From positions 12,008-76,007 of the forward strand of contig JANQNE010000004.1 in assembly GCA_028279725.1 (NCBI GenBank): a stretch of DNA of 64,000 bases, written 5' to 3'. How positions within the stretch are numbered: the stretch's first letter is position 1; every line of letters begins with the position of its first letter. Of this stretch, positions 1-64,000 are shown piece by piece. The notes under the pieces are model-generated. The model had not been told where the DNA came from, searched no databases, and was given only the letters and a program-made list of their open reading frames with translations. The position numbers were made by a program, and so were the translations under genes. This DNA is from Candidatus Nanoarchaeia archaeon (lineage in GTDB: Archaea > Nanobdellota > Nanobdellia > Woesearchaeales > JANQNE01).

Positions 1-1
1 T

Positions 2-175
2 GTCAATGAAGATAAGAAAGATTATATCGCTAACCAGACTTCTGTCAAAGGGATATTTGCAGCAGGTGATGTTACAGATGTTCCTGAGAAACAGATCATC
101 GTTGCGGCTGGTGAAGGTGTAAAAGCTGTTCTTGGGATATTTAAGTATCTTAATAAGAAGCCAGTTGGTTATTAA
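2..175 (+). CDS. thioredoxin reductase-like flavoprotein, C-terminal fragment (5' end off-window)
   Basis: Frame is open from the window edge to TAA 173-175. Translation ...[32 protein letters not shown]... has the C-terminal G-x-F-A-A-G-D FAD motif of TrxR-type disulfide reductases. Confidence 0.55.
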
Positions 176-847
176 TCAATTCTTTTTACAGACAAATAAA
201 GTATGATCTTTTTCAAACGGACCCAGGTATTTTTCATCTATGATCTGAAGTTTTTGTTCCAGTTCTTTTCTTACTTGTTTGAATATCTTTCTTGGTTCTT
301 TTGTTACATCTATTGATCTTGCTTTTACTGCTAATAATGCATATCCTCCTTTTTTTAAGAATAGGTCTGTGTTTTTTAGGAATATCTCTGTCTGATTCTT
401 TTGAGCGATGTCCTGGAAGACTATATCTACTGGTGTTATGAACTGAGCATAAGTCTGAGGCTGGTTTGCATCTCCTAATAAAGGCGTCATGTTTTTTCTT
501 TCTTCGCAGACATATACAAGATCTCTTACCACTCTTGGTGCAAAGTCCAGAGCGAAGATAAATCCATCTTTTCCTACAATATCTGATACATGCGAGGATG
601 TAGTTCCTGTTGAAGCTCCAAGGTAGAGTATGGTGTCATTTGGTCTTATGCCGATCTCCTTTATCCCTTTTACTATTCCAGCTGCAAGCTTTGATTTTCT
701 TGGATCCCAGTCTCTGAATTCTTTGTTATTTTCTTTTAGAAGTTTTTCTGTGTAGACTATTTTTCCCAGAGTCAGATTTTTAGTTAAAAGTATTGATGAT
801 TTTTTTTTCTTTATTTCAAATATTCCGGGAAATCTGCTTTGTCTCAT
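176..847 (-). CDS. flpA: fibrillarin, C/D-box sRNP 2'-O-methyltransferase
   Basis: 223 aa with SAM motif ILYLGASTGTTSSHVSDIVG and fibrillarin-like layout. ATGA overlap with the upstream HD gene. Confidence 0.9.
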   Translation of the reverse strand: MRQSRFPGIFEIKKKKSSILLTKNLTLGKIVYTEKLLKENNKEFRDWDPRKSKLAAGIVKGIKEIGIRPNDTILYLGASTGTTSSHVSDIVGKDGFIFALDFAPRVVRDLVYVCEERKNMTPLLGDANQPQTYAQFITPVDIVFQDIAQKNQTEIFLKNTDLFLKKGGYALLAVKARSIDVTKEPRKIFKQVRKELEQKLQIIDEKYLGPFEKDHTLFVCKKN

Positions 848-1821
848 CTTTTCAGTTTTATGAAGTATCCTGGTTTGACCTGTTCTTTGAATTCCTCAAC
901 TTCTTTTTTGAAATCTCCATCAGCTTCAGATAATCTTATAAGTTTTTCTCCGTCGATGAATTTTGGATCTATATGTCTTGGCTTGCTTTTTGCGTAGATA
1001 TCATGATCTTCTTTAGTTCCTGGTGTGATTACATCCAGGTGGATGTAGCTTAAGTATTCTATTATCTCATTGTTGTTTGAGTTCAGAAGCTTGTTGAACA
1101 GTTCTTTGTCTGTTGTGTAAAAGTCATCTTCAGTTACGATCTTTTCTTTAACTGCTATCTTTAGTGCTTCTGCAAGAAGAAGATATGATCCTGCCTGCAT
1201 CTCATTGCTCCAGAACAGTTTTGATGTCTTTAGGAAGAGTCTGGCTATCTTTTGTGCAGATTCTTTATCTTTGCAGATTATCTCGTTATTTTTGACTGTA
1301 AGGCCATCAAGGATGTCATTTGCTTCTTCCTGTGTGATTATTCCGAAACAGATGCTGTCTCTAAGACAGTAGTCTAATCTGTCGCAGCAGATATCCGGGA
1401 TCTCTCTTTCTAAAAGTCCGAAGTTGTGCGGATCAGATATCTTGTCGATATTTATTTTTCTTTTTTCTAATAAAGCAGGTATTGTTGAGTTCATTATCAT
1501 GTCTTTATGCTTTGAATCCCCAAAATCCTGTGTTAAAGGATCTCCAAGAACATAGTCAACAACATGCGAGAAAGCTGTATGGTTTATGTCGTGCAGAAGT
1601 CCTGCGATCTGCTCTTCTTTATCAGCTCCAAAGTGTTTTAGAAGGTGATAGACTCCAAATGAATGCTCAAATCTTCTTGTATTGAGTTTTGAATCCAGAA
1701 GTTCCCAGGATCCGTACTGGCCAATATGTTTTAGCCTTTCCATCTCCGGAGAGCCCATAAGCTCTATAATCATCGGATCTTCAATCTTCTGTTCTCCGTA
1801 TACTTTGTCTTTAATTATCAT
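844..1821 (-). CDS. HD-superfamily phosphohydrolase
   Basis: 325 aa. HD signature FEHSFGVYHL...GLLHDINHTAFSH. ATGA overlaps at both ends. Confidence 0.75.
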   Translation of the reverse strand: MIIKDKVYGEQKIEDPMIIELMGSPEMERLKHIGQYGSWELLDSKLNTRRFEHSFGVYHLLKHFGADKEEQIAGLLHDINHTAFSHVVDYVLGDPLTQDFGDSKHKDMIMNSTIPALLEKRKINIDKISDPHNFGLLEREIPDICCDRLDYCLRDSICFGIITQEEANDILDGLTVKNNEIICKDKESAQKIARLFLKTSKLFWSNEMQAGSYLLLAEALKIAVKEKIVTEDDFYTTDKELFNKLLNSNNNEIIEYLSYIHLDVITPGTKEDHDIYAKSKPRHIDPKFIDGEKLIRLSEADGDFKKEVEEFKEQVKPGYFIKLKR

Positions 1822-2315
1822 TTTATCATGTCTTTGAATTTTTTGTATGTGAAGAGGTCTGAATCCTTCATCTCATGTTCCTGGACAAACTTTCCCAGCT
1901 CTTCTAATGGGATAAAAAATCCCTGTTCTATCTCTTCTTCCTGTAATCTTATTTCTTCATCAGATACATATCTGTAAAGTTTGCCAAACCAATCATCTGT
2001 TTCTACTTTGTATCTATAATCTCCGATAAATTCCAGCCTATCAGCTTTGATTCCTATCTCTTCTTCGAGTTCCCTTAATGCAGCTTCTTCATATTCTTCT
2101 CCAGAAGAGACAAAACCTCCAGTAAACATAGCCCACAATAATGGTTCATCTTTCTTTTTTGAAGCTCTTTGATGGACAAATATCTCTTTTTTGGAATTTA
2201 ATACGAATGTATGAGCTCCCCTGTGGAGTATTGCTTTATTTTTAATCTCAGATCTTGGCTTTACATCAATAACTTTGTCATTCTCATCCACAACATCAAT
2301 CATCTCTTCATTCAT
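1818..2315 (-). CDS. NUDIX hydrolase
   Basis: Nudix box GGFVSSGEEYEEAALRELEEEIGI. Start set to ATG 2315, which shares ATGA with the nop5 stop. The longer track ORF (to 2486) would overlap nop5. Confidence 0.75.
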   Translation of the reverse strand: MNEEMIDVVDENDKVIDVKPRSEIKNKAILHRGAHTFVLNSKKEIFVHQRASKKKDEPLLWAMFTGGFVSSGEEYEEAALRELEEEIGIKADRLEFIGDYRYKVETDDWFGKLYRYVSDEEIRLQEEEIEQGFFIPLEELGKFVQEHEMKDSDLFTYKKFKDMIK

Positions 2316-3295
2316 TTGAACCTCTCCTCCAGGCCTTTCAGCAGCTGGTCCCCTATAAATTCTCCTTTGAAAAGGTCGACTTTTGCTGCAATAGATAGTT
2401 TGTCTGCTAATGCTCTTGATGCTTTTCCTTTCTCTTTTGCTTTTGATACCAAAGGATGGTTGATTATAACCCCATATTTGGGACATTTTGCTCCTGTTTT
2501 CATGTGCCTGAACAAAGCTTTTTCTGCTCCCAGCAATTGTACTGTTGAAGATGGGAATTCTGCAAGCTTTAAGAGAGAGCCTGCATGCTCTAACAGTTTT
2601 GCAGCTATGCTTGGTCCTGCGATAGCTGTTATATTAGGACAGTATGTTTCCATCATAGATTCTAGGTATTTTTCTTGTTTTGTTTTTAGCTCGAACAATG
2701 ATTTTATCTGAGATGCAAGATTTTTTATCGGCTTAAGGTCAGATTCTTTAAAATCTGCACCCATGCTGAGCTCTTTTTTTAGATCAATTTCTTTTAACAG
2801 AGCTTCTTTGTCTTTTTTTAGGATAAGTTCTACAAATTTTTCATGAGCTTCTAATGATCTTGAGAATTCTGGATTGTAGAGTTCATACCATTCTCTCAGC
2901 CTTTTTGAGAGCATGTTTATAGCTTTGTTTATCTCTTCGAGATTATTTATCGTCTGTATTATAAGGAAGTCCTCATTTACAGATTCTCTTACTTTAATCT
3001 TGGTTTGTAGTAGGTTTATGTTGTATAGTTCCTCTCTTTTTGTTTTAAGGAAGTTTACCAGTGCTGAGATCTTTTTTGGGTCTTGGGTCAGTTTTATTCC
3101 CTGAAGCTTTTCTTTCTTGTTTCCTAAGTAGAATAATTCGTCTTTGCTGTATTTTTTTACAGCTTCTTTCTCTTCATCAAGCCATTCTGTGAAATCCTGA
3201 TCCAGATTGCTTATCTTTACAGTCTCAACTATGCTGAAGTCAGGGTTTAGGATCAGAACTCCTAAACAATTCGAATATATGTATTTGACCCCCAT
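2312..3295 (-). CDS. nop5: Nop5 (Nop56/58) C/D-box sRNP core protein
   Basis: 327 aa. C-terminal Nop domain ...AGPSIAAKLLEHAGSLLKLAEFPSSTVQLLGAEKALFRH... Confidence 0.85.
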   Translation of the reverse strand: MGVKYIYSNCLGVLILNPDFSIVETVKISNLDQDFTEWLDEEKEAVKKYSKDELFYLGNKKEKLQGIKLTQDPKKISALVNFLKTKREELYNINLLQTKIKVRESVNEDFLIIQTINNLEEINKAINMLSKRLREWYELYNPEFSRSLEAHEKFVELILKKDKEALLKEIDLKKELSMGADFKESDLKPIKNLASQIKSLFELKTKQEKYLESMMETYCPNITAIAGPSIAAKLLEHAGSLLKLAEFPSSTVQLLGAEKALFRHMKTGAKCPKYGVIINHPLVSKAKEKGKASRALADKLSIAAKVDLFKGEFIGDQLLKGLEERFK

Positions 3296-3375
3296 GCAGG
3301 CTGTTATAAGTATTTCATTTAAAAAGCTTTCTTAAAAAGAAACGTTTAAATAGTAAGATTTTCCTTGTTTTGTTC

Positions 3376-3924
3376 ATGAAGGAGATCAGAGTACATGGGA
3401 GAGGAGGACAAGGAGCTGTTTCTACAGGCCAGATACTTGCGATAGCAGCATTTCATGACGGAAAGGAGAGCCAGACATTTCCTAAGTTTGGTGTAGAGAG
3501 AGCAGGAGCTCCTGTTGAGGCATTTGTAAGGATAGATGAGAGCAAGATAAATGTCAGATGCCAGGTGTATGAGCCTGAAGTTGTGATTGTTTTAGAGCCT
3601 TCTTTGGTTGATGCTGTTGATGTTACAGCTGGATTAAAGAAAAAGGGCATGGTTATAGTAAATAGCAATAAAAATCCTAAAGATCTTAGTATCAAAGGAG
3701 ATTATGATGTAAGGACAGTTGATGCAACTGCAATCGCTATAGAGATTTTCGGAAAGCCGATAGTAAATACAGCGATGCTTGGAGCATTTTCAGCTTTTAC
3801 AAAAGATGTTAGTCTGGAGTCACTGAAGAAAGCGATCGATGAGGTATTTTTGTATACAAAAGGACAGAAGATCGCTGATCTGAACAAAAAATGTATTGAG
3901 GAAGTATATAATAAGTCAAAATGA
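3376..3924 (+). CDS. porG: pyruvate/2-oxoacid:ferredoxin oxidoreductase gamma subunit
   Basis: ATG at 3376 (track ORF starts at TTG 3370). HGRGGQGAVSTGQILA motif typical of the gamma subunit. Confidence 0.85.
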   Translation: MKEIRVHGRGGQGAVSTGQILAIAAFHDGKESQTFPKFGVERAGAPVEAFVRIDESKINVRCQVYEPEVVIVLEPSLVDAVDVTAGLKKKGMVIVNSNKNPKDLSIKGDYDVRTVDATAIAIEIFGKPIVNTAMLGAFSAFTKDVSLESLKKAIDEVFLYTKGQKIADLNKKCIEEVYNKSK

Positions 3925-4172
3925 AGATTACAACAGGAGCAGTAGTTGAAGAACCTGGAAGTACAGTATCTAATAAGACCGGAGGCTGGAGAACATTCAA
4001 GCCTGTCAGAGATGATAAGGTTTGCATAAAATGCGGAATCTGCTGGGTGCACTGTCCTGATAATGCTATAAAGAAAGATTTTGATGCAGATCTAGATTTT
4101 TGCAAGGGCTGCGGGATATGTGCGCAGGTCTGTCCTAAGAAATGCATCAAGATGGTGAAAGAGGAGAAATGA
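3921..4172 (+). CDS. porD: pyruvate:ferredoxin oxidoreductase delta subunit (2x[4Fe-4S])
   Basis: 83 aa. Two cluster motifs, CIKCGICWVHCP and CKGCGICAQVCP. ATGA overlap with porG. Confidence 0.85.
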   Translation: MKITTGAVVEEPGSTVSNKTGGWRTFKPVRDDKVCIKCGICWVHCPDNAIKKDFDADLDFCKGCGICAQVCPKKCIKMVKEEK

Positions 4173-4200
4173 TAATAAAGGTCTATGATAAATTGTTCCA

Positions 4201-4231
4201 CGGCAAACTTTTAGAAAAAGTTTGATCAAAA
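4201..4231 (+). repeat. conserved hairpin motif, copy 1 (CGGCAAA-C-TTTT-AGA-AAAAG-TTTGAT)
   Basis: 8-bp stem AAACTTTT/AAAAGTTT, about 30 nt after the porD stop. Near-identical motif at 6001-6031 with a compensatory C:G to T:A change. Confidence 0.5.
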
Positions 4232-4237
4232 TCAAAA

Positions 4238-4296
4238 AGCCAATGATGAAGTTATTCCCGGCTGATCAATGATGAACGGAAGTAACTGCTGAGGCT
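4238..4296 (+). ncRNA. C/D-box sRNA (2'-O-methylation guide)
   Basis: Layout: AGCC-A-[ATGATGA C box 4243-4249]-12 nt-[CTGA D' 4262-4265]-TCA-[ATGATGA C' 4269-4275]-13 nt-[CTGA D 4289-4292]-GGCT. A 4-bp terminal stem AGCC/GGCT closes it. Intergenic between porD and cutA. Confidence 0.8.
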
Positions 4297-4308
4297 ATTT
4301 ATTAAAAA

Positions 4309-4611
4309 ATGATATTGTTTTACATACCATGCAAGAACAAGAAGGAAGCAGAGAAGATAGCTAAAGGATTGATCAAAAAGAATCTTGTCGCTTGTATGAA
4401 TGCATTTCCGATATCAAGTATGTATGAATGGAAGGGAAAATTAGTTAATGGAAAAGAACATTTGCTGCTGCTGAAGACAGCAAACAAGAACGCGAAGAAA
4501 GTGCAAGATGCTGTCGAGAAGATGCACAGTTATGATATTCCATGCATAATGAAGATAAAAGCAGAGGCTAATAAAAAATTTGAAAGGTGGATTGATGAAA
4601 ACAGTTGTTGA
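4309..4611 (+). CDS. cutA: CutA1 divalent-cation tolerance protein
   Basis: 100 aa. ...LVACMNAFPISSMYEWKGKLVNGKEHLLLLKT...HSYDIPCIM... matches the CutA1 pattern. Confidence 0.75.
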   Translation: MILFYIPCKNKKEAEKIAKGLIKKNLVACMNAFPISSMYEWKGKLVNGKEHLLLLKTANKNAKKVQDAVEKMHSYDIPCIMKIKAEANKKFERWIDENSC

Positions 4612-5746
4612 GGCGTCAAAAGCAGTTGCGTTTGCAGTTAAGCTGTGCAAACCCGGAGTTATTCCTATGTATCCTATAACTCCGCAGACTCATATAGTCG
4701 AAAGGCTTGCTGAGTTCATCAATGACGGCGAGCTTGATACAGAGATGGTGGATGTTGAGTCAGAGCACAGTGCTATATCTGCTGCTGTCGGTTCAAGTGC
4801 TATGGGGTTAAGGACGTTTACAGCTACTGCTTCACAGGGATTAGCTTTGATGCATGAGATACTTCATATTGTTTCTGGCATGAGGATGCCTGTTGTTATG
4901 GCTGTTGCTAACAGGGCTTTATCAGCTCCGATAAATATATGGAATGATCAGCAGGATTCAATATCTGCAAGAGATACAGGATGGATGCAGTTCTATGTTG
5001 AGAGTTCTCAGGAAGCACTTGACACTACAATACAGGCTTTTAAGATTGCCGAGGATTCAAGAGTTTTACTTCCGGCGATGGTCTGTCTGGATGGATTTAC
5101 TTTGAGTCATGTATGGGAGCCGGTTGATGTTCCTGATCAAAGAAAGGTTACTTCTTATCTTCCTAAGTATAAGCCGCTGCATAAATTAGATGTTGATAAT
5201 CCTAAAACATTTGGGCCTATTGGATATCCGAACAGCTTTATGCATTTCAAGCATGCAGAGCATGAGGCTATGGAACAGGCATTGCAGGTTATAAGGAAAG
5301 CGCATGATGATTATTCTAAGAAGTTTGATAGAAGCTATGGAAACGGACTGATTGAAGAGTATAAATTAGATGATGCTGATTATGCTATAGTTGGGATGGG
5401 AACTGTATGCGGAACAACAAGAGTTATTGTTGATGAGCTTAGGGAGAAAGGAGAAAAAGTTGGACTGCTTAAGGTGAGATGTTTCAGGCCATTTCCAAAA
5501 GATGAGATAATAAGAGCGTGCGGTAACCTTAAAGCAATAGCTGTGATTGACAGAGATATATCTTTAGGACAAGAGGGAGCTTTATTTGCTGAGATAAGAG
5601 ATGCACTTTATAATCAAAAGAAAAAGCCCATAGTTAATGGACATATATGCGGATTAGGCGGTAAAGATATTACATTAAATGATATTAAAGAAGTATTTGC
5701 TAAACTTAAGAAGGAGAAGGATGCAAAGACAGAGTGGATGCTTTGA
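4595..5746 (+). CDS. porA: pyruvate:ferredoxin oxidoreductase alpha subunit
   Basis: ATG 4595 preceded by AGGTGG (4585-4590). Contains YPITPQTHIVE and SEHSAISAAVG, typical of the alpha subunit. Overlaps the cutA end. Confidence 0.9.
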   Translation: MKTVVEASKAVAFAVKLCKPGVIPMYPITPQTHIVERLAEFINDGELDTEMVDVESEHSAISAAVGSSAMGLRTFTATASQGLALMHEILHIVSGMRMPVVMAVANRALSAPINIWNDQQDSISARDTGWMQFYVESSQEALDTTIQAFKIAEDSRVLLPAMVCLDGFTLSHVWEPVDVPDQRKVTSYLPKYKPLHKLDVDNPKTFGPIGYPNSFMHFKHAEHEAMEQALQVIRKAHDDYSKKFDRSYGNGLIEEYKLDDADYAIVGMGTVCGTTRVIVDELREKGEKVGLLKVRCFRPFPKDEIIRACGNLKAIAVIDRDISLGQEGALFAEIRDALYNQKKKPIVNGHICGLGGKDITLNDIKEVFAKLKKEKDAKTEWML

Positions 5747-5985
5747 TGGATGAGTATAAGCTAGAAGAGATCAGATGCAGAGTCTGCAAACAAGAGTTGA
5801 AAAAAGAAGAATTTCATTCAACTTTTTCAGGAAACCTGCACTACAAGACAACAACCTGTTCGTGCGGGAAAGAGGTAAACATACCTGTGAAGTTCCATGG
5901 ATCCGGAAAAGAAAAATGGGATGGGGATGTTGCTAAAGGAAAAGGAGAGGAAGAATCGATCGAGATGAAACTGGTGCTGGAATGA
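5734..5985 (+). CDS. small zinc-ribbon-like protein (hypothetical)
   Basis: 83 aa (or 79 aa from ATG 5746, which overlaps the porA stop). CRVC...CSC cysteine pairs. Wedged between porA and porB. Confidence 0.4.
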   Translation: MDALMDEYKLEEIRCRVCKQELKKEEFHSTFSGNLHYKTTTCSCGKEVNIPVKFHGSGKEKWDGDVAKGKGEEESIEMKLVLE

Positions 5986-6091
5986 CAATAGTGGATTACG
6001 CGGCAAATTTTTGCGAAAAATTTGATAAAAAGCAGGCGACATTTTGCCTTCGGCAAAAGTCCCCTAAATATTGGTGCTAGAATGACAATAG
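5972..6091 (+). repeat. ~80-nt hairpin-rich insert flanked by 20-nt direct repeats at the porB junction
   Basis: TGGTGCTGGAATGACAATAG (5972-5991) and TGGTGCTAGAATGACAATAG (6072-6091) lie exactly 100 nt apart. Both copies contain ATGACAATAG, the porB start. Two hairpins lie between them. Confidence 0.6.
6001..6031 (+). repeat. conserved hairpin motif, copy 2 (CGGCAAA-T-TTTT-GCG-AAAAA-TTTGAT)
   Basis: 8-bp stem AAATTTTT/AAAAATTT. Same flanks as the copy at 4201-4231. A second hairpin, TTTTGCC-TTC-GGCAAAA, lies at 6042-6058. Confidence 0.5.
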
Positions 6092-6978
6092 CAGGACTAC
6101 CGGAAGAGGAATTATTTGCGCAGGGACATACTGCTTGTGCAGGATGCGGACAGGCTTTGGCTGTTAGGATTGTGTTAAAGGCTGCTGGAAAGAACACAAT
6201 AGTTGCGAATGCGACTGGATGTTTAGAGGTATTTTCAACACCATATCCGTCAACTGCATGGAGAGTTCCTTGGATTCATGTTGCTTTTGAGAATGTTGCA
6301 GCTGTTGCGACCGGTATAGCTGAAGCTTTGAAACATAAGAAGGAAAAACATAATGTACTTGCTCTTGCTGGAGATGGGGGAACTTTTGATATCGGTATGC
6401 AGGCTCTGAGCGGAGCTGCTGAGAGAGGTCATAATTTCTGTTATGTATGCTTTGATAATGGCGCTTATATGAATACTGGCATACAAAGGAGCGGAGCTAC
6501 TCCAAAATATGCTTCTACAACAACTTCACCTGCTGGAAAAGCAGTGCATGGAAAGCAGGAATTCAAGAAGAATATGCCATTCATAATGGCTGCGCATGGA
6601 GCTTATGTTGCTACTGCATCAACTGCAAATTATATGGATCTTTTCAATAAGGTCAAGAAAGGACTAGAGTTTGACGGGCCTGCATATATTCAGGTTGATA
6701 ATACATGCGGAACCGGATGGAAGACAGCATCAAATATGAGTGTTGAGATATCTAAGAAAGCTTATGAAACAAGGATATATCCTCTTTTTGAGATAGAAGG
6801 TGGTGTTCTTAAGAATCTTAAGAAGCCAGCTAAGAAAGTTCCAGTGGAAGAATGTTTGAAATTACAAGGAAGATTTAAACATCTGAATGCTGATGAGATA
6901 AAAGATGTACAGGATCATGTAGATAAGGAATGGGAGAAATTGCTTAAATTGGAAGAATCCAAATTAAAACTATTCTAA
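6082..6978 (+). CDS. porB: pyruvate:ferredoxin oxidoreductase beta subunit (TPP-binding)
   Basis: ATG 6082 (track ORF starts at TTG 6022, inside the insert). Contains HTACAGCG and the TPP motif LAGDGGTFDIG...FDNGAYMNTG. Confidence 0.9.
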   Translation: MTIAGLPEEELFAQGHTACAGCGQALAVRIVLKAAGKNTIVANATGCLEVFSTPYPSTAWRVPWIHVAFENVAAVATGIAEALKHKKEKHNVLALAGDGGTFDIGMQALSGAAERGHNFCYVCFDNGAYMNTGIQRSGATPKYASTTTSPAGKAVHGKQEFKKNMPFIMAAHGAYVATASTANYMDLFNKVKKGLEFDGPAYIQVDNTCGTGWKTASNMSVEISKKAYETRIYPLFEIEGGVLKNLKKPAKKVPVEECLKLQGRFKHLNADEIKDVQDHVDKEWEKLLKLEESKLKLF

Positions 6979-6979
6979 A

Positions 6980-7486
6980 ATGCCACAAGCTGTAGTCCAT
7001 GTTTTGTTTACTATAATTCTTATAGATCTGTTCAGAGATTATGTGATAAAGGATAAGAAAAAGATACCTTTGCATTATGTTTTTATCGGCGGGATCGCTG
7101 GGTTATTGCCTGATATCGACATTCCTTTGAGCTGGCTTATCAATGATATATTTGGAGCTTCAATTCCTGTCGTGCATAGGACTTTTACACACACTTTGTT
7201 CTTTCCTCTGATACTTTTAGGGGCTGCTTTGATATTTTTGAAATTTGATAAGAAGAAATCCATCTTGATGGGAGTTATAACTTTTGGAGTATTTTTTCAT
7301 CTTGTGCTGGATATGATATTTGCAGGTTATGTGATGCCTTTCTATCCTTTAAGTTATAATCTGGTCGGCCTAGATCTTGTCGGGAAGATTGGACTGCCGA
7401 GCCTGATACAAGGATTAGAAGCTATTGTTCTTTTGGGTTGGTTGTGGCATGAAGAGAAGAAGCATAAGATAAGTGATTTCTTTTAG
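6980..7486 (+). CDS. YdjM/DUF457-like membrane-bound metal-dependent hydrolase
   Basis: 168 aa and polytopic. LLPDIDIP...HRTFTHTL histidine/aspartate pattern. Confidence 0.5.
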   Translation: MPQAVVHVLFTIILIDLFRDYVIKDKKKIPLHYVFIGGIAGLLPDIDIPLSWLINDIFGASIPVVHRTFTHTLFFPLILLGAALIFLKFDKKKSILMGVITFGVFFHLVLDMIFAGYVMPFYPLSYNLVGLDLVGKIGLPSLIQGLEAIVLLGWLWHEEKKHKISDFF

Positions 7487-7983
7487 ATAGACTGTGTCTT
7501 GAATTTTCCAGTGTATTTTGCCTTTCCTTCTGTCTTTTCCAGGATAAGCTGGCATACTTTTGTTCCTGGCTTTAGTGTCAATGGATTTGGAGAGAAGTTG
7601 TAGATCTCCAGCACTTGTTTGTTGTTGATGCCTGGCTGCATGAATGCTGCTGTTGAGTGGATTTGTAGGCCTAATCTTGCAAATCTGCTTCTTCCTGTAA
7701 GCCAGCCGCAGATGTTATCTGGAAGAGAGACTTTTTCTTTTGTTATTCCGACTATGAATTCATTAGGGTACAGGACGATCTTGTCTGTTGTTATCGCTTT
7801 TGTGTATTTCTTAAAGTCTGTGTTTTCTGTGATTCTTACTAATTTTGGTGTCTTGTATACTCTGAACTTGTTGTCTAATGTGAGATCGATAGAAGCTGGA
7901 CCTATGTTAGATTTTTTCATAGGAGAGATCTTTATTTTTTTGTCTTTAATTTCCTTTAATATCTCTTTTTTTGTCAGTATCAT
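7483..7983 (-). CDS. dcd: dCTP deaminase
   Basis: 166 aa with GPASIDLTL, GRSRFARLGLQIH and VLEIYN motifs. Confidence 0.85.
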   Translation of the reverse strand: MILTKKEILKEIKDKKIKISPMKKSNIGPASIDLTLDNKFRVYKTPKLVRITENTDFKKYTKAITTDKIVLYPNEFIVGITKEKVSLPDNICGWLTGRSRFARLGLQIHSTAAFMQPGINNKQVLEIYNFSPNPLTLKPGTKVCQLILEKTEGKAKYTGKFKTQSI

Positions 7984-8660
7984 CTTATTATTGTTCCTTT
8001 GAACTTCTTTTTGTTGAGTATATTGTTTAAATTTTTTAGGTCTGTTCCTTTTGCTATGATTACTTCTAATTTTGTTTTTTTTGCAAGCTTTGATGCTATT
8101 GGGTCAAAAGGAAAGCTTGAATTTGCCCTGAACTTAGTTCCGACTATCTTTTGGAATTCTTTCCATGTCGTCTGTTCTATCTTTTTAGCATCTTTGTATT
8201 TTTTTGGGTCTTTTGTGTATGCATATGCTATGTTTGATAAGTTTATCACTTCTTTTGCTTTTAGCTGTTTTGCCAGAAGTACTGCGTCCATATCTGATGA
8301 GAATCCAGGGATCCACCCTGATGCTATGATTATGTTCTTTTTTGTTTTTATCTTTTTTGTAGGGTCTTCAATGACATCTTTGTGAGCAAGTTTTCCGAAG
8401 ATCGCTCTTACCAGTTCAGCATTTATCTTTGTTGCTCTGATACCTATGAGGTCTCTGTTGTAGTCATCTACTTTTGTGATCTTAAGAGCTGCGTCGTTAT
8501 ATCTTCTTGCTGTCCTTCCTCCTCCGCAGACTATGACTAATCTTGTTTTTTTAGAATGTTTTAGGATAAGTGATCTGAATTTTTTTAAGAAAGAGGTGTC
8601 TACATCATCTGGATTGATTATAGAACCTCCTAAAGACATTACAACAGTTTCCTTAGCCAT
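7980..8660 (-). CDS. pyrH: UMP kinase (archaeal type)
   Basis: 226 aa with VMSLGGSII and VIVCGGGRTARRY amino-acid-kinase fold motifs. ATGA overlap with dcd. Confidence 0.85.
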   Translation of the reverse strand: MAKETVVMSLGGSIINPDDVDTSFLKKFRSLILKHSKKTRLVIVCGGGRTARRYNDAALKITKVDDYNRDLIGIRATKINAELVRAIFGKLAHKDVIEDPTKKIKTKKNIIIASGWIPGFSSDMDAVLLAKQLKAKEVINLSNIAYAYTKDPKKYKDAKKIEQTTWKEFQKIVGTKFRANSSFPFDPIASKLAKKTKLEVIIAKGTDLKNLNNILNKKKFKGTIIR

Positions 8661-8723
8661 AAAACCCCCTCTTTTTAATCTTATAAAAATCTTTTATATT
8701 TTTAACAATTGATAACTTTGTTA

Positions 8724-10469
8724 TCAATCTTTTAATAAGATCTCAACAGCAGCTGCGAATGCAGGCCTGCTAATGAATACACCGATAGATACTCCGATGA
8801 TAGTTGTAAGCGCAAATCCTTTCAATAGTCCAGCTCCTGCGAATAGTAATGGAGCCATCGCAACAACTGTTGTGAAGTATGCTGCTGTTATTATGAAGAA
8901 AGCTTTCTTTATTCTCTTTTTCCAGTCGTATATCGCGTTTCCTGATGAACCTCTTAGAGTTTCATCAGTTATGACGATCTGATGGTCTACTCCTGTTCCT
9001 ACTGCGATAATGATTCCTGCGATAGCAGCAAGATCTAGGTTCCATCCGATTAAAGCTGCAACTCCTAGAAGTATGATGACTTCTGAAGCCATAGTTAAGC
9101 TTACAGGCAGTGCAATCTTAATCTTTCTGTATCTTATGAATACAACTAAGGTTACTGTTAATAATGAGAGAAGACCGATTGTTATTGCGTTTTTAGTGAA
9201 TTCCTCTCCAAGTACTGGTGAGATTGAGTCTGTCTTTGCAACATCCAATTTAACTGGCAGTGATCCTGTAATTAATATTGTCTGTAATCTCTTCATATTT
9301 TCTAATGAGTTGAAGATCGCTTCATCTCTTGTAGCTCCTGCGCCTGAACCTGATATCTGGATTTCTGTTGAAGCTTTTCCTCTTAGATTTGAACCGATGT
9401 TAAGTTCATCAACTTTTGCATCGTCTAGGTATAATATGAGTTTTTCGCTCAGATAGTCTTCCCCATTCTCTTCTGTTATGATTTCTAAGTCTTTAGTAAG
9501 GTCAGCCTGTTTTTGAGCTGACTCAGGTGTTAATGCGATGTTAAATCTAAACCTACAGAACCATCCGTTTCCTGATTTTGAGCAGCCGCTCATAGGATCT
9601 ATTCCTGAGCAGTCAGCAGATCTGCATACATAAGTTATATCCTGTCCGCCTCTGAAAACAGTATCGTTTCCGATCTTAGCTTCGAATTTTCCCTGTTTTG
9701 CGATCAGTTCTTTTACTTCTGATTCAGCAGCACCTGCTATTTCAACTAGGATGAACTGATTTCCTGATAAGTCTCCTGCTTCTCTTACTATAACATCACT
9801 TAATCCATAAACATTAAGCCTTTCTTTCATCCCATCTAAAAGGAATGACATATCTTCTGTGCTAAGCTTTTCTTCTGGTGCTAGCAATACTCTTGTTCCA
9901 CCCTGGAGATCAAGACCTTTTCTTAAATTGCTTGTAGGAGCGTCATATATAACAAGTCCTAGTCCTTCAGTTCCTATTATATTAGTTTCTGTCTTCGGAA
10001 CTTCTTTTTCGGTTGTTATATTTTCAAGAACTTCTTTTTCGTATGTTTCGTTAGTTGTCGTGTTTGTGAATGTCTTGTTTACTAATTTTTCTTCAGTTAC
10101 ATTTATTATTTCTGTTTCGTTAAGGACTATTGTTTCTAATAGTGGTTTTGTCGTTAGTTTGTATATTCCTTTGTTTGTCTTGATATGCAGAGTTCTGTTT
10201 GGCTTAAGGTCTGCTGTCTGAGTGTAGTAGTCATCTTCGTTTGTTATAGGGATGTTGTTTATCGCTACAATCCTTTCTCTGCTCATAGGTGTTGTTGTTG
10301 GTTTTGGGCTTGTGATCCCTGCAAGTGAAGCAGCTGAATCAGCCTCTACAGATCTTATCGCTACACCAGTGCTGTATGGATTAGGATGGATAGAAACAAT
10401 AGCCAAGACTATGAAGATTAGCAAGATGATGAATTTCACGTTTGTGAACAGTTTTTTTGCTTTTCTCAT
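8724..10469 (-). CDS. secD: protein-export membrane protein SecD
   Basis: 581 aa. N-terminal TM segment, large periplasmic-type domain and a C-terminal 5-TM SecD/F core. 4-nt overlap with secF. Confidence 0.8.
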   Translation of the reverse strand: MRKAKKLFTNVKFIILLIFIVLAIVSIHPNPYSTGVAIRSVEADSAASLAGITSPKPTTTPMSRERIVAINNIPITNEDDYYTQTADLKPNRTLHIKTNKGIYKLTTKPLLETIVLNETEIINVTEEKLVNKTFTNTTTNETYEKEVLENITTEKEVPKTETNIIGTEGLGLVIYDAPTSNLRKGLDLQGGTRVLLAPEEKLSTEDMSFLLDGMKERLNVYGLSDVIVREAGDLSGNQFILVEIAGAAESEVKELIAKQGKFEAKIGNDTVFRGGQDITYVCRSADCSGIDPMSGCSKSGNGWFCRFRFNIALTPESAQKQADLTKDLEIITEENGEDYLSEKLILYLDDAKVDELNIGSNLRGKASTEIQISGSGAGATRDEAIFNSLENMKRLQTILITGSLPVKLDVAKTDSISPVLGEEFTKNAITIGLLSLLTVTLVVFIRYRKIKIALPVSLTMASEVIILLGVAALIGWNLDLAAIAGIIIAVGTGVDHQIVITDETLRGSSGNAIYDWKKRIKKAFFIITAAYFTTVVAMAPLLFAGAGLLKGFALTTIIGVSIGVFISRPAFAAAVEILLKD

Positions 10470-11368
10470 GGGTGTTTTTTCCTGTCCAGGTATGCTCTAA
10501 GTATACCCACATTCTGAAGCCATGTGTACATTATATCACAGACAAGCCCTATTAGTAATATAGTCATGATCTGGATAAGAACTTCAGATTTTGCAAATGA
10601 AAGCCCTACTATGATCGCTGCCAGTGTTGTTATATTCATAGTCAATCCTGTTTTCATAGCTCCGATCAATCTTTCTATAACAGTTCCATCTTTTTCTTTA
10701 AGAAGCCTTGTCGATAATAAGACATCTGTATCAACTGAATAACCTATAAGCATAAGGAAAGCTGCGATTCCTGCTGTGGAAAGTTTTATTTCTAATAAGT
10801 TGACAACTGCTAAAGTTGTGATTATGTCTGAAAGAACACATAAGATAACAGCTAAGCTTGGTGTTGGTACTCTAAAATATGCGAAAACAACAATACTCAT
10901 GAATATGAATGCAAGGACGATTGCCCTTATAGTTTCTTTGAAGAATGATGATCCTAATGAAGAACTCATGATGTTGCTGTTGAAGTCAACACCTTGTTTG
11001 ATGTTTAATTTTTCTTCGATAACTTTGTTGTATTCTTCTGTCTCAGCTTCTTCTATTATATCAGCATCAATTATGAAGCCGTCAGCTTTGCCTGGGTTTT
11101 TTGAGATTCTCACAGAGATGTCTTTTCCAGGGAATTTAGACTGCAGGTATTCTTCGAATTCGATAGCTTCAATACCTTCAACAGAAAATATGTTTGTAGT
11201 GATGCCTCCTTTAAGGGAAACACCCCTATTCATGAAATCTCCTGTTGTAACAACCTTATGAGCTACGAGAAATACTGAGATAAATAGGACGATAAAAGGA
11301 ATTATCATCAAAATCCTATATCTCTTGTCGTAAAAATGCTTTAATTTGTTCAAAAACCCCTCTGACAT
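10466..11368 (-). CDS. secF: protein-export membrane protein SecF
   Basis: 300 aa with SecF topology and conserved C-terminal TM bundle. Immediately upstream of secD. Confidence 0.85.
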   Translation of the reverse strand: MSEGFLNKLKHFYDKRYRILMIIPFIVLFISVFLVAHKVVTTGDFMNRGVSLKGGITTNIFSVEGIEAIEFEEYLQSKFPGKDISVRISKNPGKADGFIIDADIIEEAETEEYNKVIEEKLNIKQGVDFNSNIMSSSLGSSFFKETIRAIVLAFIFMSIVVFAYFRVPTPSLAVILCVLSDIITTLAVVNLLEIKLSTAGIAAFLMLIGYSVDTDVLLSTRLLKEKDGTVIERLIGAMKTGLTMNITTLAAIIVGLSFAKSEVLIQIMTILLIGLVCDIMYTWLQNVGILRAYLDRKKHP

Positions 11369-11406
11369 GCTGGATTAAGAGAAATGGTAGTTATTTATAA
11401 ATGTTT

Positions 11407-13122
11407 TTACTTTTTGTATTCTAAAGAAGCTTTGATGAATTCCATATATAATGGATTTGGCTGTAATGGTTTTGATGAGAATTCCGGGTGGAACTGGACA
11501 CCTACGAAGAATGGGTGTTCTGGGAGCTCTAGGATCTGCATTATGTCTTCACTTGGAGTCATTCCTGAGAATACAACTCCGTTTTTTTCGAAAATCTTCC
11601 TGTATTCTGGGTTGAACTCATATCTGTGTCTGAATCTTTCTCTTGCCAAAGGCTTTTTTCCGTAAAGTTCCCATGCTTTTGTGTCTGGCTTTAGTTTAAT
11701 GTCTTGTCCGCCAAGACGCATGTTGCCTCCAAGACCCTCTTTTTCTAACTGGTCTGGCAGTAAGCAGATAACTGGATGCTTTAGCTTATCAAAGTTCTCT
11801 TCTGTGTTTGCATTCTTTAGTTTGCAGATGTTTCTTCCGATCTCTAAAGCAGCCATCTGGAACCCATAACAAAGCCCAAAGTAAGGAAGATTGTTTTCCC
11901 TTGCGTATCTTATACATTCGATCTTTCCTTCAGTTCCTCTTACCCCAAAACCTCCTGGGACAATAATTCCTGAGATCCCTTCTAATTCTTCTTTTACTTT
12001 GTCTTTTCTTCTTTCGATAAGTTCTGTGTTTATGAACTTGATATCAACTTCAGTATCATATAGTGTTCCTGCATGTTCGATAGCTTTTATGATACTTGCA
12101 TATGTATCTCTTGAGCCGATGTATTTTCCAGTTATACCTATAGTTATCTTGTTTTTTGGATTTGAGAATTTTGTAACATATTTTTTCCAAGCATTTTCGA
12201 GTTTTTTGTTATTTTTTGGTCTTATGTTGAAATATTTTATGATCATCTTATCTACGTTTTGATCCTTTAGTCTTTTTGGGACCAAGTAGATAGATTTTAG
12301 GTTTGGAAGAGAGACAACTTTTTCTGCTCCTATTAATCCTCTTGCACCGATCTTTTCTCTTACTCCAGATTCAAGCTCATGTTCTGATCTTACAACTACT
12401 AAATCTGGCTTTGATCCTATCAGTGAAGAGAATTCGTCGATGCTCTGCTGAGCAGGCCATGTCTTCTGCTCGTTAAGATGGGCTGGCTTGTCTACATATA
12501 CATTGTGGATGTATGAAACGTTTTCTTTTCCTTCTTCATATACAAATGTCTGCATAGCTTTGAAATATATCCTTGATTCTTCATCTCCCACTTTTCCGCC
12601 TATTTCGATCAATGTTATGTCTGCGTTTGTTGCCATAGCTGATTCTCTTATCTTTCTTGTAACTGCTCCTACTTTGTGCGGGAAGAACTGGACTGTCTTT
12701 CCTTCAAACATTCCCTTTCTTTCCAGCTTATGTAATTGTTTTTCTATCATTCCGTTTGTGAAGAAATTATTTTTTGAAAGGTTTTTATTTAATAATGATT
12801 CATATGATCCTAAGTCCATGTCTGTCTCTAATCCGTCGTCTAATACGAAGACTTCACCATGCTCAAAAGGATTTAATGTTCCTGAGTCTACATTATAGTA
12901 TGATTCTAATTTTATTGGATTGCATCTGAATCCTTTATTTTGAAGAAGCTGTGCTAAGGATCCTGATGTGATCCCTTTTCCTACGCCGGAGATGACACCT
13001 CCTGTCACGAAGATGTATTTGGTCTTTCCGATCTTATATCCTTTCGGAAACTGAGACCACTTTTTATCCTTAAATCTTCCAGAAAACTTCTGAAGTACCT
13101 TTAGTCTTTTATTGTCTGCCAT
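11407..13122 (-). CDS. pyrG: CTP synthase
   Basis: 571 aa. N-terminal YIFVTGGVISGVGKG, and a C-terminal glutamine amidotransferase domain with GLCYGFQ and HPEF. Confidence 0.95.
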   Translation of the reverse strand: MADNKRLKVLQKFSGRFKDKKWSQFPKGYKIGKTKYIFVTGGVISGVGKGITSGSLAQLLQNKGFRCNPIKLESYYNVDSGTLNPFEHGEVFVLDDGLETDMDLGSYESLLNKNLSKNNFFTNGMIEKQLHKLERKGMFEGKTVQFFPHKVGAVTRKIRESAMATNADITLIEIGGKVGDEESRIYFKAMQTFVYEEGKENVSYIHNVYVDKPAHLNEQKTWPAQQSIDEFSSLIGSKPDLVVVRSEHELESGVREKIGARGLIGAEKVVSLPNLKSIYLVPKRLKDQNVDKMIIKYFNIRPKNNKKLENAWKKYVTKFSNPKNKITIGITGKYIGSRDTYASIIKAIEHAGTLYDTEVDIKFINTELIERRKDKVKEELEGISGIIVPGGFGVRGTEGKIECIRYARENNLPYFGLCYGFQMAALEIGRNICKLKNANTEENFDKLKHPVICLLPDQLEKEGLGGNMRLGGQDIKLKPDTKAWELYGKKPLARERFRHRYEFNPEYRKIFEKNGVVFSGMTPSEDIMQILELPEHPFFVGVQFHPEFSSKPLQPNPLYMEFIKASLEYKK

Positions 13123-13199
13123 ATTCTTTATAGAATCTATCAGAACCCCTTTTTACTAATGATTTTTTTGTTATTGTTAATAAAGATTTCTATACTCTA

Positions 13200-13289
13200 G
13201 CATAGCACGCTTCGTTCGCTTCTCTTATGGAGGTGAGCCAGATTTATCTGACTTAGATCTTTATCCTAGAACTTCGCTTGGTGCTATGC
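13200..13289. ncRNA. candidate structured RNA/element, copy A (family with 29907-29997)
   Basis: 90 nt closed by a 9-bp stem GCATAGCAC/GTGCTATGC. Shares GCTTCG, GCTTCT, CAGATTTATCTG, CGCTTGG and a trailing TTTAA with copy B. Three stem positions differ by compensatory pairs. Confidence 0.4.
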
Positions 13290-13290
13290 T

Positions 13291-13869
13291 TTAAGCAAAT
13301 ACTTGCATTATGCTCTGGAAGAAATTATATCCATCAAATCCCCTTATAGGCAGCATGTTGAATATTGAAAGGAACAGGTTAAGCTTTCCCATTATGAAGA
13401 CCATCGGATGATATTTCTTATGGATCCAGTTGTATTTTACTGCAGCTGTGCATAAGAGGAATATTATGAAATTAGTTAGAGGTCCTGCTATAGAGACCAT
13501 GGCTGATGGGAAAGGAGCAAGTGCTGTATGAGCTACATATCCTCCGACAAAGAAGATCAGTGGGAAATTTATCAGTTTAAGTGCTATGACTATTGCATAC
13601 ATAGTGTAAGGAGCATGTAAAGTTGCTGTTGCTCCGTAAGACATAGCTACAAATTTATGTGCGAATTCATGCAGAACTATCGCTGGAGCAGCTATCATCA
13701 TGCTGTGCTTTAGATCTTCCCAGAAATCGCTTTTTTTCATATGGAGCAAAGGGTCGTAATCTCTGTGATGATGCGGTTTTGGTATGCGTTTGAACATATC
13801 TTTGAAAATAAAGCCTATAGCAAAGATCATTATCAGAATATCAACGATTTCCTGCGGTGTTATTAACAT
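13291..13869 (-). CDS. M50-family (site-2 protease-like) membrane metalloprotease
   Basis: 192 aa and polytopic. HEFAHKF zinc motif plus NMLPIRGFDGYNF. Confidence 0.65.
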   Translation of the reverse strand: MLITPQEIVDILIMIFAIGFIFKDMFKRIPKPHHHRDYDPLLHMKKSDFWEDLKHSMMIAAPAIVLHEFAHKFVAMSYGATATLHAPYTMYAIVIALKLINFPLIFFVGGYVAHTALAPFPSAMVSIAGPLTNFIIFLLCTAAVKYNWIHKKYHPMVFIMGKLNLFLSIFNMLPIRGFDGYNFFQSIMQVFA

Positions 13870-14029
13870 ATTAGCTTAAAAAAGCACTCTAATTTAAAAA
13901 CATTTTGTATAGGTTGGAATTGCGTTTTAGAGCCTGAGATGCCTGAATTCTGCTGTTTTGGGGTGATTTTACCACTCTAAAATAGAAATATTTATATATA
14001 AAAGGGAATTTATAGGCGGTAATAATCTT

Positions 14030-14968
14030 ATGGGGGATATTAAAATGGGAAAAAATGATGCATTAGCTTATACTTTTCTAGCACTATCAGTAGTAGTTGT
14101 ACTTATTGTTGGTGTTTTTGCAATAAAGATGATAGTAAATCAGTCAGACAGTTCTGATGATTATGTGGAAGTTCCAGTAAGTTATATGGAACAGCCAAGT
14201 GATGATACACATACTAGTGTTGTTATCGATGATGCGCCTGAACCAGAGCCAGTTGCTCCAACAGTGCCAGATACAACACAGACAGTTACAGAACCTATTG
14301 TTCCTCAGACTCCAGTTGAGCCTGAAGAAGTTACATGTAAGACAAAGGTTAAAGCACTTGAAAATGATCTAGAGGATCTTTTTGAAGATATCGATGCTGC
14401 AAGAGATGACCTTTATGATTATTATGAAGATCTGGAAGATGCACAAGCTGATCTAGCAGATGCTCAGAACAGAAGTGATGACAGGGATGAAGACAGAGCA
14501 AAAGATGATATCGATGATGCAGAAAAAGACATCGAAGATGCTGAAGATGCTATAAAGGATCTTGAAGATGATATTGAGGAAAAGATCGAAGATCTTGATG
14601 ATGAAGAGATCGCATGTGATAAAGAGATTAGAAGCGAAGTCTATAAAGAGCTGAAAGCTAAGTTTGACACAGCATCCGACTGCAAGAGGGTTGTTGATGA
14701 AGTAGAAGAATACACTGATGATGCAGACGATGACCTTACTGATGCAGAGGATGAACTAGATGATGCTCAGGAAGATCTAAGCGAAGCAAAAGATGATATA
14801 TCAGCTTTGACAAGCAATTCAACTAAAGAAGAAGAGCTTAGAGCAGAAGCTGACAAGTGGGATGCAGAGCAGATGATCGACAGATGGGAAAACAGAGAAG
14901 ACAGCCTGAATGATTTAGTTGACTTCTACAAAGATACAGAAGACGACTTTGATAGAGAGTGCGATTAA
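14030..14968 (+). CDS. membrane-anchored, extremely acidic coiled-coil surface protein (hypothetical)
   Basis: 312 aa. N-terminal TM segment, Pro/Thr-rich linker, then about 200 aa dominated by D/E with an internally repeated DDxxDAEDxxxD pattern and 4 Cys. Confidence 0.6.
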   Translation: MGDIKMGKNDALAYTFLALSVVVVLIVGVFAIKMIVNQSDSSDDYVEVPVSYMEQPSDDTHTSVVIDDAPEPEPVAPTVPDTTQTVTEPIVPQTPVEPEEVTCKTKVKALENDLEDLFEDIDAARDDLYDYYEDLEDAQADLADAQNRSDDRDEDRAKDDIDDAEKDIEDAEDAIKDLEDDIEEKIEDLDDEEIACDKEIRSEVYKELKAKFDTASDCKRVVDEVEEYTDDADDDLTDAEDELDDAQEDLSEAKDDISALTSNSTKEEELRAEADKWDAEQMIDRWENREDSLNDLVDFYKDTEDDFDRECD

Positions 14969-14996
14969 AGAAGTTTTATATACTTCTTTTTTTATT
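14967..14996 (+). terminator. hairpin plus T-tract terminator
   Basis: AAAGAAGT-TTTATAT-ACTTCTTT (8-bp stem) overlaps the stop codon and is followed by a T-rich run. Confidence 0.5.
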
Positions 14997-15004
14997 TCTT
15001 TTTT

Positions 15005-15355
15005 ATGACAGATCTAATAGCTAGTTTTTCGGATGATAAAGCAGAGTTAGCACACTTAACCAGAGTTATAGATGGTGAGGAGTGGAGCAGGGTCTTATTG
15101 ATATCTTCTAAGGATGTTAAGGCTGATTTCAGCAAGAAAACTGAAGTTGTTAAGGTTGATCTTAAGAAGACCTTATCTGAGCTCATTGAGCAACTGACTG
15201 GCCTGTTTAAGATGGAGATAAAGGATACAGAAGTCGGTGTTAATCTGATATGTGGGAGTGGAAAAGAGCATATGGCAATACTTTCTGCTCTGCTGAAATC
15301 AGGTGTAGGGATAAGGTTTACTGCGCTTACTAAAGAAGGTGTGAAGGAAGTTTAG
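15005..15355 (+). CDS. hypothetical small alpha/beta protein
   Basis: 116 aa. VLLISSKD...VNLICGSGKEHMAILSALLKSGVGI suggests a Rossmann-like fold. No family assigned. Confidence 0.45.
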   Translation: MTDLIASFSDDKAELAHLTRVIDGEEWSRVLLISSKDVKADFSKKTEVVKVDLKKTLSELIEQLTGLFKMEIKDTEVGVNLICGSGKEHMAILSALLKSGVGIRFTALTKEGVKEV

Positions 15356-15357
15356 TT

Positions 15358-15672
15358 CTAATTAAGGGGTTCAAACATAAGAACAATCGAAGATTTATCA
15401 GAAACTGGACAAAATTTAGTTCCTTTTGGCATTTTTATTCCTTCTCCTTCCTTAAGTGTGATATCTCCTTCTTTTGTTAGAATCTTCATCTCTCCTTTGA
15501 ATACAATAAATACTTCATCTTTGTCGTCATGCTTATGCCACTTAAATTCTCCTTCAAATCTGTATGCATTTAATACAGAATTATTTATTGTTTCAATTTT
15601 TTCAGGTTTCCAAGCTTCTACATCTTTAATTCTTTCTGAAATCTCATTTAGATTGAATTTATTAAATGTCAT
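15358..15672 (-). CDS. cupin-domain protein
   Basis: 104 aa with the cupin motif FKWHKHDDKDEVFIVFKGEMKI. Confidence 0.7.
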   Translation of the reverse strand: MTFNKFNLNEISERIKDVEAWKPEKIETINNSVLNAYRFEGEFKWHKHDDKDEVFIVFKGEMKILTKEGDITLKEGEGIKMPKGTKFCPVSDKSSIVLMFEPLN

Positions 15673-15674
15673 TT

Positions 15675-15980
15675 TTAGTTCTTTTTTTCATACTTGCTCA
15701 ATACAGAAGTTATTATGAAAGTTATGAGTGTCATGCCGATGATCCAGCTTAGAAGAGTTTCGATGAGTGTTTCTGATCCATAAAGCTTGTACATAACTAG
15801 TGATGCTGCGATTCCGATGATGATTGGTATAGGCAAAGAACGTTTTAGGTTTTTTGCGAGTTTCTTGACAGGATCAGGCTGTTTTCTTTCCCTTGTCAAT
15901 CTTCTTTTTAGAATCTGCTCTCTTACCAGCTCTTCGATCTTGTTTTTTGGCTTTCTGAATAAGAGTTCGTCTTTTCTCAT
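15675..15980 (-). CDS. small membrane protein (hypothetical)
   Basis: Start set to ATG 15980, which shares ATGA with the upstream stop. Basic N-terminus followed by 2 TM segments. Confidence 0.45.
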   Translation of the reverse strand: MRKDELLFRKPKNKIEELVREQILKRRLTRERKQPDPVKKLAKNLKRSLPIPIIIGIAASLVMYKLYGSETLIETLLSWIIGMTLITFIITSVLSKYEKKN

Positions 15981-16627
15981 CTTCCTTGCATTATACCATA
16001 CCACTGAAGGATCAGACGGTCTGTGACTTTGATTATATCTTTTCCTTTTCCCTGGAGTACTATGCAATTTCCTTTAAGGTCGACCTTTGCTTCTGGATCT
16101 TCCTTAAGATAGATGACTGCGCTGTCTGTGTTTATGCAGTTAACGATAGGCCTTATCTTACAAGCAGGAGTTTCGTTCCTGTCACATGATGCGATAGGCA
16201 TAACATTAAGTGCCCTGACCAAGCTTAAGCTAAGCTCTCCTGCTGAAAGAGCAACATAGTTAAGATCATTCCCTAATGGGTTGAATGTCACATAGACCTC
16301 ATCTGAATGGAATCTGTCGTCGATATCCCCTGTTATAGTTATATTTTCCAGCTCTTTTGGGCCATGATGAAGCATTATATTATACTGTTTGTTTCCAGAT
16401 CTCCATTGTGTCTGCCATAAAGGACCGTTTTTTACAAAGACGAAACCATTATACATATAATTGGTCTCTGGGTTTTCTTCACCTTCTAGAGTTTTTACGA
16501 CTAATCCTGAAGGTGTGTCTGGTTTTGGATCTTTGATGATTAGTTTTACTGAGAATAAAACTACGAAAGCCAGTACAACTATTCCGATAGCGATCATAAG
16601 GTTTTTTGTTCCCTGGTCTTTTGCCAT
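15977..16627 (-). CDS. membrane-anchored extracytoplasmic protein, paralog 1
   Basis: 216 aa with an N-terminal TM segment. Shares ...ELEN[IL]xIxxxI...VY[VL]TF[ND]P... with the adjacent 204-aa ORF. Confidence 0.55.
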   Translation of the reverse strand: MAKDQGTKNLMIAIGIVVLAFVVLFSVKLIIKDPKPDTPSGLVVKTLEGEENPETNYMYNGFVFVKNGPLWQTQWRSGNKQYNIMLHHGPKELENITITGDIDDRFHSDEVYVTFNPLGNDLNYVALSAGELSLSLVRALNVMPIASCDRNETPACKIRPIVNCINTDSAVIYLKEDPEAKVDLKGNCIVLQGKGKDIIKVTDRLILQWYGIMQGR

Positions 16628-16628
16628 T

Positions 16629-17243
16629 TTATTCTAATATGTCTAAAGCTTTGTATAATATTCTTTCTTTTAATCTTATTATGTCTATCTTGCTTTCTCC
16701 CTGTAAGTTTATGCAGTTGTTGTTTTCAATGATTTTTGTCTCGTTTGATGTTGTGAATTTAATAACCGGTATTGATTGTGTTGCCATATTGCAATCTACA
16801 ACTTCCATAGTGTATGATGTGCTGTTTTTTGTTATACCCTGTTTTGCGAATATGTTTAATTTGCTGAAATCTTCCAATAATTCAAATCGCATCAGCTCAA
16901 CTGTCTCTATATCATCTGCTTCAGGATCAAATGTAAGATAGACCATCGGCGGCTGTATATTTGCTGATATGTTTAAGTTTTCAAGTTCATAAGGAAGGTA
17001 TCTGAATGTGAATAAATTGTTATCTGGATTCTTGTATATAAATAGGTTGTTATCAGTTCTAGTGAACTTGAACTTATCGTTGTATGTGTAGTCTGCTCCT
17101 CCACCTCCTGAATAAAGGAATCCTATGATGGAGCTTACCATGATAATCGCTATGAATAGTGTCCAGATGACCTCTTTCGGGATCCTCTTTTTTCTTGTCT
17201 CAGACCTTGTAACTGGATTTTTTGAGTATTTTACCTTTTTCAT
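16629..17243 (-). CDS. membrane-anchored extracytoplasmic protein, paralog 2
   Basis: 204 aa with an N-terminal TM segment. Tandem paralog of 15977-16627. Confidence 0.55.
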   Translation of the reverse strand: MKKVKYSKNPVTRSETRKKRIPKEVIWTLFIAIIMVSSIIGFLYSGGGGADYTYNDKFKFTRTDNNLFIYKNPDNNLFTFRYLPYELENLNISANIQPPMVYLTFDPEADDIETVELMRFELLEDFSKLNIFAKQGITKNSTSYTMEVVDCNMATQSIPVIKFTTSNETKIIENNNCINLQGESKIDIIRLKERILYKALDILE

Positions 17244-17294
17244 GAGTGTTGGGGAATGTTTAAGGTATAAATATCTTTTTGTTTAAGTACTCTT

Positions 17295-17310
17295 TTCTGA
17301 ATTTTCAGAA
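17295..17310. promoter_or_regulatory. inverted repeat TTCTGAA-TT-TTCAGAA upstream of the regulator/ABC operon
   Basis: Perfect 7-bp arms about 55 nt upstream of the 17363 start. Followed by a CGAAAATTCG-like element and AACTTTT[GA]AA repeats. Confidence 0.35.
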
Positions 17311-17362
17311 CTTTTGAAAAAACCGAAAATTCGAAACTTTTAAATACTGGACTTATTACTCT

Positions 17363-17824
17363 GTGTCCAGAGTGGCAGATGATGAGATTATACAGGAAAT
17401 TGTTGAGCAAGTAGGCAGTTCTACAAAGAAATGGGGATTTTCTCCAATAATCGGGGAAGCATGGATGCTTCTTTATTTCAAAGGAGAGAAAACACAGGAT
17501 GATATCAAGAATGATCTGGGATGCAGCCTTAGCTCTGTAAGCCAGGCTTTAAGTGTTCTTGAGAGCTTTGGGATGGTGCATGTTTCTGATAAAAAAGGAA
17601 GAAAGAAAGTGTACAGGGCTGAAGAATCATTCAGCAAGATAAAAAGGAAGAAGATGGAAGTTGTGATGAGATTTTACATCAATCCTATGACAGACCTACT
17701 TTCAAGCAGGATAGATGATGTTAGTGATAAAAAAACAAAAGCAAAGGTGAAAGAGCTGAAGAATATGTATTCTAAAGTGGGAATGATGATAAAGCTGATG
17801 CTGAAGGTGCCGTTTGGAAAATGA
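17363..17824 (+). CDS. winged-helix transcriptional regulator (GbsR/MarR-like)
   Basis: 153 aa with a GTG start. wHTH segment QDDIKNDLGCSLSSVSQALSVLESFGMV. ATGA overlap with the ABC ATPase. Confidence 0.6.
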   Translation: MSRVADDEIIQEIVEQVGSSTKKWGFSPIIGEAWMLLYFKGEKTQDDIKNDLGCSLSSVSQALSVLESFGMVHVSDKKGRKKVYRAEESFSKIKRKKMEVVMRFYINPMTDLLSSRIDDVSDKKTKAKVKELKNMYSKVGMMIKLMLKVPFGK

Positions 17825-18579
17825 AAAGAGCGACTATAATAAAACTAAAGAATGTATGGAAGATTTATCAGATGGGAGATGTTGAAGTCAAAGCTTTAAG
17901 AGGACTGGATCTTGAGGTCAAGGACGGGGAGTTTGTATCAGTGATGGGTCCTAGCGGATCCGGAAAGAGCACTGCTGTAAACATGATCGGATGTTTGGAT
18001 ATCCCTACAAAAGGAGCGATATACCTTGATGGAAAAAATATTGCTCATCTTGAGGAATCTGAGCTTGCGCAGATAAGAGGAAGAAGAATAGGATTCATAT
18101 TCCAGCAGTTCAATCTTATCCCTACATTAAGTGCAGTTGAGAACGTAACTTTACCAATGATGTTCCAGAATAAATCAACAGCAGAAGAAAGGAGACAAAG
18201 AGCAGAGAAACTTCTGACGATGGTTGGACTTGGAGACAGACTTTACCATAAGCCGACTGAATTGAGCGGAGGACAGCAGCAGAGAGTTGCTATAGCAAGA
18301 TCTATCGCGAACGATCCTGAAGTAATCTTGGCAGATGAACCTACTGGAAATCTTGATTCTGTGACAGGAAAAGTTGTTATGGATTTTTTAGCAGAGTTGA
18401 ATGAAAAGGAAGATAAGACAATAATCATGGTCACGCACGACAGGTATGTTGCAGAGCATGCTGACAGGATAGAATATCTTAAGGATGGTGTGATTGTAGA
18501 GAGTAAGGAAAAAAGAAAAAGAATGAAAAGAAGATTCCTAAATGGAAGAAATCATAATCTTGAGGTGCGGAAAAATTGA
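17821..18579 (+). CDS. ABC transporter ATP-binding protein (MacB/LolD-like)
   Basis: Walker A GPSGSGKST, signature LSGGQQQRVAIAR, Walker B ILADEPT. The C-terminal ~25 aa run into the left copy of a direct repeat. Confidence 0.9.
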   Translation: MKRATIIKLKNVWKIYQMGDVEVKALRGLDLEVKDGEFVSVMGPSGSGKSTAVNMIGCLDIPTKGAIYLDGKNIAHLEESELAQIRGRRIGFIFQQFNLIPTLSAVENVTLPMMFQNKSTAEERRQRAEKLLTMVGLGDRLYHKPTELSGGQQQRVAIARSIANDPEVILADEPTGNLDSVTGKVVMDFLAELNEKEDKTIIMVTHDRYVAEHADRIEYLKDGVIVESKEKRKRMKRRFLNGRNHNLEVRKN

Positions 18580-18670
18580 AAATTCCGAGAAATGCTAAGC
18601 ATTTCTGGAACAAGAAATTCAAAATGAATTTCTTTGTTTTTTGCACCATCAAAATTATAATCTTGAGGTG
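18549..18670 (+). repeat. ~84-nt hairpin-rich insert flanked by 19-nt direct repeats at an ABC-operon junction
   Basis: AAATCATAATCTTGAGGTG (18549-18567) and AAATTATAATCTTGAGGTG (18652-18670) lie 103 nt apart. The repeat carries the RBS of the downstream gene. Three hairpins lie between, enclosed by GGTGC/GCACC. Confidence 0.55.
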
Positions 18671-18678
18671 AATAAAAA

Positions 18679-19920
18679 ATGAAAAATAAGATTATGTTGA
18701 GTTTGTTTGTTTTGGTGATAATGGGATTAAGCTCGTTATCAGCTTACGGAGCAGGTATAACAGATTTTCCAAATCTGAAGATCTCGTTTGTGAGTCAGAC
18801 ACCTGATCCTGTAGAGCCAGGCAGTATTGTTGAATTGAGATGGACTGTCGAGAACATAGGTTCAGGAGGAGCAGAGGATGTGCAGATAGAATTCCTGCCG
18901 CAATATCCTTTTACGCTTTATAGCGGGGAAGCTATCCAAGATCTAGGAACGATCAACGGAAGGCAGACCGGAGCAAAAGGAGTTGTTGTGTTGTATAAGG
19001 TGAGAGTGGATCAGGATGCAGTTGAAGGGACAAATGAGGTTGAATTAAGGTATAAGAGAAATACTCAACCATGGAATGTTCTTGAGCCTTTTGACATCAA
19101 TATCCAGACTATCGATGCAACTTTAGCAGTCACCTCAGTTAAAGTTGAGCCAGAGACAATAATACCTGGCAAGTCAGGAAAGATAACAATTGAGCTGAAG
19201 AATCTGGCGGACTCTTTATTGAAGGATGTAACTACTAAGCTAGATCTTTCGTCAAGCACTTTGCCATTAGCTCCTTTGAACTCAGTCACAGAGAAAAAGA
19301 TAAAGATGATCAGAGCTGGTGAGACAGTAAAGCAGGAATATGAAGTAACGTCATTAGCTACAGCAGAATCGCAGATATTCAAAGTTCCTCTGGAGCTTTC
19401 TTTCTATGACCATCTTGGGAATAATTATAACAAGAGCGACATAATCGGAGTTAAGGTTGGAGATGTTCCTGACTTAAGTTATTTCTTAGACAGCACAGAT
19501 GTCTATAAGGCAGGAAGTTCAGGTGATGTATCAGTAAAGTTTGTCAACAAAGGAGTCACTGATGTAAAATTCCTTAATGTTGTGCTTAAGCCTACTGATG
19601 ACTATAAGATACTCTCTTCTGAAGAAGAGTATCTGGGAAATGTTGATTCTGATGACTATGAGACAGCTGACTACAAGATATATGTCCAGTCAGGAGCACC
19701 TAAGGAACTGAAGCTTGACATGGAAATAACCTACAGCGATGCAAATAACAACCAGTATGCGATGGAGATTGAACCAGTGCTGAAGCTGTATGATGATAAA
19801 GAAGCAGTTATGGTAGGGTTGACCCAGAAAAGCAATAAAGTAGGGACACTGATAACAATAGTGATAGTTGTCGTAGGAATCATCGCTTACAGAAAGTGGA
19901 AAAAGAGGAAGAAAAAATAA
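18679..19920 (+). CDS. secreted/C-terminally anchored beta-rich protein (COG1361/CARDB-like, S-layer-type)
   Basis: 413 aa with a signal peptide and a C-terminal TM segment plus KKRKKK. Such proteins commonly accompany archaeal MacB/FtsX ABC systems. Confidence 0.55.
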   Translation: MKNKIMLSLFVLVIMGLSSLSAYGAGITDFPNLKISFVSQTPDPVEPGSIVELRWTVENIGSGGAEDVQIEFLPQYPFTLYSGEAIQDLGTINGRQTGAKGVVVLYKVRVDQDAVEGTNEVELRYKRNTQPWNVLEPFDINIQTIDATLAVTSVKVEPETIIPGKSGKITIELKNLADSLLKDVTTKLDLSSSTLPLAPLNSVTEKKIKMIRAGETVKQEYEVTSLATAESQIFKVPLELSFYDHLGNNYNKSDIIGVKVGDVPDLSYFLDSTDVYKAGSSGDVSVKFVNKGVTDVKFLNVVLKPTDDYKILSSEEEYLGNVDSDDYETADYKIYVQSGAPKELKLDMEITYSDANNNQYAMEIEPVLKLYDDKEAVMVGLTQKSNKVGTLITIVIVVVGIIAYRKWKKRKKK

Positions 19921-19938
19921 TTTTCTTTTCTTTTTAAG

Positions 19939-21162
19939 ATGCTATTTGATCAGTTCAGGCTTGCTGTGGACGGCCTGAAAAGAAGGAGACTGAGAAGCTG
20001 GCTGACTATGTTAGGCATATTCATAGGCATAGCAGCTGTTGTTTCTTTAATTGGATTAGGAGAAGGTTTGCGTAATGCGATAACCTCTCAGTTTGATTTT
20101 CTTTCTGCTGATATATTAAGTGTTGAAGCTCAGGGATTGGCTTTAGCAGGTCCTCCTGGAACTGGAACAGCTACGCCTCTGACTGATGATCTTGCTGCGA
20201 AGATAGAGAAGGTCAGCGGTGTTGAAGCTGCTATAAACAGGTATATGGAATCTGGCACTTTAGAGTTTAATGACAGGCAGCAGATAGGGATAGCTATATC
20301 TATGCCGGACGGAGATCATAGGAGGATAATAGAGACTATGCTTAATGTCGAGGCTGAAGATGGCAGGCTGTTGAAGGATGGTGATAAGAGGAAGCTAGTC
20401 CTTGGAAGCAGATTCGGACAGGATGAGATGTTTGGTAAAGGAGTGAAGGCTGGAGATAGAGTATTACTTAGTGGGATAAGCTATGAAGTTGTAGGTATTA
20501 TGAAGAGGAAGGGGAATTTCTTCATGGATGCAGCAGTATTAGCCAATGAAAATGTTATGCTTGATGATTTTGGGGATGATGGAACAGTTGCAATAATTGG
20601 TGTTAAGGTAAAAGATCCTTCTGAGGCAGGAAGGATAAAAGAAGATATTGAAAAATTGCTTAGAAAAGAAAGAGATGTCAAGGAGGGAGAGGAGGATTTC
20701 TCTGTGAGCAGCCCTGAAGCTACTTTAGCTCAGCTGAATTCCACGTTGTTTGCTGTTCAATTGTTTGTGTATATCATTGCGATAATATCTTTATTAGTAG
20801 GTGGTATAGGTATAATGAACACCATGTATACTGCTGTTATAGAGAGGACAAAAGAGATTGGTGTAATGAAATCTATTGGAGCAAAGAACTCTTCTGTCTT
20901 TACTTTATTTTTTATCGAGTCTGGATTGCTTGGAGCTGTTGGCGGTCTGATAGGGATCGCTCTTGGGCTGATATTTGCTTATGGTCTTGCAGCTTTAGGA
21001 AGAGCTGCTTTAGGTGTCGGCCTGATACAGGCCAAGGTCAGTCTTGGGTTGATTATTGGGGCTTTGCTATTTTCGTTTGTGATAGGAACTATAGCAGGAG
21101 TACTTCCTGCACTGCAGGCTTCTAAGCTGCAGCCAGTTGAAGCGTTGAGGTCAGTAAAGTGA
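19939..21162 (+). CDS. ABC transporter permease, MacB/FtsX family
   Basis: 407 aa with the layout TM1, large extracytoplasmic domain, FtsX 3-TM bundle (...MNTMYTAVIERTKEIGVMKSIGA...). Confidence 0.85.
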   Translation: MLFDQFRLAVDGLKRRRLRSWLTMLGIFIGIAAVVSLIGLGEGLRNAITSQFDFLSADILSVEAQGLALAGPPGTGTATPLTDDLAAKIEKVSGVEAAINRYMESGTLEFNDRQQIGIAISMPDGDHRRIIETMLNVEAEDGRLLKDGDKRKLVLGSRFGQDEMFGKGVKAGDRVLLSGISYEVVGIMKRKGNFFMDAAVLANENVMLDDFGDDGTVAIIGVKVKDPSEAGRIKEDIEKLLRKERDVKEGEEDFSVSSPEATLAQLNSTLFAVQLFVYIIAIISLLVGGIGIMNTMYTAVIERTKEIGVMKSIGAKNSSVFTLFFIESGLLGAVGGLIGIALGLIFAYGLAALGRAALGVGLIQAKVSLGLIIGALLFSFVIGTIAGVLPALQASKLQPVEALRSVK

Positions 21163-22370
21163 TTGATGAGATAATGTATTCATTGAGGAATCTTATGCAC
21201 AGGAAGATGCGTAGTTGGCTGACTGTACTTTCTATATTGATCGGAGTTATGGCAATATATGCGATAGTAAGTTTTGGGTTAGGGATACAGAGCTATATGG
21301 ATACTATCGCTGAAGAGGCTGGAACTGACAAGATCTATATCCAGCCTAGGGGGACTGGAGCTCCTGGAACTGATGAGAATTTTTTCATATCTGAAGATGA
21401 AGCTAATTTTGTAAGCAAGATAAAAGGTATTGATAAGACATTAGCATGGTATCTTAAGGCTGGGTTGATAAAGTACAAAGATCAGCAGAAATATTATTTT
21501 CTGGCTGGGATAGATCCTGAGACTGATCAGGAGTTTTTAGACCAGGTGTTTACAGTTACAGTGGATAAAGGAAGACATCTAAAGAAAGGAGAGCTGGATA
21601 AGGTTGTTCTAGGGTATAATTATCAGGTTGATGACAGGGTATTTGAGAAAGGTGTTCAGCTAGGGGATAAGGTAGAGATTAATGATGTGAAGTTTACTGT
21701 TGTCGGATTCTATGAAGAGATAGGAAACCCAAGCGATGACGGGAATATCTATCTGACGTTTGATGCTTTTGAGATGCTTTATCCGGAAACTGAAGGAAAG
21801 TACGGAGCTTTGATAATGAGCACTCTTCCTGGAGAGAATCCAAGCGATATAGCTGACAAGGTTGAAGACAAGTTGAGGAAGTATAAAGGAGAGGATGAAG
21901 GGAAGGAAACTTTTTTTGTGCAGACGTTTGAGGATGCTTTAGAGACTTTTGGAAATGTTATCAATGTTTTGAATGGAATATTAGTTCTGATCGCTCTGAT
22001 ATCTTTGGTTGTTGCGTCTGTAAATATAATGAACACGATGTATACTGCAGTTCTTGAGAGGACAAAAGAGATCGGTGTGATGAAAGCCATAGGTGCGAAG
22101 AACGGAGATATACTTTTTATATTTATATTTGAGTCTGGCTTTTTAGGGGCTGTCGGAGGAGCAATCGGTGTACTGTTCGGTTATCTAATTGCGAGCAGCG
22201 GAGGAAAGGCTGCAGCAGCTGCAGGTTATAGCTCTTTATATCCTATATTTCCCTGGCAACTGACAGCTGCATGTATTGCGTTTGCTTTTTTTGTCGGAGC
22301 GATTGCTGGAGTATTACCTGCAATGCAGGCTGCTAAGCAGAAGCCTGTTGATGCTTTAAGATATGAGTAA
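21159..22370 (+). CDS. ABC transporter permease, MacB/FtsX family (paralog)
   Basis: 403 aa with the same architecture (...MNTMYTAVLERTKEIGVMKAIGA...). ATGA-type overlap with the previous gene. Confidence 0.85.
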   Translation: MIDEIMYSLRNLMHRKMRSWLTVLSILIGVMAIYAIVSFGLGIQSYMDTIAEEAGTDKIYIQPRGTGAPGTDENFFISEDEANFVSKIKGIDKTLAWYLKAGLIKYKDQQKYYFLAGIDPETDQEFLDQVFTVTVDKGRHLKKGELDKVVLGYNYQVDDRVFEKGVQLGDKVEINDVKFTVVGFYEEIGNPSDDGNIYLTFDAFEMLYPETEGKYGALIMSTLPGENPSDIADKVEDKLRKYKGEDEGKETFFVQTFEDALETFGNVINVLNGILVLIALISLVVASVNIMNTMYTAVLERTKEIGVMKAIGAKNGDILFIFIFESGFLGAVGGAIGVLFGYLIASSGGKAAAAAGYSSLYPIFPWQLTAACIAFAFFVGAIAGVLPAMQAAKQKPVDALRYE

Positions 22371-22384
22371 ATGAGGTGAAGAAT

Positions 22385-22525
22385 ATGGGATTTGGAGTTG
22401 ATGGAACTTATTGCGGATGGATCGCTGTAAAGACTGCGGCATTTATCTTAGGAAGCTTTGTGTTTTCATTCATCTTTTGGGGTGTTAAAAGATGGATGGA
22501 TAAGCCAAGGAAGAAAAAGAAGTAA
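22385..22525 (+). CDS. 46-aa single-TM micro-protein (hypothetical)
   Basis: Not in the ORF track. GAGGTGAAG sits 5 nt before the ATG. MGFGVDGTYCGWIAVKTAAFILGSFVFSFIFWGVKRWMDKPRKKKK, at the end of the ABC operon. Confidence 0.45.
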   Translation: MGFGVDGTYCGWIAVKTAAFILGSFVFSFIFWGVKRWMDKPRKKKK

Positions 22526-22579
22526 TACTATTAAAAAGTAGTAACTTTTATATAGGATAACTTTGTTCTAGCTAGTGTT

Positions 22580-23980
22580 ATGGAGGGAGAGATTGAAGCA
22601 GACATAAGTAAGATTCTTTTTGAGTTAAGTGCAGCTCCGCCTATAAAATGCAAGAATCCTATCCCTTTTTCTATGCTGCAGATGTTTGTGAACTCAACAT
22701 TCTACAGTTGGGATGGAGATCCTCTGGAGCTAATGGGGACTTTGGGAAATGCTGACAAGATGTTAGCTAAAGCAAAGGCCAATGATTTTAAGCAGAAATA
22801 TAGTGGAGAAAGAGTTATACATGAGATAGGTCCTGGCAATTTTAATTTTGCAAAAACTTTTGTAGATGAAGTTGGAAGAGATCTTGAATACAGATGCCAT
22901 GATTTTTCTGATTCAGCTTATTCATTTTCTAAAGAAGGACTTAAGCCTTATTCAGATGTTATCAGCTTTAATAAAAGAAATATAAAGCATTTTGCCGATG
23001 AGGTCAAGGATGATCCTATGCATTTAGTGATGGTCGAGATCTTAGATGATACATTCACTGACTTCTATACAAAACAAGATGGAACAGAATATATGTTGTT
23101 TGTTCAGCCGCAGATAAGAGGAGATGCAGTATTTCCCAGCAGAGTCAAAAGAGGGAAGATGCTTGAGGATGAAGGAGATTCTTCTTTAGCTACACAGAAG
23201 ATGATGAAAGGACCTGGACTAGAAAGAGATTATAATGCAAAGGAGATAATCCAGCTTTTGGATGAGAATAATTGGGAGGAGTTAAGGAAAGTTTTCCCTA
23301 CGTTTTTGAAATTTTTGAAATACGAATCAAGAGAGTTTGTGCCAGTTCCTCTTGAGCAGCTGCCTAAACTTTCTTGGGTAGGAATGCCTGATGGTTTTAA
23401 TGACTGTAGGGAGAAGGTCATGGGTTATTTTAGAAAGCAGCTTGATGATATTGAGAATGCGCAGGTCTTACATATTCCTATCGATGGTATAAATCTTTTG
23501 TGGAAATTGAAAGACAGGAAGAAAGTTCATGTTGATATGTTTGATTATGGTTATGCTGATCCTTCTGAAAGAGTTGGATATATGAGCACATATAACGGAC
23601 AGATAACAGCTCCGGTTAATTTTGGATTGTTAAAATATGCTGCTGAGCAGATGGGTTATGATGTTTTACTTGAGAAGAACAGGGATTTTATCAAAAGGAA
23701 TACTGGAAAAGACACAATACCTTTAGGTTATGTGCAGAAAGCGATATCTCATTGGGGCTGGGATATGGATAAGGTTAAGGAAGTTTTTTCAAGGACTTTT
23801 GAGAAAGCTGTCAAGATGCTTGATCCAGATGCAGACTGTTCTAAGGAGAATATAATCAGTTATAGGATCCCAAGGGAGGAATTTGAAAAGTTTATGAAAG
23901 TTGCAATCGATAGGGGAGCTGTTCCTGAAGGATATAAGTTATCAGAAGGAAGCTATCATATGGCTGTTTCTAAAGGTTAG
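22580..23980 (+). CDS. hypothetical protein, possibly a MidA/DUF185-like SAM-dependent methyltransferase
   Basis: 466 aa. VIHEIGPGNFNFAKTF resembles SAM motif I, and VMVEILDDTFTDF resembles the MidA ANELxDAxP motif. The family call is tentative. Confidence 0.35.
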   Translation: MEGEIEADISKILFELSAAPPIKCKNPIPFSMLQMFVNSTFYSWDGDPLELMGTLGNADKMLAKAKANDFKQKYSGERVIHEIGPGNFNFAKTFVDEVGRDLEYRCHDFSDSAYSFSKEGLKPYSDVISFNKRNIKHFADEVKDDPMHLVMVEILDDTFTDFYTKQDGTEYMLFVQPQIRGDAVFPSRVKRGKMLEDEGDSSLATQKMMKGPGLERDYNAKEIIQLLDENNWEELRKVFPTFLKFLKYESREFVPVPLEQLPKLSWVGMPDGFNDCREKVMGYFRKQLDDIENAQVLHIPIDGINLLWKLKDRKKVHVDMFDYGYADPSERVGYMSTYNGQITAPVNFGLLKYAAEQMGYDVLLEKNRDFIKRNTGKDTIPLGYVQKAISHWGWDMDKVKEVFSRTFEKAVKMLDPDADCSKENIISYRIPREEFEKFMKVAIDRGAVPEGYKLSEGSYHMAVSKG

Positions 23981-24010
23981 ATTTAAATAATCATTATTGT
24001 TTTTTTATTT

Positions 24011-24724
24011 ATGGATCTAAAGAAGATTGTTTCTGGAGTTAGAGAAGATCTGAAAGCAAATGTTACTGAGCATTATAGGGTAGGTTCTATGCGTTTTTTT
24101 AAGGAAACGATAAGGCCCTATGGTGTGTATATTCCGAAGGTTAGGAGGATATCTGATAAGTACTATAAATCATATAAGGATGAGCTGACTATCGATGATT
24201 GTTTTAAGCTGACTGAGAAGTTTTTTGAGGATGGTTGGTTTGAAGAGCCGATAGTTGGGATGCAGATGCTTTCTAAGTTCAAGAAAGAGTTTGATGTTAA
24301 AGTTTTTAGAAGGTTTGAGAAGTGGCTGAATAAGTATATTTCAAATTGGGCTCATTGTGATCTTTTGTGTACAGCTTTAGTGTATCCTATTGTTATCGAT
24401 AATCCTTCTTTGATGAAAGTTTTGCATAAATGGACAAAGTCTTCTAACAGATGGGTTGTTCGTGCTGCAGCTGTAACTTTAGTGGTTCCTGCGAAGAAAG
24501 GGTTATTTAAGAAAGACTGTTTAATTATTGCGAAGAAGCTGAAGACAAGTGATGATGATCTGGTTTTAAAGGGAACTGGCTGGATGTTGAGAGAATTAGC
24601 AAAGAATTACAGGAAAGAAGTGTATAATTTTCTTATGAAAGAGAAGAAAAATATGGGAAGAGTTATGTTAAGGTATGCTATCGAGCATTTTTCTGATCCT
24701 ATGAAGAAGAAAGTTATGGCTTAG
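24011..24724 (+). CDS. DNA alkylation repair protein (AlkD/AlkC-like HEAT-repeat glycosylase family)
   Basis: 237 aa with YGVYIPKVRRISDKY, WAHCDLLC and NRWVVRAAAVTLV, characteristic of this family. Confidence 0.7.
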   Translation: MDLKKIVSGVREDLKANVTEHYRVGSMRFFKETIRPYGVYIPKVRRISDKYYKSYKDELTIDDCFKLTEKFFEDGWFEEPIVGMQMLSKFKKEFDVKVFRRFEKWLNKYISNWAHCDLLCTALVYPIVIDNPSLMKVLHKWTKSSNRWVVRAAAVTLVVPAKKGLFKKDCLIIAKKLKTSDDDLVLKGTGWMLRELAKNYRKEVYNFLMKEKKNMGRVMLRYAIEHFSDPMKKKVMA

Positions 24725-25631
24725 ACATCTGTTTTATGTATCCTTTGATCTTTTCTAATATTTTTGGGTTATCTGTTGTTTTGTTCCAGTCTATGTCCGG
24801 GAGTTTTGTGAGAGAGCCTTTGAAATTTTTGTCTGCTAATTCAACTTGGTGTTCTACTTCTTTTGCTGCTTTTGAGTTGAAGTATTTTATGACTGGGAAT
24901 TTTGTTATGTTAGTTGCTCCTGCTTTAAGAAGTTCTGAAAAGTATTCTGCTTTGTCGTGCCAGGCTCCTGCGATTATGTGTAGGTTTGGGAAGGAATCTC
25001 TTGTAAGTTTTATCCATTCTTTGTAGTAGTCTATGGTTGGTGATTCTTTGAATACTGTTCCTTTGTGAGGATTTAGTGAGTAGAATGTTATTCTTTCAAT
25101 GTTGTGTTTTTTTATGAAAGATTCTAATTTTGGGAAGTCGTTGATTGTTTCTCCGATTCCGATGACGATTGTCATAGCTTTCTTTATGCCATGTTTTGTG
25201 CAGATTTTGAAAGTGTTTTCTATCTCTTCTATTGATTTTGAAGGGCAGACCTTATCATGAACTTCTTTATTTACACATTCAACTGCTCCGCAGAAACCTC
25301 CTATATGTGGTTTTAGTTGTATTAGTTTTTCTTCTGGCAGAACTCCCATGTTGATCCATTGTTTTTGCCCTGTTATGTTATTTATTTCTTTTATGAGTTG
25401 GATAATCTCTTCAAAGTCGAAAGATTCGTATCCGCCTGAGATGAATTCAATCTCCCAGCCAAGGTTTTTGCAGATTATCGCTTCTGCAAGAATAGATTCT
25501 TTTGAGCGTTTTGCTTTTTTCGGATCTTTTATCCTGTCTTTCTGTGTTGACATGTAACAGAACTTGCAGTCTCCTCTGCTGCAATACCAGCTAAGGAAAA
25601 GTGCACGTTCAAAGCATGTTTCTTGTTTCAT
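24714..25631 (-). CDS. radical SAM protein (BioB-like/COG0502-type)
   Basis: Start set to ATG 25631, because the longer track ORF runs across the tRNA. The cluster motif reads CSRGDCKFC (CX4CX2C), followed by GG(Y)E and TIM-barrel-like repeats. Confidence 0.7.
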   Translation of the reverse strand: MKQETCFERALFLSWYCSRGDCKFCYMSTQKDRIKDPKKAKRSKESILAEAIICKNLGWEIEFISGGYESFDFEEIIQLIKEINNITGQKQWINMGVLPEEKLIQLKPHIGGFCGAVECVNKEVHDKVCPSKSIEEIENTFKICTKHGIKKAMTIVIGIGETINDFPKLESFIKKHNIERITFYSLNPHKGTVFKESPTIDYYKEWIKLTRDSFPNLHIIAGAWHDKAEYFSELLKAGATNITKFPVIKYFNSKAAKEVEHQVELADKNFKGSLTKLPDIDWNKTTDNPKILEKIKGYIKQMSKP

Positions 25632-25660
25632 TTTTTGTTGGAAATATTTTTTGTTTAAAA

Positions 25661-25733
25661 AGCCTCTGGTGGGAATTGCACCCACGACCTTCTGCTTACG
25701 AGGCAGACGCAATAGCTACTATGCTACAGAGGC
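25661..25733 (-). tRNA. tRNA-Thr (anticodon CGU)
   Basis: Cloverleaf: acceptor GCCTCTG/CAGAGGC, anticodon stem TCTGC/GCAGA with loop CTCGTAA, T stem GTGGG/CCCAC. No encoded CCA; discriminator is U. The T-loop reads TGCAATT (G at position 55). Confidence 0.85.
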
Positions 25734-25750
25734 ATGATAAAGAGAAAGGA

Positions 25751-25909
25751 TCATTGGAGATTCTTCAAAATCTCCTGTTTCGTCGTGAATTTCTTCTGGC
25801 ACTCAAAACAGACAAGATGCTTTTTTCCTTTTGCATCTTTTACATAGGTGCCTTTAGGCTTTTCTAAGAAAGTGGGTGTAATGTTGCCTTTGCAGATTTC
25901 ACACTTCAT
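25751..25909 (-). CDS. small zinc-ribbon protein (hypothetical)
   Basis: 52 aa from ATG 25909: MKCEICKG...LVCFECQKK (two CxxC pairs). The track ORF extends to GTG 25966. Ends 17 nt before the tRNA. Confidence 0.45.
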   Translation of the reverse strand: MKCEICKGNITPTFLEKPKGTYVKDAKGKKHLVCFECQKKFTTKQEILKNLQ

Positions 25910-25956
25910 TTTGGTTTTGTGAACTAGTGCATCACTTTTTTCTGGGATTTTCCCAG

Positions 25957-26134
25957 AGTTATGCACATGTTATGCTTGTTTTAACGGGGGAATGTTTAAA
26001 AATGTTTTGCTTATCGTTGCATTAATGGTTTTGTGAAGATGTGCATCGGATCTGGTTTTTTGCGTCATGTATGGTATAAAGGCATACTTCTTAATATAGC
26101 CGATTGACAAAAAGGGCATAACTTGTGCATAAGA
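25957..26134. repeat. 19-nt imperfect inverted repeat pair flanking 140 nt
   Basis: AGTTATGCACATGTTATGC (25957-75) against GCATAACTTGTGCATAAGA (26116-34), 16/19 complementary. Each arm contains two TTATGC units. A CTGGGA-TTT-TCCCAG hairpin lies at 25942-56. Confidence 0.4.
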
Positions 26135-26174
26135 TGTTTTGTTTATCTTTGAATTTTAGATTACACCTCTTTAT

Positions 26175-26687
26175 CTATACTTCTATCGAATCATACATAA
26201 AATCCCATTTGTATTCTTCTATGGTTGAAGATGTATTGAAATCTTTGATGTATTTAACAAATCTCCTTCTGACTTTTTGAAGTAGTTCATCTAATTCCTT
26301 GAAGTCTTTAGTGCATGTGCCGATAATGAAGTCCCATTTTCCAGATGTTTTGCTGATCCAACTGATTTTTGGTTCAGATATCAAATAGTTTACAAATTCT
26401 CTCTCTTTATCTTCTTCCATAGCATAAAGAGAGAAAAAAGTATAGCTATACATCGGATTTCCAAGAAGAGCAAAATTCAAGACAGCATGATAAAACCTAA
26501 TAACTCCTAATTTCTCCAATCTCCTAATCCTATACTTCACGCTGTCAGCAGGCATACTCACTTCCTTAGAGATCTTGCTTACAGGCAACCTAGCATTTTT
26601 CTGTAGAACTTCTAAGATCTTCTTATCTTTAGCATCAAGAGATACTCTGTCTCCAAACTTGATTTTTGATAATGTTTTCTTCTCCAT
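26175..26687 (-). CDS. Lrp/AsnC-family transcriptional regulator
   Basis: 170 aa. N-terminal HTH (DKKILEVLQKNARLPVSKISKEVSMPADSVKYRIRRLEKLGVI) plus a C-terminal RAM-like domain. Confidence 0.85.
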   Translation of the reverse strand: MEKKTLSKIKFGDRVSLDAKDKKILEVLQKNARLPVSKISKEVSMPADSVKYRIRRLEKLGVIRFYHAVLNFALLGNPMYSYTFFSLYAMEEDKEREFVNYLISEPKISWISKTSGKWDFIIGTCTKDFKELDELLQKVRRRFVKYIKDFNTSSTIEEYKWDFMYDSIEV

Positions 26688-26728
26688 ATTGGCTATATTG
26701 GTTAAATAATATATAAATCCTTCCTATT

Positions 26729-26746
26729 TTGGTCAATTTTTACCAA
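26729..26746. promoter_or_regulatory. palindrome TTGGT-N8-ACCAA in the lrp / radical-SAM divergent promoter region
   Basis: TTGGTCAATTTTTACCAA, with further ATTGG[CT] half-sites at 26689-26703. AT-rich-centred palindromes of this kind are typical Lrp-type operators. Confidence 0.35.
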
Positions 26747-26792
26747 TTAATTATATAAGTTAGTTAAAATACCTCTCTAAAGTAGTTAAAAA

Positions 26793-28133
26793 ATGAAGAA
26801 AATACAACTAATTTCAGCACCAGTAGATAAAGGAAAAATCCCTTTGTATGAAGATGGCGTATTCGCACCTCTCGGATTGATTTGGTTAGGTACTTATCTT
26901 AAACACAATAATGAAGATGTTGAAATAATAGACGGACAACATGTAAATCTAGATAAAATCATCTTTAAACTAGATGCAGATATTGTGGGTTTAAGCTTTA
27001 ACATTTTCTCAACTGAATCCCTAGACAGAATTGCTGAGGCAGCTAAAAATAAAGGATCGACAGTCGTTGTTGGGGGACAGGCAGCAACACCTTTATCAAA
27101 AGAGCTATTAACAAATCACAATATTGATTATGTTATTCGTCATGATGGTCGGTCTGCACTATATAATATTTCAAGAGGTATTCTTGATACTCATAATGTA
27201 TCATATAGAAAAGACAATAAGATAATTGAAAATGAAGTATTATTATCATATCTGCCAGGTTTTCCTCCTGTCGATTGGCATTTAGATGGAATTATCACTG
27301 CAGATTATTGGGATAAATTTCAAGAGATTATAAAGTCTGTTCCAAACAACCATAAACATAGAAGACCACTTAGTTCTTTTACAAAAAGAGGTTGTCCAAT
27401 GAGGCAGAATGATAAAGGGTGTAGTTTTTGTTCGAGAGTTGATACTAATTTGGGAAGCAGGGCACCTAAACAAGCATATGATGAGTTTCAATATTTAGTT
27501 GGTTTAGGTGCTGATAGAATCGAAGAATTTAGTGATTCATGGTTATACGACAAAAAATGGTTAAGGGAATTTACTGATTTAACTAAAAAGAAAGGGCATT
27601 GGGGAATTCCTGTAAGAGTGTATGCTGATACAAGGCACATTGATCCAAAAACTATCGAGTACATGAAGGTTATTGGAATCGATAGTGTAATCTTAGGAAT
27701 TGAGTCTGGGAATGAAGAAATATTACAAGGAAATGGGAAACCAAATACAATTAAACAGATTCTGAATTGTGCTGATCTTTTAGGCAAGGCCGGAATCAAA
27801 GCTTCCCCATCATATGTTCTAGGATTAATTGGTGAAACTGAGGCAACAGTTGAAGATACGTTTAAGATTGCTGGTGAAATTGGAAGAAGATGTGAAATTG
27901 AGATGAGTTATTATAGTATTATGACCCCATTTCCTGGATCTAAAGCATGGGGATTGTTGATGGAAGATTCAACAATGAGGATGAAACATTCTGGCTATAA
28001 GTTAGATAGTGAAGATTTGCAAAGAGATTTTATTGAAAGATTCACAAAGTTGGGGCAAGATGGATTAGACTATTTAAATCACCGATTAGCTCGGAGATTT
28101 AAAATAAATACTATTGCTCAAAGAGATTATTAA
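26793..28133 (+). CDS. B12-binding-domain radical SAM protein (class B-like)
   Basis: 446 aa. N-terminal Rossmann-like B12-binding layout (PLGLIWLGTYL...DIVGLSF...VVVGGQAAT) and a radical SAM core whose cluster motif reads CPMRQNDKGCSFC (CX8CX2C). Confidence 0.75.
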   Translation: MKKIQLISAPVDKGKIPLYEDGVFAPLGLIWLGTYLKHNNEDVEIIDGQHVNLDKIIFKLDADIVGLSFNIFSTESLDRIAEAAKNKGSTVVVGGQAATPLSKELLTNHNIDYVIRHDGRSALYNISRGILDTHNVSYRKDNKIIENEVLLSYLPGFPPVDWHLDGIITADYWDKFQEIIKSVPNNHKHRRPLSSFTKRGCPMRQNDKGCSFCSRVDTNLGSRAPKQAYDEFQYLVGLGADRIEEFSDSWLYDKKWLREFTDLTKKKGHWGIPVRVYADTRHIDPKTIEYMKVIGIDSVILGIESGNEEILQGNGKPNTIKQILNCADLLGKAGIKASPSYVLGLIGETEATVEDTFKIAGEIGRRCEIEMSYYSIMTPFPGSKAWGLLMEDSTMRMKHSGYKLDSEDLQRDFIERFTKLGQDGLDYLNHRLARRFKINTIAQRDY

Positions 28134-28177
28134 TAATCCAAAAATAAGGGGTTTTCTGGAATTCTATTTTTTCACTA

Positions 28178-28308
28178 GGTGTTGCACACATTCGCTTTTT
28201 CATCGACAGGTTTATATATTTTTTCTACTATTACTATTAGTTGTCGACGGAAAAAGTGGTGTTGCACAGATCCGCAAATGCATTAGTGCAACGCCTAAAA
28301 TTGTGCAA
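28178..28308. other. nested inverted/direct repeat structure in an intergenic region
   Basis: 18-nt direct repeats GGTGTTGCACA[CG]AT[TC]CGC at 28178 and 28258. Inverted repeat CTTTTTCATCGACA / TGTCGACGGAAAAAG around a 33-nt AT-rich loop. 10-bp hairpin GGTGTTGCAC...GTGCAACGCC. Outer pair TTGCACA/TGTGCAA. Confidence 0.35.
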
Positions 28309-28408
28309 AAATCAAGATTTGAGCAATAGAACGTCTGAGAATGGTGAATTTTTCTCACTTAACATACACTAAGGATATAGTCACTATTTAAAAACCTTTT
28401 CTAACGAT

Positions 28409-29326
28409 TTATTTTTTTGAATAAATAATCTGTAGTAAATCTCCTTTGTCAAAATTTTCCTGGAAAATTCTTATTTTATTCTCAATATGATCAAAATATA
28501 GATTTTCTTTATCTTTTGAGCTTAATACCCTGAATGATGTCCTAGATAGATTAAGTCTTTTAATGTGGAAATTGTATCTCTTTAAATCAAAAGGGAAATA
28601 TAATTCAATAACAAAAGACTGTGTTGGCATGATGAAACGGTAATCTATCCAATCAGTATCTTCGTCTCCTTCTTTAATAACCCTAAGATCGCTCAAGCAC
28701 TCAGGATAATGTGTTCTAATCTTAAAACGGTAAATTTTACCCTTTCTTAGTTGTTTGCATATTTTGTAGAACGTGTTATCTCCTTCTTTATATTTCAAGA
28801 TTTCTTCTGCATTTTTTGGATTATACTCTTCAAAATTTAATCCATTTTTACTATTGATTTGGTTTAGCTCTTCACAACTCACTTTACTAACTTCAACTGG
28901 TTTTTTAGATTCACCAGAGCCTCTTTCAAAGCAGTAATGTATGTTGTTAATTTTTGGAATAATCACAATCGTTTCTTCGCTTACAGAAAACATATTAAAA
29001 TGTTTATTCTTATCTTCCGAATAGAACATTTTGTCTTTTATCTCTCTTTTTACGACGTGATATTCATTCTCTCTGATAAGATTGACTAGTTCAGGGAATA
29101 GTTGGGCTCCAGGACTCCTGATCCCTAATATCTCTCTCATAGCCCTTTTAACATCAGTGTATAATATTTTGTCCTTGTATCTCTGAACTATTACTTCACT
29201 TATCAACAAAACAGTTCCGAACTCCCATAAGAAATTTATATCTGAATAAAGGCCGATAATGATTAAGAGTATAGCTACACTTAGAATTCGATACCCAACA
29301 ATAATTTTGAAATAATCTTTAGCCAT
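28409..29326 (-). CDS. hypothetical protein with N-terminal 2-TM anchor
   Basis: ATG 29326 preceded by GGTGATCACC (the track uses GTG 29338). About 305 aa. No recognisable motif. The segment looks AT-rich. Confidence 0.55.
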   Translation of the reverse strand: MAKDYFKIIVGYRILSVAILLIIIGLYSDINFLWEFGTVLLISEVIVQRYKDKILYTDVKRAMREILGIRSPGAQLFPELVNLIRENEYHVVKREIKDKMFYSEDKNKHFNMFSVSEETIVIIPKINNIHYCFERGSGESKKPVEVSKVSCEELNQINSKNGLNFEEYNPKNAEEILKYKEGDNTFYKICKQLRKGKIYRFKIRTHYPECLSDLRVIKEGDEDTDWIDYRFIMPTQSFVIELYFPFDLKRYNFHIKRLNLSRTSFRVLSSKDKENLYFDHIENKIRIFQENFDKGDLLQIIYSKK

Positions 29327-29456
29327 ACTGGTGATCACCTAATTGAAAATGATCACCTCTTTTTTTATCCGTGGGTTTTTCCCATGAATATCACCTCGGG
29401 AATATACTATTGGGGTGAAGATTATTATATAAAACTTACGGTTTATCTAATTAACT

Positions 29457-29774
29457 TTAAGAAGCTCTTGTAAATCTGTCTTTCAGGCTGCCAAGAACAT
29501 TATGGAGATTTTTGACTTCTGCTATGAATTTCCTTAGATTCCAGGCAGACTCTCCCTGGCTTTGCTCAGCCTGAAGTGCATCCTGGAGCTTGCCTGCGAG
29601 GTTTTCTAAGAAAAGGAGGTGTTCTTTTACAGTATTACGATCCTGGTAGAGGTTATTTACAATCATCTTTTTGATCTCGTTGATACTATCTTTATCATGA
29701 TATTCTATCTTGTATGGTTCTGGAACTATTCCAGCGTCCATTTCTAGAACTTCGTCATATTCAGTTACTGGCAT
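29457..29774 (-). CDS. hypothetical helical protein
   Basis: 105 aa, predicted helical, no recognisable motif. Confidence 0.5.
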   Translation of the reverse strand: MPVTEYDEVLEMDAGIVPEPYKIEYHDKDSINEIKKMIVNNLYQDRNTVKEHLLFLENLAGKLQDALQAEQSQGESAWNLRKFIAEVKNLHNVLGSLKDRFTRAS

Positions 29775-29906
29775 ACATAAAACCCCCTACACCTGGGCTA
29801 TGTAAGTAAAGCAAATATATAAATGTTTCGCTTATTATATAAAAATAGCTACAATTATATATAAAAACGAAAAGCTTATAAAAGCATCCTTTTTGGCTTT
29901 TATTAA

Positions 29907-29997
29907 GCATATTGCGCTTCGCCAGCTTCTGTTATCTTTCCTTTTTCAGATTTATCTGTAATCGAGAAAGCACAGAAAGCTACGCTTGGCAATATGC
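29907..29997. ncRNA. candidate structured RNA/element, copy B (family with 13200-13289)
   Basis: 91 nt closed by a 9-bp stem GCATATTGC/GCAATATGC. Same conserved blocks as copy A. CTTATAAAAG (29875-84) lies about 27 nt upstream, and TTTAA follows. Confidence 0.4.
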
Positions 29998-30047
29998 TTT
30001 AATCTATACCACTAAATTTATTAATGGAAAGCTGATTTCTAAGGATT

Positions 30048-31805
30048 ATGCCAAGAATAGCTGTTGTAAAGAAGGAAAGATGTAATCCAAGCGGGTGTGG
30101 CGGCTATCTTTGCATGAAGCTTTGTCCTGTAAACAGGCAAGGTGAGGAATGCATTGCCAAGGATCCTGCTGATAATAAGGTCAAGATAGATGAAACCCTA
30201 TGCACTGGCTGCGGAATATGTGTAAACAGATGTCCATTTGAGGCTTTGTCTGTAATAAATCTGCCAGATGAATTGGCAAAGCAGCCGATACATAAGTATG
30301 GAAAGAATGGTTTTCATCTTTATAATCTGCCGACACCAATATTTGGAAAGGTTGTCGGTGTTTTGGGAAGGAATGGAATAGGAAAGTCTACTGCGATAAA
30401 GATACTAGCTGGTGTTTTGAAACCTAATCTTGGAAATGAAGAGGAAGCTGACTATAAAGAGCTGATAGATTTCTTTAAAGGAAGCGAAGCACAGAAATTT
30501 TTTGAACAAGTGAGAGATGGAAAGATAAAGATCGGCTATAAGCCTCAGGCAGTTGATCTTATACCTAAGAAAACTAAGGGAAAAGTAAAGGAATTGCTGA
30601 AAAAGGTTGATGAAAGAAAGAAATTTGATGAGATGGTTGACAGGTTAGAGCTGAAAGAGATATTGGACAGAAATATTAGTGATCTTTCTGGTGGGGAGCT
30701 GCAGAGAGTTGCTATTGCTGCAACTGTGCTGAAAGATGCTAACTTGTATATATTTGACGAGCCAACATCTTATCTTGATATAAAGCAGAGAATAAAGGTT
30801 AGCAAGTTTATCAGGGAGTTAGCTGATGAGAATACAGCTGTTATTGTTATAGAACACGACCTGATAATATTAGATTATATGACTGATCTAGTGCATCTTA
30901 TGTATGGTAAAGAAGGAGTTTATGGTATTGTTTCTCAGCCAAAGACAACAAGAGTTGGAATAAATGTCTATCTTTCTGGTTATCTTAAGGAAGAGAATAT
31001 GAGATTTAGAGATAAAGAAATAAAATTCTATGTAAGGCCTCCCGAGAAAAAAGAAAAACATATCCATCTTACATCATGGAAAGGAATATCACAGAAGTTA
31101 GGAAGTTTTAGTTTAGAAGCTAAAGAAGGAGAGCTTTTCAAGCATGATGTTGTGGGAATATTGGGAGAGAATGGAATAGGAAAGACATCTTTTGTAAAGA
31201 TACTGGCTGGAGTTTCTAAACAAGATAAAGGAGAGATAACTGAGAAAGTCAAGGTTAGCTATAAGCCTCAGTATATTGATTCTGAATCTGATGAATTAGT
31301 TGCGTCTGCTTTGGGAGAGGCTGTAGGCAAATATGATGTTCAGCTGATAAGGCCACTACAGCTGAAGAATCTTTTAACAAGGAAGATCAATGAATTAAGC
31401 GGTGGAGAATTACAGAGAGTTGCAATTGCTTTATGTTTATCTCAGAAAGCTGATCTGTTTTTGCTTGACGAACCATCTGCTTACTTAGATGTTGAGCAGA
31501 GACTTATAGTCTCAAGAGTTGTCGGAGATATGATGGAGCAGAGCGGTGCAAGTGCTTTGGTTGTTGATCATGATGTGCTGTTTTTAGATTATTTAAGCAA
31601 AAGACTACTGATATTTGATGGAAAGCCTGCTATTAACGGAAGTGCTAAGGGTCCATTTACTATGCAGGAAGGGATGACTAATTTTTTGAGAGATCTTGCT
31701 ATAACTTTCAGAAGAGATCCTGAATCTAATCGTCCCAGGGCGAATAAAGAAGGTTCAGTAAAAGACAGAGAGCAGAAGAGTTCTGAGAAATATTATTATC
31801 TTTAG
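30048..31805 (+). CDS. abce1: ABCE1 / RNase L inhibitor-type ribosome recycling ATPase
   Basis: 585 aa. N-terminal double 4Fe-4S domain (CTGCGICVNRCP) and two ABC cassettes (GRNGIGKST, GENGIGKTS; 2x LSGGELQRVAIA). Confidence 0.95.
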   Translation: MPRIAVVKKERCNPSGCGGYLCMKLCPVNRQGEECIAKDPADNKVKIDETLCTGCGICVNRCPFEALSVINLPDELAKQPIHKYGKNGFHLYNLPTPIFGKVVGVLGRNGIGKSTAIKILAGVLKPNLGNEEEADYKELIDFFKGSEAQKFFEQVRDGKIKIGYKPQAVDLIPKKTKGKVKELLKKVDERKKFDEMVDRLELKEILDRNISDLSGGELQRVAIAATVLKDANLYIFDEPTSYLDIKQRIKVSKFIRELADENTAVIVIEHDLIILDYMTDLVHLMYGKEGVYGIVSQPKTTRVGINVYLSGYLKEENMRFRDKEIKFYVRPPEKKEKHIHLTSWKGISQKLGSFSLEAKEGELFKHDVVGILGENGIGKTSFVKILAGVSKQDKGEITEKVKVSYKPQYIDSESDELVASALGEAVGKYDVQLIRPLQLKNLLTRKINELSGGELQRVAIALCLSQKADLFLLDEPSAYLDVEQRLIVSRVVGDMMEQSGASALVVDHDVLFLDYLSKRLLIFDGKPAINGSAKGPFTMQEGMTNFLRDLAITFRRDPESNRPRANKEGSVKDREQKSSEKYYYL

Positions 31806-32429
31806 TTATTTCAATATCTTTCCAGTTTTCAGATACCAAAGATAAAGATCTAGTTCTCCTTGTGAAAGATTGAGCCTTTTTGAAAGTCTTGCAAGAATCT
31901 TTTCGAAGAGCAGATAGTTTTTTTTGTTCATAGAATCTGGTATTTTTGGGATGAGTTTGTTCTCTTCTAATGTTCTTAAGATATGTTTGTCTAAGATTGC
32001 ATAATCGAAAAATCCTATATTTCTTAAGAAATGAGATGATTCTTTGTAGCTAAGGCCTTTTATATTTTCTACCAACCATTCTCTCATATCTTTTTGTTTT
32101 TTTAGAATAGATTTTATGTCTTTATGCTTATTTGCTTCGTGTATGAAATGACCACGCCTGTTGTAGAATCTTGACTTTACATTCTTTAGTCTTTGGATAA
32201 GTTCAGCTTCATCTTTGTATTCTGTAAATCCTTTGTAGCCTAATTGCTTTTGAACTCTTATTCCCATCTCTGCTGAAGTGTTTGCTGTTAAAAGACAGAA
32301 GCATAGTTCTGAAAACCATTCTTTGTTTGATCTTTTTTTTAGTTTCTGGAATTCTTCCAGTTTTTTGTCTATCTGTATCTTTATGTCTGACTTTTTCAGT
32401 TGGTTGATATTTGCTATAAGCTGGTTCAT
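31806..32429 (-). CDS. ogg: 8-oxoguanine DNA glycosylase/AP lyase (archaeal Ogg2-type, HhH-GPD)
   Basis: 207 aa with FCLLTANTSAE...SHFLRNIGFFDYAILDKHI, typical of the N-glycosylase/DNA lyase family. Confidence 0.75.
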   Translation of the reverse strand: MNQLIANINQLKKSDIKIQIDKKLEEFQKLKKRSNKEWFSELCFCLLTANTSAEMGIRVQKQLGYKGFTEYKDEAELIQRLKNVKSRFYNRRGHFIHEANKHKDIKSILKKQKDMREWLVENIKGLSYKESSHFLRNIGFFDYAILDKHILRTLEENKLIPKIPDSMNKKNYLLFEKILARLSKRLNLSQGELDLYLWYLKTGKILK

Positions 32430-32468
32430 CTGTTTAAAGAAGAAGTTCCTAAATAAAAGCTTTATGTT

Positions 32469-33632
32469 TTAGAGAAGTTTCCATGGTTTGAAAAGAGGAT
32501 AGTCTACTTTTGGACGGAGTCTTGGGTTCCTTTTTTTTAGTTTTTCATAGTTGAAATAACCTATGTTCTTTTCCCAGTCTGCCTTGAATCCCATATCTCT
32601 TAATCTCCATTTTGAAAGATTATGTTCCAAGATCAAAGGATTTCTTACTTTTACTTTTTTTGATCTGTATGGGAGAGCCCAGACACGACCGATTACATCA
32701 CCTTCTTTTCTGTACATCTCTGCAAGTCTTATTGTTGCAGCGTCAACTTTTGTCGCATTTGTCAGCACAGGAGGGATTTCCAGTTTTATGCTTCTGTAGT
32801 TTTTTCCGTAGTTTTTGCCTATGTAGAAATACAATACTGCGTATTCGTTTCCTCCTTTTGGGAAGTCGAATTTTGTATACCCTCCTATATCTCCTCTGAT
32901 GACTGCAAATGCGTCAGTTTCAGGTATCTCATATCTGTCTGGTTTCAGTCTGATCTTGAAATTGCATAAGTTTTCTATTCCCCAGTTATCACTGTTCTTC
33001 CAGACCATTATAGATTCAAGTCCGCTATATTTTGCGTCAAAATTTTTTCCTTTGCTAGTTTTTCTTACATCTTTGATAGCTTTTGTAAAATATTTTCCTT
33101 TAAGAACTAAAGTATCTCCTTTGTCAAGGACTGAGTAGTTTCCATAAAGCCTTAACATCTCCATAAGAGGACCTAAGCCACCCATCTTTATGCTGTATTT
33201 TCTTTCTCCATTTACAACAATACCATACGCTCTTTTCCATGGTATATCTATCCTAACAGGTTTATGTGCACGAGTTCTTTTTATGTTTCTTCTTTTTGAT
33301 CTTGATCTTTTTTTTGAGGATTTTTTTGATTTTGATGCTACTTTTTTCTCTTCTTTTTCTGCAAAGTTATCGTTGTAGAAATCTTCTATTGGTTGAGGCA
33401 TGCTTTTTACTATACGTTCGATGCCCGGCCTTACTAATGGTTCTACTTTTTTTGGTCCGTCCATCTTGATGAAACCACCAAAGCCTAATGCGACAAGTGC
33501 TGCAGCTATTGTTTTTTTCTTATGTGTTTTTAGAGTGTGATAGATCTTATAGAATGAACTATTATAGTACATATCTTTTAGTTTTCCAACAGCTTCTCTG
33601 TTAATCTCTAGGTCCCATTCCCTCTCTGGCAT
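32469..33632 (-). CDS. membrane-anchored protein with poly-basic Ser/Lys/Arg linker (hypothetical)
   Basis: 387 aa. One TM segment (AAALVALGFGGFI), then KSKKSSKKRSRSKRRNIKRTRAHK, then a ~260-aa domain with no recognisable motif. Divergent from the kinase pair. Confidence 0.55.
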   Translation of the reverse strand: MPEREWDLEINREAVGKLKDMYYNSSFYKIYHTLKTHKKKTIAAALVALGFGGFIKMDGPKKVEPLVRPGIERIVKSMPQPIEDFYNDNFAEKEEKKVASKSKKSSKKRSRSKRRNIKRTRAHKPVRIDIPWKRAYGIVVNGERKYSIKMGGLGPLMEMLRLYGNYSVLDKGDTLVLKGKYFTKAIKDVRKTSKGKNFDAKYSGLESIMVWKNSDNWGIENLCNFKIRLKPDRYEIPETDAFAVIRGDIGGYTKFDFPKGGNEYAVLYFYIGKNYGKNYRSIKLEIPPVLTNATKVDAATIRLAEMYRKEGDVIGRVWALPYRSKKVKVRNPLILEHNLSKWRLRDMGFKADWEKNIGYFNYEKLKKRNPRLRPKVDYPLFKPWKLL

Positions 33633-33722
33633 AATCTAACACGCTGTGTTGTATGAAGTTTCAGTTTATAAATCTTTCTATTAAGAACCACTATTGAGTG
33701 ATGAAATTAGAAATATTTAAAT

Positions 33723-35276
33723 ATGATGGTTTCATATCACCATAGTGAGGGAGATGGCAAATTGCCGCAGAACGTAGATCCTAAGAGTGTAAACTTTAAG
33801 GTTGACAAGTCTAAGATAGTCGGCAGACCGATCTCTAATTATTCAAGATATGTTGTCAGAGAGCTTGTGGGTTATGGAGGAATGGGGACTGTTTTTAGGG
33901 CAACTGACAGTAATATAACAGATCATGAAGTTGCTGTGAAATTCTTCGGAAGCAAGATCTTAGAACAGATGAGCTATGACTGGCAGAAGGCCGAATATGT
34001 ACAGAGATTTTTAGGGGAGATAAAAGCGATGGTGGAATCAAATACACTGCCATGCGAAAATCTTATCGAAGTGTATGATGCAGGCATTACAAGAAACAAC
34101 AATCTTTATTTTGTCATGGATTACATAAAAGGAGGAGTTACTTTAGCTGATGTTCTTAGTTTCAGGGAAGGTAATTTTGATCTTGATGAAGTTTGTGTTA
34201 TAGAGGCACAGCTGCTGAACGCTCTTGCAAGCGCACACAGGTACAAGATAGTTAATAGAGATGTAAAACCTGACAACATAATGTTTGATTATATCCATAA
34301 GGTGATAAAGCTTACAGATTTTGGAGTATTTTTTGACAATAAAAGAGTTGGTGATGTCTATACGCAGATAAAACAAGATACTCCTGGGACAATACCTTAT
34401 CTTTCTAAGTTTCAAATAAAAAGACCAGAGATACCAATAGATCCTATGAAGGACAAGGTTTTTGAAGAAGGAGGAAAAAGATACTGTGAGATAAAAGGGA
34501 AGAGGTTTGAAGTCAGTGAAAGACATGGCGGCGAATTATATGTTGATTTTATCCCTGAGCAGAGCGATACGCAAGTTGCCTTAGGTTCATTATTCTATGA
34601 GATACTTACAGGCAGAAGACGTTTTATGGGGAAAGTTGACGATAAAGTTAAGGATGAGATAAGGGATTCTACGGCTAGAGATCTTTTTGTAGATAGGTCT
34701 GGAAGATATCCAAGAAGTTCTCCTATGCTAAAGGGGTTATCTAGGAGCAGTATCAGAGGGATAAACAGAATATTTTCTTTGTTCTGGAGGTATGATCTTA
34801 CAAAGATCCCTTCAGCAGAAGAAGGGAGAGAAAGAATATACGGGCTTTTAGATGGAAGGATCAATGAAAATGGGACTGTTGAGAAGATAATAAGCAAGAC
34901 TGATGAAGCTTGTGACAGAAAGATAAAAGAGATGATAAGAGGCATCAATGACGATGAATACCCAACACATGAATGGGATAAGCAGGAATTTACAAGAAGA
35001 CTTTCTTTTATCAAGAAGAGAAAAGGAGTTGAGATGGAAGGAGGGGAGATACTTAATGCTCTTAAGAATTCTTCAAAAAGGATGGTTTCTAATCTTGAAG
35101 GAAAATTAAAGACTATGACTAGAAGCGAGCTAGAGAATGCAAGAGATAAGCTTGAAACTAACAAGAATGCATGGACTGAGCTTGAGAAAGGAGAGCTTCC
35201 AAAAGAATACAAGGATATAACAAAGACTACTGCAAGAAAGATACTGCAGATAGATACAAAACTAAAAAATGGATAA
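33723..35276 (+). CDS. eukaryotic-like (Hanks-type) Ser/Thr protein kinase
   Basis: 517 aa. G-loop GYGGMGTVF, VAVKFF lysine, catalytic loop NRDVKPDNIMF, KLTDFG, and YEILTG in subdomain IX. Helical C-terminal region. Confidence 0.8.
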   Translation: MMVSYHHSEGDGKLPQNVDPKSVNFKVDKSKIVGRPISNYSRYVVRELVGYGGMGTVFRATDSNITDHEVAVKFFGSKILEQMSYDWQKAEYVQRFLGEIKAMVESNTLPCENLIEVYDAGITRNNNLYFVMDYIKGGVTLADVLSFREGNFDLDEVCVIEAQLLNALASAHRYKIVNRDVKPDNIMFDYIHKVIKLTDFGVFFDNKRVGDVYTQIKQDTPGTIPYLSKFQIKRPEIPIDPMKDKVFEEGGKRYCEIKGKRFEVSERHGGELYVDFIPEQSDTQVALGSLFYEILTGRRRFMGKVDDKVKDEIRDSTARDLFVDRSGRYPRSSPMLKGLSRSSIRGINRIFSLFWRYDLTKIPSAEEGRERIYGLLDGRINENGTVEKIISKTDEACDRKIKEMIRGINDDEYPTHEWDKQEFTRRLSFIKKRKGVEMEGGEILNALKNSSKRMVSNLEGKLKTMTRSELENARDKLETNKNAWTELEKGELPKEYKDITKTTARKILQIDTKLKNG

Positions 35277-37560
35277 AAGGATCGCAGCCAGGATAGAGAA
35301 GGCAACAACAAGAGATAAAGAGAATTCACTTACTGAGATAGTCAAAAGACTTGGAGAGAATCTTTATGGTGGTGTTAGGAGATTTATCGGCGGGACAGAG
35401 AAGAATGTTGTTGTTGAGATGTTCAGATATAACTCTTCTTCTGAGCTTGAAGAGATAAAAGGAAGAGTGAAGGCAAGGGATGAGGTTGCGAAGAATCTTG
35501 GAAATACAACAATACAGTCTCTTCATAATGATCCTAGATTTGCTTATGTTGTGAGCGGTTCAGATCATCATACTCTTAAGGAGCTTCTTTCAAGAACTGA
35601 TCTTTCAAAGAACGAAAGAGGAAATCTTGCGTATCAAGTATGTAATCTAGTCAAGAAATTACATTCTCAATCACAGAACCATCTTAATCTAACTTTAGAG
35701 AGGATAGTTATAGACAAAGATAATAGGCTTAGGGTGTTAACCAATCATACAAACATGATGCAGCCAGGTGTAAGAGATTTTATTCCTGAAGAGATCATCG
35801 CAAATATGAGTGAGATGGACAACGGAGAGGTTAAACAGAGGTATGATAGGAATTCTATTGATACGTTCCTGACAGGACTTATGGTCTATGAGATCTTAAC
35901 AGGAAAAAAACCCTCTGAACTTAAAGAATATAAGCTTATAAGAAACATATTTTCTGATGAAAGTTATAGGATGGTATCAGAAGATTTTGAAGACAGGCCT
36001 GGTTCATGGTGGAATGATAAAGTTAAGTTCAGATTTGACGATATCAATAAACAGATAGATCTTGGAGAAAGAGAGCTTAGTCTTGAGATCCCTGAAGGAG
36101 AGGAAAAGATATATCAGGAATTGCTTGAGAATTCAGAAGATTTTGAAGCTCCAGACACTGATGAATATAAGAGCGATGAATTTTTCAGAACTCTTACCTA
36201 TGGAAGAAAAGTGGGCAAACATCTTGGAGCTGTTCTTGATAAAGATATGATGAACAAATATTTCGGGCATAGGGGAAGATATAACAGAATCGATTTTGGA
36301 TTGCTAATGCTTACAAGAAGAAAGAAAAGACATAGTCCTGATATCGATTTTATACTTGACCCTCTTAAAAAGTTTGGAAAGAAGAGATATAAGAAGAGCC
36401 TGGAGAAGAAGATCGCTAAAACTTTCAAACAGGAAGAAGGAGAAGATTATTCTCTTATTGAAGATTACAGGAGGAAAGTATTTCAGAAGAAGACACAGCG
36501 TAAGATGAAGATTGGCGGGAGTATACTTGCTGCTGCGATCTTAGTATATGCTCTTAATGCTGTTGTCCCTAAAGTATTGCCTGAGAAACATAAGAAGAAA
36601 TTTGAAGAGTTTACAAAGCCGAAGATAGAATTTGTCAAAGAAGGTGTAAGTGATTTTTCAGCTTACTTGTTTAAAGCATTGTCTAAGGTCACCCCTACAC
36701 TTGATGGTGGGATGGAAAGAAGAGATGATGTAGATTCTGTCTATGTTTTGGGAAAAGAAGATCTAGTTCCTCTTGGGATAGAATATACAAATCCTGATGT
36801 TTCTGTAAGATGTACTGATAATGATTTTTTCTATGATCCTGTTGAGAATATTTTAATTGTTAAAGATAGGGTTAAACTTGAGAAGGGAACCAATCTTGTC
36901 GAGTTTGAAGCTAAAGATGTTAATGGAGATAAAGAGGAGTTTGTCGTAAGGCTGTATAATAAAGACGGTTCTGATAAGATAATCAAAGGGAAGAAATCAA
37001 GGAAAAAGGGAAGAAAAAAATCCAAGAAAGCTGAAGTTAAGGGGCATAATGTCAGCAGAGATGGATATATAACTGAGACTGCTGGAAAATCACTCTGTGA
37101 TATATTAAGGGGAACAAAATACAGCAATAAATATGTGCATATAAGGTATAAGAACAAGATAAACATATTTTCTAAGATAGGTGGAAAATATTACAAAGGA
37201 GACAGGAGAGCAAAATTAGGCATTGATTATGGAAAGTGGGCGAAGATAATTACAGGAGCGTATGCAAGAGAGGTAAATGACAGAGTATATCAGCTTAATA
37301 ATGTAGGAAGTAAACATCTTGGTGAAGTATATCTTGGAAAGAAGCGGATAATGGCAAATTATGGAAGTATGTTTATCTATGAATGTAGGACAGGAAAGAT
37401 AAGAAGTTTGGAAAAGAATATGCAGAACGGAAGATTTTATGAAAAGAGATTTATACTTGATGACAAATATATTCCTGTGTATAGCGGTGATATGATATCG
37501 AAGAACGAGGGAAGATTGAGGGCTGCTGTAAGTAGAATGAAGCTGCCTTTGAAAAATTAG
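35269..37560 (+). CDS. membrane-spanning pseudokinase with extracytoplasmic domain
   Basis: 763 aa. Kinase fold is recognisable (YEILTG; HSQSQNHLNLTLERIVID), but the catalytic residues are replaced: VVVEMF (K to E), HLN for HRD, TNH for DFG. One TM segment near residue 420 and a poly-basic linker KGKKSRKKGRKKSKK. Confidence 0.7.
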   Translation: MDKRIAARIEKATTRDKENSLTEIVKRLGENLYGGVRRFIGGTEKNVVVEMFRYNSSSELEEIKGRVKARDEVAKNLGNTTIQSLHNDPRFAYVVSGSDHHTLKELLSRTDLSKNERGNLAYQVCNLVKKLHSQSQNHLNLTLERIVIDKDNRLRVLTNHTNMMQPGVRDFIPEEIIANMSEMDNGEVKQRYDRNSIDTFLTGLMVYEILTGKKPSELKEYKLIRNIFSDESYRMVSEDFEDRPGSWWNDKVKFRFDDINKQIDLGERELSLEIPEGEEKIYQELLENSEDFEAPDTDEYKSDEFFRTLTYGRKVGKHLGAVLDKDMMNKYFGHRGRYNRIDFGLLMLTRRKKRHSPDIDFILDPLKKFGKKRYKKSLEKKIAKTFKQEEGEDYSLIEDYRRKVFQKKTQRKMKIGGSILAAAILVYALNAVVPKVLPEKHKKKFEEFTKPKIEFVKEGVSDFSAYLFKALSKVTPTLDGGMERRDDVDSVYVLGKEDLVPLGIEYTNPDVSVRCTDNDFFYDPVENILIVKDRVKLEKGTNLVEFEAKDVNGDKEEFVVRLYNKDGSDKIIKGKKSRKKGRKKSKKAEVKGHNVSRDGYITETAGKSLCDILRGTKYSNKYVHIRYKNKINIFSKIGGKYYKGDRRAKLGIDYGKWAKIITGAYAREVNDRVYQLNNVGSKHLGEVYLGKKRIMANYGSMFIYECRTGKIRSLEKNMQNGRFYEKRFILDDKYIPVYSGDMISKNEGRLRAAVSRMKLPLKN

Positions 37561-38717
37561 AATTCTTTCAGTTTTGCTGATTTAACTGCTTCTTCAACTA
37601 ATGAGCCTATATCAAATTCTTTTTCCATGAACTGAAGCTTGCCTGCGGTTGCTTTCAGTTCAGGATGTTTTGGGAGGAAGTAAGAGCAGCAGTCTCCATA
37701 TGGGAGAGCTGAGATATCGTTTGTTCCTATTGTTCTTGAGATTGCGATTATTTCTTTTTTATCCATACCTATCAGAGGTGAGAATATGTGTTTTTCTGAG
37801 TCTTTGTATGTTGATTCTAAGTTTTCTAATGTCTGTGATGCAACTTGGGAGAGTGAATCTCCTACGACAAGGAATCTTGCCCTGTTTTCAGCTGCTATCT
37901 TTGATGCGATCTTTATCATGAATCTTCTGTAGACAAGCATACGCAATGTGGAATGTACTTTCATGATAATTTCCTTCTGTAATTTTTCGAATGGAACGAT
38001 GTAGAGTTTTGTGTTTAATTGGAATTTTGAAAGCTGTTTTGCCAACTGGATGATCTTGTCCTGTACTGATCCAGTCATCTGGTTTTGGTTCTGGAAATGT
38101 ACAAAGATAACTTCACAGCCACGCTTCATCATAAGATAGGCTGCTACAGGGCTGTCAAAGCCGCCTGAGAGAAGAGCTACAACTTTCTGTTTTTTATTGG
38201 TTGGAAGGCCTCCAACACCTTTGATGTCCTCGTATGAGAGGTATGAGTTTCTGCTTGTAAGATCGATCTTTAGTGTTAAGTCTGGGTTTTTCAGATCAAC
38301 TTCTTTGTTGTATGTTTCATTTATCTCTGCACCTATTATTGCATTTACTTCCGGAGATTTTATCCTGAAGTTTTTGTCATGTCTTTTTGTATCTACTTTG
38401 AATGTTTTGAAATCTTTTTCTTTTATTATCGCGATTGACTGTTTTTTTATCTTTTCTAAATCTAATTCACTTCTTTTTGCGAATGAGAAATGAGCGATTC
38501 CAGGGATTTTTGTAAGAATATCTCTTATCTTTTCAATATTTGATTTTGAGTCTATTGTTATGGTTATCTGGCCTGATTCCCGGATACATCTTTTTGAGAT
38601 TGTCTTTAGTTTTGATTTTATGTTGTCTATTAATTTATTCTCAAAATGTGTCCTGTTCTTTCCTTTTAGTCCGATCTCATCATAATGGATGACTATGCTG
38701 TCAAAATTTTCTTTCAT
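37557..38717 (-). CDS. thiI: tRNA 4-thiouridine synthase ThiI (THUMP + PP-loop)
   Basis: 386 aa with the PP-loop LLSGGFDSPVAAY and an N-terminal ferredoxin-like/THUMP region. No rhodanese domain. Confidence 0.9.
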   Translation of the reverse strand: MKENFDSIVIHYDEIGLKGKNRTHFENKLIDNIKSKLKTISKRCIRESGQITITIDSKSNIEKIRDILTKIPGIAHFSFAKRSELDLEKIKKQSIAIIKEKDFKTFKVDTKRHDKNFRIKSPEVNAIIGAEINETYNKEVDLKNPDLTLKIDLTSRNSYLSYEDIKGVGGLPTNKKQKVVALLSGGFDSPVAAYLMMKRGCEVIFVHFQNQNQMTGSVQDKIIQLAKQLSKFQLNTKLYIVPFEKLQKEIIMKVHSTLRMLVYRRFMIKIASKIAAENRARFLVVGDSLSQVASQTLENLESTYKDSEKHIFSPLIGMDKKEIIAISRTIGTNDISALPYGDCCSYFLPKHPELKATAGKLQFMEKEFDIGSLVEEAVKSAKLKEF

Positions 38718-38965
38718 TTTTTATGCACCCTGCAGGTATTGCTTTGATTATGAAGTATTATGCTTGAGATCAGCAGTGCTATTCCTGCAGATAGAAAAAC
38801 TATACTGAAGTCTGACAGGAAAGCAAGGAGTATAGAAGTTAGCCCAAGCAATGAGAAGACAGGAGCTAAAACACAAGTGCATAATCCGAGGTTTGTTACT
38901 GCAACACCAATACCTCCAAAGAAGGTTGATATACTTCCTATAATCCCAACTGTTTTTGATTTCAT
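38714..38965 (-). CDS. small 2-TM membrane protein with intramembrane CxC motif
   Basis: 83 aa with ...NLGLCTCVLAPVFSLLG.... ATGA overlap with thiI. Motif resembles GGLCCFTPVVLVLFG in 54766-55146. Confidence 0.5.
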   Translation of the reverse strand: MKSKTVGIIGSISTFFGGIGVAVTNLGLCTCVLAPVFSLLGLTSILLAFLSDFSIVFLSAGIALLISSIILHNQSNTCRVHKK

Positions 38966-39011
38966 GAGTAGAATATGTTTTGGTTCATTTAAAAGCTTTT
39001 CTCATCTGAAT

Positions 39012-40025
39012 CTATTCTCTATATTTTACCTTATTAATTGCTTTTTTCTTTAAAAATCCCTGAATATTCTCTATTGTTGTGTCAAGGATCCTTTGCAGGG
39101 CTTCTTTGCTGTTGAAAGCATTGTGTGGTGTTATGTAAACATTCTTGTTTCTTAGTAAAATATGATTTTGAAGGATAGTTTTCAGATCACATGTTTTTGT
39201 GAATTCTGAGTGTAGAAGTTCTTTTTCTTCTTTGATGAGACATTCTCCTTCCAATACATCTAATCCCACGTATCTTATCTTTCCTCTCACCATTGATTTT
39301 AATAAAGCACTTGTGTCTATGACACCACCTCTTGCTGTGTTTATGATTATTGCTCCTTTTTTGCAGAGGTTTAATGATTTGGAATTGATCATATGATGCG
39401 TCTGCTTATTTTCAGGAACATTTAATGTTATTATATCTGAGTTTTTCAGCAGTGTTTGTAAAGATGTTTGCTTGAATCCAAGTTTTTTTGCAAGTTTTGG
39501 ATCTTTTTTTACGTCGTAGACCAAGACTTTCATCTCAAATCCCTTTGCAATCCTTGCGACGTGTTTTCCGATGTTGCCGCAGCCTATGATTCCGATTGTC
39601 CTGTCTTTCAGGTCAAATCCTCTAAGATTGTTTAATCTGAAATCTCCCTGTCTAGTCTTTTCTATTGATTCAGGGATCTTTCTTGAGATTGCAAGGATAA
39701 GTGCAAATGTATGTTCTGCAACTGTGTTTTCTCCATATGTTGGAACATTACAGACTGTAATCTTTCTTTTTTTACATTCTTTTAGGTCAATGTGATCAAA
39801 ACCAGTTGACATTGTTGTTATTAATTTTAGTTTTGGAAGTTTATCTAATATTTCTTTGTCAACTTTTGAATATATGAAGACAGCAAGAGCTTCAGTATCT
39901 TTTATCTTAGGTAAATCTTTTTTTGAAAGAGTTTTTTTAGAGAAAGATAGTTTATGTTTTTTTAGAGACTGTTTGATGTTTTCCTTTTCCCAGTCTTCTA
40001 TCTCGAAGAATGTTATTTTTGTCAT
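39012..40025 (-). CDS. D-isomer-specific 2-hydroxyacid dehydrogenase (LdhA/SerA-like)
   Basis: 337 aa. NAD motif IGIIGCGNIGKHVARI and catalytic-region pattern NTARGGVID...HNAF. Confidence 0.85.
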   Translation of the reverse strand: MTKITFFEIEDWEKENIKQSLKKHKLSFSKKTLSKKDLPKIKDTEALAVFIYSKVDKEILDKLPKLKLITTMSTGFDHIDLKECKKRKITVCNVPTYGENTVAEHTFALILAISRKIPESIEKTRQGDFRLNNLRGFDLKDRTIGIIGCGNIGKHVARIAKGFEMKVLVYDVKKDPKLAKKLGFKQTSLQTLLKNSDIITLNVPENKQTHHMINSKSLNLCKKGAIIINTARGGVIDTSALLKSMVRGKIRYVGLDVLEGECLIKEEKELLHSEFTKTCDLKTILQNHILLRNKNVYITPHNAFNSKEALQRILDTTIENIQGFLKKKAINKVKYRE

Positions 40026-40037
40026 TTTAACCTCTTT

Positions 40038-40382
40038 TTATTCTAAAGGAAGCTCGCACTTTGCCAGAACACCAAGTTCTGCTAACGAAATCTTTCCTTC
40101 ATATTTTTCCCCATCTATTATCCAGGTCGGGAATCCATCTATGTCATTATTTATACATGCTGCGTTATCTTCTATGCAGTTTACATAATTTATGAATTCA
40201 AAGGATCCTTCAAATTCTGCTTTTTGAAGATTACAATATCTGCATGTGTCTGTTCCATACATCACAGCTCCATTGTTTGTAAGACATTTTGCGAAATCGT
40301 CATATTTGTGTGATTCTTCGCAACCAACCAATAATAGCGGAATAATCAATAAAGATAAAATAAAAATTATTTTTAGTTTCAT
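40038..40382 (-). CDS. thioredoxin-like lipoprotein (VKOR-associated Trx-domain type)
   Basis: 114 aa. Lipobox LLVGC, active site CRYC, and ...DGFPTWIIDGEKYEG..., as in the Trx-like domains fused to VKOR. Confidence 0.6.
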   Translation of the reverse strand: MKLKIIFILSLLIIPLLLVGCEESHKYDDFAKCLTNNGAVMYGTDTCRYCNLQKAEFEGSFEFINYVNCIEDNAACINNDIDGFPTWIIDGEKYEGKISLAELGVLAKCELPLE

Positions 40383-41215
40383 TCTGCCAACATCACCTCG
40401 ATGATATCTTCGAACGCATCAAAAGGCAAAGCTCCTGATACCTTAGCTCCTACACCGCCATCAAATGTTCTTGCTTCAATATTTCTTGAATATTGCGGAG
40501 CGATAGCATTCTGGATATCCAGGACATCAACATCATTTGAAGTATATATTATGAATCCAGGAGTTCCTGTAATTCCTGCAGCGCCTCCATCACTCATATC
40601 TTTTTTTGCATCTGAAGCAAATTTTCCTGAATCAAGACACGTATTGAATTCTTCAGTGTTTAATTCAAGATCTTCTGCGTATTTTTTGAACGAAGATACT
40701 CCACCACTTACTCCTTTTTCGAACAATAAGTCGTGCATGTCATAATATTTTCCCTGTTCTCCTGCACATTCAGCAGCTTCTGCAGCTTTTTGTGCGTTCC
40801 TGTGGAAATTTAACGGGAAATCTCTGAATACTAAGTTTACTTTTCCTGTGTCAATGTATGTGCTTACTAACTGCTGATATCCTTGGCTGTAAAATCTTGC
40901 ACAGAACGGACATTCAAAGTCACTCCATTCAATTATCGTTACTTTTGCTTCTGGATCGCCTTTTATTGCATCATCTTCAACTAAAGCGCTAAGTCCGGCT
41001 GATAATTTTTGGACAGAAGGCTGTTCTTTTGGCTGAATAGCCTGGGCTTCTTCAACAACCATGTCTGGAGATGTAGATTCTTGGTTTAATCCAAATCCTC
41101 CAGTAAATATAGAGATCAGTAAGAAAATCCCAAGGATTCCTGAAATACTTTTCCAAAGTGTTACCTTGCTTATCGTTAATGTATCTGATTTTTTAGATTT
41201 ATGTTCTTCACTCAT
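40379..41215 (-). CDS. DsbA-family thiol:disulfide oxidoreductase, membrane-anchored
   Basis: 278 aa with an N-terminal TM segment and the CPFC active site in WSDFECPFCARF. Confidence 0.8.
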   Translation of the reverse strand: MSEEHKSKKSDTLTISKVTLWKSISGILGIFLLISIFTGGFGLNQESTSPDMVVEEAQAIQPKEQPSVQKLSAGLSALVEDDAIKGDPEAKVTIIEWSDFECPFCARFYSQGYQQLVSTYIDTGKVNLVFRDFPLNFHRNAQKAAEAAECAGEQGKYYDMHDLLFEKGVSGGVSSFKKYAEDLELNTEEFNTCLDSGKFASDAKKDMSDGGAAGITGTPGFIIYTSNDVDVLDIQNAIAPQYSRNIEARTFDGGVGAKVSGALPFDAFEDIIEVMLAE

Positions 41216-41274
41216 TCTAATTACACCTCATTTTGTATTTTATAAATCTTTTGCAGTTATCTTATAAAAATAGG

Positions 41275-41296
41275 TTAGTTTCTTTTTAGAAACTAA
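41275..41296 (-). terminator. hairpin terminator downstream of copA
   Basis: TTAGTTTCT-TTTT-AGAAACTAA (9-bp stem), 6 nt past the copA stop. Followed on the minus strand by CCTATTTTTAT. Confidence 0.45.
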
Positions 41297-41301
41297 ATAC
41301 C

Positions 41302-43485
41302 TCATAATCTTTTAGCTTTTAACAATAATGAATTTGAGACTACTGAGACTGAGCTTAATGCCATTGCACCTCCTGCAATCATCGGGTTAAGCAGCCATCC
41401 TGTGAATGGATATAATAGGCCAGCTGCAATCGGTATCCCCATTGTATTATAGAATAAAGCCCAAAACATATTCTGTCTTATTTTGCTCATAGTCATCTTA
41501 CTAAGTTTGATTGCTTTGAATACATCAATTAAATTATCTTTCATAAGGACAACATCTCCAGTTTCCATCGCGACATCTGTTCCTGAACCCATAGCAATTC
41601 CAATATCGGCCTGAGCTAAAGCAGGAGCATCATTTATACCATCACCAACCATAGCAACTTTTCCTGTTTTTTGCAGTTTTTTTACATAATTTGCTTTATC
41701 TTCTGGAAGAACTTCAGCAAAGTAGTTGTCCACACCAACTAATTTAGCAATTGCTTTAGCAGTTCTTGTATTATCTCCAGTGATCATGAAGACCTTAATC
41801 CCTAACTTCTTCAACTGCTTGATCGCATCAGGGGATGAAGGTTTTATTGTATCAGCTACGGCTATAATACCTAATAGTTTTTTAGAGTCAGAAAGCATCA
41901 TAACAGTCTTTCCTTGTTTTTCTAATTCACGGATCCTAGTTGATTGCGTTTTTGTATCAATTTTATAATCTTTCATTAATTTTGAATTTCCAAAATAATA
42001 TTTTGTTTTTGAGATCTTTGCAGTTATACCATGACCAGGTATTGCCTTAAAATTATTTACTTTCTTGAATTTAATAGAATCTTCTTTTGATCTTTTAACA
42101 ATTGCTTCAGCTAAAGGATGTTCACTTCCTTTTTCAATACTCCCTGCTATGGTGAGAAATTGGTCTTTGCTTATCTTGTTGAAAGGAATAATGTCTGTTA
42201 CTTCAGGAGTTCCATTTGTTATGGTACCTGTTTTATCGAGTATGACGTTTTTTATCCGATGGGCAGTTTCTAAAGCTTCCCCTCCCTTTATTAATATACC
42301 TTTGCTAGCTCCCTTGCCAGTTCCGACCATTATTGCTGTAGGTGTTGCTAATCCAAGAGCACAAGGACAAGCTATAACCAGAACTGCAACACCAGCTATG
42401 AGGGCAAAATTAAATGCAGAGCCTACAATAAAATACCACACAAAGAATGTTGTTAATGCCACTATCAAGACCGCAGGGACAAAATAACCAGCAATATTAT
42501 CAGCAAATCTTTGTATTGGAGCTTTACTTCCCTGAGCATCTTCGATAAGCCTGATTATTTGTGCTAATGTTGTGTTAGCTCCAACTTTTGTTGCTTTGAA
42601 CTTTAATGCTCCATGCTTGTTTATTGTTGCACCAATTATATTATCTCCTTTATTCTTTTCAATAGGGATGCTTTCACCTGTAACCATGCTTTCATCAATC
42701 GAAGAATGGCCGTCAACTATTACACCATCAACAGGAATCTTTTCTCCGGGTTTTACAACTATAATGTCTCCTTTTTGAACATCATCAACTTTTATCTTGA
42801 TCTCTTTTCCAGCTTTGATTATTGTAGCGGTTTTTGGTTTTAGTCCGATCAATTTTTTAATTGCTTCAGAAGTCTTACCTTTGGCTTTTGCTTCTAGATA
42901 TCTACCAAATATTACTATTGTGATAAGAACTGCACTTGCTTCAAAATAAACATGACCTTGTCCACTTAATACAACAAATACACTATAAAAGTATGCAGCA
43001 GAAGTACCCATAACAATCAGAGTGTCCATGTTAGCACTTTTATTTTTTAATGCAATCAATGCACTTTTATACATTGGAGCTGCAATGAAAAACTGAATGG
43101 GAGTTGCTAAGACGCCCATCACAATATCCTGATAAGGAATTGGGTTCTTCATAAAGAACATACCTAAAATAAAAACAGGAATGGCAAGTATTAAACTTAA
43201 TAAAAAATCATATTTTAGATTTTTTATATCTTGGTTTTGTATTTTGTTCTCTTTTTTATGGTCTATTTTTTCTGAAGATTCTTTTGCATCATACCCTTTA
43301 TTTTTTATTGTACTGATCAATCTGTTGATATCTGTTTTGGTTTCTTCAAATTCAATGGTAGCTCTGTTAGTTGTTAAGTTAACATTAGCTTTAATAACTC
43401 CATCAACCTTATTTAAGGCCCTATTGATCAGAGTAGAACAGCTAGCGCAATGCATTCCGGTTACAGTCAGAGTTGTTTTTTTCAT
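41302..43485 (-). CDS. copA: copper-translocating P1B-type ATPase
   Basis: 727 aa. N-terminal HMA (GMHCASC), CPC in TM6, [13 protein letters not shown]. Confidence 0.95.
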
Positions 43486-44997
43486 TTATCCTCCACATCC
43501 ACATCCGCCACTACTGCCGCCACCGCAGCTAGGCGATCCGCAGCTTCCACCACATGATCCTTTTGCTTGTTGCGGGACAGCTGCCACCTCTTTCTGGATT
43601 TCTTCCTTATTATTGATGTCAACATCTTCTTTAATTATAAATGTTCCGGGGATCATGCCCATCCAACAACTCCACCTAATTGTGCCTTCTTCTGTAGGTG
43701 TGAATTCAATAACCTGTTCTCCTTGTCTTATGTCAAATTCTAACCCATATTTTGGAACTTGTATTGCGTTATTACAACCAGTTATTTCTTTTCCGTTAAT
43801 TATCCACTTTACCGGAACACCTTTTTTTAGGACAAATGTATTAGGGCTCCATCCAGATCTAGTTACATCCATTTTTATTTCTTGATACCCTTTATTTAGA
43901 AGGGGGATCTCTTTTGATGAAGCTCCAAGAGTGTTTCCAGTGATTTTATTTTCACCTGTAACAGAGCCAATCATAGATCCTATGTCGTAACCTGAACCTG
44001 TAAGTACAAGACCATTATTGATCATAGCTAATCCAAGTACAATTACTATAACTCCTGATAATTTCAGGATCTTATGAGTCATCTTGCTTGATATGTAACT
44101 TGCGAAATAACCAAAGCCTAAAAGTGCTGGAAGAGTTCCAAGACCAAATACAAACAATAGCTTTGCTCCTTCTATAACACTACCAGTTCCAGCAGCCATT
44201 ATGTATATTGCCTGCAGAGGACCGCAAGCTATCATCAGTCCGTTTAGTAATCCGATAATAAGAGGGCTGGAATGCTCTTTAGATCCTTTACCGACAAATC
44301 TTGATATAAATTTTGGAGTTCTGAACTGGATCTTTCTCAATATTGGGAATATATTAAGCATCTTCAGTCCGAACAAAACAAGGAATAATCCAGCAAGCAA
44401 GCCAGCGACACCTCTTAGAAGAGGAGTGAATGCAATTATAGAACCTAATAAACCAAAAGCAGCACCAATCAATGTGTAAGATACTGTCTTTCCTAAACCA
44501 TACATCAAATGAGATTTATGGGATTTAACACCCGCTTGAGCGTTTTTTGCTGTGTATGAAACAACAAATCCTCCGCACATACTTATACAATGAAATCCTG
44601 TCAGTAATCCTACTAAGAACAACAGACCATAACCCATGTTTTTGCTGATCTGTGGAAGATTGATGCTTTCAACGAAATTGAAGATAAAATAACCAATGAT
44701 TATGACTCCAATAATTCCGAAAATCCAACCAAGAGGTTTTGCTAGATTAATAGAATCTTTTTTACTTTCATCTAATATATAACAAGTGTAGCCCTTTTCT
44801 TCAATCTTGTAAAGAATCGTGTCAATGTTTGTCTTGTTTTTATCAAATGAAATATATCCTGTTTCTTTAGAATAGTCAAATTCTATATCTGATACTCCTT
44901 CAACTTTCAATGCTTGTCTTTTTATTATTTCTGCACAGCTTTCACAAGTTGTTCCTTCAGCGATAAAGCCAATTTTAGTAGTATTTTCTTCGCTCAT
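43486..44997 (-). CDS. HMA domain - DsbD_2/TauE-like membrane domain - cupredoxin-like domain fusion with Cys/Gly tail
   Basis: 503 aa. N-terminal CESC metal-binding domain, TM core with GFHCISMCGGF, a C-terminal beta domain (...GCNNAIQVP...WSCWMGM...), and the tail KGSCGGSCGSPSCGGGSSGGCGCGG. Confidence 0.7.
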   Translation of the reverse strand: MSEENTTKIGFIAEGTTCESCAEIIKRQALKVEGVSDIEFDYSKETGYISFDKNKTNIDTILYKIEEKGYTCYILDESKKDSINLAKPLGWIFGIIGVIIIGYFIFNFVESINLPQISKNMGYGLLFLVGLLTGFHCISMCGGFVVSYTAKNAQAGVKSHKSHLMYGLGKTVSYTLIGAAFGLLGSIIAFTPLLRGVAGLLAGLFLVLFGLKMLNIFPILRKIQFRTPKFISRFVGKGSKEHSSPLIIGLLNGLMIACGPLQAIYIMAAGTGSVIEGAKLLFVFGLGTLPALLGFGYFASYISSKMTHKILKLSGVIVIVLGLAMINNGLVLTGSGYDIGSMIGSVTGENKITGNTLGASSKEIPLLNKGYQEIKMDVTRSGWSPNTFVLKKGVPVKWIINGKEITGCNNAIQVPKYGLEFDIRQGEQVIEFTPTEEGTIRWSCWMGMIPGTFIIKEDVDINNKEEIQKEVAAVPQQAKGSCGGSCGSPSCGGGSSGGCGCGG

Positions 44998-45203
44998 TTT
45001 AGCACCTTGTAACCTTCCTTCTTGATCGTGTTTATGATATCCATTTTGTCTTTGTCATATTCACAGGACAAGACGGCTTTCTGTGTTTTTTCATCAAGAT
45101 CGATCTTGATGTCTTTTGCACCTAATTCTTCCAATGAATCTTCAACAAGCATGACACAACTTTTGCAATGCATACCTTCGATGTCTAGTTTGATATTAGT
45201 CAT
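44994..45203 (-). CDS. copZ: copper chaperone (HMA domain)
   Basis: 69 aa with GMHCKSC. ATGA overlap with the downstream gene. Confidence 0.85.
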   Translation of the reverse strand: MTNIKLDIEGMHCKSCVMLVEDSLEELGAKDIKIDLDEKTQKAVLSCEYDKDKMDIINTIKKEGYKVLK

Positions 45204-45350
45204 ATTTAACCACCTATTTTAGTGTAAAGTAAAGCATTTATAAATGCCATTCCCTTAGAAAACACGGACTAGAACGTTTATAACTGCAGAATTCTCGTCC
45301 CAGAACGTTTAATTCGCGATTTTTCGATATTTTTAGAAAGTTTTATATAT

Positions 45351-45370
45351 AAGTTAGGCTTACCTAACTT
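45351..45370. promoter_or_regulatory. DtxR/IdeR-type iron-box-like palindrome overlapping the feoAB promoter
   Basis: AAGTTAGG-CTTA-CCTAACTT has perfect 8-bp arms and ends 5 nt before the feoA ATG. TTAGG/CCTAA half-sites match the DtxR/IdeR consensus. A DtxR-family gene lies at 47496. Confidence 0.55.
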
Positions 45371-45374
45371 TAAG

Positions 45375-45590
45375 ATGAGATCATTAGACAAAATAGATGC
45401 AAATCAGGATGCGATTGTCAAGGTAGTGTGTGACAGTGAGCTTAAGAATCAGCTCATAAGATTTGGGATAGCTGAAGGAACCAAGGTTGAGATAGCTGAG
45501 AAGATACCTTTTGGCCCTCTTGTGATAAGGTTTAATGCGCAGGAGATTGCTATAGGAAGAGAGCTGGCAAGACAAGTGATGGTGGAATGA
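45375..45590 (+). CDS. feoA: ferrous iron transport protein A
   Basis: 71 aa with an SH3-like FeoA pattern (...RFGIAEGTKVEI...IRFNAQEIAIGRELA...). Confidence 0.85.
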   Translation: MRSLDKIDANQDAIVKVVCDSELKNQLIRFGIAEGTKVEIAEKIPFGPLVIRFNAQEIAIGRELARQVMVE

Positions 45591-47350
45591 GAAAGATAGT
45601 TCTTGTCGGCAATCCTAATGTAGGGAAATCTGTGTTCTTCAACCATTACAGTGGTATGTATGTTGATGTAAGCAATTTTCCAGGAACGACTGTAGAGATA
45701 AGCAAGGCAAAGTATAAAGGAAATCTGGTTGTAGATACGCCAGGGATATATAGTGTAGGATCATTGAATGATGAGGAAAAGGTTGCAAGAGATATAATCA
45801 TAGATGCAGATGTTGTACTTAATGTGGTGGATGCTACACATCTTGAAAGAGACTTATTCTTAACACAGCAGCTTATTGATATGGGGAAGCCTCTGATAGT
45901 TGCTTTGAATTTTATGGATGAGGCAAAAAAAGAAGGTATAGAGATAGATATCGATAGTCTGAAAGAGAGATTGGGTGTTGAAGTTATTCCTACAGTTGCG
46001 ACTGAGAATAAAGGGATAAGGAAGATAGACTTTTCAGATTTCAGAAAAGGAAATCCATGCATGGCTGTAGGGAGCTTTTGTGATAACAGGGCAGAATCTT
46101 TGCTGATTATGGAAGGAGATAAAGTGATAGCCAAGAAACATCTTGTCAAGCCAGTCAAGAATGATGCTTATGTTAAGAGAAGGGAGAAAGTTGATGAAAT
46201 AGTAAAAGAGGCTGTTGAACAAAGGAATATGAGAAAGAAGATGAACAAAATACTTACAAAAGCTACAACACACCCTCTGCTTGGTTTAGTGGTGTTGGTT
46301 GTTATATTGTATCTGTTGTATCAGTTTGTGGGTGTGTTTATAGCACAGACTGTTGTTGGAATAACTGAGGAGACAATAATGCAGGGCTATTATGAACCTG
46401 CTGTCAGGTCTTTATTATCTTTTATATCTCCTGAATCTGCAGTTGGTGCAATAATGTATGGAGAATTTGGACTTTTTACTATGACAGTTACTTACTTACT
46501 TGGGTTATTGCTTCCCTTGGTGCTGGGATTCTATATTGCACTTTCTATAATGGAAGACAGCGGTTATCTTCCAAGGCTGGCTGCTTTGGTTGACAGGATG
46601 CTAAATTTTATCGGACTTAACGGGAAAGCAGTCATACCTATAATCCTGGGATTTGGATGTGTAACATGCGCAACGATAACTACCAGGATATTGGGGACTA
46701 AAAGAGAGAAGACAATTGCTTCAACAATACTACAGTTTGCAATACCATGTTCAGCTCAGCTGGGAGTTATAGCTGCCCTGCTTGCTATAGTGGGCAAGCT
46801 ATATCTTTTCAGCTATGTTGCAATCATATTTGCATTTCTTGTTATACTGGGGACTATGCTTAATGCAGCTCTGCCTGGCAAGTCCTCACAGCTTCTCATA
46901 CATCTCCCCCCTTTGAGATTTCCTAGATTGGGCAATGTGTTCAAGAAAACATACATCAAAACATTTTCTTTTATGAAAGAAGCAGCTGTTTGGTTTTTTG
47001 CTGGAGCATTAATTGTCGGGCTGATGCAGGTTACAGGAATACTGGTATTCTTGCAGGAAGCTTTGAAGCCTTTAGTGGTGGGTTTTTTGCAGCTTCCTAA
47101 AGAAGCAGCAACAGCTTTTATAATGGGGTTAGTTAGAAGAGATTTTGGAGCAGCTGGCTTATATGATATGGCATTGAGTCCAGCGCAGATACTTGTTTCT
47201 TTGGTAACGATAACTTTGTTTGTTCCATGTGTAGCTTCATTGATGATTCTATATAAGGAAAGAGGGTGGAAACCAGCCTCAGTGATATGGATTGGAACAT
47301 GGGTGATCTCATTCTTGGTCGGAGGGATAATATCGCAGATAATAATCTAA
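45587..47350 (+). CDS. feoB: ferrous iron transporter FeoB
   Basis: 587 aa with an N-terminal G domain (GNPNVGKS, DTPG) and a polytopic gate domain. ATGA overlap with feoA. Confidence 0.95.
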   Translation: MRKIVLVGNPNVGKSVFFNHYSGMYVDVSNFPGTTVEISKAKYKGNLVVDTPGIYSVGSLNDEEKVARDIIIDADVVLNVVDATHLERDLFLTQQLIDMGKPLIVALNFMDEAKKEGIEIDIDSLKERLGVEVIPTVATENKGIRKIDFSDFRKGNPCMAVGSFCDNRAESLLIMEGDKVIAKKHLVKPVKNDAYVKRREKVDEIVKEAVEQRNMRKKMNKILTKATTHPLLGLVVLVVILYLLYQFVGVFIAQTVVGITEETIMQGYYEPAVRSLLSFISPESAVGAIMYGEFGLFTMTVTYLLGLLLPLVLGFYIALSIMEDSGYLPRLAALVDRMLNFIGLNGKAVIPIILGFGCVTCATITTRILGTKREKTIASTILQFAIPCSAQLGVIAALLAIVGKLYLFSYVAIIFAFLVILGTMLNAALPGKSSQLLIHLPPLRFPRLGNVFKKTYIKTFSFMKEAAVWFFAGALIVGLMQVTGILVFLQEALKPLVVGFLQLPKEAATAFIMGLVRRDFGAAGLYDMALSPAQILVSLVTITLFVPCVASLMILYKERGWKPASVIWIGTWVISFLVGGIISQIII

Positions 47351-47469
47351 AGAAAAGATGTCCTGACTGTGGATATGAGACTGATGAGGATACTATGATC
47401 TGTCCAAGGTGTAATGAAGGACTTCATCTTGTATCTGCATGTGAAGGATGCATGCATAAATGTTTCTAG
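47299..47469 (+). CDS. Cys-rich zinc-ribbon micro-protein overlapping the feoB 3' end (hypothetical)
   Basis: 56 aa from ATG 47299. CPDC-x12-CPRC plus C-terminal CEGCMHKC. Overlaps feoB by 52 nt in another frame. Start uncertain. Confidence 0.4.
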   Translation: MGDLILGRRDNIADNNLKKRCPDCGYETDEDTMICPRCNEGLHLVSACEGCMHKCF

Positions 47470-47495
47470 GTAAAATTAATAAATGATAAAATAAA

Positions 47496-47903
47496 ATGAT
47501 AGGTGTAATGAGATCAAAATCAAAGGAAGATTATATTGGAACACTATATCATCTTAAGGAAGAGCATGATAGTGTAAGGTCTGTTGATCTTGCAGAACAT
47601 CTCGGGATATCCAAGCCAAGCGTATCAGAGATGGTGGATAAGCTCTCTGATGAAGGACTAGTGAATAAGGAAAGGTATGGCCAGATTGAACTTACTAAAA
47701 AAGGACTGAAGCTGGCAAAAGATATAACAAACAAAAGAAGGATAATAGAACTTTTTCTTAAAGAAATCGTCGGTTTGGGCGAGAAAGAGCTTAAAGAGGA
47801 AGCACATAGGCTGGAACATGCTTTCTCAGACAAGAGTGTGGATAAGATCAGAGTTCTTTTGAATAATCCTAAGGTATGCCCTCATGGAAAACCTATAAAA
47901 TAG
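47496..47903 (+). CDS. DtxR/MntR-family metal-dependent repressor
   Basis: 135 aa. SKEDYIGTLYHL...VRSVDLAEHLGISKPSVSEMVDKLSDEGLV wHTH plus a metal-binding helix (HRLEH). Confidence 0.85.
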   Translation: MIGVMRSKSKEDYIGTLYHLKEEHDSVRSVDLAEHLGISKPSVSEMVDKLSDEGLVNKERYGQIELTKKGLKLAKDITNKRRIIELFLKEIVGLGEKELKEEAHRLEHAFSDKSVDKIRVLLNNPKVCPHGKPIK

Positions 47904-47906
47904 AGA

Positions 47907-48458
47907 TCATACTTTTCCATTGCAATCTATGTCTTTTCTGCCATCGACATAGCAGAAAGTTCCTGATTTATCATAAGATTTACAGAATCTCTCACACCTG
48001 TCGAATCCCCTGACATTATATTTCCTTGAGAATGCCCTGCATGTTCCGTTAACTTCTCTTTCTCTTACTGTTATTATCCTATATTCTTCGCAAAACAGAT
48101 CAGAATCGTTCTCACATAAGGAATTGCACAGTTCTGCAACCTGCTCAGTGCTGAGCTTTTCTTCCATAATTTCAATAGGCTCTTCTTTAGGGATAGTTAT
48201 GTTTTCTTCTAATGGTTCTGGTATCTCTTCAACTACGGGCTCTTCTTTCTTCTCTTCTACTTCCTCAGCTGGTTGTGTCTCTTCTTCCTTCATTTCTTCA
48301 AGCGAAGGGTCAGACTTTTGGGTTACTGGTTCTTCTTCAACAGGGATCTTTTCTTCTTCAAGCATATTCTCTTCTTGTTCAACAGGCTTTTCTGGCATCT
48401 GAGCAGAGCAGCCTGCGATAAAGATCAACAATAATATAATTAATAGTGTATTTTTCAT
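47907..48458 (-). CDS. lipoprotein with Glu-rich linker and Cys-rich C-terminal domain (hypothetical)
   Basis: 183 aa. Lipobox IAGC, E/P/V-rich spacer, and 9 Cys in the last ~75 aa. Confidence 0.55.
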   Translation of the reverse strand: MKNTLLIILLLIFIAGCSAQMPEKPVEQEENMLEEEKIPVEEEPVTQKSDPSLEEMKEEETQPAEEVEEKKEEPVVEEIPEPLEENITIPKEEPIEIMEEKLSTEQVAELCNSLCENDSDLFCEEYRIITVREREVNGTCRAFSRKYNVRGFDRCERFCKSYDKSGTFCYVDGRKDIDCNGKV

Positions 48459-48466
48459 AATATCAC

Positions 48467-48997
48467 CTAAAATTTTTTCCTAAGAAAAACTTGATTTGTC
48501 TTTCCAGATATTTTTCTTCTTATTATGTCTTTTTTCTCAAGATCTTTCAATATCAGCGAGAGTGTTGTCTTTGACATACCAACCCTGTATCTCAATGTTG
48601 ACTGTTTTATGCCGTCCTGTTCTTTTACTGCCTTGAGGATGTCCTGCTCTTCTTTGCTGAATCCTGCCAGGAATGCGTGGAACTTGTCTTTTTCTTTTAC
48701 TTCTTTCAAAGCAGAGGATACTTTTACCTGGTGTTCTGCAAGCACTTTCTGCGTATTGTCTATGAATGCTATGTATATGCCGAGAAGGATCAGGATCCCT
48801 GAGAATATCCATCCGATAACAAATAATGATATATTCCTGTCATCATGCAGGCATGTTCCGTCATCTAAGAAGCAGCTGCCTTTTTCCTGTACCATAAGTC
48901 TTATTGCGTTGTCTTCCCTTTCTTTGACCAATCCTATGAAGCTGGCTAACAGAACTCCAATAATGATCAATATGATTCCTATCTGTTTTTGGTTCAT
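48467..48997 (-). CDS. membrane-associated wHTH transcriptional regulator (COG2512-like)
   Basis: 176 aa. Two TM segments followed by a MarR-like HTH (...QSTLRYRVGMSKTTLSLILKDLEKKDIIRR...). Confidence 0.55.
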   Translation of the reverse strand: MNQKQIGIILIIIGVLLASFIGLVKEREDNAIRLMVQEKGSCFLDDGTCLHDDRNISLFVIGWIFSGILILLGIYIAFIDNTQKVLAEHQVKVSSALKEVKEKDKFHAFLAGFSKEEQDILKAVKEQDGIKQSTLRYRVGMSKTTLSLILKDLEKKDIIRRKISGKTNQVFLRKKF

Positions 48998-49078
48998 TTT
49001 TGATAAATATGCAGTTTTAGTTTATAATGTTTTCCCTTGACCGTAAATTATATAAATAAGATTGATGTTAGGTCAGCT

Positions 49079-49615
49079 ATGGAATATGAGTTTCTAAAAA
49101 AGCAGGAGTATGGGTTAAGTTATATACAGGAAAACATCGAGATGGTAGTGTATACAGCTGTCTGTTTTTTTGTTCCTTTCTTTATAGGACATCCTCAGCT
49201 TGTTGTAGGTGTTATCGTCAATGCTGCTTTAGTCCTGGGGGCTTTAAATCTGAGAAGTTATAAGATGCTGCCGGTTATCATGGCGCCAAGTTTAGGTGTG
49301 CTGTCAAAAGGATTGCTCTTCGGGTCATTTACTGTGTTTTTAGTGTATATGGTCCCATTTATCTGGATCGGAAATTCAATATTGGTGTATGCTTTCAAGA
49401 AGATGTATGTTCATAAGAAAGTGAATAGATGGCTTACTTTGCTTACAGGAGCTTTGGCAAAGATGGTGTTTTTGTTTTTAGCTGCTTTTGTTCTTGTCAA
49501 GATGGGAGTGTTGCCTGCTCCGTTTTTGACTGCTATGGGAATATTTCAGTTCTATACAGCTGTAACTGGCGGGTTTATTGCATTTGGAGTGCATGCTTTA
49601 AAGAAAAGGATCTAG
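49079..49615 (+). CDS. polytopic membrane protein (hypothetical)
   Basis: ATG 49079 (track ORF starts at TTG 49037). About 5 TM segments. No recognisable motif. Confidence 0.5.
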   Translation: MEYEFLKKQEYGLSYIQENIEMVVYTAVCFFVPFFIGHPQLVVGVIVNAALVLGALNLRSYKMLPVIMAPSLGVLSKGLLFGSFTVFLVYMVPFIWIGNSILVYAFKKMYVHKKVNRWLTLLTGALAKMVFLFLAAFVLVKMGVLPAPFLTAMGIFQFYTAVTGGFIAFGVHALKKRI

Positions 49616-50436
49616 ATAATATTTCCTTCTACTGTAATAGTTTCTTTGATTATCGGGATGTTCTTTCCCGAAGCTTCAACTGCCTCTTCTACAGCCATGT
49701 GCATCCCTGAGCAGCAGGGAACTTCCATTATGGCCACAGTTATACTCTTTATTGTGTTGTTCTTGAATATCTCTGTGAGCTTTTCTGTATAGCGTTCTAT
49801 ATCATCAAGCTTTGGGCAGCCGATGACCAATGATTTTCCGTGCAGAAGTTTGCTGTGAAAATTTGGATTTGCAAATGGAACACAATCAGATGCGACGAGG
49901 AGATGTGAATCTTGGAAAAAAGGTGCTTGCACAGGCAACAGGCTTAGTTGTACTGGCCATTGCCTTAAGGCAGAAGCTTGTTTTGTGTTATCAGCCGCAT
50001 CTGATCCAGCGTTTACTTCTCTTAATTGTGTTCCAGGACACCCACATGGTAGACTATTCTTATGCTGCATTTCTTTTTCCTCCAAAGGATTATCTATGTT
50101 TTTTTCTTTTAGGACTTCAAGAGCCTGTTTAAGGTACTTTACCTCTCCGTGCTCTTTAAGATGTTCAAGGTGAGCTTTGATAATGTTCTTTCCTTGTTTT
50201 ACTATATTTTCCATAACTTTTTTCTCATCATATTCTTCTGCTTCTCTCTCTTCTATGGTTATCGCATCCTGCGGACAGTGGCCGATGCATGCTCCTAATC
50301 CGTCACAGAAGAGATCACTGATAAGCCTGGCTTTGCCGTCTATTATCTGCAATGCTCCTTCTGGACAGTTAGGTATACACAAGCCGCAACCATTACACTT
50401 TTCTTCATCTATCTTTATTATGTTTCTCTTTACCAT
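49612..50436 (-). CDS. 4Fe-4S dicluster domain protein with Cys-rich C-terminal domain
   Basis: 274 aa. CNGCGLCIPNCP and CDGLGACIGHCP, then CGCPG, DCVPF, IGCPKLDD and VPCCSGM. Confidence 0.7.
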   Translation of the reverse strand: MVKRNIIKIDEEKCNGCGLCIPNCPEGALQIIDGKARLISDLFCDGLGACIGHCPQDAITIEEREAEEYDEKKVMENIVKQGKNIIKAHLEHLKEHGEVKYLKQALEVLKEKNIDNPLEEKEMQHKNSLPCGCPGTQLREVNAGSDAADNTKQASALRQWPVQLSLLPVQAPFFQDSHLLVASDCVPFANPNFHSKLLHGKSLVIGCPKLDDIERYTEKLTEIFKNNTIKSITVAIMEVPCCSGMHMAVEEAVEASGKNIPIIKETITVEGNII

Positions 50437-50508
50437 TTTAGTATCTTTTGTATACTAAGTATAAAAACGATAGTTATTTATATAATGAGCAGTTTCTAAA
50501 AGGATACT

Positions 50509-50865
50509 ATGGATGAAAAATGCACGATATACAGGACTGCTGATTTTATAGGCAAGAGATGGACAATATTGATCTTGCTGGAATTGTATAAAGGGAATGC
50601 TAAAAAGAGATATTCTGAACTTAAAAGATGTTTGCCAGGGATAACTCCAAAGATACTTGCTTCCAGACTGAGGGAGCTGGAGGATAAAAAATTAGTAGAT
50701 AAGAAGGTTGATGCTTCTAGCTTTCCTGTGAAGTGCGAGTATTCTCTTACAGGAAGCGGACAGGAGTTCATCAAGATAATAAAAGATATGAAGAAGTGGG
50801 CTTTGAAGTGGAATATAAAAAATAAGGCCTGCGCCAGTGAAGACTGTAAGCATTGTATGTTCTAG
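50509..50865 (+). CDS. HxlR-family transcriptional regulator
   Basis: 118 aa with IGKRWTILILLELY...RYSELKRCLPGITPKILASRLRELE. Confidence 0.85.
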   Translation: MDEKCTIYRTADFIGKRWTILILLELYKGNAKKRYSELKRCLPGITPKILASRLRELEDKKLVDKKVDASSFPVKCEYSLTGSGQEFIKIIKDMKKWALKWNIKNKACASEDCKHCMF

Positions 50866-51092
50866 AACGGCCACCCAAAAAGATAGAATGCCAAAACTGT
50901 GTGCACCAGTACAGATATGATAAATCCATACCAATAATAACAGTGATACTTGTAGAATTTCATGAACTTCTTATTATTGAACCATCTGCTGCTGAGACTG
51001 AACATACCAACACATCTGCATGAAAAAGCTACAAGCAATAGGAAAACAAGATTTGCTATCCCTGCAATAAATAAGACCTCAAGAGCTGCCAT
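50862..51092 (-). CDS. small 2-TM membrane protein (hypothetical)
   Basis: 76 aa. Last gene of the minus-strand redox operon. His- and Cys-containing TM helices. Confidence 0.4.
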   Translation of the reverse strand: MAALEVLFIAGIANLVFLLLVAFSCRCVGMFSLSSRWFNNKKFMKFYKYHCYYWYGFIISVLVHTVLAFYLFGWPF

Positions 51093-51355
51093 TATTTCTT
51101 TTTCCTCCCAAAGATTTGTTTTGTCATAGCTACGATCCAGTTCCAGTGGAGTGCCAGATGGACAAGCACCAAGATGCCCATGACAAGGCCAGACCAGTCG
51201 TGTATTGCTGAAATCGTTCTTGGTGAGATACTATCGTATACAAAGAAGAAATAATGCTTCCATAATGGGAATTTAAAGATTCCTGTGACAAAGACCAACA
51301 GGAAAGATATCGCAAGTCCAATGTCTATAAAATAATTCAGTTTACCTCTGTTCAT
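51092..51355 (-). CDS. DUF4405-like (cytochrome b-type) membrane protein
   Basis: 87 aa with the histidine pattern IHDWSGLVMGILVLVHLALHWNWI. Confidence 0.5.
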   Translation of the reverse strand: MNRGKLNYFIDIGLAISFLLVFVTGIFKFPLWKHYFFFVYDSISPRTISAIHDWSGLVMGILVLVHLALHWNWIVAMTKQIFGRKKK

Positions 51356-51675
51356 TTTAGATCACCTAAATAATTTCCATATCTGCTTACTCTTTCTTCA
51401 CTGCTTCTTTTGTGCCTTTCTTTAGCTCCTTCTTCAAATCCTGAAGGATTTCCACAGTGCTGATAGAATGATTCTGCCATATTCGGGTGCACAGGAGAGT
51501 TTGAGTAATCATAGACTTTCCCTTCGTAGACGATCCAGCAATCTTCCGGATTATTATGTGTTGAAAGTTCCATCTCTGTTATCTCTTTTGACGAACCTGT
51601 CTGTTCCTCTGCCTTTGCACATCCAAATAATAATAATGTAAAGATTATCAATACTAAAAATAAGATTTTTTTCAT
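51352..51675 (-). CDS. cytochrome b5-like heme/steroid-binding-domain lipoprotein
   Basis: 107 aa. Lipobox LFGC and ELSTHNNPEDCWIVYEGKVYDYS. The canonical HPGG is not evident. Confidence 0.5.
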   Translation of the reverse strand: MKKILFLVLIIFTLLLFGCAKAEEQTGSSKEITEMELSTHNNPEDCWIVYEGKVYDYSNSPVHPNMAESFYQHCGNPSGFEEGAKERHKRSSEERVSRYGNYLGDLK

Positions 51676-52644
51676 CTATTTCACCTCATACAATAAAGTG
51701 TCTGGATGGAATGCATACCAGGCAAACCAAAAGTCTCTTTCTTTTACTATCTCTTCTCCTGTTTCTGTGTTTGTTATCTTTATTATGCCTGCATTGTCTC
51801 TTTCTAGTTTTATTTTTGTGTTTTCTACTGTGTCTTCTATAATCTTTAGCTCAATAAGATCTTCCTCTTTATAAGCTTTATAGGTTCCGTTGATATTTAT
51901 CCCGAATATGACAGTTTTTGGATGGATCCTGTTGTCTTCTTCTTCAACAGGAAACATGACAAATGTGTTTTCATAATAGTTTCCGTATGGATCCCTTCCA
52001 TAGTTTCTGAAGTGTCCTGTCTTTTGGCTAAGGACTTCTGAATCAGGATGTTCTTTTTTCCAGTCTCTCCATACAACAGTGTCTATTGAAATAGGTTTTA
52101 GTTTAGTTCCTGTCAGTTCTCCTACTATTGCTAATCCATCTATCTGTGTCCAGTATGTTTCTGTCTTTCTGTCATACATGACTAGGTTTGAGTTGTATAA
52201 TTTTCCCGAAGTTCCGAATTCAACCTCTTCTCCATCAATCTTTCTTTCATATGCTATCCCTGAACCGCATAGCGGACAGTATGTGATGAGGATAGGATCT
52301 CCCGCTATGTTGTCGTTTACTATCTCGTGCCATACCAGGATCTGTAAAGGGTAAACTCTTCTTACACCTTTGTAGATGATCGCAAGGACAAGCTCGTTGT
52401 CTTCTATCCATTCATCAGCTTCTTCCAACGGTATGTATTTTGGATTATCAATACTTGGGATGCCATCCATAGGCGGACCTCCTGAAAGGATCTTTTCAGG
52501 GTCAACTATATATTTCAGACCTTCTTCGTTGACTTTTATCATCATCTTATTTCCTACAGATTCTATCTCTCCTTCACCATATATATTAACTTTAGTACAA
52601 CCTGAGATCAATAGCATGATAATGATAAAAAGGATATTTTTCAT
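51676..52644 (-). CDS. DUF3179-family secreted protein
   Basis: 322 aa. Lipobox [15 protein letters not shown], and YCPLCGSG. Confidence 0.65.
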
Positions 52645-53030
52645 CTTTTACCTCCTTCCTTGAACTTAAGTGCGGCAGAGTTTATGCAGAATCTTTTTTT
52701 TGTGGGCTTTGGTCCGTCACTAAATACATGGCCAAGATGGCCACCACATCTGCTGCATAATACTTCTGTCCTTGGGATTATGATCTTGAAGTCTAGTTTT
52801 TTCTTTATGTTTTCTTCTGATATCGGCTTAGTGAAGCTTGGCCAGCCTGTTTCAGAATCAAACTTTGCTTCTGAAGAGAATAGCTTGTTTCCACATCCTG
52901 CGCAGAAATATGTCCCTTTCTTCTTGTTATTGTAGTATTTTCCCGTGAATGCTGCTTCTGTCCCTTTTTTTCTCAAAATCCTATACTCTTCTTCTGAAAG
53001 GCAGTCTTTCCATTCTTTTTCTGTTTTCAT
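52641..53030 (-). CDS. msrB: peptide-methionine (R)-S-oxide reductase
   Basis: ATG 53030, 1 nt after the ccdA stop. Contains [21 protein letters not shown] and RFCINS. Confidence 0.9.
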
Positions 53031-53031
53031 C

Positions 53032-53709
53032 TTAGCTGAATATGCTGAATACAAAGATCAGATAGTACAGGGATATGCCGAGCATTATGATGCCTGCTAT
53101 GATGTTTATGATCTTTTTATTTTTTGTAAGGAAACCTATTATCACTTTGCTGTTTGCTGATGAGATTACTGCGAAGAGCAATAGGGGGAAAGCCATACCG
53201 ACCCCGAACAATATGAAGTTTAGAAGGTTGTTTATGAAGGCCATAGTTGACGTGCTTATAGCGAAAAGGACAACTAATGATGCTGGGTTGCATGGAAGAA
53301 CAACAGCTCCAAAGAAAAAACCGAAGATAAATGAAGTTAAGTAAGGGTTTTTTGTTATCGGTGCGTTTATCTTTGGAAATAACTTTCCGAAGTTAAAGTT
53401 GAATATCATAAAGATGCTGAAGATGGCCAGGATCCCAAATGCTATCGGAGAAATCACACCTATGGCTTTTGTCAGTGATTCCTGCAGAAATTTTGTGAAG
53501 ATAAGACCGAACAGGAACATAGATGATATGACTCCTGATGTTACTATCAGGCCTAGCCTGATAAATGTTCCTTTAGATTCTTCTTCTGATATCTGATTTG
53601 AAAGATAAGCCAAGAAAGCAGGGTATAAAGGAAGAACACAGACTGCTGCAACTGGTGCGAACAGTCCGGCTACAAATGATATCCATAGATTTGCTATTGC
53701 GCTGACCAT
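53032..53709 (-). CDS. ccdA: CcdA/DsbD-type thiol:disulfide electron-transfer membrane protein
   Basis: 225 aa with 6 TM segments. Contains CVLPLYP and LPCNPASL. Confidence 0.8.
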
Positions 53710-53710
53710 T

Positions 53711-54316
53711 TTAACAATCCTCTATTTCTTCTTTAAGTTTCTCAACAGATTTGACCCCTCTACCTAAAAGTTTAGCAGACTGGTCAGGGCAGATAAGGAC
53801 AACAGGTGCTCCTGGTGCGTTTACTACACTGATTCCAAATTCATCGATAAGTGCTTCTGTAACTTTTACAGGCGATACTACAAAATACCAGTCATATCTG
53901 TACTTTTCTGCATGACCTATAACTTTATTTTCATCTTCATTAGGATCTGTGTTTATTGAGATAGAGATTACACTGTCTCCAACATCTTCATGAAGATCTT
54001 TTATTATGTCCTGCTGTTGTTTACATTTAGGACACCACACTGCAAAACTTTCTAACAGTATAGGTTTTCCTTTGAAGTCTGAGATCTTGAATTCTTCTTC
54101 TATAAGAACATCTTTTAATACAGTGTTTTTCCAATCAGTAGTTTTTGGTTCTTCTTCTGTTTTTTCTTCAATGGCTTTTTCCATCATTTCACTTTTCTCT
54201 ACCATCTCTGCTTCTTCCATCATGTCATTTTTGTCCATCATCTCTTTTTCAGGAGTCTCAGAAGTACATCCTATCAAGAACAATGAAAGAATTATGAAAA
54301 AAATAATCTTTTTCAT
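53711..54316 (-). CDS. TlpA/ResA-like thioredoxin-fold lipoprotein
   Basis: ATG 54316. Lipobox LIGC, Met/Glu-rich linker, WCPKC active site. Confidence 0.75.
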   Translation of the reverse strand: MKKIIFFIILSLFLIGCTSETPEKEMMDKNDMMEEAEMVEKSEMMEKAIEEKTEEEPKTTDWKNTVLKDVLIEEEFKISDFKGKPILLESFAVWCPKCKQQQDIIKDLHEDVGDSVISISINTDPNEDENKVIGHAEKYRYDWYFVVSPVKVTEALIDEFGISVVNAPGAPVVLICPDQSAKLLGRGVKSVEKLKEEIEDC

Positions 54317-54317
54317 C

Positions 54318-54752
54318 TTACAAATCAACCTCATTGATCCAGTTGCCGTGCTTATTACATTTTTCGATGACTGTCACTTTTCCACTGTCTGCTTTTAAGA
54401 AGATAACGGCTCCTGGATTAAGATTTCCCGGTGTCAGGTGTATCCTTGATATGAACTTTTTATCAAGGTAGTAGTCGATGAATGTTATGTAATGGTCAGC
54501 TTCCATGGGGTGCAGAACACTTCCAACCTTTACGACTATGTCTTTGCAGCCTTCTTCTCCTATGATACATGCATCAGCTACTTCTATAACTGGAACATGT
54601 TTCTCTTTTCCTTCGTTTTCTTTAGCATTTATCGCATCTTTCTCTTCAAAAGATGTTTTTGGTGAGAAGCACACAGGGCATCTATCTGGTGCAGCTCCAT
54701 CTATTGCCATAAACCCGCATGTCTGGCATTCAAATCCTTTCATTTTCTTCAT
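54318..54752 (-). CDS. superoxide reductase (desulfoferrodoxin-like, rubredoxin-type N-terminal centre)
   Basis: 144 aa. N-terminal CQTCG...CPVC. SOR domain with KHVPVIEV, HPMEADHYI and CNKHGNW. Confidence 0.8.
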   Translation of the reverse strand: MKKMKGFECQTCGFMAIDGAAPDRCPVCFSPKTSFEEKDAINAKENEGKEKHVPVIEVADACIIGEEGCKDIVVKVGSVLHPMEADHYITFIDYYLDKKFISRIHLTPGNLNPGAVIFLKADSGKVTVIEKCNKHGNWINEVDL

Positions 54753-54765
54753 CCTCCGTTGGTTT

Positions 54766-55146
54766 TTACCATAATCCTAATTTCAATCCGATCAGTTCTA
54801 CGAAAACGTAGAGCCATATTATATATGCTATGACTGCGATTATTAATGAGAGCAGTATAAAGTTTATTACAAACCTTCTTCTTTTCTTCAGTTTGTCTAT
54901 AGTGCATATCTTTTCTTTCCTGTAGATGTACCAGAAGAGTGCAGCTGCGAGCAGGAGAAGTGCAACTCCTCTGAATGCCCATTTGTATATTCCATATAAT
55001 GTGTCTGAAAGTGATGCTGCGAAGCTGACTGTGCTTATTCCGAAGAGGACTAATACAACAGGTGTGAAACAGCATAATCCACCTACAAAAGCTGTAACTG
55101 GTATGATCTTTTTCAGAAAGCTCTTTTGTTTTTCGTCTAGTTTCAT
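54766..55146 (-). CDS. membrane protein with intramembrane CC motif
   Basis: ATG 55146 shares ATGA with the upstream stop. Contains GGLCCFTPVVLVLFG. 4 TM segments. Confidence 0.5.
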   Translation of the reverse strand: MKLDEKQKSFLKKIIPVTAFVGGLCCFTPVVLVLFGISTVSFAASLSDTLYGIYKWAFRGVALLLLAAALFWYIYRKEKICTIDKLKKRRRFVINFILLSLIIAVIAYIIWLYVFVELIGLKLGLW

Positions 55147-55409
55147 CTTTTTACAAACAGACCGCACCAGCAGTCTCCTCTTTCTTTCCATGTGCTTTGG
55201 ATCTTGAAATTACAAGGACAGATAAGCTCAAGATCACGTTCTTTTGTTCTGTCTCTTAGCCTGCAAGGGCAGAGCTTGAGTCCGTGCTTTTTTTCATTGA
55301 TAAGCACACCTTCTATTATAGTGTCAACATGCTTCCTGTCTGGGTTAAGAATGAAGTCATTCTTTTCTGTGAAATTTTCCCAGGCTTTTCTGAGTTGTTC
55401 TTTGTTCAT
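55143..55409 (-). CDS. ferredoxin:thioredoxin reductase catalytic-subunit-like protein
   Basis: 88 aa with the FTR-beta cysteine pattern CPCRL...CPCNF...CWCGLF. Confidence 0.75.
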   Translation of the reverse strand: MNKEQLRKAWENFTEKNDFILNPDRKHVDTIIEGVLINEKKHGLKLCPCRLRDRTKERDLELICPCNFKIQSTWKERGDCWCGLFVKR

Positions 55410-55552
55410 ATTTCCATGACTTTTACAGCTTCTTCCTTGTCTATCTCAACATAAACGTTCTTGTTCTGGCATGTAGGGCATATTTCTGGGCCATTCATAC
55501 CATGGTGTATATCATTACAAACATTACACCTGAAGAATTTCTTATCAGCCAT
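55406..55552 (-). CDS. rubredoxin-like zinc-ribbon micro-protein
   Basis: Not in the ORF track. 48 aa: MADKKFFRCNVCNDIHHGMNGPEICPTCQNKNVYVEIDKEEAVKVMEI. GGGTGAT lies before the ATG, and the stop shares ATGA with the FTR-like gene. Confidence 0.6.
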   Translation of the reverse strand: MADKKFFRCNVCNDIHHGMNGPEICPTCQNKNVYVEIDKEEAVKVMEI

Positions 55553-55609
55553 TTTATCACCCTTTTTTCCAACCAAAAGTTTATATACTTTTAAACTTTG
55601 TTTTTTATC

Positions 55610-55987
55610 ATGAGCAAAAAAGTCCCTAAATCACTGCGTATATGGTTTCTGATACATTTTATCGTTGATATGCTGTTTGCTATACCTTTGATCGTGATAC
55701 CAAGATATTTTCTTAAGTTTTTGGGATTTATGTCAGCAGACCCGTTTACTGCGAGATTAGTCGGGGCAGCTTTGATCGGAATCGGCGGAGTTTCTTTAGT
55801 TGCGCACAACAAGGGAAATGAAAGCTATAGTTCTTTGTTGAGTCTGAAGATCTTATGGTCATTAGCTGCGATAGTTGCAATACTTTGGACAATGATTGAA
55901 GGCGGACCTTTTGTGGGCTGGTATATATTGGGAGTATTTGCTGTATTTTCTGGAATCTGGATGTATTACAAGCGCAAGATCAGATAA
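55610..55987 (+). CDS. 4-TM membrane protein (hypothetical)
   Basis: ATG 55610 (the track uses TTG 55598). Hydrophobic, no recognisable motif. Confidence 0.5.
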   Translation: MSKKVPKSLRIWFLIHFIVDMLFAIPLIVIPRYFLKFLGFMSADPFTARLVGAALIGIGGVSLVAHNKGNESYSSLLSLKILWSLAAIVAILWTMIEGGPFVGWYILGVFAVFSGIWMYYKRKIR

Positions 55988-56459
55988 TTTTCCAGTCGTC
56001 CTTGTTGAATTCCAGCTTAACTTTTTCTAAAAGATTTTTGTGCCTTAGTTCCTGGATAGCAGCTTCACTGAAAGCTTCTCTTGCCTCTCCAAAATTAAGA
56101 TGCTGCGCTATAAGATTGTAGTCATCAGCAGCTTCCTGTTCTTTTTGGATAGCGAAGTCTAAAGTTTCGTTAATGCCTTTTATCTCTTCGCTAAGAAGCT
56201 CATCCTTCTCTATGTCTTTCAGAAGCTTAAGGTCCTGCAATGGAGCGTTGTTTACGATACGGATTATAGACAGGTCCATCTTTCTGAACAGCCTTTCGTG
56301 GATCGTCTCTTCTTCTGAGAGTTTTAGGAAAAGTTCCCTTATGTTCTTGTTTGTTGCCTGTTCTGCAAGCTTTTTGTACATGCGCTGAGCAGCCTGCTCT
56401 TTAAGAACTGCGCTGTCGAACATAGTTTTTACGAACGAATCCATCTTAACTGTTTGCAA
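55980..56459 (-). CDS. ferritin-like (rubrerythrin-family) diiron-domain protein
   Basis: 159 aa with ExxH-type pairs (EEETIHERL, QELRHKN). Confidence 0.6.
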   Translation of the reverse strand: MQTVKMDSFVKTMFDSAVLKEQAAQRMYKKLAEQATNKNIRELFLKLSEEETIHERLFRKMDLSIIRIVNNAPLQDLKLLKDIEKDELLSEEIKGINETLDFAIQKEQEAADDYNLIAQHLNFGEAREAFSEAAIQELRHKNLLEKVKLEFNKDDWKII

Positions 56460-56889
56460 GAGCTAATTCTCCTGTCAACAATAGCTTATGCTTTTTTTCT
56501 TCATCAGCAAACGTCTGGAACAGATCCTTTGCTTCCGGATCATTGACAGCTTCTCTTAGTTTTTCATAGGTTATCTGTGCAAGAGCTTCCTGCTTTATCG
56601 CAAAAGCATACATATCCCTTAGATCACTGAACTCTTCGATCGGAGCCATCTCAACCTCTTCAGCTACATCAATCTCACTTATCTTGTCAGGAATTACCTT
56701 TGTTCCTAATTGTTCAAAGTTAAGGCTTTCCAGTTTTTCTTTGTGGTTTCTTTCCTGTTCAGAAAGCCTTAGAAGACCTTCTTTGATCTTTTCATCCTGT
56801 GATAATTCAGCAAGTTTTTTGTAGAAAAGATGAAAATATTCCTCATCTCTTATCGCATTTTCTATTATCAGTTTTAATTGTTCTATCAT
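56446..56889 (-). CDS. ferritin-like (rubrerythrin-family) diiron-domain protein, paralog
   Basis: 147 aa with EQERNHKEKL and DEEKKHKLL. Confidence 0.6.
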   Translation of the reverse strand: MIEQLKLIIENAIRDEEYFHLFYKKLAELSQDEKIKEGLLRLSEQERNHKEKLESLNFEQLGTKVIPDKISEIDVAEEVEMAPIEEFSDLRDMYAFAIKQEALAQITYEKLREAVNDPEAKDLFQTFADEEKKHKLLLTGELALANS

Positions 56890-57404
56890 TTTAACCTCTC
56901 CTCTGAAAGCTCTAAGTGGTCTGTCTCAACCTGAACAAGAGCTCCAAAGATCTTCCTTATAGTTTCGTTGTCAGATTCAGCTGCTGCTTTTCTGTAGAAT
57001 TCTATGGCTTTTGTCTCTCTTGCATGTGCATCTTCAAGATCTTCCTTGTAATCTTCTGAGCAAGGGTCATCTCCTTTTGGAATGGATCCTAGTTTTAGGA
57101 TCTTTTTCCAGATAGACGCATGCTCTGCCTCAACTTTTCCAAGTGCCTTGAAAAGCTTTTTTCCTTCTGGGTCTTTTACTTTTTCAGCAGCGCAGAAATA
57201 GAAAGCTGAGTTGCTTATCTCTACTTTCAATGCATATTCTGCATTTGCTCTGTCTTTTTCGTTGAGATCTACGTCGAAGTTAACTTCAGCATCTTTGAAC
57301 TCTTTGATGAATTTTTGTTTTGCACCGCAGAAAGGGCAATTTGTTGGTGCGTCATCCCCTATATAAGGGTCTCCGCATATTTCACAACGCCATAGTTTTG
57401 CCAT
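56886..57404 (-). CDS. reverse rubrerythrin (N-terminal rubredoxin-like + diiron domain)
   Basis: 172 aa. WRCEICG...CPFCG, then EAEHASIW and ETDHLEL. Confidence 0.8.
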   Translation of the reverse strand: MAKLWRCEICGDPYIGDDAPTNCPFCGAKQKFIKEFKDAEVNFDVDLNEKDRANAEYALKVEISNSAFYFCAAEKVKDPEGKKLFKALGKVEAEHASIWKKILKLGSIPKGDDPCSEDYKEDLEDAHARETKAIEFYRKAAAESDNETIRKIFGALVQVETDHLELSEERLK

Positions 57405-57414
57405 CTTTAATCAC

Positions 57415-57960
57415 CTATTCACAAAGCTCGCATCCTGGCTTGAAGCACATACATTCTGGCTCATAGTATTCTCTTGGATGCTTGCATGAAGGACATTTTT
57501 CAGGCGGTTCTTCTCCTTCATAGATATAACCACATTTTGAGCATTTCCATCTGATCGGCTTGTTTCTTTTGAAGACAGCTCCTTTTTCTACCATCTCAAG
57601 CAGTTTCCTGTATCTGTTCTCATGCTCTTTCTCTACTTTAGAAATATTCCTGAATAATTTTGCAGCTTCTTCGTTGCCTTCTTCTTTTGCTTCTTTTTCC
57701 ATCGTCGGATACATATCTGTGTTCTCGTAATGCTCACCTTCGATAGCTGCTTTCAGGTTAGCTTTTGTATCGCCAATACCCTTCAGAAGCTTGAACTCGT
57801 CTTTTGCATGCTGTTTTTCATTATCAGCAGTCTCTTCAAAGAGCCTTGCGATATAATGATATCCTTCTTTTCTTGCTACTTTAGCAAAATAAGTGTATTT
57901 GTTTCTTGCCTGACTTTCTCCTGCGAAAGCTGCTTTTAAATTTTCTTCTGTCTTTGACAT
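57415..57960 (-). CDS. rbr: rubrerythrin
   Basis: ATG 57960 preceded by GAGGGGGAT (track ORF starts at GTG 58017). Contains AGESQARNKY, two ExxH sites, and C-terminal WKCSKCG...CPSC, plus an extra tail CMCFKPGCELCE. Confidence 0.9.
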   Translation of the reverse strand: MSKTEENLKAAFAGESQARNKYTYFAKVARKEGYHYIARLFEETADNEKQHAKDEFKLLKGIGDTKANLKAAIEGEHYENTDMYPTMEKEAKEEGNEEAAKLFRNISKVEKEHENRYRKLLEMVEKGAVFKRNKPIRWKCSKCGYIYEGEEPPEKCPSCKHPREYYEPECMCFKPGCELCE

Positions 57961-57973
57961 CTTATCCCCCTCA

Positions 57974-58114
57974 TCACATATTTTTACAGTTGATGCATGG
58001 ATTGCATCCTCTACCACATCCAGAACTACTGCTATATTTAATAGTTACGGAATCTGAGCTTGATTTATAATCAATGCTTTGAACCTGATAATCATTATTA
58101 TTTGAGTAGTACAT
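57974..58114 (-). CDS. 46-aa Ser/Asn-rich micro-ORF ending in GCGRGCNPCINCKNM
   Basis: Not in the track. AAAGGTGAAAAAG precedes the ATG. Ends in double TGA stops 13 nt before the rbr ATG. Confidence 0.4.
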   Translation of the reverse strand: MYYSNNNDYQVQSIDYKSSSDSVTIKYSSSSGCGRGCNPCINCKNM

Positions 58115-58153
58115 CTTTTTCACCTTTGAATCAAAAAAATAAAAAAAGAAGGT

Positions 58154-58210
58154 CTAACAGCAACCTTCATCTTTGTCTTCGTCTTTTTTACTTCCACCAC
58201 AACATCCCAT
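58154..58210 (-). CDS. 18-aa micro-ORF MGCCGGSKKDEDKDEGCC
   Basis: Not in the track. GGAGGT lies 6 nt before the ATG. Followed by two T7 tracts. Confidence 0.3.
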   Translation of the reverse strand: MGCCGGSKKDEDKDEGCC

Positions 58211-58213
58211 TTT

Positions 58214-58354
58214 TTAACCTCCATATACTATTTTTATGTCTTCTTTTGTCAAGTCATGCTCGATCTGCTCAATAAGGTCGCAGTCAACGCATTCGTCAAG
58301 GAATGCGCGCTTATCCTTGCACTTGCCTTGTTTGCAAGTAATGGGTTCAGTCAT
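58214..58354 (-). CDS. 46-aa four-Cys micro-ORF ending in Gly-Gly
   Basis: Not in the track. GGAGGTGG lies 5 nt before the ATG. MTEPITCKQGKCKDKRAFLDECVDCDLIEQIEHDLTKEDIKIVYGG. Confidence 0.45.
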   Translation of the reverse strand: MTEPITCKQGKCKDKRAFLDECVDCDLIEQIEHDLTKEDIKIVYGG

Positions 58355-58371
58355 TTCGACCACCTCCCTTT

Positions 58372-58503
58372 CTATTGGCAGGCCTGACTTGTATTGAATG
58401 TTACCCTTTCTGAAAATTCCTGTTTTTTACCATCATTCCAGTTGGTCACAGGCCTGAAATAACCAACTATCCTGCTATATACTTCACATTTTACTTTTTT
58501 CAT
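58372..58503 (-). CDS. 43-aa ORF with an NrdD-like glycyl-radical loop motif
   Basis: Not in the track. The ATG shares ATGA with the Fur-family stop. MKKVKCEVYSRIVGYFRPVTNWNDGKKQEFSERVTFNTSQACQ resembles the extreme C-terminus of class III ribonucleotide reductases. Confidence 0.55.
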   Translation of the reverse strand: MKKVKCEVYSRIVGYFRPVTNWNDGKKQEFSERVTFNTSQACQ

Positions 58504-58874
58504 CTTTTACACCTCTTGCATCTTCCATATATGATTATGTTGATACATTCCGGGCTGAATTCTTTGGTTGTTAATTTTTTCATAGCGCATTTTGCAACCT
58601 CTTTGTTGAATATATCTATGATCTTTCCGCAGCTCTTGCATACACAGTGCTGATGACAGCTTATATCTCCGTCAAAATGAAGCTCTTTGTTTATCTCTAA
58701 TCTTGTGATTATACCTTCATCAGCTAAAATGTTTAAGTTCCTGTAGACAGTAGCTAAGCTTACTGCAGGAAGATCTTTCTTCACTGCGTTGTATACCTTC
58801 TCAGCAGTAGGATGCGTCTTTACGCTTCTTAAGTATTCCAGAATTTTTGTCTTTTGGCTTGTATTTCTTCTCAT
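58500..58874 (-). CDS. Fur-family metalloregulator (PerR-like by context)
   Basis: 124 aa. HPTAEKVY...LATVYRNLNILADEG, HQHCVCKSCGKIID, and C-terminal CKRC. Confidence 0.9.
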   Translation of the reverse strand: MRRNTSQKTKILEYLRSVKTHPTAEKVYNAVKKDLPAVSLATVYRNLNILADEGIITRLEINKELHFDGDISCHQHCVCKSCGKIIDIFNKEVAKCAMKKLTTKEFSPECINIIIYGRCKRCKR

Positions 58875-58883
58875 CTTTCTTAT

Positions 58884-58898
58884 TGATAATGATTACTA
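58884..58898. promoter_or_regulatory. Fur/PerR-box-like 7-1-7 element upstream of the Fur-family gene
   Basis: TGATAATGATTACTA (minus strand: TAGTAATCATTATCA) matches 13/15 positions of TGATAATNATTATCA. It lies 10-24 nt before the ATG and downstream of a TTTATATAA TATA-like box. Confidence 0.5.
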
Positions 58899-59005
58899 AT
58901 TAGAAAACATTACTATTATATAAATGTTTTGTTTTTTGTGTGATATTTTTGTCTCAGAATTATATTTTTGAATATGGAGTTTGTTATTAATGTGTTTTGC
59001 TTAGT

Positions 59006-59386
59006 ATGTGGGGTATGGTAAAAATGTCATATGATATTGGGAGATATGTACTGCCGTTTTTGGATTATCAGGATAGTCTGCAGAAGGATAGGTTGGATTT
59101 CACTAATCGTGTTCCTTTGAAGAGGACTGAGATTAAGCAGGAGAATCATGTCGGCAGGGGTGTTTTAGGTTACACAATACTGAACCATGACTACATGGTC
59201 AGGAGGGATGGACTGTTCGGAAAACTGTATGAAGAAGTTGATGTGCATGAGCTGATACATAATGAATGGGAATATCAGACAGATATAATCGCGAAGTGGA
59301 TGGTCAGTGATATGGGCAATAAGTACAGGGTCAGTTTTAAGAGTGAGAAGGGAAAAAAATATCACTTTGAATTCAGCAAGAATTAA
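59006..59386 (+). CDS. small HExxH-motif protein (putative metallopeptidase-like, hypothetical)
   Basis: About 126 aa. Start uncertain (ATGs at 59006, 59015, 59024; track uses TTG 58997). Contains VDVHELIHNEWE. Confidence 0.45.
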   Translation: MWGMVKMSYDIGRYVLPFLDYQDSLQKDRLDFTNRVPLKRTEIKQENHVGRGVLGYTILNHDYMVRRDGLFGKLYEEVDVHELIHNEWEYQTDIIAKWMVSDMGNKYRVSFKSEKGKKYHFEFSKN

Positions 59387-59421
59387 GATAGTTATTTAAA
59401 TGATAGAATTAAAGGGAAGTT

Positions 59422-60195
59422 ATGATAAAGTTAGGGCCAGCAGGAAGTTCTGGATTAGGAAATATAGAAGGAATTAAGCTAGTCAAGAAGCTTGGATTAG
59501 ATGCGATGGAAGTTGAATTTACTTATGGGGTGAGGATGAGTGTTGCAACTGCGAAAGAGCTTGGTGAGGAAGCGAAGAAAGATGGGATCAAATTAAGTGT
59601 TCATGCTCCTTATTATATCAATCTTGCATCATCTGAGAAAGAGAAGATAAAGGCAAGCGAGAAAAGGATATTAGACAGCTGTGAAAGAGGACATTATTTT
59701 AATGGAAATGAGAAGACGCCTATTGTTTTTCATGCTGGTTTTTATCAGGGAAGAGATAAGGAAGAAGTTTTTGGTATGATTAAGGATTCTATTCTTGAGA
59801 TGCAGAAGAAGATCAAAGAGAAGAAATGGGATGTTCTGCTTTGTCCTGAGACTACTGGGAAAGGAAGCCAGTTTGGTGATGTTGATGAGCTTGTTAGATT
59901 ATCTAAGGAAACTAAATGCGGGATATGCGTTGATTTTTCTCATCTGAAGGCAAGGAATAACGGAAAGAAAGAGTATAAAGAATGGTTTGAGAAATTAAAG
60001 GGATTTAAGCATATACACTGCCATTTCTCTGGGATAGAATGGACTGAGAAAGGAGAGAGAAGACATCTTGTGACAGAGAAGAAAGATATAAAAGAACTGC
60101 TTGACTGGGTGAAAAAGTATAAGATGGATGTTACGATAATAAATGAGAGCCCTGATCCTGTGAAAGACAGCCTGAAAGCTCTGGAGTTAAGATGA
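59422..60195 (+). CDS. TIM-barrel AP endonuclease 2 / endonuclease IV-like protein
   Basis: 257 aa with ...LSVHAPYYINLAS...VFHAG...CPETTGK...CVDFSHL.... Confidence 0.65.
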   Translation: MIKLGPAGSSGLGNIEGIKLVKKLGLDAMEVEFTYGVRMSVATAKELGEEAKKDGIKLSVHAPYYINLASSEKEKIKASEKRILDSCERGHYFNGNEKTPIVFHAGFYQGRDKEEVFGMIKDSILEMQKKIKEKKWDVLLCPETTGKGSQFGDVDELVRLSKETKCGICVDFSHLKARNNGKKEYKEWFEKLKGFKHIHCHFSGIEWTEKGERRHLVTEKKDIKELLDWVKKYKMDVTIINESPDPVKDSLKALELR

Positions 60196-60593
60196 TCAAA
60201 GTCATATTAGATACAAACTTTTTGATGATACCTTATCAGTTTGGCTTAGATATATTTTCTGAGATCAAAAGGATATGTGATTTCAAGTATGAGCTTTGCA
60301 TAGTGGATAAGACCATGGATGAGCTTGATAAGATTACACAGGAGCAGAAGGGGAAGAATGTGATGGCAGCAAAGATGGCTGTTGGTTTTATCGCTGGGAT
60401 GAATATCAAGATTTTGAAGACAAAAACAGAAGGAAGTGCAGATGATGCTATTGTTGAGCTGGCAGAAAAGGGCAAAACAGTCATTGCAACTCAGGATGGG
60501 GAGCTAAGAGACAGAATAAGGCAGAAAGGGGCTGTTTTAATCGGAATGAGGCAAAAAAAGCACCTTTTTATTGATAAGAGCTATAATCTATAG
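60192..60593 (+). CDS. PIN-domain protein (Fcf1/Utp24-like, COG1412)
   Basis: 133 aa with VILDTNFLM and ATQDGELRDRI. Sits in the conserved archaeal neighbourhood upstream of rpo7. Confidence 0.7.
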   Translation: MIKVILDTNFLMIPYQFGLDIFSEIKRICDFKYELCIVDKTMDELDKITQEQKGKNVMAAKMAVGFIAGMNIKILKTKTEGSADDAIVELAEKGKTVIATQDGELRDRIRQKGAVLIGMRQKKHLFIDKSYNL

Positions 60594-60647
60594 AAAGCTT
60601 TAAATATGAAAGCTTAATCCTTTCAGGAGCATAAGGGGGATAAAAAC

Positions 60648-61217
60648 ATGTTTTATCGAACACAAATTAAGGACCATATAAGGGTTCCACCAGAACTATT
60701 CAACCTTCCAAGAGAGGAAGCTATAATCAAAAGAGTCAAGAAAGACTATGAAGGATTTATCTCAAAGGATTTTGGAGTAGTAATAGATGTTGATAAAGTT
60801 ATAGATGTTAAAGAAGGGATAATCATACCTGGAGACGGAGCAGCTTATTATGAAACTGTCTTTGATCTTCTTACTTTTAAGCCAGAGATGCAGGAAGTTG
60901 TTCTTGGAAAAGTTAAGGACATCGCTGATTTCGGAGCATTTATGTCAATCGGACCTATCGAAGGGATGATACATATATCACAGACAATGGATGATTTTGT
61001 AAGCTTTGCAAAAGATAAGACTTTGGCTGGAAAGGATACAAAGAGAACTTTGAAAGTTGGAGATAAGTGCAGAGCAAGGATAATTGCTTTAAGCTATAAG
61101 GATATTACTAATCCTAAATTAGGATTGACCATGAGACAGGCTGGGCTAGGAAAGCCGGAATGGTCAGAAGAAAAAGAGGAGAAGCCAGCTAAGAAAGCAG
61201 CTGAGAAGAAGAAGTAA
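60648..61217 (+). CDS. rpo7: DNA-directed RNA polymerase subunit Rpo7 (E')
   Basis: 189 aa with an N-terminal Rpb7-like domain and an S1 domain (GKVKDIADFGAFMSIGP..GMIHISQ). Confidence 0.9.
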   Translation: MFYRTQIKDHIRVPPELFNLPREEAIIKRVKKDYEGFISKDFGVVIDVDKVIDVKEGIIIPGDGAAYYETVFDLLTFKPEMQEVVLGKVKDIADFGAFMSIGPIEGMIHISQTMDDFVSFAKDKTLAGKDTKRTLKVGDKCRARIIALSYKDITNPKLGLTMRQAGLGKPEWSEEKEEKPAKKAAEKKK

Positions 61218-61221
61218 AAAA

Positions 61222-61410
61222 ATGGCAAAGAAAAAAGCGTGCAAATCATGTAAGATGTTTGTCGAAGGAGATGTCTGTCCTTCATGCAAAGGAAATACTT
61301 TCTCAACAAACTGGCAGGGAAGATTACATGTTCTAGATGCAAACAAATCTGAGATCGCCAAGAAGATCGGAATAACTCTTAAAGGAGAATACGCAATAAA
61401 AGTGAGATAA
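61222..61410 (+). CDS. spt4: transcription elongation factor Spt4 (RpoE'')
   Basis: 62 aa with the zinc ribbon CKSC...CPSC and ...WQGRLHVLD. Confidence 0.85.
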   Translation: MAKKKACKSCKMFVEGDVCPSCKGNTFSTNWQGRLHVLDANKSEIAKKIGITLKGEYAIKVR

Positions 61411-61411
61411 G

Positions 61412-61837
61412 ATGCAACTGAAAATTCTAAATAAACAGGAAAATCCATTACTATCAAGGACAGAAGTAAGCGCTGAGCTTACATTTGAAGGAGCAGTACC
61501 TTCTGCTAATGAAGTTAAGAAGGAGATAAACAAGCAGCTTGGAGCTGACTTTAACCTTATCGATGTAAGCATGGAAAGTGAGTTTGGGAGTAAAGCTGCG
61601 ACAGCGCAGATAAATGTTTATAAAGATGACAAAGCTATGAAAGCTGCTATCAAGAAAGGAAAGAAAGCGCTAGAGAAAGAGAAGAAAGCTGCAGAGGAAG
61701 CTGCTAAGAAAGCTGAAGAAGAGAAAGCAGCAGCAGAAGCGCCGAAGGAAGAAGCTCCGGCTGAAGAGAAGAAAGAGGAAGAAAAACCTGCAGAAGAGAA
61801 AAAGGAAGAAGCCCCTAAGGAAGAGAAGAAGGAATAA
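61412..61837 (+). CDS. rps24e: ribosomal protein S24e with Lys/Glu/Ala-rich C-terminal extension
   Basis: 141 aa. The N-terminal ~95 aa are S24e-like ([21 protein letters not shown]). The tail is [24 protein letters not shown].... Confidence 0.85.
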
Positions 61838-61839
61838 AG

Positions 61840-62031
61840 ATGGCAAAAATAAAAAGAAAAGAAAAAAAGACAAGCGCGAAGTATAAGGCTTATGAAGCTA
61901 AAGGAGAGCTTAAAAGAAAAAGCAAGTTCTGCCCTAAATGCGGGGCTGGTGTATTCATGGCATCACATAAAGACAGAGAAACATGTGGCCAGTGCGGATA
62001 CACTGAGATGAAAAGTAAAGAAAAGAAATAA
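61840..62031 (+). CDS. rps27ae: ribosomal protein S27ae
   Basis: 63 aa with the zinc ribbon [11 protein letters not shown]...CGQCGYTE. Confidence 0.9.
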
Positions 62032-62050
62032 AAAATAAATTTTTTAGAAA

Positions 62051-62092
62051 TTATTTACCTTTTTTCTTGCCGCCGCATCCACCGCAACCCAT
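62051..62092 (-). CDS. 13-aa micro-ORF MGCGGCGGKKKGK
   Basis: Not in the track. AGGAGGTGA lies 6 nt before the ATG, directly after the dCMP deaminase stop. Followed by a T-rich tract. Confidence 0.3.
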   Translation of the reverse strand: MGCGGCGGKKKGK

Positions 62093-62107
62093 ACGAATCA
62101 CCTCCTA

Positions 62108-62590
62108 TTATTGATCTTTATATGGTTCTATGTTCTCGTCTAAAATAACAAGCTCAACTCCAGCTTTCTTGAACATTTCTTCTGATTCCATACCCGCATG
62201 ATATCTTTTCTGGCAGACAACCCTATTGATACCTGCATTTATGATCATCTTTGCACATACGCTGCAAGGAGTCATCCTTGAATACATGGTAGCTCCTTCG
62301 ATAGAAACTCCTATCTTTGCTGCCTGGCATATAGCGTTCTGTTCTGCATGGGTGGTCCTTACGCAATGCTGGGTGATATTTCCATCTTCATGCGTTACAG
62401 ATTTCATCTGGTGGCCGACCTCATCGCAATGGGGCAGGCCTAATGGAGAACCGACATAACCTGTAACAAGGATCTGCTTGTTCTTAGCTATAACGCAGCC
62501 AGATCTTCCCCTGTCACATGTAGCTCTTTTTGCTACAGCCTCCATAATCTCCATAAAATATTCATCCCAGTTAGGTCTTTTGTAAGCCAT
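62108..62590 (-). CDS. dCMP deaminase (ComEB-type)
   Basis: ATG 62590 preceded by GGAGGA. Zinc motifs HAEQNAI and PCSVCAKMI. Confidence 0.85.
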   Translation of the reverse strand: MAYKRPNWDEYFMEIMEAVAKRATCDRGRSGCVIAKNKQILVTGYVGSPLGLPHCDEVGHQMKSVTHEDGNITQHCVRTTHAEQNAICQAAKIGVSIEGATMYSRMTPCSVCAKMIINAGINRVVCQKRYHAGMESEEMFKKAGVELVILDENIEPYKDQ

Positions 62591-62591
62591 C

Positions 62592-63065
62592 TTAATCCTC
62601 CGTTGTGGTGAAGTTATCTCCACCCAAATGAAATAGACGTTTTCCCTCTTTTAACTCTTTTTTATTTACAACTTTTCCTATAAATATTATATGATCACCA
62701 ACTTCAAACTCGTCGATAACCTCACATTCCATGATTGCCATTGCGTTTTTGAGTCTTGGGCAGTCGATCTTTTCACATTCTTCTTTCTCTAATGTTTCGA
62801 ACTTTTCCATGTCTTTTCCTGAATTTCTTCCTGCTAATAGGGCTGATTCCCGGTCATCTTTTGATATGAAGTTTACGCAGAACTGTCTGCTTTGCCCTAT
62901 GAGCTCATGTGAGAGTCTTTTTTTGCTTAAGTAGATAGAATATAGTTCAGGATCAAATGATGCAGGACTGTGCCAGCTAAGAGTCATAGCATTATCTTTA
63001 TTGTTGTGCCTGCTGGAGACTATTATAGTCTGTCTTGGATATTGTATCTTTGTTTTGCCCCCCAT
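62592..63065 (-). CDS. flavin reductase-like FMN-binding split-barrel protein
   Basis: ATG 63065; the track extension to 63152 overlaps the idi start. Contains TLSWHSPASFDPELYSIYL...FCVNF. Confidence 0.65.
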   Translation of the reverse strand: MGGKTKIQYPRQTIIVSSRHNNKDNAMTLSWHSPASFDPELYSIYLSKKRLSHELIGQSRQFCVNFISKDDRESALLAGRNSGKDMEKFETLEKEECEKIDCPRLKNAMAIMECEVIDEFEVGDHIIFIGKVVNKKELKEGKRLFHLGGDNFTTTED

Positions 63066-63150
63066 GAGAAAGAGTTTGTAAGGGAAATTAATAAAGGTTT
63101 CTGTCAGGAAAGACAAAAGCTTTAAATAAAAAGCTAAAACCCTCTGATGC

Positions 63151-63717
63151 ATGCGAGATACTAATGTAGAGCTTGAGACTTTAGTCTTAGTGGATAACGA
63201 AGATAACCAGATAGGAACAGCTGAGAAATGGGATGCTCATAAAGGACTGGGCAAGATGCACAGGGCTTTTTCTGTATGGGTGTTTACTGATGACAGCTAT
63301 AAGGATGTCTGGATGCAGGTCAGGGGAGAGAAAAAGCCGCTTTGGCCTGGGTATTATTCAAATTCTTATTGTTCACACCCGAGGGAAGGAGAAAGTTATG
63401 AAGGTGCTGCCAGGAGGAGAGGTGTTGAGGAGATCGGGCTGATTGTAGATCCTAAGATGGTCATTAAGTTCAGTTATCATGCTTCTTATAAGCCTAATGG
63501 AAAGAGGGTAGGATCAGAGAATGAGCTTTGTGCTCTTATGATAGCTGTCACTCCAGACCAGCCAACACCAAATGCATTAGAGATAGACGGAGATATGATA
63601 AAAATCCCGCTGGATGAACTGAGAAAGGATATGAACAGAAATCAGGAAAAATATACTCCTTGGTTCTTGATGGAGATGTTTAAGATAGATGATTATCTTA
63701 GAGATCTTAAGAAATAA
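63151..63717 (+). CDS. idi: isopentenyl-diphosphate delta-isomerase, type 1 (NUDIX fold)
   Basis: 188 aa with HRAFSVWVF, CSHPREGESYEGAARRRGVEEIGL and ENELCAL. A TATA-like CTTTAAATAAAAAG lies about 25 nt upstream of the ATG. Confidence 0.8.
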   Translation: MRDTNVELETLVLVDNEDNQIGTAEKWDAHKGLGKMHRAFSVWVFTDDSYKDVWMQVRGEKKPLWPGYYSNSYCSHPREGESYEGAARRRGVEEIGLIVDPKMVIKFSYHASYKPNGKRVGSENELCALMIAVTPDQPTPNALEIDGDMIKIPLDELRKDMNRNQEKYTPWFLMEMFKIDDYLRDLKK

Positions 63718-63719
63718 TT

Positions 63720-63932
63720 TTATATAGGATAACTGCCTGTAGAATAGTTATCATCTTTTCTTTCAGAATGAGTATGAACATTTCTTTCTATCTGAGGCTC
63801 TTTTTTTGTCTCATTGCCTAATGGACTATCTATGTGGACACCGTGAGGTATTGTTATGGATCTGTCTACTCCGGGAAGCTGCCTGTTAAATGCTTCTCTT
63901 CTTGCAAGTTCACCTATGTCTGATGTTTTCAT
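63720..63932 (-). CDS. hypothetical protein
   Basis: 70-aa ORF with no motif. Coding status uncertain. Confidence 0.3.
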   Translation of the reverse strand: MKTSDIGELARREAFNRQLPGVDRSITIPHGVHIDSPLGNETKKEPQIERNVHTHSERKDDNYSTGSYPI

Positions 63933-64000
63933 AAGCTTTTGGAGAATGAGTTTGTTTTTAAGCTTTGCTGTTGATGAACCTTTCTACGCTTCTGTCAAAT

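Follow-up and report, generated by a model that had tools for sequence, protein, structure and literature searches.

The window, which is the whole 64,000-nt stretch of DNA analysed here, belongs to a DPANN archaeon (Woesearchaeota), and the best named homologues of its ABCE1 and pyrG are from Candidatus Woesearchaeota. Its G+C content is about 36%, and the sequence is present in only one public sequencing run, a coral metagenome sequenced as DNA. Two intergenic sites in this window carry related copies of a short palindromic element. Copy A lies between the stop codon of a small M50-like membrane protease gene and the promoter of pyrG, and copy B lies between ABCE1/RLI and a conserved orphan gene transcribed in the opposite direction. 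The features at the two loci are as follows.

11407-13122, minus strand: pyrG (CTP synthase), flanking copy A
13176-13191, minus strand: pyrG BRE/TATA block AGAAATCTTTATTAAC, separating copy A from pyrG, conserved whether or not a relative has the element
13199-13290, no strand assigned: copy A with one extra closing pair, 10-bp perfect TIR AGCATAGCAC / GTGCTATGCT, between the M50-like stop codon and the pyrG promoter
13208-13223, plus strand: copy A 5' blocks CGCTTCG-NNN-GCTTCT, conserved
13239-13250, plus strand: copy A near-palindrome CAGATTTATCTG, 12 nt, conserved
13275-13281, plus strand: copy A 3' block CGCTTGG, conserved
13291-13869, minus strand: small M50-like membrane protease gene, flanking copy A, with its stop codon at 13291-13293
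29457-29774, minus strand: conserved 105-aa orphan gene, flanking copy B
29868-29884, plus strand: BRE/TATA-like block CGAAAAGCTTATAAAAG, ending 22 nt before copy B, conserved in element-free relatives
29905-29999, no strand assigned: copy B, 11-bp perfect TIR AAGCATATTGC / GCAATATGCTT, between the divergently oriented 105-aa orphan gene and ABCE1
29915-29930, plus strand: copy B 5' blocks CGCTTCG-NNN-GCTTCT, conserved
29947-29958, plus strand: copy B near-palindrome CAGATTTATCTG, the apical hairpin of the rod
29983-29989, plus strand: copy B 3' block CGCTTGG, conserved
30048-31805, plus strand: ABCE1/RLI, flanking copy B

Copy A (90 nt, 13200-13289) and copy B (91 nt, 29907-29997) have the coordinates and the shared orientation given in a first-pass annotation of this DNA, and the gene positions bear out its statement that both are intergenic; no credible ORF is present in the 90-95 nt of either copy. 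The shared blocks listed in that annotation were all recovered, co-linear and with identical spacing: GCATA, CGCTTCG, GCTTCT, TTAT, CAGATTTATCTG, CGCTTGG and TATGC, followed by TTTAA. Outside these blocks the aligned columns of A and B are essentially randomised, and the spacer of the element is fixed in length while its sequence is free to vary. The similarity of the two copies is far beyond what chance would give. Their global alignment scores 17, whereas 2000 dinucleotide shuffles average -14.4 and never exceed 7 (z = 6.5), and the interior by itself gives z = 4.8; the pattern GCTTCG-N(2-8)-GCTTCT occurs twice in the window with 0.01 occurrences expected, and the 3' block pattern twice with 0.22 expected. 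The CGCTTCG and CGCTTGG boxes are direct repeats (6/7 identical) and not inverted ones (3/7), and they lie 67 bp apart in the duplex. A direct reading of the sequence places them opposite each other in the folded hairpin, where they form a quasi-symmetric internal loop.

The element had been described as two-copy, which is correct within the window but an undercount for the organism, because a third copy (copy C) lies elsewhere in the same assembly. It was found by aligning contigs of the source metagenome to copy A at 80% likeness; no further B-like copies of at least 80% were found in that metagenome. Copy C is A-like, aligning to 13202-13287 with 10 mismatches in 86 positions (88% identical), and sits on a contig of 25,878 nt with a depth of 26.2x, compared with 27.7x and 26.3x for the window's contigs. 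Its flanks are unrelated to those of A, and the TTTAA flank common to A and B is missing. On the minus strand, the upstream flank of C is an open frame that appears, from nine codons, to end in a TGA overlapping the element, and the downstream flank GCGAAATCTTTAAAAA resembles the local promoter consensus. There are therefore at least three homologous copies at unlinked sites. A covariance model built from A and B, as the first-pass annotation had proposed, added no homologs when run on the window, on adjoining contigs (16 kb) and on sequence from relatives (about 110 kb), and the scan of the window's own sequence was also null with the filters off.

The closing stem is present and paired, and is longer than first described: the perfect inverted repeat extends over 10 bp in copy A (13199-13208 / 13281-13290) and 11 bp in copy B (29905-29915 / 29989-29999). 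The compensatory changes reported at stem positions 6, 7 and 8 are real, with G-C, C-G and A-T in A replaced by T-A, T-A and G-C in B, so that both arms differ at all three pairs and pairing remains complete. In copy C the two outermost stem positions are GA...TC in place of the GC...GC of A, and the next two bases outward are complementary as well (ATGA...TCAT), giving at least four complementary outer pairs with 4 of the 10 differences placed; the stem of C would reach 11 bp only if its remaining arm bases match those of copy A. Among the three copies at least five stem positions have changed, all of them in a complementary manner, and the preservation of pairing through two-arm changes thus holds for A, B and the outer pairs of C. 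The stem by itself is less informative. Inverted repeats of 9 bp at this spacing number 32 in the window against about 18 in shuffles, and since such repeats are frequent by chance it is the homology of A and B, and not the stem alone, that carries the significance. A shuffle test of the covariation is powerless with two sequences (67 of 500 shuffles reach the observed value), and because the three changed pairs are adjacent they may represent one or two mutational events rather than three.

The orthologous sites in related genomes were compared next to those of the window. At site A the closest relative available is L134, with 78% identity in M50; the same sample also yielded L002 (ABCE1 90% identical). 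The empty site of L134 reads ...TTTGCTTAA GCATAGAAATCTTTATTAAC... (...GCTTAA|GCATAGAAATCTTTATTAAC), with GCATAG present once, and the A/B covariance model has no match on L134. Two further features of the window are needed for this comparison.

13190-13195, minus strand: native GTATAG outside copy A, a 5/6 direct repeat of the first six bases of the element, GCATAG (13284-13289, minus strand)
13196-13290, no strand assigned: 95-nt stretch missing in L134, the deletion of which restores a gapless alignment of the M50-pyrG junction

With these 95 nt removed, the window aligns to L134 without gaps through the junction, at roughly 85% identity by eye. The element is likewise absent from L009/L010 (79% pyrG) and L136, in which the M50 stop abuts the same BRE/TATA block. 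As far as the sequence goes, the GCATAG/GTATAG pair at A could reflect a target duplication, microhomology, or loss by slippage at a repeat.

In the more distantly related L011 (69% pyrG), this M50-pyrG junction is occupied by a different hairpin with a perfect 12-bp stem. It reads CATAGTATCTGA-N22-TCAGATACTATG (L011:7893-7938; DNA fold z of -5.0), and its outer arm CATAG/CTATG is identical to that of copy A. Three origins are conceivable: a separate insertion event, distant kinship with the element after strong divergence, or templating of the hairpin on the native ATAG next to the promoter.

At site B, L002 has promoter boxes on either side that are almost identical to those of the window, and between them the element is scrambled into the fragments GGATAGCA..CGCTTGGTGCTATTCAT..GGCAATATGC, the fold of which is not significant (z = -0.29). 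No element is present at this site in L004 (78%) or L003 (79%). The relic itself (L002:1238-1315) mixes an A/C-type 3' arm (CGCTTGGTGCTATTCAT, like the 3' end of C) with a B-type 3' arm (GGCAATATGC), and it looks as if one element was inserted into, or recombined with, another before decay. A relative with neither element keeps the gene order of the window across the 16.9 kb from A to B, and the idea of A and B as att sites bracketing an island was rejected on this ground.

In these alignments the element is not conserved at orthologous sites and is a presence/absence polymorphism among close relatives. The orthologous-position test for a conserved cis-regulatory RNA of pyrG or ABCE1 accordingly failed, with site A empty in L134, L009 and L136 and site B empty in L003 and L004 and degraded in L002. 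Because the sites are empty or degraded while the promoters beside them are intact, the element is gained, lost and degraded on a shorter timescale than that of promoter change, and copies, once present, decay quickly. A translational role for copy B in particular was considered: two segments of copy B (within 29934-29999) can pair in nested order with the ABCE1 start codon region and codons 8-12 (within 30041-30081; 17/22 and 12/13), and the minimum free energy fold of 189 nt pairs copy B with the ABCE1 start, with a z of only -2.1. Equally good complementarity exists elsewhere in the window, and regulation of ABCE1 translation by B was rejected as a probable chance pairing.

The position of the copies relative to promoters can be read against the local consensus, a purine-rich BRE followed by a TATA box (AGAAATCTTTATTAAC, CGAAAAGCTTATAAAAG). 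On the minus strand, copy A sits 1 nt past the M50 stop and 6 nt ahead of the pyrG BRE. It had been proposed that copy A, read on the minus strand, would lie in the pyrG 5' leader; however, it is upstream of the pyrG BRE/TATA block, which also occurs in element-free relatives. The related suggestion that a TATA-like box precedes each copy is meaningful for B, which starts about 27 nt downstream of a BRE/TATA centre on the plus strand, but for A the adjacent box is that of the pyrG promoter, which is directed away from the element. Since the CGAAAAGCTTATAAAAG box is conserved in relatives that lack the element, it is not B's own promoter, and B was inserted downstream of a promoter that already existed. 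Copies A and C both lie right after stop codons on the minus strand (a probable stop in the case of C), with the neighboring promoter pointing away. The copies thus do not share one transcriptional sense, and this speaks against a strand-specific RNA gene.

Two observations on the promoters themselves can be added. Between the 105-aa orphan gene and ABCE1, positions 29806-29886 of the window contain three or four BRE/TATA-like boxes (TTATTATATAAAAATAG, AATTATATATAAAAACG, CGAAAAGCTTATAAAAG), and the same run of boxes is present at L002:1150-1230, L004:9850-9935 and L003:20-75, where it is far better conserved (in 78% to 90% relatives) than the adjoining spacer. The boxes might be multiple promoters, or a platform for TBP/TFB or for a regulator. 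In L009, the called start of pyrG (596 aa, in a 79% relative) is probably too far upstream, as it leaves a BRE/TATA inside the called ORF (L009:10001-10076); the ATGGCAGAC start common to the window and L134 lies at about 10074.

The interpretation that we prefer, with a confidence only a little above even, is that this is a low-copy, lineage-specific, non-coding palindromic insertion element of the MITE or REPIN kind. The first-pass annotation had taken the covariation as the mark of a selected RNA (or cruciform) structure and as an argument against a mobile element. That argument is not supported, given the clean indel at A and the relic, or nothing at all, at B. The comparison of orthologous sites weighs most here, and compensated stem changes have other sources: compensatory changes on the two sides of a hairpin are common in REPINs (PMC3116915), and template switching during replication yields multi-base compensatory changes in a single step (PMC8794818). 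The insertions are found where little space is left, either between a stop codon and the promoter that follows or between two divergent promoters. Flanks resembling target-site duplications can be proposed for each copy (GCATAG/GTATAG in A, imperfect and overlapping the TIR; TTA/TTA in B if the TIR is taken as 10 bp; TT/TT in C), and all are weak and AT-rich. The highest MITE densities reported for archaea include that of a woesearchaeal genome (PMC11602168).

Several findings stand against a mobile element. Only A and B occur in about 80 kb of the genome, with one more copy of at least 80% in the source metagenome, and beyond the blocks A and B have diverged far more than the products of a recent MITE burst would have. 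The target-site duplications are inconsistent between copies; the subterminal boxes are direct and not inverted, which is atypical for MITEs mobilised by DDE transposases; and the terminal positions covary between copies, which is unusual for TIRs bound by a transposase.

A comparison with described systems places the element near several of them. Like REPINs (Bertels & Rainey 2011, PMC3116915), it is intergenic, about 100 nt long and non-coding, and consists of one long hairpin with conserved ends, a spacer constrained by length and pairing, and compensatory changes; both are also vertical, lineage-specific and prone to decay. REPINs, however, are bacterial, occur in tens to hundreds of copies and have the REP GTAG motif and a single-copy RAYT gene, whereas three copies of the element are known, its host is archaeal, and it has no GTAG-type REP. 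Only its outer 10-11 bp are inverted, and the adjacent boxes are direct repeats in place of two inverted REPs.

MITEs (50-800 bp, with a TIR of at least 10 bp, non-coding, intergenic, polymorphic in insertion) are also similar, and a flanking repeat is seen at one copy. The element has a suitable size (90-95 nt) and TIR (10 bp in A, 11 bp in B), and its unlinked copies are polymorphic (A empty in L134, L009 and L136; B in L003 and L004). It is unlike MITEs in its inconsistent target-site duplication, very low copy number, covarying TIR positions and non-inverted boxes.

With the IS200/IS605-derived PATEs and other HUH-recognised elements it shares the lack of a clear target-site duplication and what appears to be conservation of the hairpin rather than of the duplex sequence. 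Copies A and B also follow TTAAA on the minus strand, a PATE-like trait that is missing in C. The ends of IS200/IS605 elements are two separate subterminal hairpins in the same orientation, whereas here one hairpin closes the whole; no TnpA or TnpB gene was seen nearby, and no solitary arms with IS-like spacing were found in the sequence examined.

Integron attC sites resemble the element as imperfect palindromes of similar length that conserve structure more than sequence and abut the 3' end of a gene. The test for attC was negative: the element ends in GCATA...TATGC, without R''/R' core sites (RYYYAAC / GTTRRRY), cassette array or integrase, and the flanking genes are housekeeping genes that are syntenic in element-free relatives. 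With its inconsistent target duplication and low copy number, the element is not assigned to any named family.

If the element is mobile, its active form would be a folded single strand, either ssDNA in replication or transposition or possibly RNA, bound by a trans-acting protein that may recognise the stem and the symmetric loop. The direct-repeat boxes face each other only in the hairpin, as a dimeric protein would prefer, and this favors the folded form as the state that is recognised, although by inference. The stem would stay paired because only perfect copies propagate, or because template switching from arm to arm homogenises the two arms; selection on the folded strand is a further possible reason for its perfection. 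Effects on the neighboring genes, such as a hairpin at the M50 3' end or in the ABCE1 5' leader, would be by-products. Descriptions of RAYT/REPIN systems have to date come from bacteria (PMC5581495). The more specific proposal of an archaeal REPIN counterpart in DPANN, in which a host dimeric enzyme of the HUH type or of a new type uses or propagates the folded ssDNA or RNA hairpin, is one that we regard as distinctly unlikely.

Among the alternatives, a lineage-specific family of structured RNAs survives best, and we consider it unlikely. The element would then be a protein-binding hairpin with a symmetric loop and an apical hairpin, acting in cis in UTRs (the 3' end of the M50 mRNA and the ABCE1 5' leader) or as a small stable RNA. 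The stems are fully compensated in three copies, with no disruptive changes seen (4 of the 10 differences of C being placed), and the loop blocks show no change at all amid otherwise saturated sequence; this conservation between the most diverged copies fits a functional RNA or a protein site equally well. Both strands of A and of B fold better than shuffles, with z from -3.2 to -4.5, and on the minus strand the loops are purine-rich in a way that is typical of RNA motifs (a CAA bulge, then G.A / N.A / A.G). The start of B just downstream of a BRE/TATA centre would also suit a transcript. However, neither orthologous site of the closest relatives holds more than a degraded element, the copies are opposite in sense with respect to promoters, and no strand is consistently transcribed from a promoter of its own. 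The interior folds differ as well, A being branched and B one long rod, with only the closing stem and the small central hairpin in common, and there is not one G.U among about 30 stem pairs.

Searches for known RNA families provide no further support for this alternative. At the gathering threshold, Rfam detects only a tRNA-Thr (25661-25733) in the whole window, and with E-values up to 10 the two loci give only chance matches with bit scores far below the cut-offs. ARAGORN found no tRNA at either locus. The statement in the first-pass annotation that the element matches no tRNA, C/D, H/ACA, 5S or SRP architecture is upheld by these two programs, and inspection by eye revealed neither C/D boxes common to the two copies nor an ACA following the stem; K-turns (stem-NNN-GA / GA-stem), BHB motifs, T-loops and 7-nt anticodon loops were likewise not seen. 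A structured-RNA role, or a REP-like role at mRNA 3' ends, is possible alongside mobility, since the two are compatible and not mutually exclusive.

It is quite improbable that the copies are orientation-independent hairpins at transcript 3' ends (terminators or insulators) that were recruited repeatedly between packed genes. Copy A is suitably placed between the M50 stop and the pyrG BRE, copy C overlaps a probable stop and precedes the promoter-like GCGAAATCTTTAAAAA, and L011 has its own perfect 12-bp hairpin at the A junction. Three relatives, including the closest, nevertheless have no hairpin at this junction, B does not follow a gene, T-runs are missing downstream of the hairpins, and the conserved non-palindromic blocks are left unexplained. 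Archaeal termination, moreover, is not known to require a hairpin. Finally, a purely mutational origin, in which local inverted duplications were made and kept perfect by template switching with neither mobility nor function, is very improbable, for although the three compensated positions are contiguous, as one template-switch event predicts (PMC8794818), and other short hairpin inserts with flanking direct repeats are found in the genome and its relatives, the three unlinked copies share long co-linear non-palindromic blocks that local template switching cannot produce, and such blocks at unlinked loci mean that the sequence must have moved between loci.

No family members were found outside the lineage in scans of public collections, which were weak. 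In public genome contigs the pattern GCTTCG..CAGATTTATCTG..CGCTTGG has one match, in GC-rich Lachnospiraceae DNA with no flanking stem, which is attributed to chance. A loose pattern has at least 120 matches in public metagenome contigs, and those listed are GC-rich and lack complementary arms (6/9 at most). Two patterns had no match in public viral contigs, and BLAST against phages and plasmids returned only chance matches of 25-28 nt.

If the element is mobile, as we prefer to read it, it would be one more small repeat family in a DPANN genome and a possible strain marker, and it would exemplify how a very compact genome takes up insertions in the small space between a stop codon and the promoter that follows. 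If a cognate enzyme specific for single strands exists, biology of the REPIN/RAYT type would be extended to archaea, and a stable transcript, if real, would raise the importance of the element. A caution also follows for similar cases, in that fully compensated stem changes between paralogous copies are not by themselves proof of a functional RNA.

A separate insert was observed in the pyrG leader of L011 (7985-8045), where AAAAAGAGGT ... ACCTCTTTTT ... AAAAAGAGGT folds into a hairpin whose first arm is then repeated directly, an extra 60 nt or so relative to the window. It resembles the repeat-flanked hairpin inserts of the window at 5972-6091, 18549-18670 and 28178-28308, which points to repeated insertion by fold-back or template switching in this lineage.

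Follow-up and report, generated by a model that had tools for sequence, protein, structure and literature searches.

Glycyl-radical enzymes are irreversibly cleaved by O2. Spare parts are known for only one of them, pyruvate formate-lyase (PFL), for which GrcA/YfiD serves as the repair device, and their existence for other glycyl-radical enzymes has been stated as open (PMC13450708, PMC8683613). GrcA/YfiD of E. coli and Y06I of phage T4 (IPR011140) are small stand-alone proteins that bear only a glycyl-radical loop, and so is the peptide considered here, which is encoded within a 64,000-nucleotide stretch of an archaeal genome (hereafter the window). Its likeness to GrcA/YfiD extends to a link with oxygen stress and to phage-encoded versions (PMC8683613, PMC13450708), as well as to the presumed activation by a cognate radical-SAM activase and action in trans on a large glycyl-radical enzyme; the genome that encodes the peptide also encodes such an enzyme and its activase. 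A preliminary description of the locus had suggested, by analogy with GrcA, that the peptide is a spare part for the class III ribonucleotide reductase (RNR) NrdD. We find this analogy to be supported in spirit, with the difference that the partner enzyme is already split.

In the canonical NrdD-NrdG systems (T4, E. coli, T. maritima; 1H79, 4COI), it is the extreme C-terminus of the reductase with which the RxxGY loop and W-N-x-G-K-x2-E-F block of our peptide, mini1, align, and an NrdG-type activase is encoded nearby here as well; what differs is that the loop forms a separate polypeptide. The gene occupies 58372..58503 of the minus strand and translates into 43 aa, MKKVKCEVYSRIVGYFRPVTNWNDGKKQEFSERVTFNTSQACQ. 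This stand-alone, NrdD-type glycyl-radical-domain (GRD) peptide matches the final positions of two profiles, 532-562 of the 562 in Pfam NRDD PF13597 (E=1.3e-10; score 41.1 bits, the gathering score being 26.2) and 550-580 of the 581 in TIGR02487 NrdD (E=6e-10), so the search against the NrdD C-terminus that had been called for returns a significant match. A Pfam scan at E<=1 yields PF13597 alone, with no match to the PFL-type Gly_radical domain. In a PDB sequence search, the single match, a marginal one (E=0.0098), was to Thermotoga maritima NrdD, with whose RIVGY glycyl loop (4COI residues 615-645) mini1 aligns. The NrdD signature R-[IV]-x-G-Y is followed by W-N-x-G-K-x2-E, Gly14 within RIVGY is the predicted radical glycine, and all 16 of the 16 family-invariant positions in alignment A1 are kept (C6, E7, V8, Y9, S10, R11, V13, G14, Y15, R17, P18, W22, N23, K26, E29 and R33). 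An AlphaFold2 model of mini1 alone (26-sequence alignment) has a hairpin formed by residues 6-10 and 15-18, in which Gly14 occupies the tip, while residues 24-31 form a helix; at a mean pLDDT of 65.9, which is low confidence, the model fits a GRD, but not confidently, and a Foldseek search with it against the PDB gave no match.

If mini1 were itself a reductase, it would need the ten-stranded alpha/beta barrel with the finger-loop Cys, which is absent from its 43 aa, and its scores against the NCBIfam equivalog models, 38-39 bits, lie far below their cut-offs of 326-585. A Cys/His metal site ahead of the glycyl loop is also absent, a single Cys (C6) being found there. A tblastn search of the window for an NrdD body returned chance matches only (E>2), and none of its eight longest ORFs, which were scanned, is an RNR. 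Given its length, its low equivalog scores and the lack of a body in the window, mini1 is best classed as a fragment-type NrdD homologue rather than as an NrdD enzyme. All elements of the preliminary observation, among them a short ORF with an NrdD glycyl loop that has neither reductase body nor Zn ribbon, are correct, far beyond chance.

An independent assembly (Logan SRR20820740) yields the same peptide, and over the 6154 bases shared with the window its sequence, like that of contig L008, is identical. L008 carries the remaining NrdD genes at positions outside the window. The activase gene nrdG lies at 6303-7010 of this contig, 5.6 kb from mini1, and a cluster at 14445-15871, about 14 kb from mini1, encodes an NrdD body, a 59-aa GRD peptide and a Grx. 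The body (14865-15871) has its 5' end cut by the contig end, and its full length is put at about 690 aa from the complete homologue on contig L003, which has 693 aa. It terminates in ...HEHSEEELEKFGVEEKEIEVMTK (last residues EVMTK), without a glycyl loop, and it is this separately encoded body, not mini1, that carries the Cys/His segment C-x2-H...C-x3-H. The gene for the 59-aa GRD peptide is start/stop-coupled to the body, holds the canonical slot directly 3' of it, and is followed by the gene for an NrdH/glutaredoxin-like redoxin. The catalytic NrdD subunit of this archaeon is in two pieces, a body and a RIVGY peptide. Both nrdD and nrdG, which were to be located, are thus present, but the NrdD C-terminus is not intact, the body ending before the glycyl loop. 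The notion of an intact host NrdD awaiting rescue is contradicted, in that the body is already loop-less and has its own coupled 59-aa GRD peptide.

Because the NrdD body of this genome already has its own GRD peptide, mini1, which sits 3' of perR and not 3' of an nrdD body gene, is a second, differently placed copy of the normal subunit. Comparison of mini1 with this paralogue (mini2) gives pS = 0.65, which is near saturation, pN = 0.07 and dN/dS of about 0.05, with 4 amino-acid differences over the 30-codon core; mini1 is a second paralogue under strong purifying selection. The preliminary description had allowed that mini1 might be merely the detached tail of a decayed nrdD pseudogene; the excess of pS over pN, and the fact that it is perR that lies upstream, show that it is not. 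The two copies also differ in that mini1 is without the tail of about 20 aa, EK.S.E.PV.LV.P...C..C, found on its body-coupled paralogue. Without this tail, mini1 could bind differently. On contigs L253 and L257, however, the one GRD gene that accompanies the split body and nrdG encodes a 44-aa peptide that likewise has no tail, which indicates that the C-terminal tail is dispensable for function. We considered whether the tail-less 43-44-aa peptides form a PerR-type subclass and rejected this, since P0050 and P0033 come from ordinary body-GRD-nrdG loci and P0018 from a phage-like context.

Peptides of this kind are numerous. The best 120 matches among 5.8 billion proteins are all 38-75 aa long, and of the 5024 proteins that match at E<=1e-3 in a 1.84-billion representative library the best 150 are all 49-109 aa long; ORFs of the mini1 type are therefore conserved as small proteins. 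By its sequence, mini1 is one of a large and unnamed family of stand-alone NrdD GRD proteins, which range from 40 to 110 aa. The family is proposed here and is not a curated one; we delimit it by the core C-E-V-Y-S-R-x-V-G-Y-x-R-P-x3-W-N-x2-K-x2-E-x3-R, a length of about 40-110 aa and a start codon of its own. Mini1 has the invariant core, and its genome encodes a loop-less NrdD body and NrdG.

The genomic surroundings of the family show where most of its members sit. A loop-less body precedes the GRD gene, within 800 nt, for 46 of the 62 metagenome mini-ORFs and 14 of the 17 from GTDB, and nrdG is also downstream in 41 and 9, respectively, of these body-linked cases. Because most GRD genes directly follow a loop-less body and precede nrdG, class III RNR is split into a body and a detachable radical peptide in many lineages. 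The bodies on L001, L002 and L003 end in ...CPVHGY..GEH..CP.EH... and lack the loop; their peptide genes overlap the body 3' end on L001 and L003 and lie about 5 kb downstream on L002. Split bodies end after the C-x2-H...C-P-x-E-H segment, which is followed by a short acidic linker, and the point of fission falls where fused relatives (L108, L025, L151 and L034) have a variable linker. If the split genes were assembly frameshifts, their geometry would not be expected to vary as it does, with overlaps of 14 nt and 8 nt, gaps of 50-800 nt and the 5 kb of L002; this reading is also ruled out by the start codon that each gene possesses and by the occurrence of the split on dozens of independent contigs.

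The position of mini1 is what sets it apart from the ordinary body-coupled gene. Its ATG (58503-58501) overlaps the TGA (58502-58500) of a Fur-family gene as ATGA, an overlap noted earlier and read directly from the sequence, and a Shine-Dalgarno-like AGAGGTG lies 7-13 nt 5' of the ATG. This 4-nt overlap suggests that the two genes are co-transcribed and probably translationally coupled. The Fur-family gene (58500..58874, minus strand) encodes a PerR-like regulator of 124 aa (PF01475, E=1e-28), whose top NCBIfam hits, both to PerR models, score 94 and 79 bits and fall short of the curated cut-offs. A candidate operator, the Fur/PerR-box-like 7-1-7 palindrome TGATAATGATTACTA with one mismatch to TNATAATNATTATNA, lies at 58884..58898, 10-24 nt 5' of the perR ATG. 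A scan of the 64 kb found 17 PerR/Fur-box sites against 13.9 expected, and 28 of 100 shuffles had at least as many sites with no more than one mismatch as the real sequence, so the enrichment is not significant. The sole perfect site in the window and one of its two single-mismatch sites fall at the perR-mini1 locus, the perfect one within a small coding ORF; the case for the box-like site as a PerR operator is weak. A TATA-like TTTATATAA on the minus strand (58916..58924), about 45 nt 5' of perR, is a candidate archaeal promoter for a perR-mini1-orf46 unit, and a hairpin with a T-run, TTTTTTTATT (58138..58168, minus strand), is, from its match to the consensus alone, a candidate 3' end of the transcript.

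The third gene of this putative unit, orf46 (58214..58354, minus strand), begins 17 nt after the mini1 stop, lies behind a GGAGGTG motif and encodes a 46-aa protein with four Cys (CKQGKC...CVDC). It has no Pfam, NCBIfam or PHROG match, and its family has 3 members among 5.8 billion proteins; on the contigs where it occurs, it is conserved as a partner of both PerR and the GRD gene. Farther 3', on the same strand, is the peroxide-defence string at whose head mini1 had been placed, and this placement holds. The string opens with a rubrerythrin gene (57415..57960, its real ATG at 57960; PF02915, E=1.5e-30; RUBY_RBDX, E=3e-14), and the remainder, assigned by Pfam matches, spans 54318..57404 of the minus strand: three further rubrerythrin-family genes (56886-57404, 56446-56889 and 55980-56459), a rubredoxin-like gene (55406-55576), FeThRed_B (55143-55409) and desulfoferrodoxin (54318-54752), with a redoxin also among the same-strand genes. 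The string is interrupted by a plus-strand ORF of 129 aa without a Pfam match (55598-55987), and a 141-aa ORF with a weak MerT-like match (54766-55191) falls within its span. We regard the string as context for the stress linkage, its co-transcription with mini1 being putative.

Similar associations occur on other contigs. On L170, the order is GRD gene, orf46, Cys peptide and rubrerythrin, with 67% identity to the orf46 and 76% to the rubrerythrin of the window, and there is no PerR gene before the GRD gene; on L113, PerR overlaps a Zn-ribbon+GRD gene of a different GRD subtype, which is followed by rubrerythrin; and on L260, PerR and orf46 are adjacent without a GRD gene. The last arrangement and that on L170 led us to reject the view that perR and mini1 are a single PerR-GRD fusion split by a frameshift. 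Of the mini-ORFs examined, about 150 in number, those linked to PerR or rubrerythrin lay on only two contigs in addition to the genome of the window. A perR-GRD linkage, whose recurrence was to be checked, is present on L113, but not on L170, which has no perR, nor in the syntenic relative L003/L004, which has no perR-GRD insert ahead of its rubrerythrin.

Additional GRD genes are also found elsewhere. L132 has the strict GrcA layout, in which a 106-aa Zn-ribbon+GRD gene comes after an intact NrdD and is itself succeeded by NrdG, and L152 has two GRD genes in tandem without stress genes. At 48 IMG/VR loci, the GRD gene has no body match within 800 nt upstream, and the flanks of the viral loci with a mini gene, covered to at most 6 kb on either side, contain a body match in only 3 cases and an nrdG match in 1. 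Terminase or portal genes are near the GRD gene on L172, L179, L206 and L214 and in the L017 prophage. A collection of cultured phages contained only fused NrdDs, plus a 144-aa ANMV-1 protein. The idea of a spare part therefore gains from the stress linkage of L170 and L113, the extra copies on L132 and L152 and the phage orphans, and it loses the intact partner enzyme that it had assumed for this genome.

The interpretation that we favour, with a confidence a little above even, is that mini1 is a stress-linked, replaceable radical cartridge for a split class III RNR. According to this model, NrdG, encoded 5.6 kb away, would abstract hydrogen from Gly14 of the peptide, and the hairpin would dock in the NrdD barrel, yielding the thiyl radical for nucleotide reduction. 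When O2 kills the radical through backbone cleavage at the glycine, a split enzyme would lose just a peptide of about 50 aa. Peroxide or oxygen stress would lift repression by PerR, such that extra cartridges are made alongside the scavenging enzymes, and the undamaged body could be quickly re-armed once reducing conditions return. A caveat is that making more of an O2-labile module under oxidative stress would be useful only if the module persists into recovery.

Mini1 might instead be an ordinary second GRD isoform, produced constitutively or under some other condition, and its adjacency to perR an accident of rearrangement. We think this unlikely, despite the facts that most family members are a single GRD gene beside a split body, that the close syntenic relative lacks the perR-GRD insert, that the PerR-box evidence is weak and that L152 has tandem duplicates without stress genes: an accident would account neither for the ATGA overlap, with the co-transcription and probable coupling that it suggests, nor for the independent GRD-rubrerythrin and PerR-GRD linkages (the latter in another GRD subtype), nor for orf46, which links PerR and the GRD gene across three contigs. 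Less probable still is a stress-induced decoy or cap that occupies the NrdD body or titrates NrdG, thereby protecting the enzyme or arresting dNTP synthesis. The missing tail would suit such a role, as would expression under conditions in which a glycyl radical cannot survive. However, a decoy would have no need of the strong purifying selection acting on all invariant residues, including the RIVGY glycine and its flanks, and tail-less peptides serve as the only GRD gene beside the split bodies and nrdG of L253 and L257.

Since IMG/VR contigs often carry orphan GRD genes, as a prophage does too, and since the insert is missing from the syntenic relative, one could also suppose that a phage or mobile-element gene landed here, with no host stress role or with a role for the virus only. 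This is very improbable given that mini1 is flanked by no phage genes, its neighbours being perR, orf46 and rubrerythrins, and that so few differences from the host paralogue (pN 0.07 over the core) fit an old duplication within the lineage. We give almost no credence to the view that mini1 is a relic without function, or a small ORF that arose spuriously: it is indeed very short and missed by default ORF tracks, but neither a relic nor a chance ORF should combine such a Pfam match and intact invariant positions with a dN/dS this low at near-saturated synonymous sites, a Shine-Dalgarno motif, ATGA coupling and recovery of the same peptide from an independent assembly.

Apart from the cartridge model for mini1 itself, the wider family invites a joint reading, for and against which we find the balance even, that NrdD-type GRDs are widespread, unnamed, autonomous radical cartridges with three uses. 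First, two-piece class III reductases would depend on them as a radical subunit that can be detached, both in archaea that are unclassified or labelled DPANN and in bacteria labelled Chloroflexi, Thermodesulfobacteriota, Aquificales and Elusimicrobia; they would be extra stress-linked or tandem spares that re-arm the reductase after oxygen damage, making them the first such system known outside PFL; and they would be auxiliary genes with which phages keep or restart host deoxynucleotide synthesis during infection.

Mini1 offers a concrete and testable spare-part candidate for the enzyme with which anaerobes make their DNA precursors. Class III RNR, which in the literature that we searched consists of one catalytic polypeptide and an activase, is two-piece in many lineages. 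A full-text literature search, which was not exhaustive, turned up neither a split NrdD nor a spare part for NrdD, in agreement with the earlier remark that no such system was known. These findings would also account for hundreds of small genes, many of them in phages, that are labelled "hypothetical" or mislabelled as full reductases, and they suggest how anaerobes with small genomes might survive transient oxygen cheaply.

In class I RNR, the stable radical is stored by NrdB, an exchangeable subunit of its own that docks with the catalytic barrel; NrdB is a ferritin-like di-metal tyrosyl-radical protein that acts through long-range radical transfer. The GRD peptide shares the concept with NrdB, but there is no homology, and here a hairpin of about 50 aa would insert straight into the barrel; placing the radical on a subunit of its own, as class I does, would bear on ideas of RNR evolution. 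A precedent for a two-gene catalytic RNR with fission near a C-terminal functional module is provided by the split class II NrdJa/NrdJb of Pseudomonas aeruginosa, which is cited in PMC9669993. That enzyme belongs to another RNR class, and the piece detached here bears the radical cofactor instead of a Zn-finger and redox tail; moreover, extra unlinked copies and phage copies occur here. Relative to GrcA/YfiD, mini1 is homologous to the NrdD C-terminus (PF13597) and not to the PFL-type domain, has 43 aa without a disordered N-terminal region as opposed to 127 aa, and would have as partners a ribonucleotide reductase and NrdG in place of PFL and PFL-AE. Its partner in this genome, in addition, never had a fused loop, such that the peptide is a normal type of subunit and not a repair part only. 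With these differences, mini1 and hundreds of similar small microbial and phage genes look like a so-far-undescribed reductase counterpart of GrcA/YfiD.

The 43-aa stand-alone gene of the window (58372..58503, minus strand; hereafter the window ORF), whose translation, read from the window sequence, is MKKVKCEVYSRIVGYFRPVTNWNDGKKQEFSERVTFNTSQACQ, shares the tetranucleotide ATGA between its own ATG and the TGA that closes the 124-aa gene upstream (58500..58874, minus strand), and an AGAGGTG motif stands 7-13 nt 5' of its start. Direct reading of the sequence confirmed both the ORF and this coupling. The upstream gene belongs to the Fur family (PF01475, E=1e-28); since its top NCBIfam matches are PerR models with every score under the curated cut-off, we call it PerR-like only. 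The preliminary description had taken the peptide for the C-terminal glycyl-radical loop of NrdD, the anaerobic (class III) ribonucleotide reductase (RNR), and this is borne out: It aligns with NrdD models at their extreme C-terminus only (in Pfam NRDD over positions 532-562 of 562 with E=1.3e-10 and 41.1 bits, the gathering score being 26.2; in TIGR02487 over positions 550-580 of 581 with E=6e-10), and in a profile of the glycyl-radical domain (GRD) family its RIVGY falls on the Thermotoga maritima NrdD glycyl loop (4COI 615-645). As had also been claimed, there is no NrdD body (i.e., the catalytic polypeptide without the loop) within the window, and a peroxide-defence string follows on the same strand (four rubrerythrin-family genes, a rubredoxin-like gene, FeThRed_B, desulfoferrodoxin and a redoxin). 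The window, with a G+C content of 37%, also encodes S24e, S27ae, Spt4 and an Rpb7-like subunit, in keeping with an archaeal source, and the labels of related MAGs point to a probable DPANN-type lineage. A separate feature in this small-genome archaeon is a pair of neighbouring genes for large proteins with Ser/Thr protein-kinase domains (517 and 763 aa; 33723-37560, plus strand).

Both nrdG and nrdD were located elsewhere in the genome. An independent assembly (L008; Logan SRR20820740_101352), identical to the window over 6154 shared bases and extending past the window end, carries an NrdG-type radical-SAM activase (6303-7010, ~150 nt outside the window, at 5.6 kb from the window ORF), an 80-aa glutaredoxin/NrdH-like gene, and an NrdD body (14865-15871, cut by the contig end) that terminates in ...CPVHGYVSGEHHTCPHEHSEEELEKFGVEEKEIEVMTK*. 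The intact NrdD originally envisaged as the target of rescue is not what this genome encodes: The body has no glycyl loop and is served by its own 59-aa GRD peptide (mini2, MKKIRCEVYSRIVGYFRPINNWNDGKKQEFFERVAFHEKKSMETPVKLVVPTAQPCETC), whose ATG overlaps the TGA of the body as ATGA, behind AGAGGTG, exactly as for the window ORF. The window ORF thus represents a second paralogue of the GRD subunit. Across a 30-codon core, the two genes differ at 65% of synonymous and 7% of non-synonymous sites (dN/dS ~0.05), and comparisons with orthologues give dN/dS of 0.03-0.12, values indicative of an old duplicate under strong constraint.

Stand-alone GRD proteins have no dedicated model in Pfam, NCBIfam or PHROG, and are publicly annotated as "hypothetical protein" or "anaerobic ribonucleoside-triphosphate reductase" (e.g., the 68-aa WP_428042694.1). 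Among 5.8 billion proteins there were 249 matches, the best 120 of which are all 38-75 aa long, and an exhaustive HMM search of 1.84 billion cluster representatives returned 5024 at E<=1e-3 (2681 at E<=1e-10), with lengths of 49-109 aa in all of the best 150. For one such peptide (P0044), the source record bears the label DPANN group archaeon. The window peptide retains all 16 positions that are invariant in 26 family members (C6, E7, V8, Y9, S10, R11, V13, G14, Y15, R17, P18, W22, N23, K26, E29 and R33).

Many body-coupled GRD peptides bear a Cys-rich C-terminal tail (CETC, GCGCGA, SSCGC, CKTC and others; mini2 on L008, L012, L016, L037, L038, L088, L137, L147, L157, P0013, P0036 and P0042), often with a glutaredoxin-like gene next in line, whereas the window peptide ends merely in ...QACQ; these tails recall the C-terminal Cys pairs that re-reduce the active sites of class I and II RNRs. 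A second stand-alone subtype of 90-145 aa, in which a CxxC...CxxC ribbon at the N-terminus and a beta-rich insert precede the glycyl loop, occurs after an intact NrdD (L132 864-1184), beside PerR (L113 398-757), in phages (viral loci L188, L212, L234 and L248) and in an archaeal virus (L251 3680-4114, ANMV-1).

Separation of the loop from the body extends well beyond this archaeon. The small GRD gene shares 14 nt with the 3' end of a large NrdD gene on L001 and 8 nt on L003/L004, and on L002 it lies ~5 kb 3' of the body, immediately before nrdG; the NrdD bodies of these loci end in ...FSVCPVHGYISGEHHTCPYEHTGEDLDKFGVEEKKVEVMADE* or similar. Split bodies stop past a C-x2-H...C-P-x-E-H segment, ahead of any glycyl loop, and fused relatives (L108, L025, L151 and L034) have this segment as well (C-P-x-[ED]-H-[ST]-x-E-E-L), followed by a variable linker of 20-50 aa, within which the fission point falls. 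For a classification of loci, we took 80 from each of three sources (GTDB genomes, JGI metagenomes and IMG/VR). The GTDB set contained 63 fused NrdDs and 17 stand-alone genes (14 with a body <=800 nt upstream, nine of these with nrdG downstream; one orphan, L017; two in no class); the metagenomes, 20 fused and 62 stand-alone (46 with a body, 41 of them with nrdG downstream; six orphans; one PerR/rubrerythrin-linked, L113; nine in no class); and IMG/VR, five fused and 56 stand-alone (one with a body, 48 orphans and seven in no class). By record title, split loci belong to Chloroflexia/Anaerolineae, Thermodesulfobacteriota/Caldimicrobium, Aquificales, Elusimicrobia and unclassified archaeal MAGs. 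Assembly artefacts can be ruled out, in that the two genes range from overlapping to as much as 5 kb apart, a start codon of its own is present in each, and numerous independent contigs show the split. In many lineages, class III RNR is therefore a two-piece enzyme, body plus detachable radical peptide.

Several variants accompany this architecture. Between a split body (689 aa) and nrdG, L091 carries a 171-aa fusion of a GRD peptide with a thioredoxin-like C-terminal domain (4433-4948, plus strand), so that radical peptide and redoxin can be a single polypeptide. Many fused NrdDs run ~120-200 aa past the loop into a thioredoxin/glutaredoxin-like domain (...TCPNCK...QAPTLV...), which suggests a built-in reductant; these include L011, L014, L018, L020 and ~50 other GTDB loci, from Clostridia, Lentisphaerae and Eggerthellaceae, and L259 of gut phage MT835493. 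Insertions enlarge some bodies to 1000-1900 aa (L001 4691-8014, L002 104-3124, L116 2369-5377 and L220 418-6102), with faint precomputed intein or LAGLIDADG matches in L001 and L002; the bodies of L001, L002 and L116 are also separate from their GRD.

Additional copies of the domain turn up beyond the window's genome. On L132, the last 261 codons of an NrdD gene, with its fused loop intact, are followed by a 106-aa Zn-ribbon+GRD gene and then by NrdG, which is how a true spare part would be expected to lie beside an intact enzyme, and L152 has a tandem pair of GRD genes between split body and nrdG. In the 48 IMG/VR orphans, which encode either a GRD or a Zn-ribbon+GRD protein, no body lies <=800 nt upstream; within flanks of up to 6 kb per side, mini-carrying IMG/VR loci matched a body in only three cases and nrdG in one. 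Terminase and portal genes lie a few kb from the GRD gene on L172, L179, L206 and L214, and near that of L017, a prophage in a Lentisphaerae MAG, and the 144-aa "anaerobic ribonucleoside triphosphate reductase" of archaeal virus ANMV-1 is Zn ribbon plus GRD only. To carry a GRD gene but neither body nor activase would be pointless unless the peptide acts in trans on a host enzyme.

The linkage to stress genes, proposed from the window, recurs elsewhere. On L170, a 44-aa GRD gene (69% identical) is followed by a homologue (67%) of orf46, the 46-aa four-Cys protein gene directly after the window ORF (58214-58354, minus strand), then by a Cys-rich small ORF and a rubrerythrin 76% identical to that of the window. 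On L113, a gene for a PerR homologue with 51% identity shares ~55 nt with a longer stand-alone gene for a CxxC...CxxC ribbon plus GRD, and rubrerythrin begins 34 nt after it; because this GRD is of a different subtype, the linkage probably arose independently. Only three orf46 members exist in the 5.8-billion-protein collection (window, L170 and L260), and on L260 a PerR-like gene directly precedes orf46 without a GRD gene. The next ORF there (500-542) starts MVKINEKAPGFSE..., which we take to resemble a peroxiredoxin N-terminus; if true, this would fit orf46 in a peroxide regulon.

A Fur/PerR-box-like palindrome with one mismatch (TGATAATGATTACTA) lies 10-24 nt 5' of the perR ATG as a candidate operator, with a TATA-like TTTATATAA upstream of it; the AT-rich window shows no significant enrichment of such palindromes. 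A hairpin and T-run lie 3' of orf46. We consider it very likely that perR, the GRD gene and orf46 are transcribed together, and plausible that PerR controls the window ORF. Between the GRD gene and rubrerythrin are three tiny Cys-rich ORFs, i.e., orf46, an 18-aa ORF (MGCCGGSKKDEDKDEGCC; 58154-58210, minus strand) starting 4 nt past the orf46 stop, and a 46-49-aa peptide (57974-58123, minus strand) ending in ...SGCGRGCNPCINCKNM, a C-terminal motif also present in a 66-aa ORF on L170; these may be metal or redox peptides. The string also includes FeThRed_B, the catalytic subunit of ferredoxin:thioredoxin/disulfide reductase (55143-55409, minus strand). In Methanosarcina barkeri, class III RNR receives electrons from a related ferredoxin:disulfide reductase via an NrdH-like redoxin, and by analogy part of the "stress" string may also serve the reductase.

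In class III RNR, NrdG and SAM take hydrogen from a conserved glycine, leaving a glycyl radical that in turn produces the thiyl radical of the barrel, and O2 cleaves the backbone at the glycyl radical, inactivating the enzyme irreversibly (PMC12288474). In a split enzyme, such damage would be limited to a ~50-aa peptide. Our favoured proposal is that the window ORF, as part of an operon that responds to stress, supplies additional GRD peptide; once exposure to oxygen or peroxide has passed, fresh peptide would dock on undamaged bodies in exchange for the damaged one, and NrdG would re-arm them by installing the radical on the predicted Gly14. The sequence data establish homology, split, paralogy, selection, gene coupling and recurrence, whereas PerR control, radical installation, docking and peptide exchange are inferred.

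Other roles for the window ORF are conceivable. It could be a plain second isoform of the subunit with no regulatory meaning, which we regard as unlikely, or a protective decoy, for which the chances are smaller still. That it is a mobile-element gene is very improbable, and least probable of all is a relic: The dN/dS values from the paralogue and orthologue comparisons argue against a decaying fragment.

Among known systems, GrcA/YfiD of E. coli and Y06I of T4 come nearest to the window ORF as functional analogues. This parallel, drawn in the preliminary description, holds insofar as the module is autonomous and its stress linkage recurs, but not for the partner, which is already split. The window peptide has its homology to NrdD rather than to pyruvate formate-lyase (PFL), it is a third the size of GrcA/YfiD, and the partner enzyme in this genome never had a fused loop. 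A 2026 review limits known spare-part proteins among glycyl-radical enzymes to formate lyases (PMC13450708), in agreement with Andorfer et al. 2021 (PMC8683613), and the full texts searched contained no description of a split NrdD or NrdD-type spare part, although this does not prove that none exists. For many lineages, the present results re-describe how class III RNR is built from subunits, and the explicitly open question of spare parts for non-PFL glycyl-radical enzymes becomes directly testable. For RNR gene fission, the closest structural precedent is the split class II NrdJa/NrdJb (PMC9669993); the window ORF represents an autonomous glycyl-radical module for a different enzyme, NrdD, and one with a split-enzyme basis.
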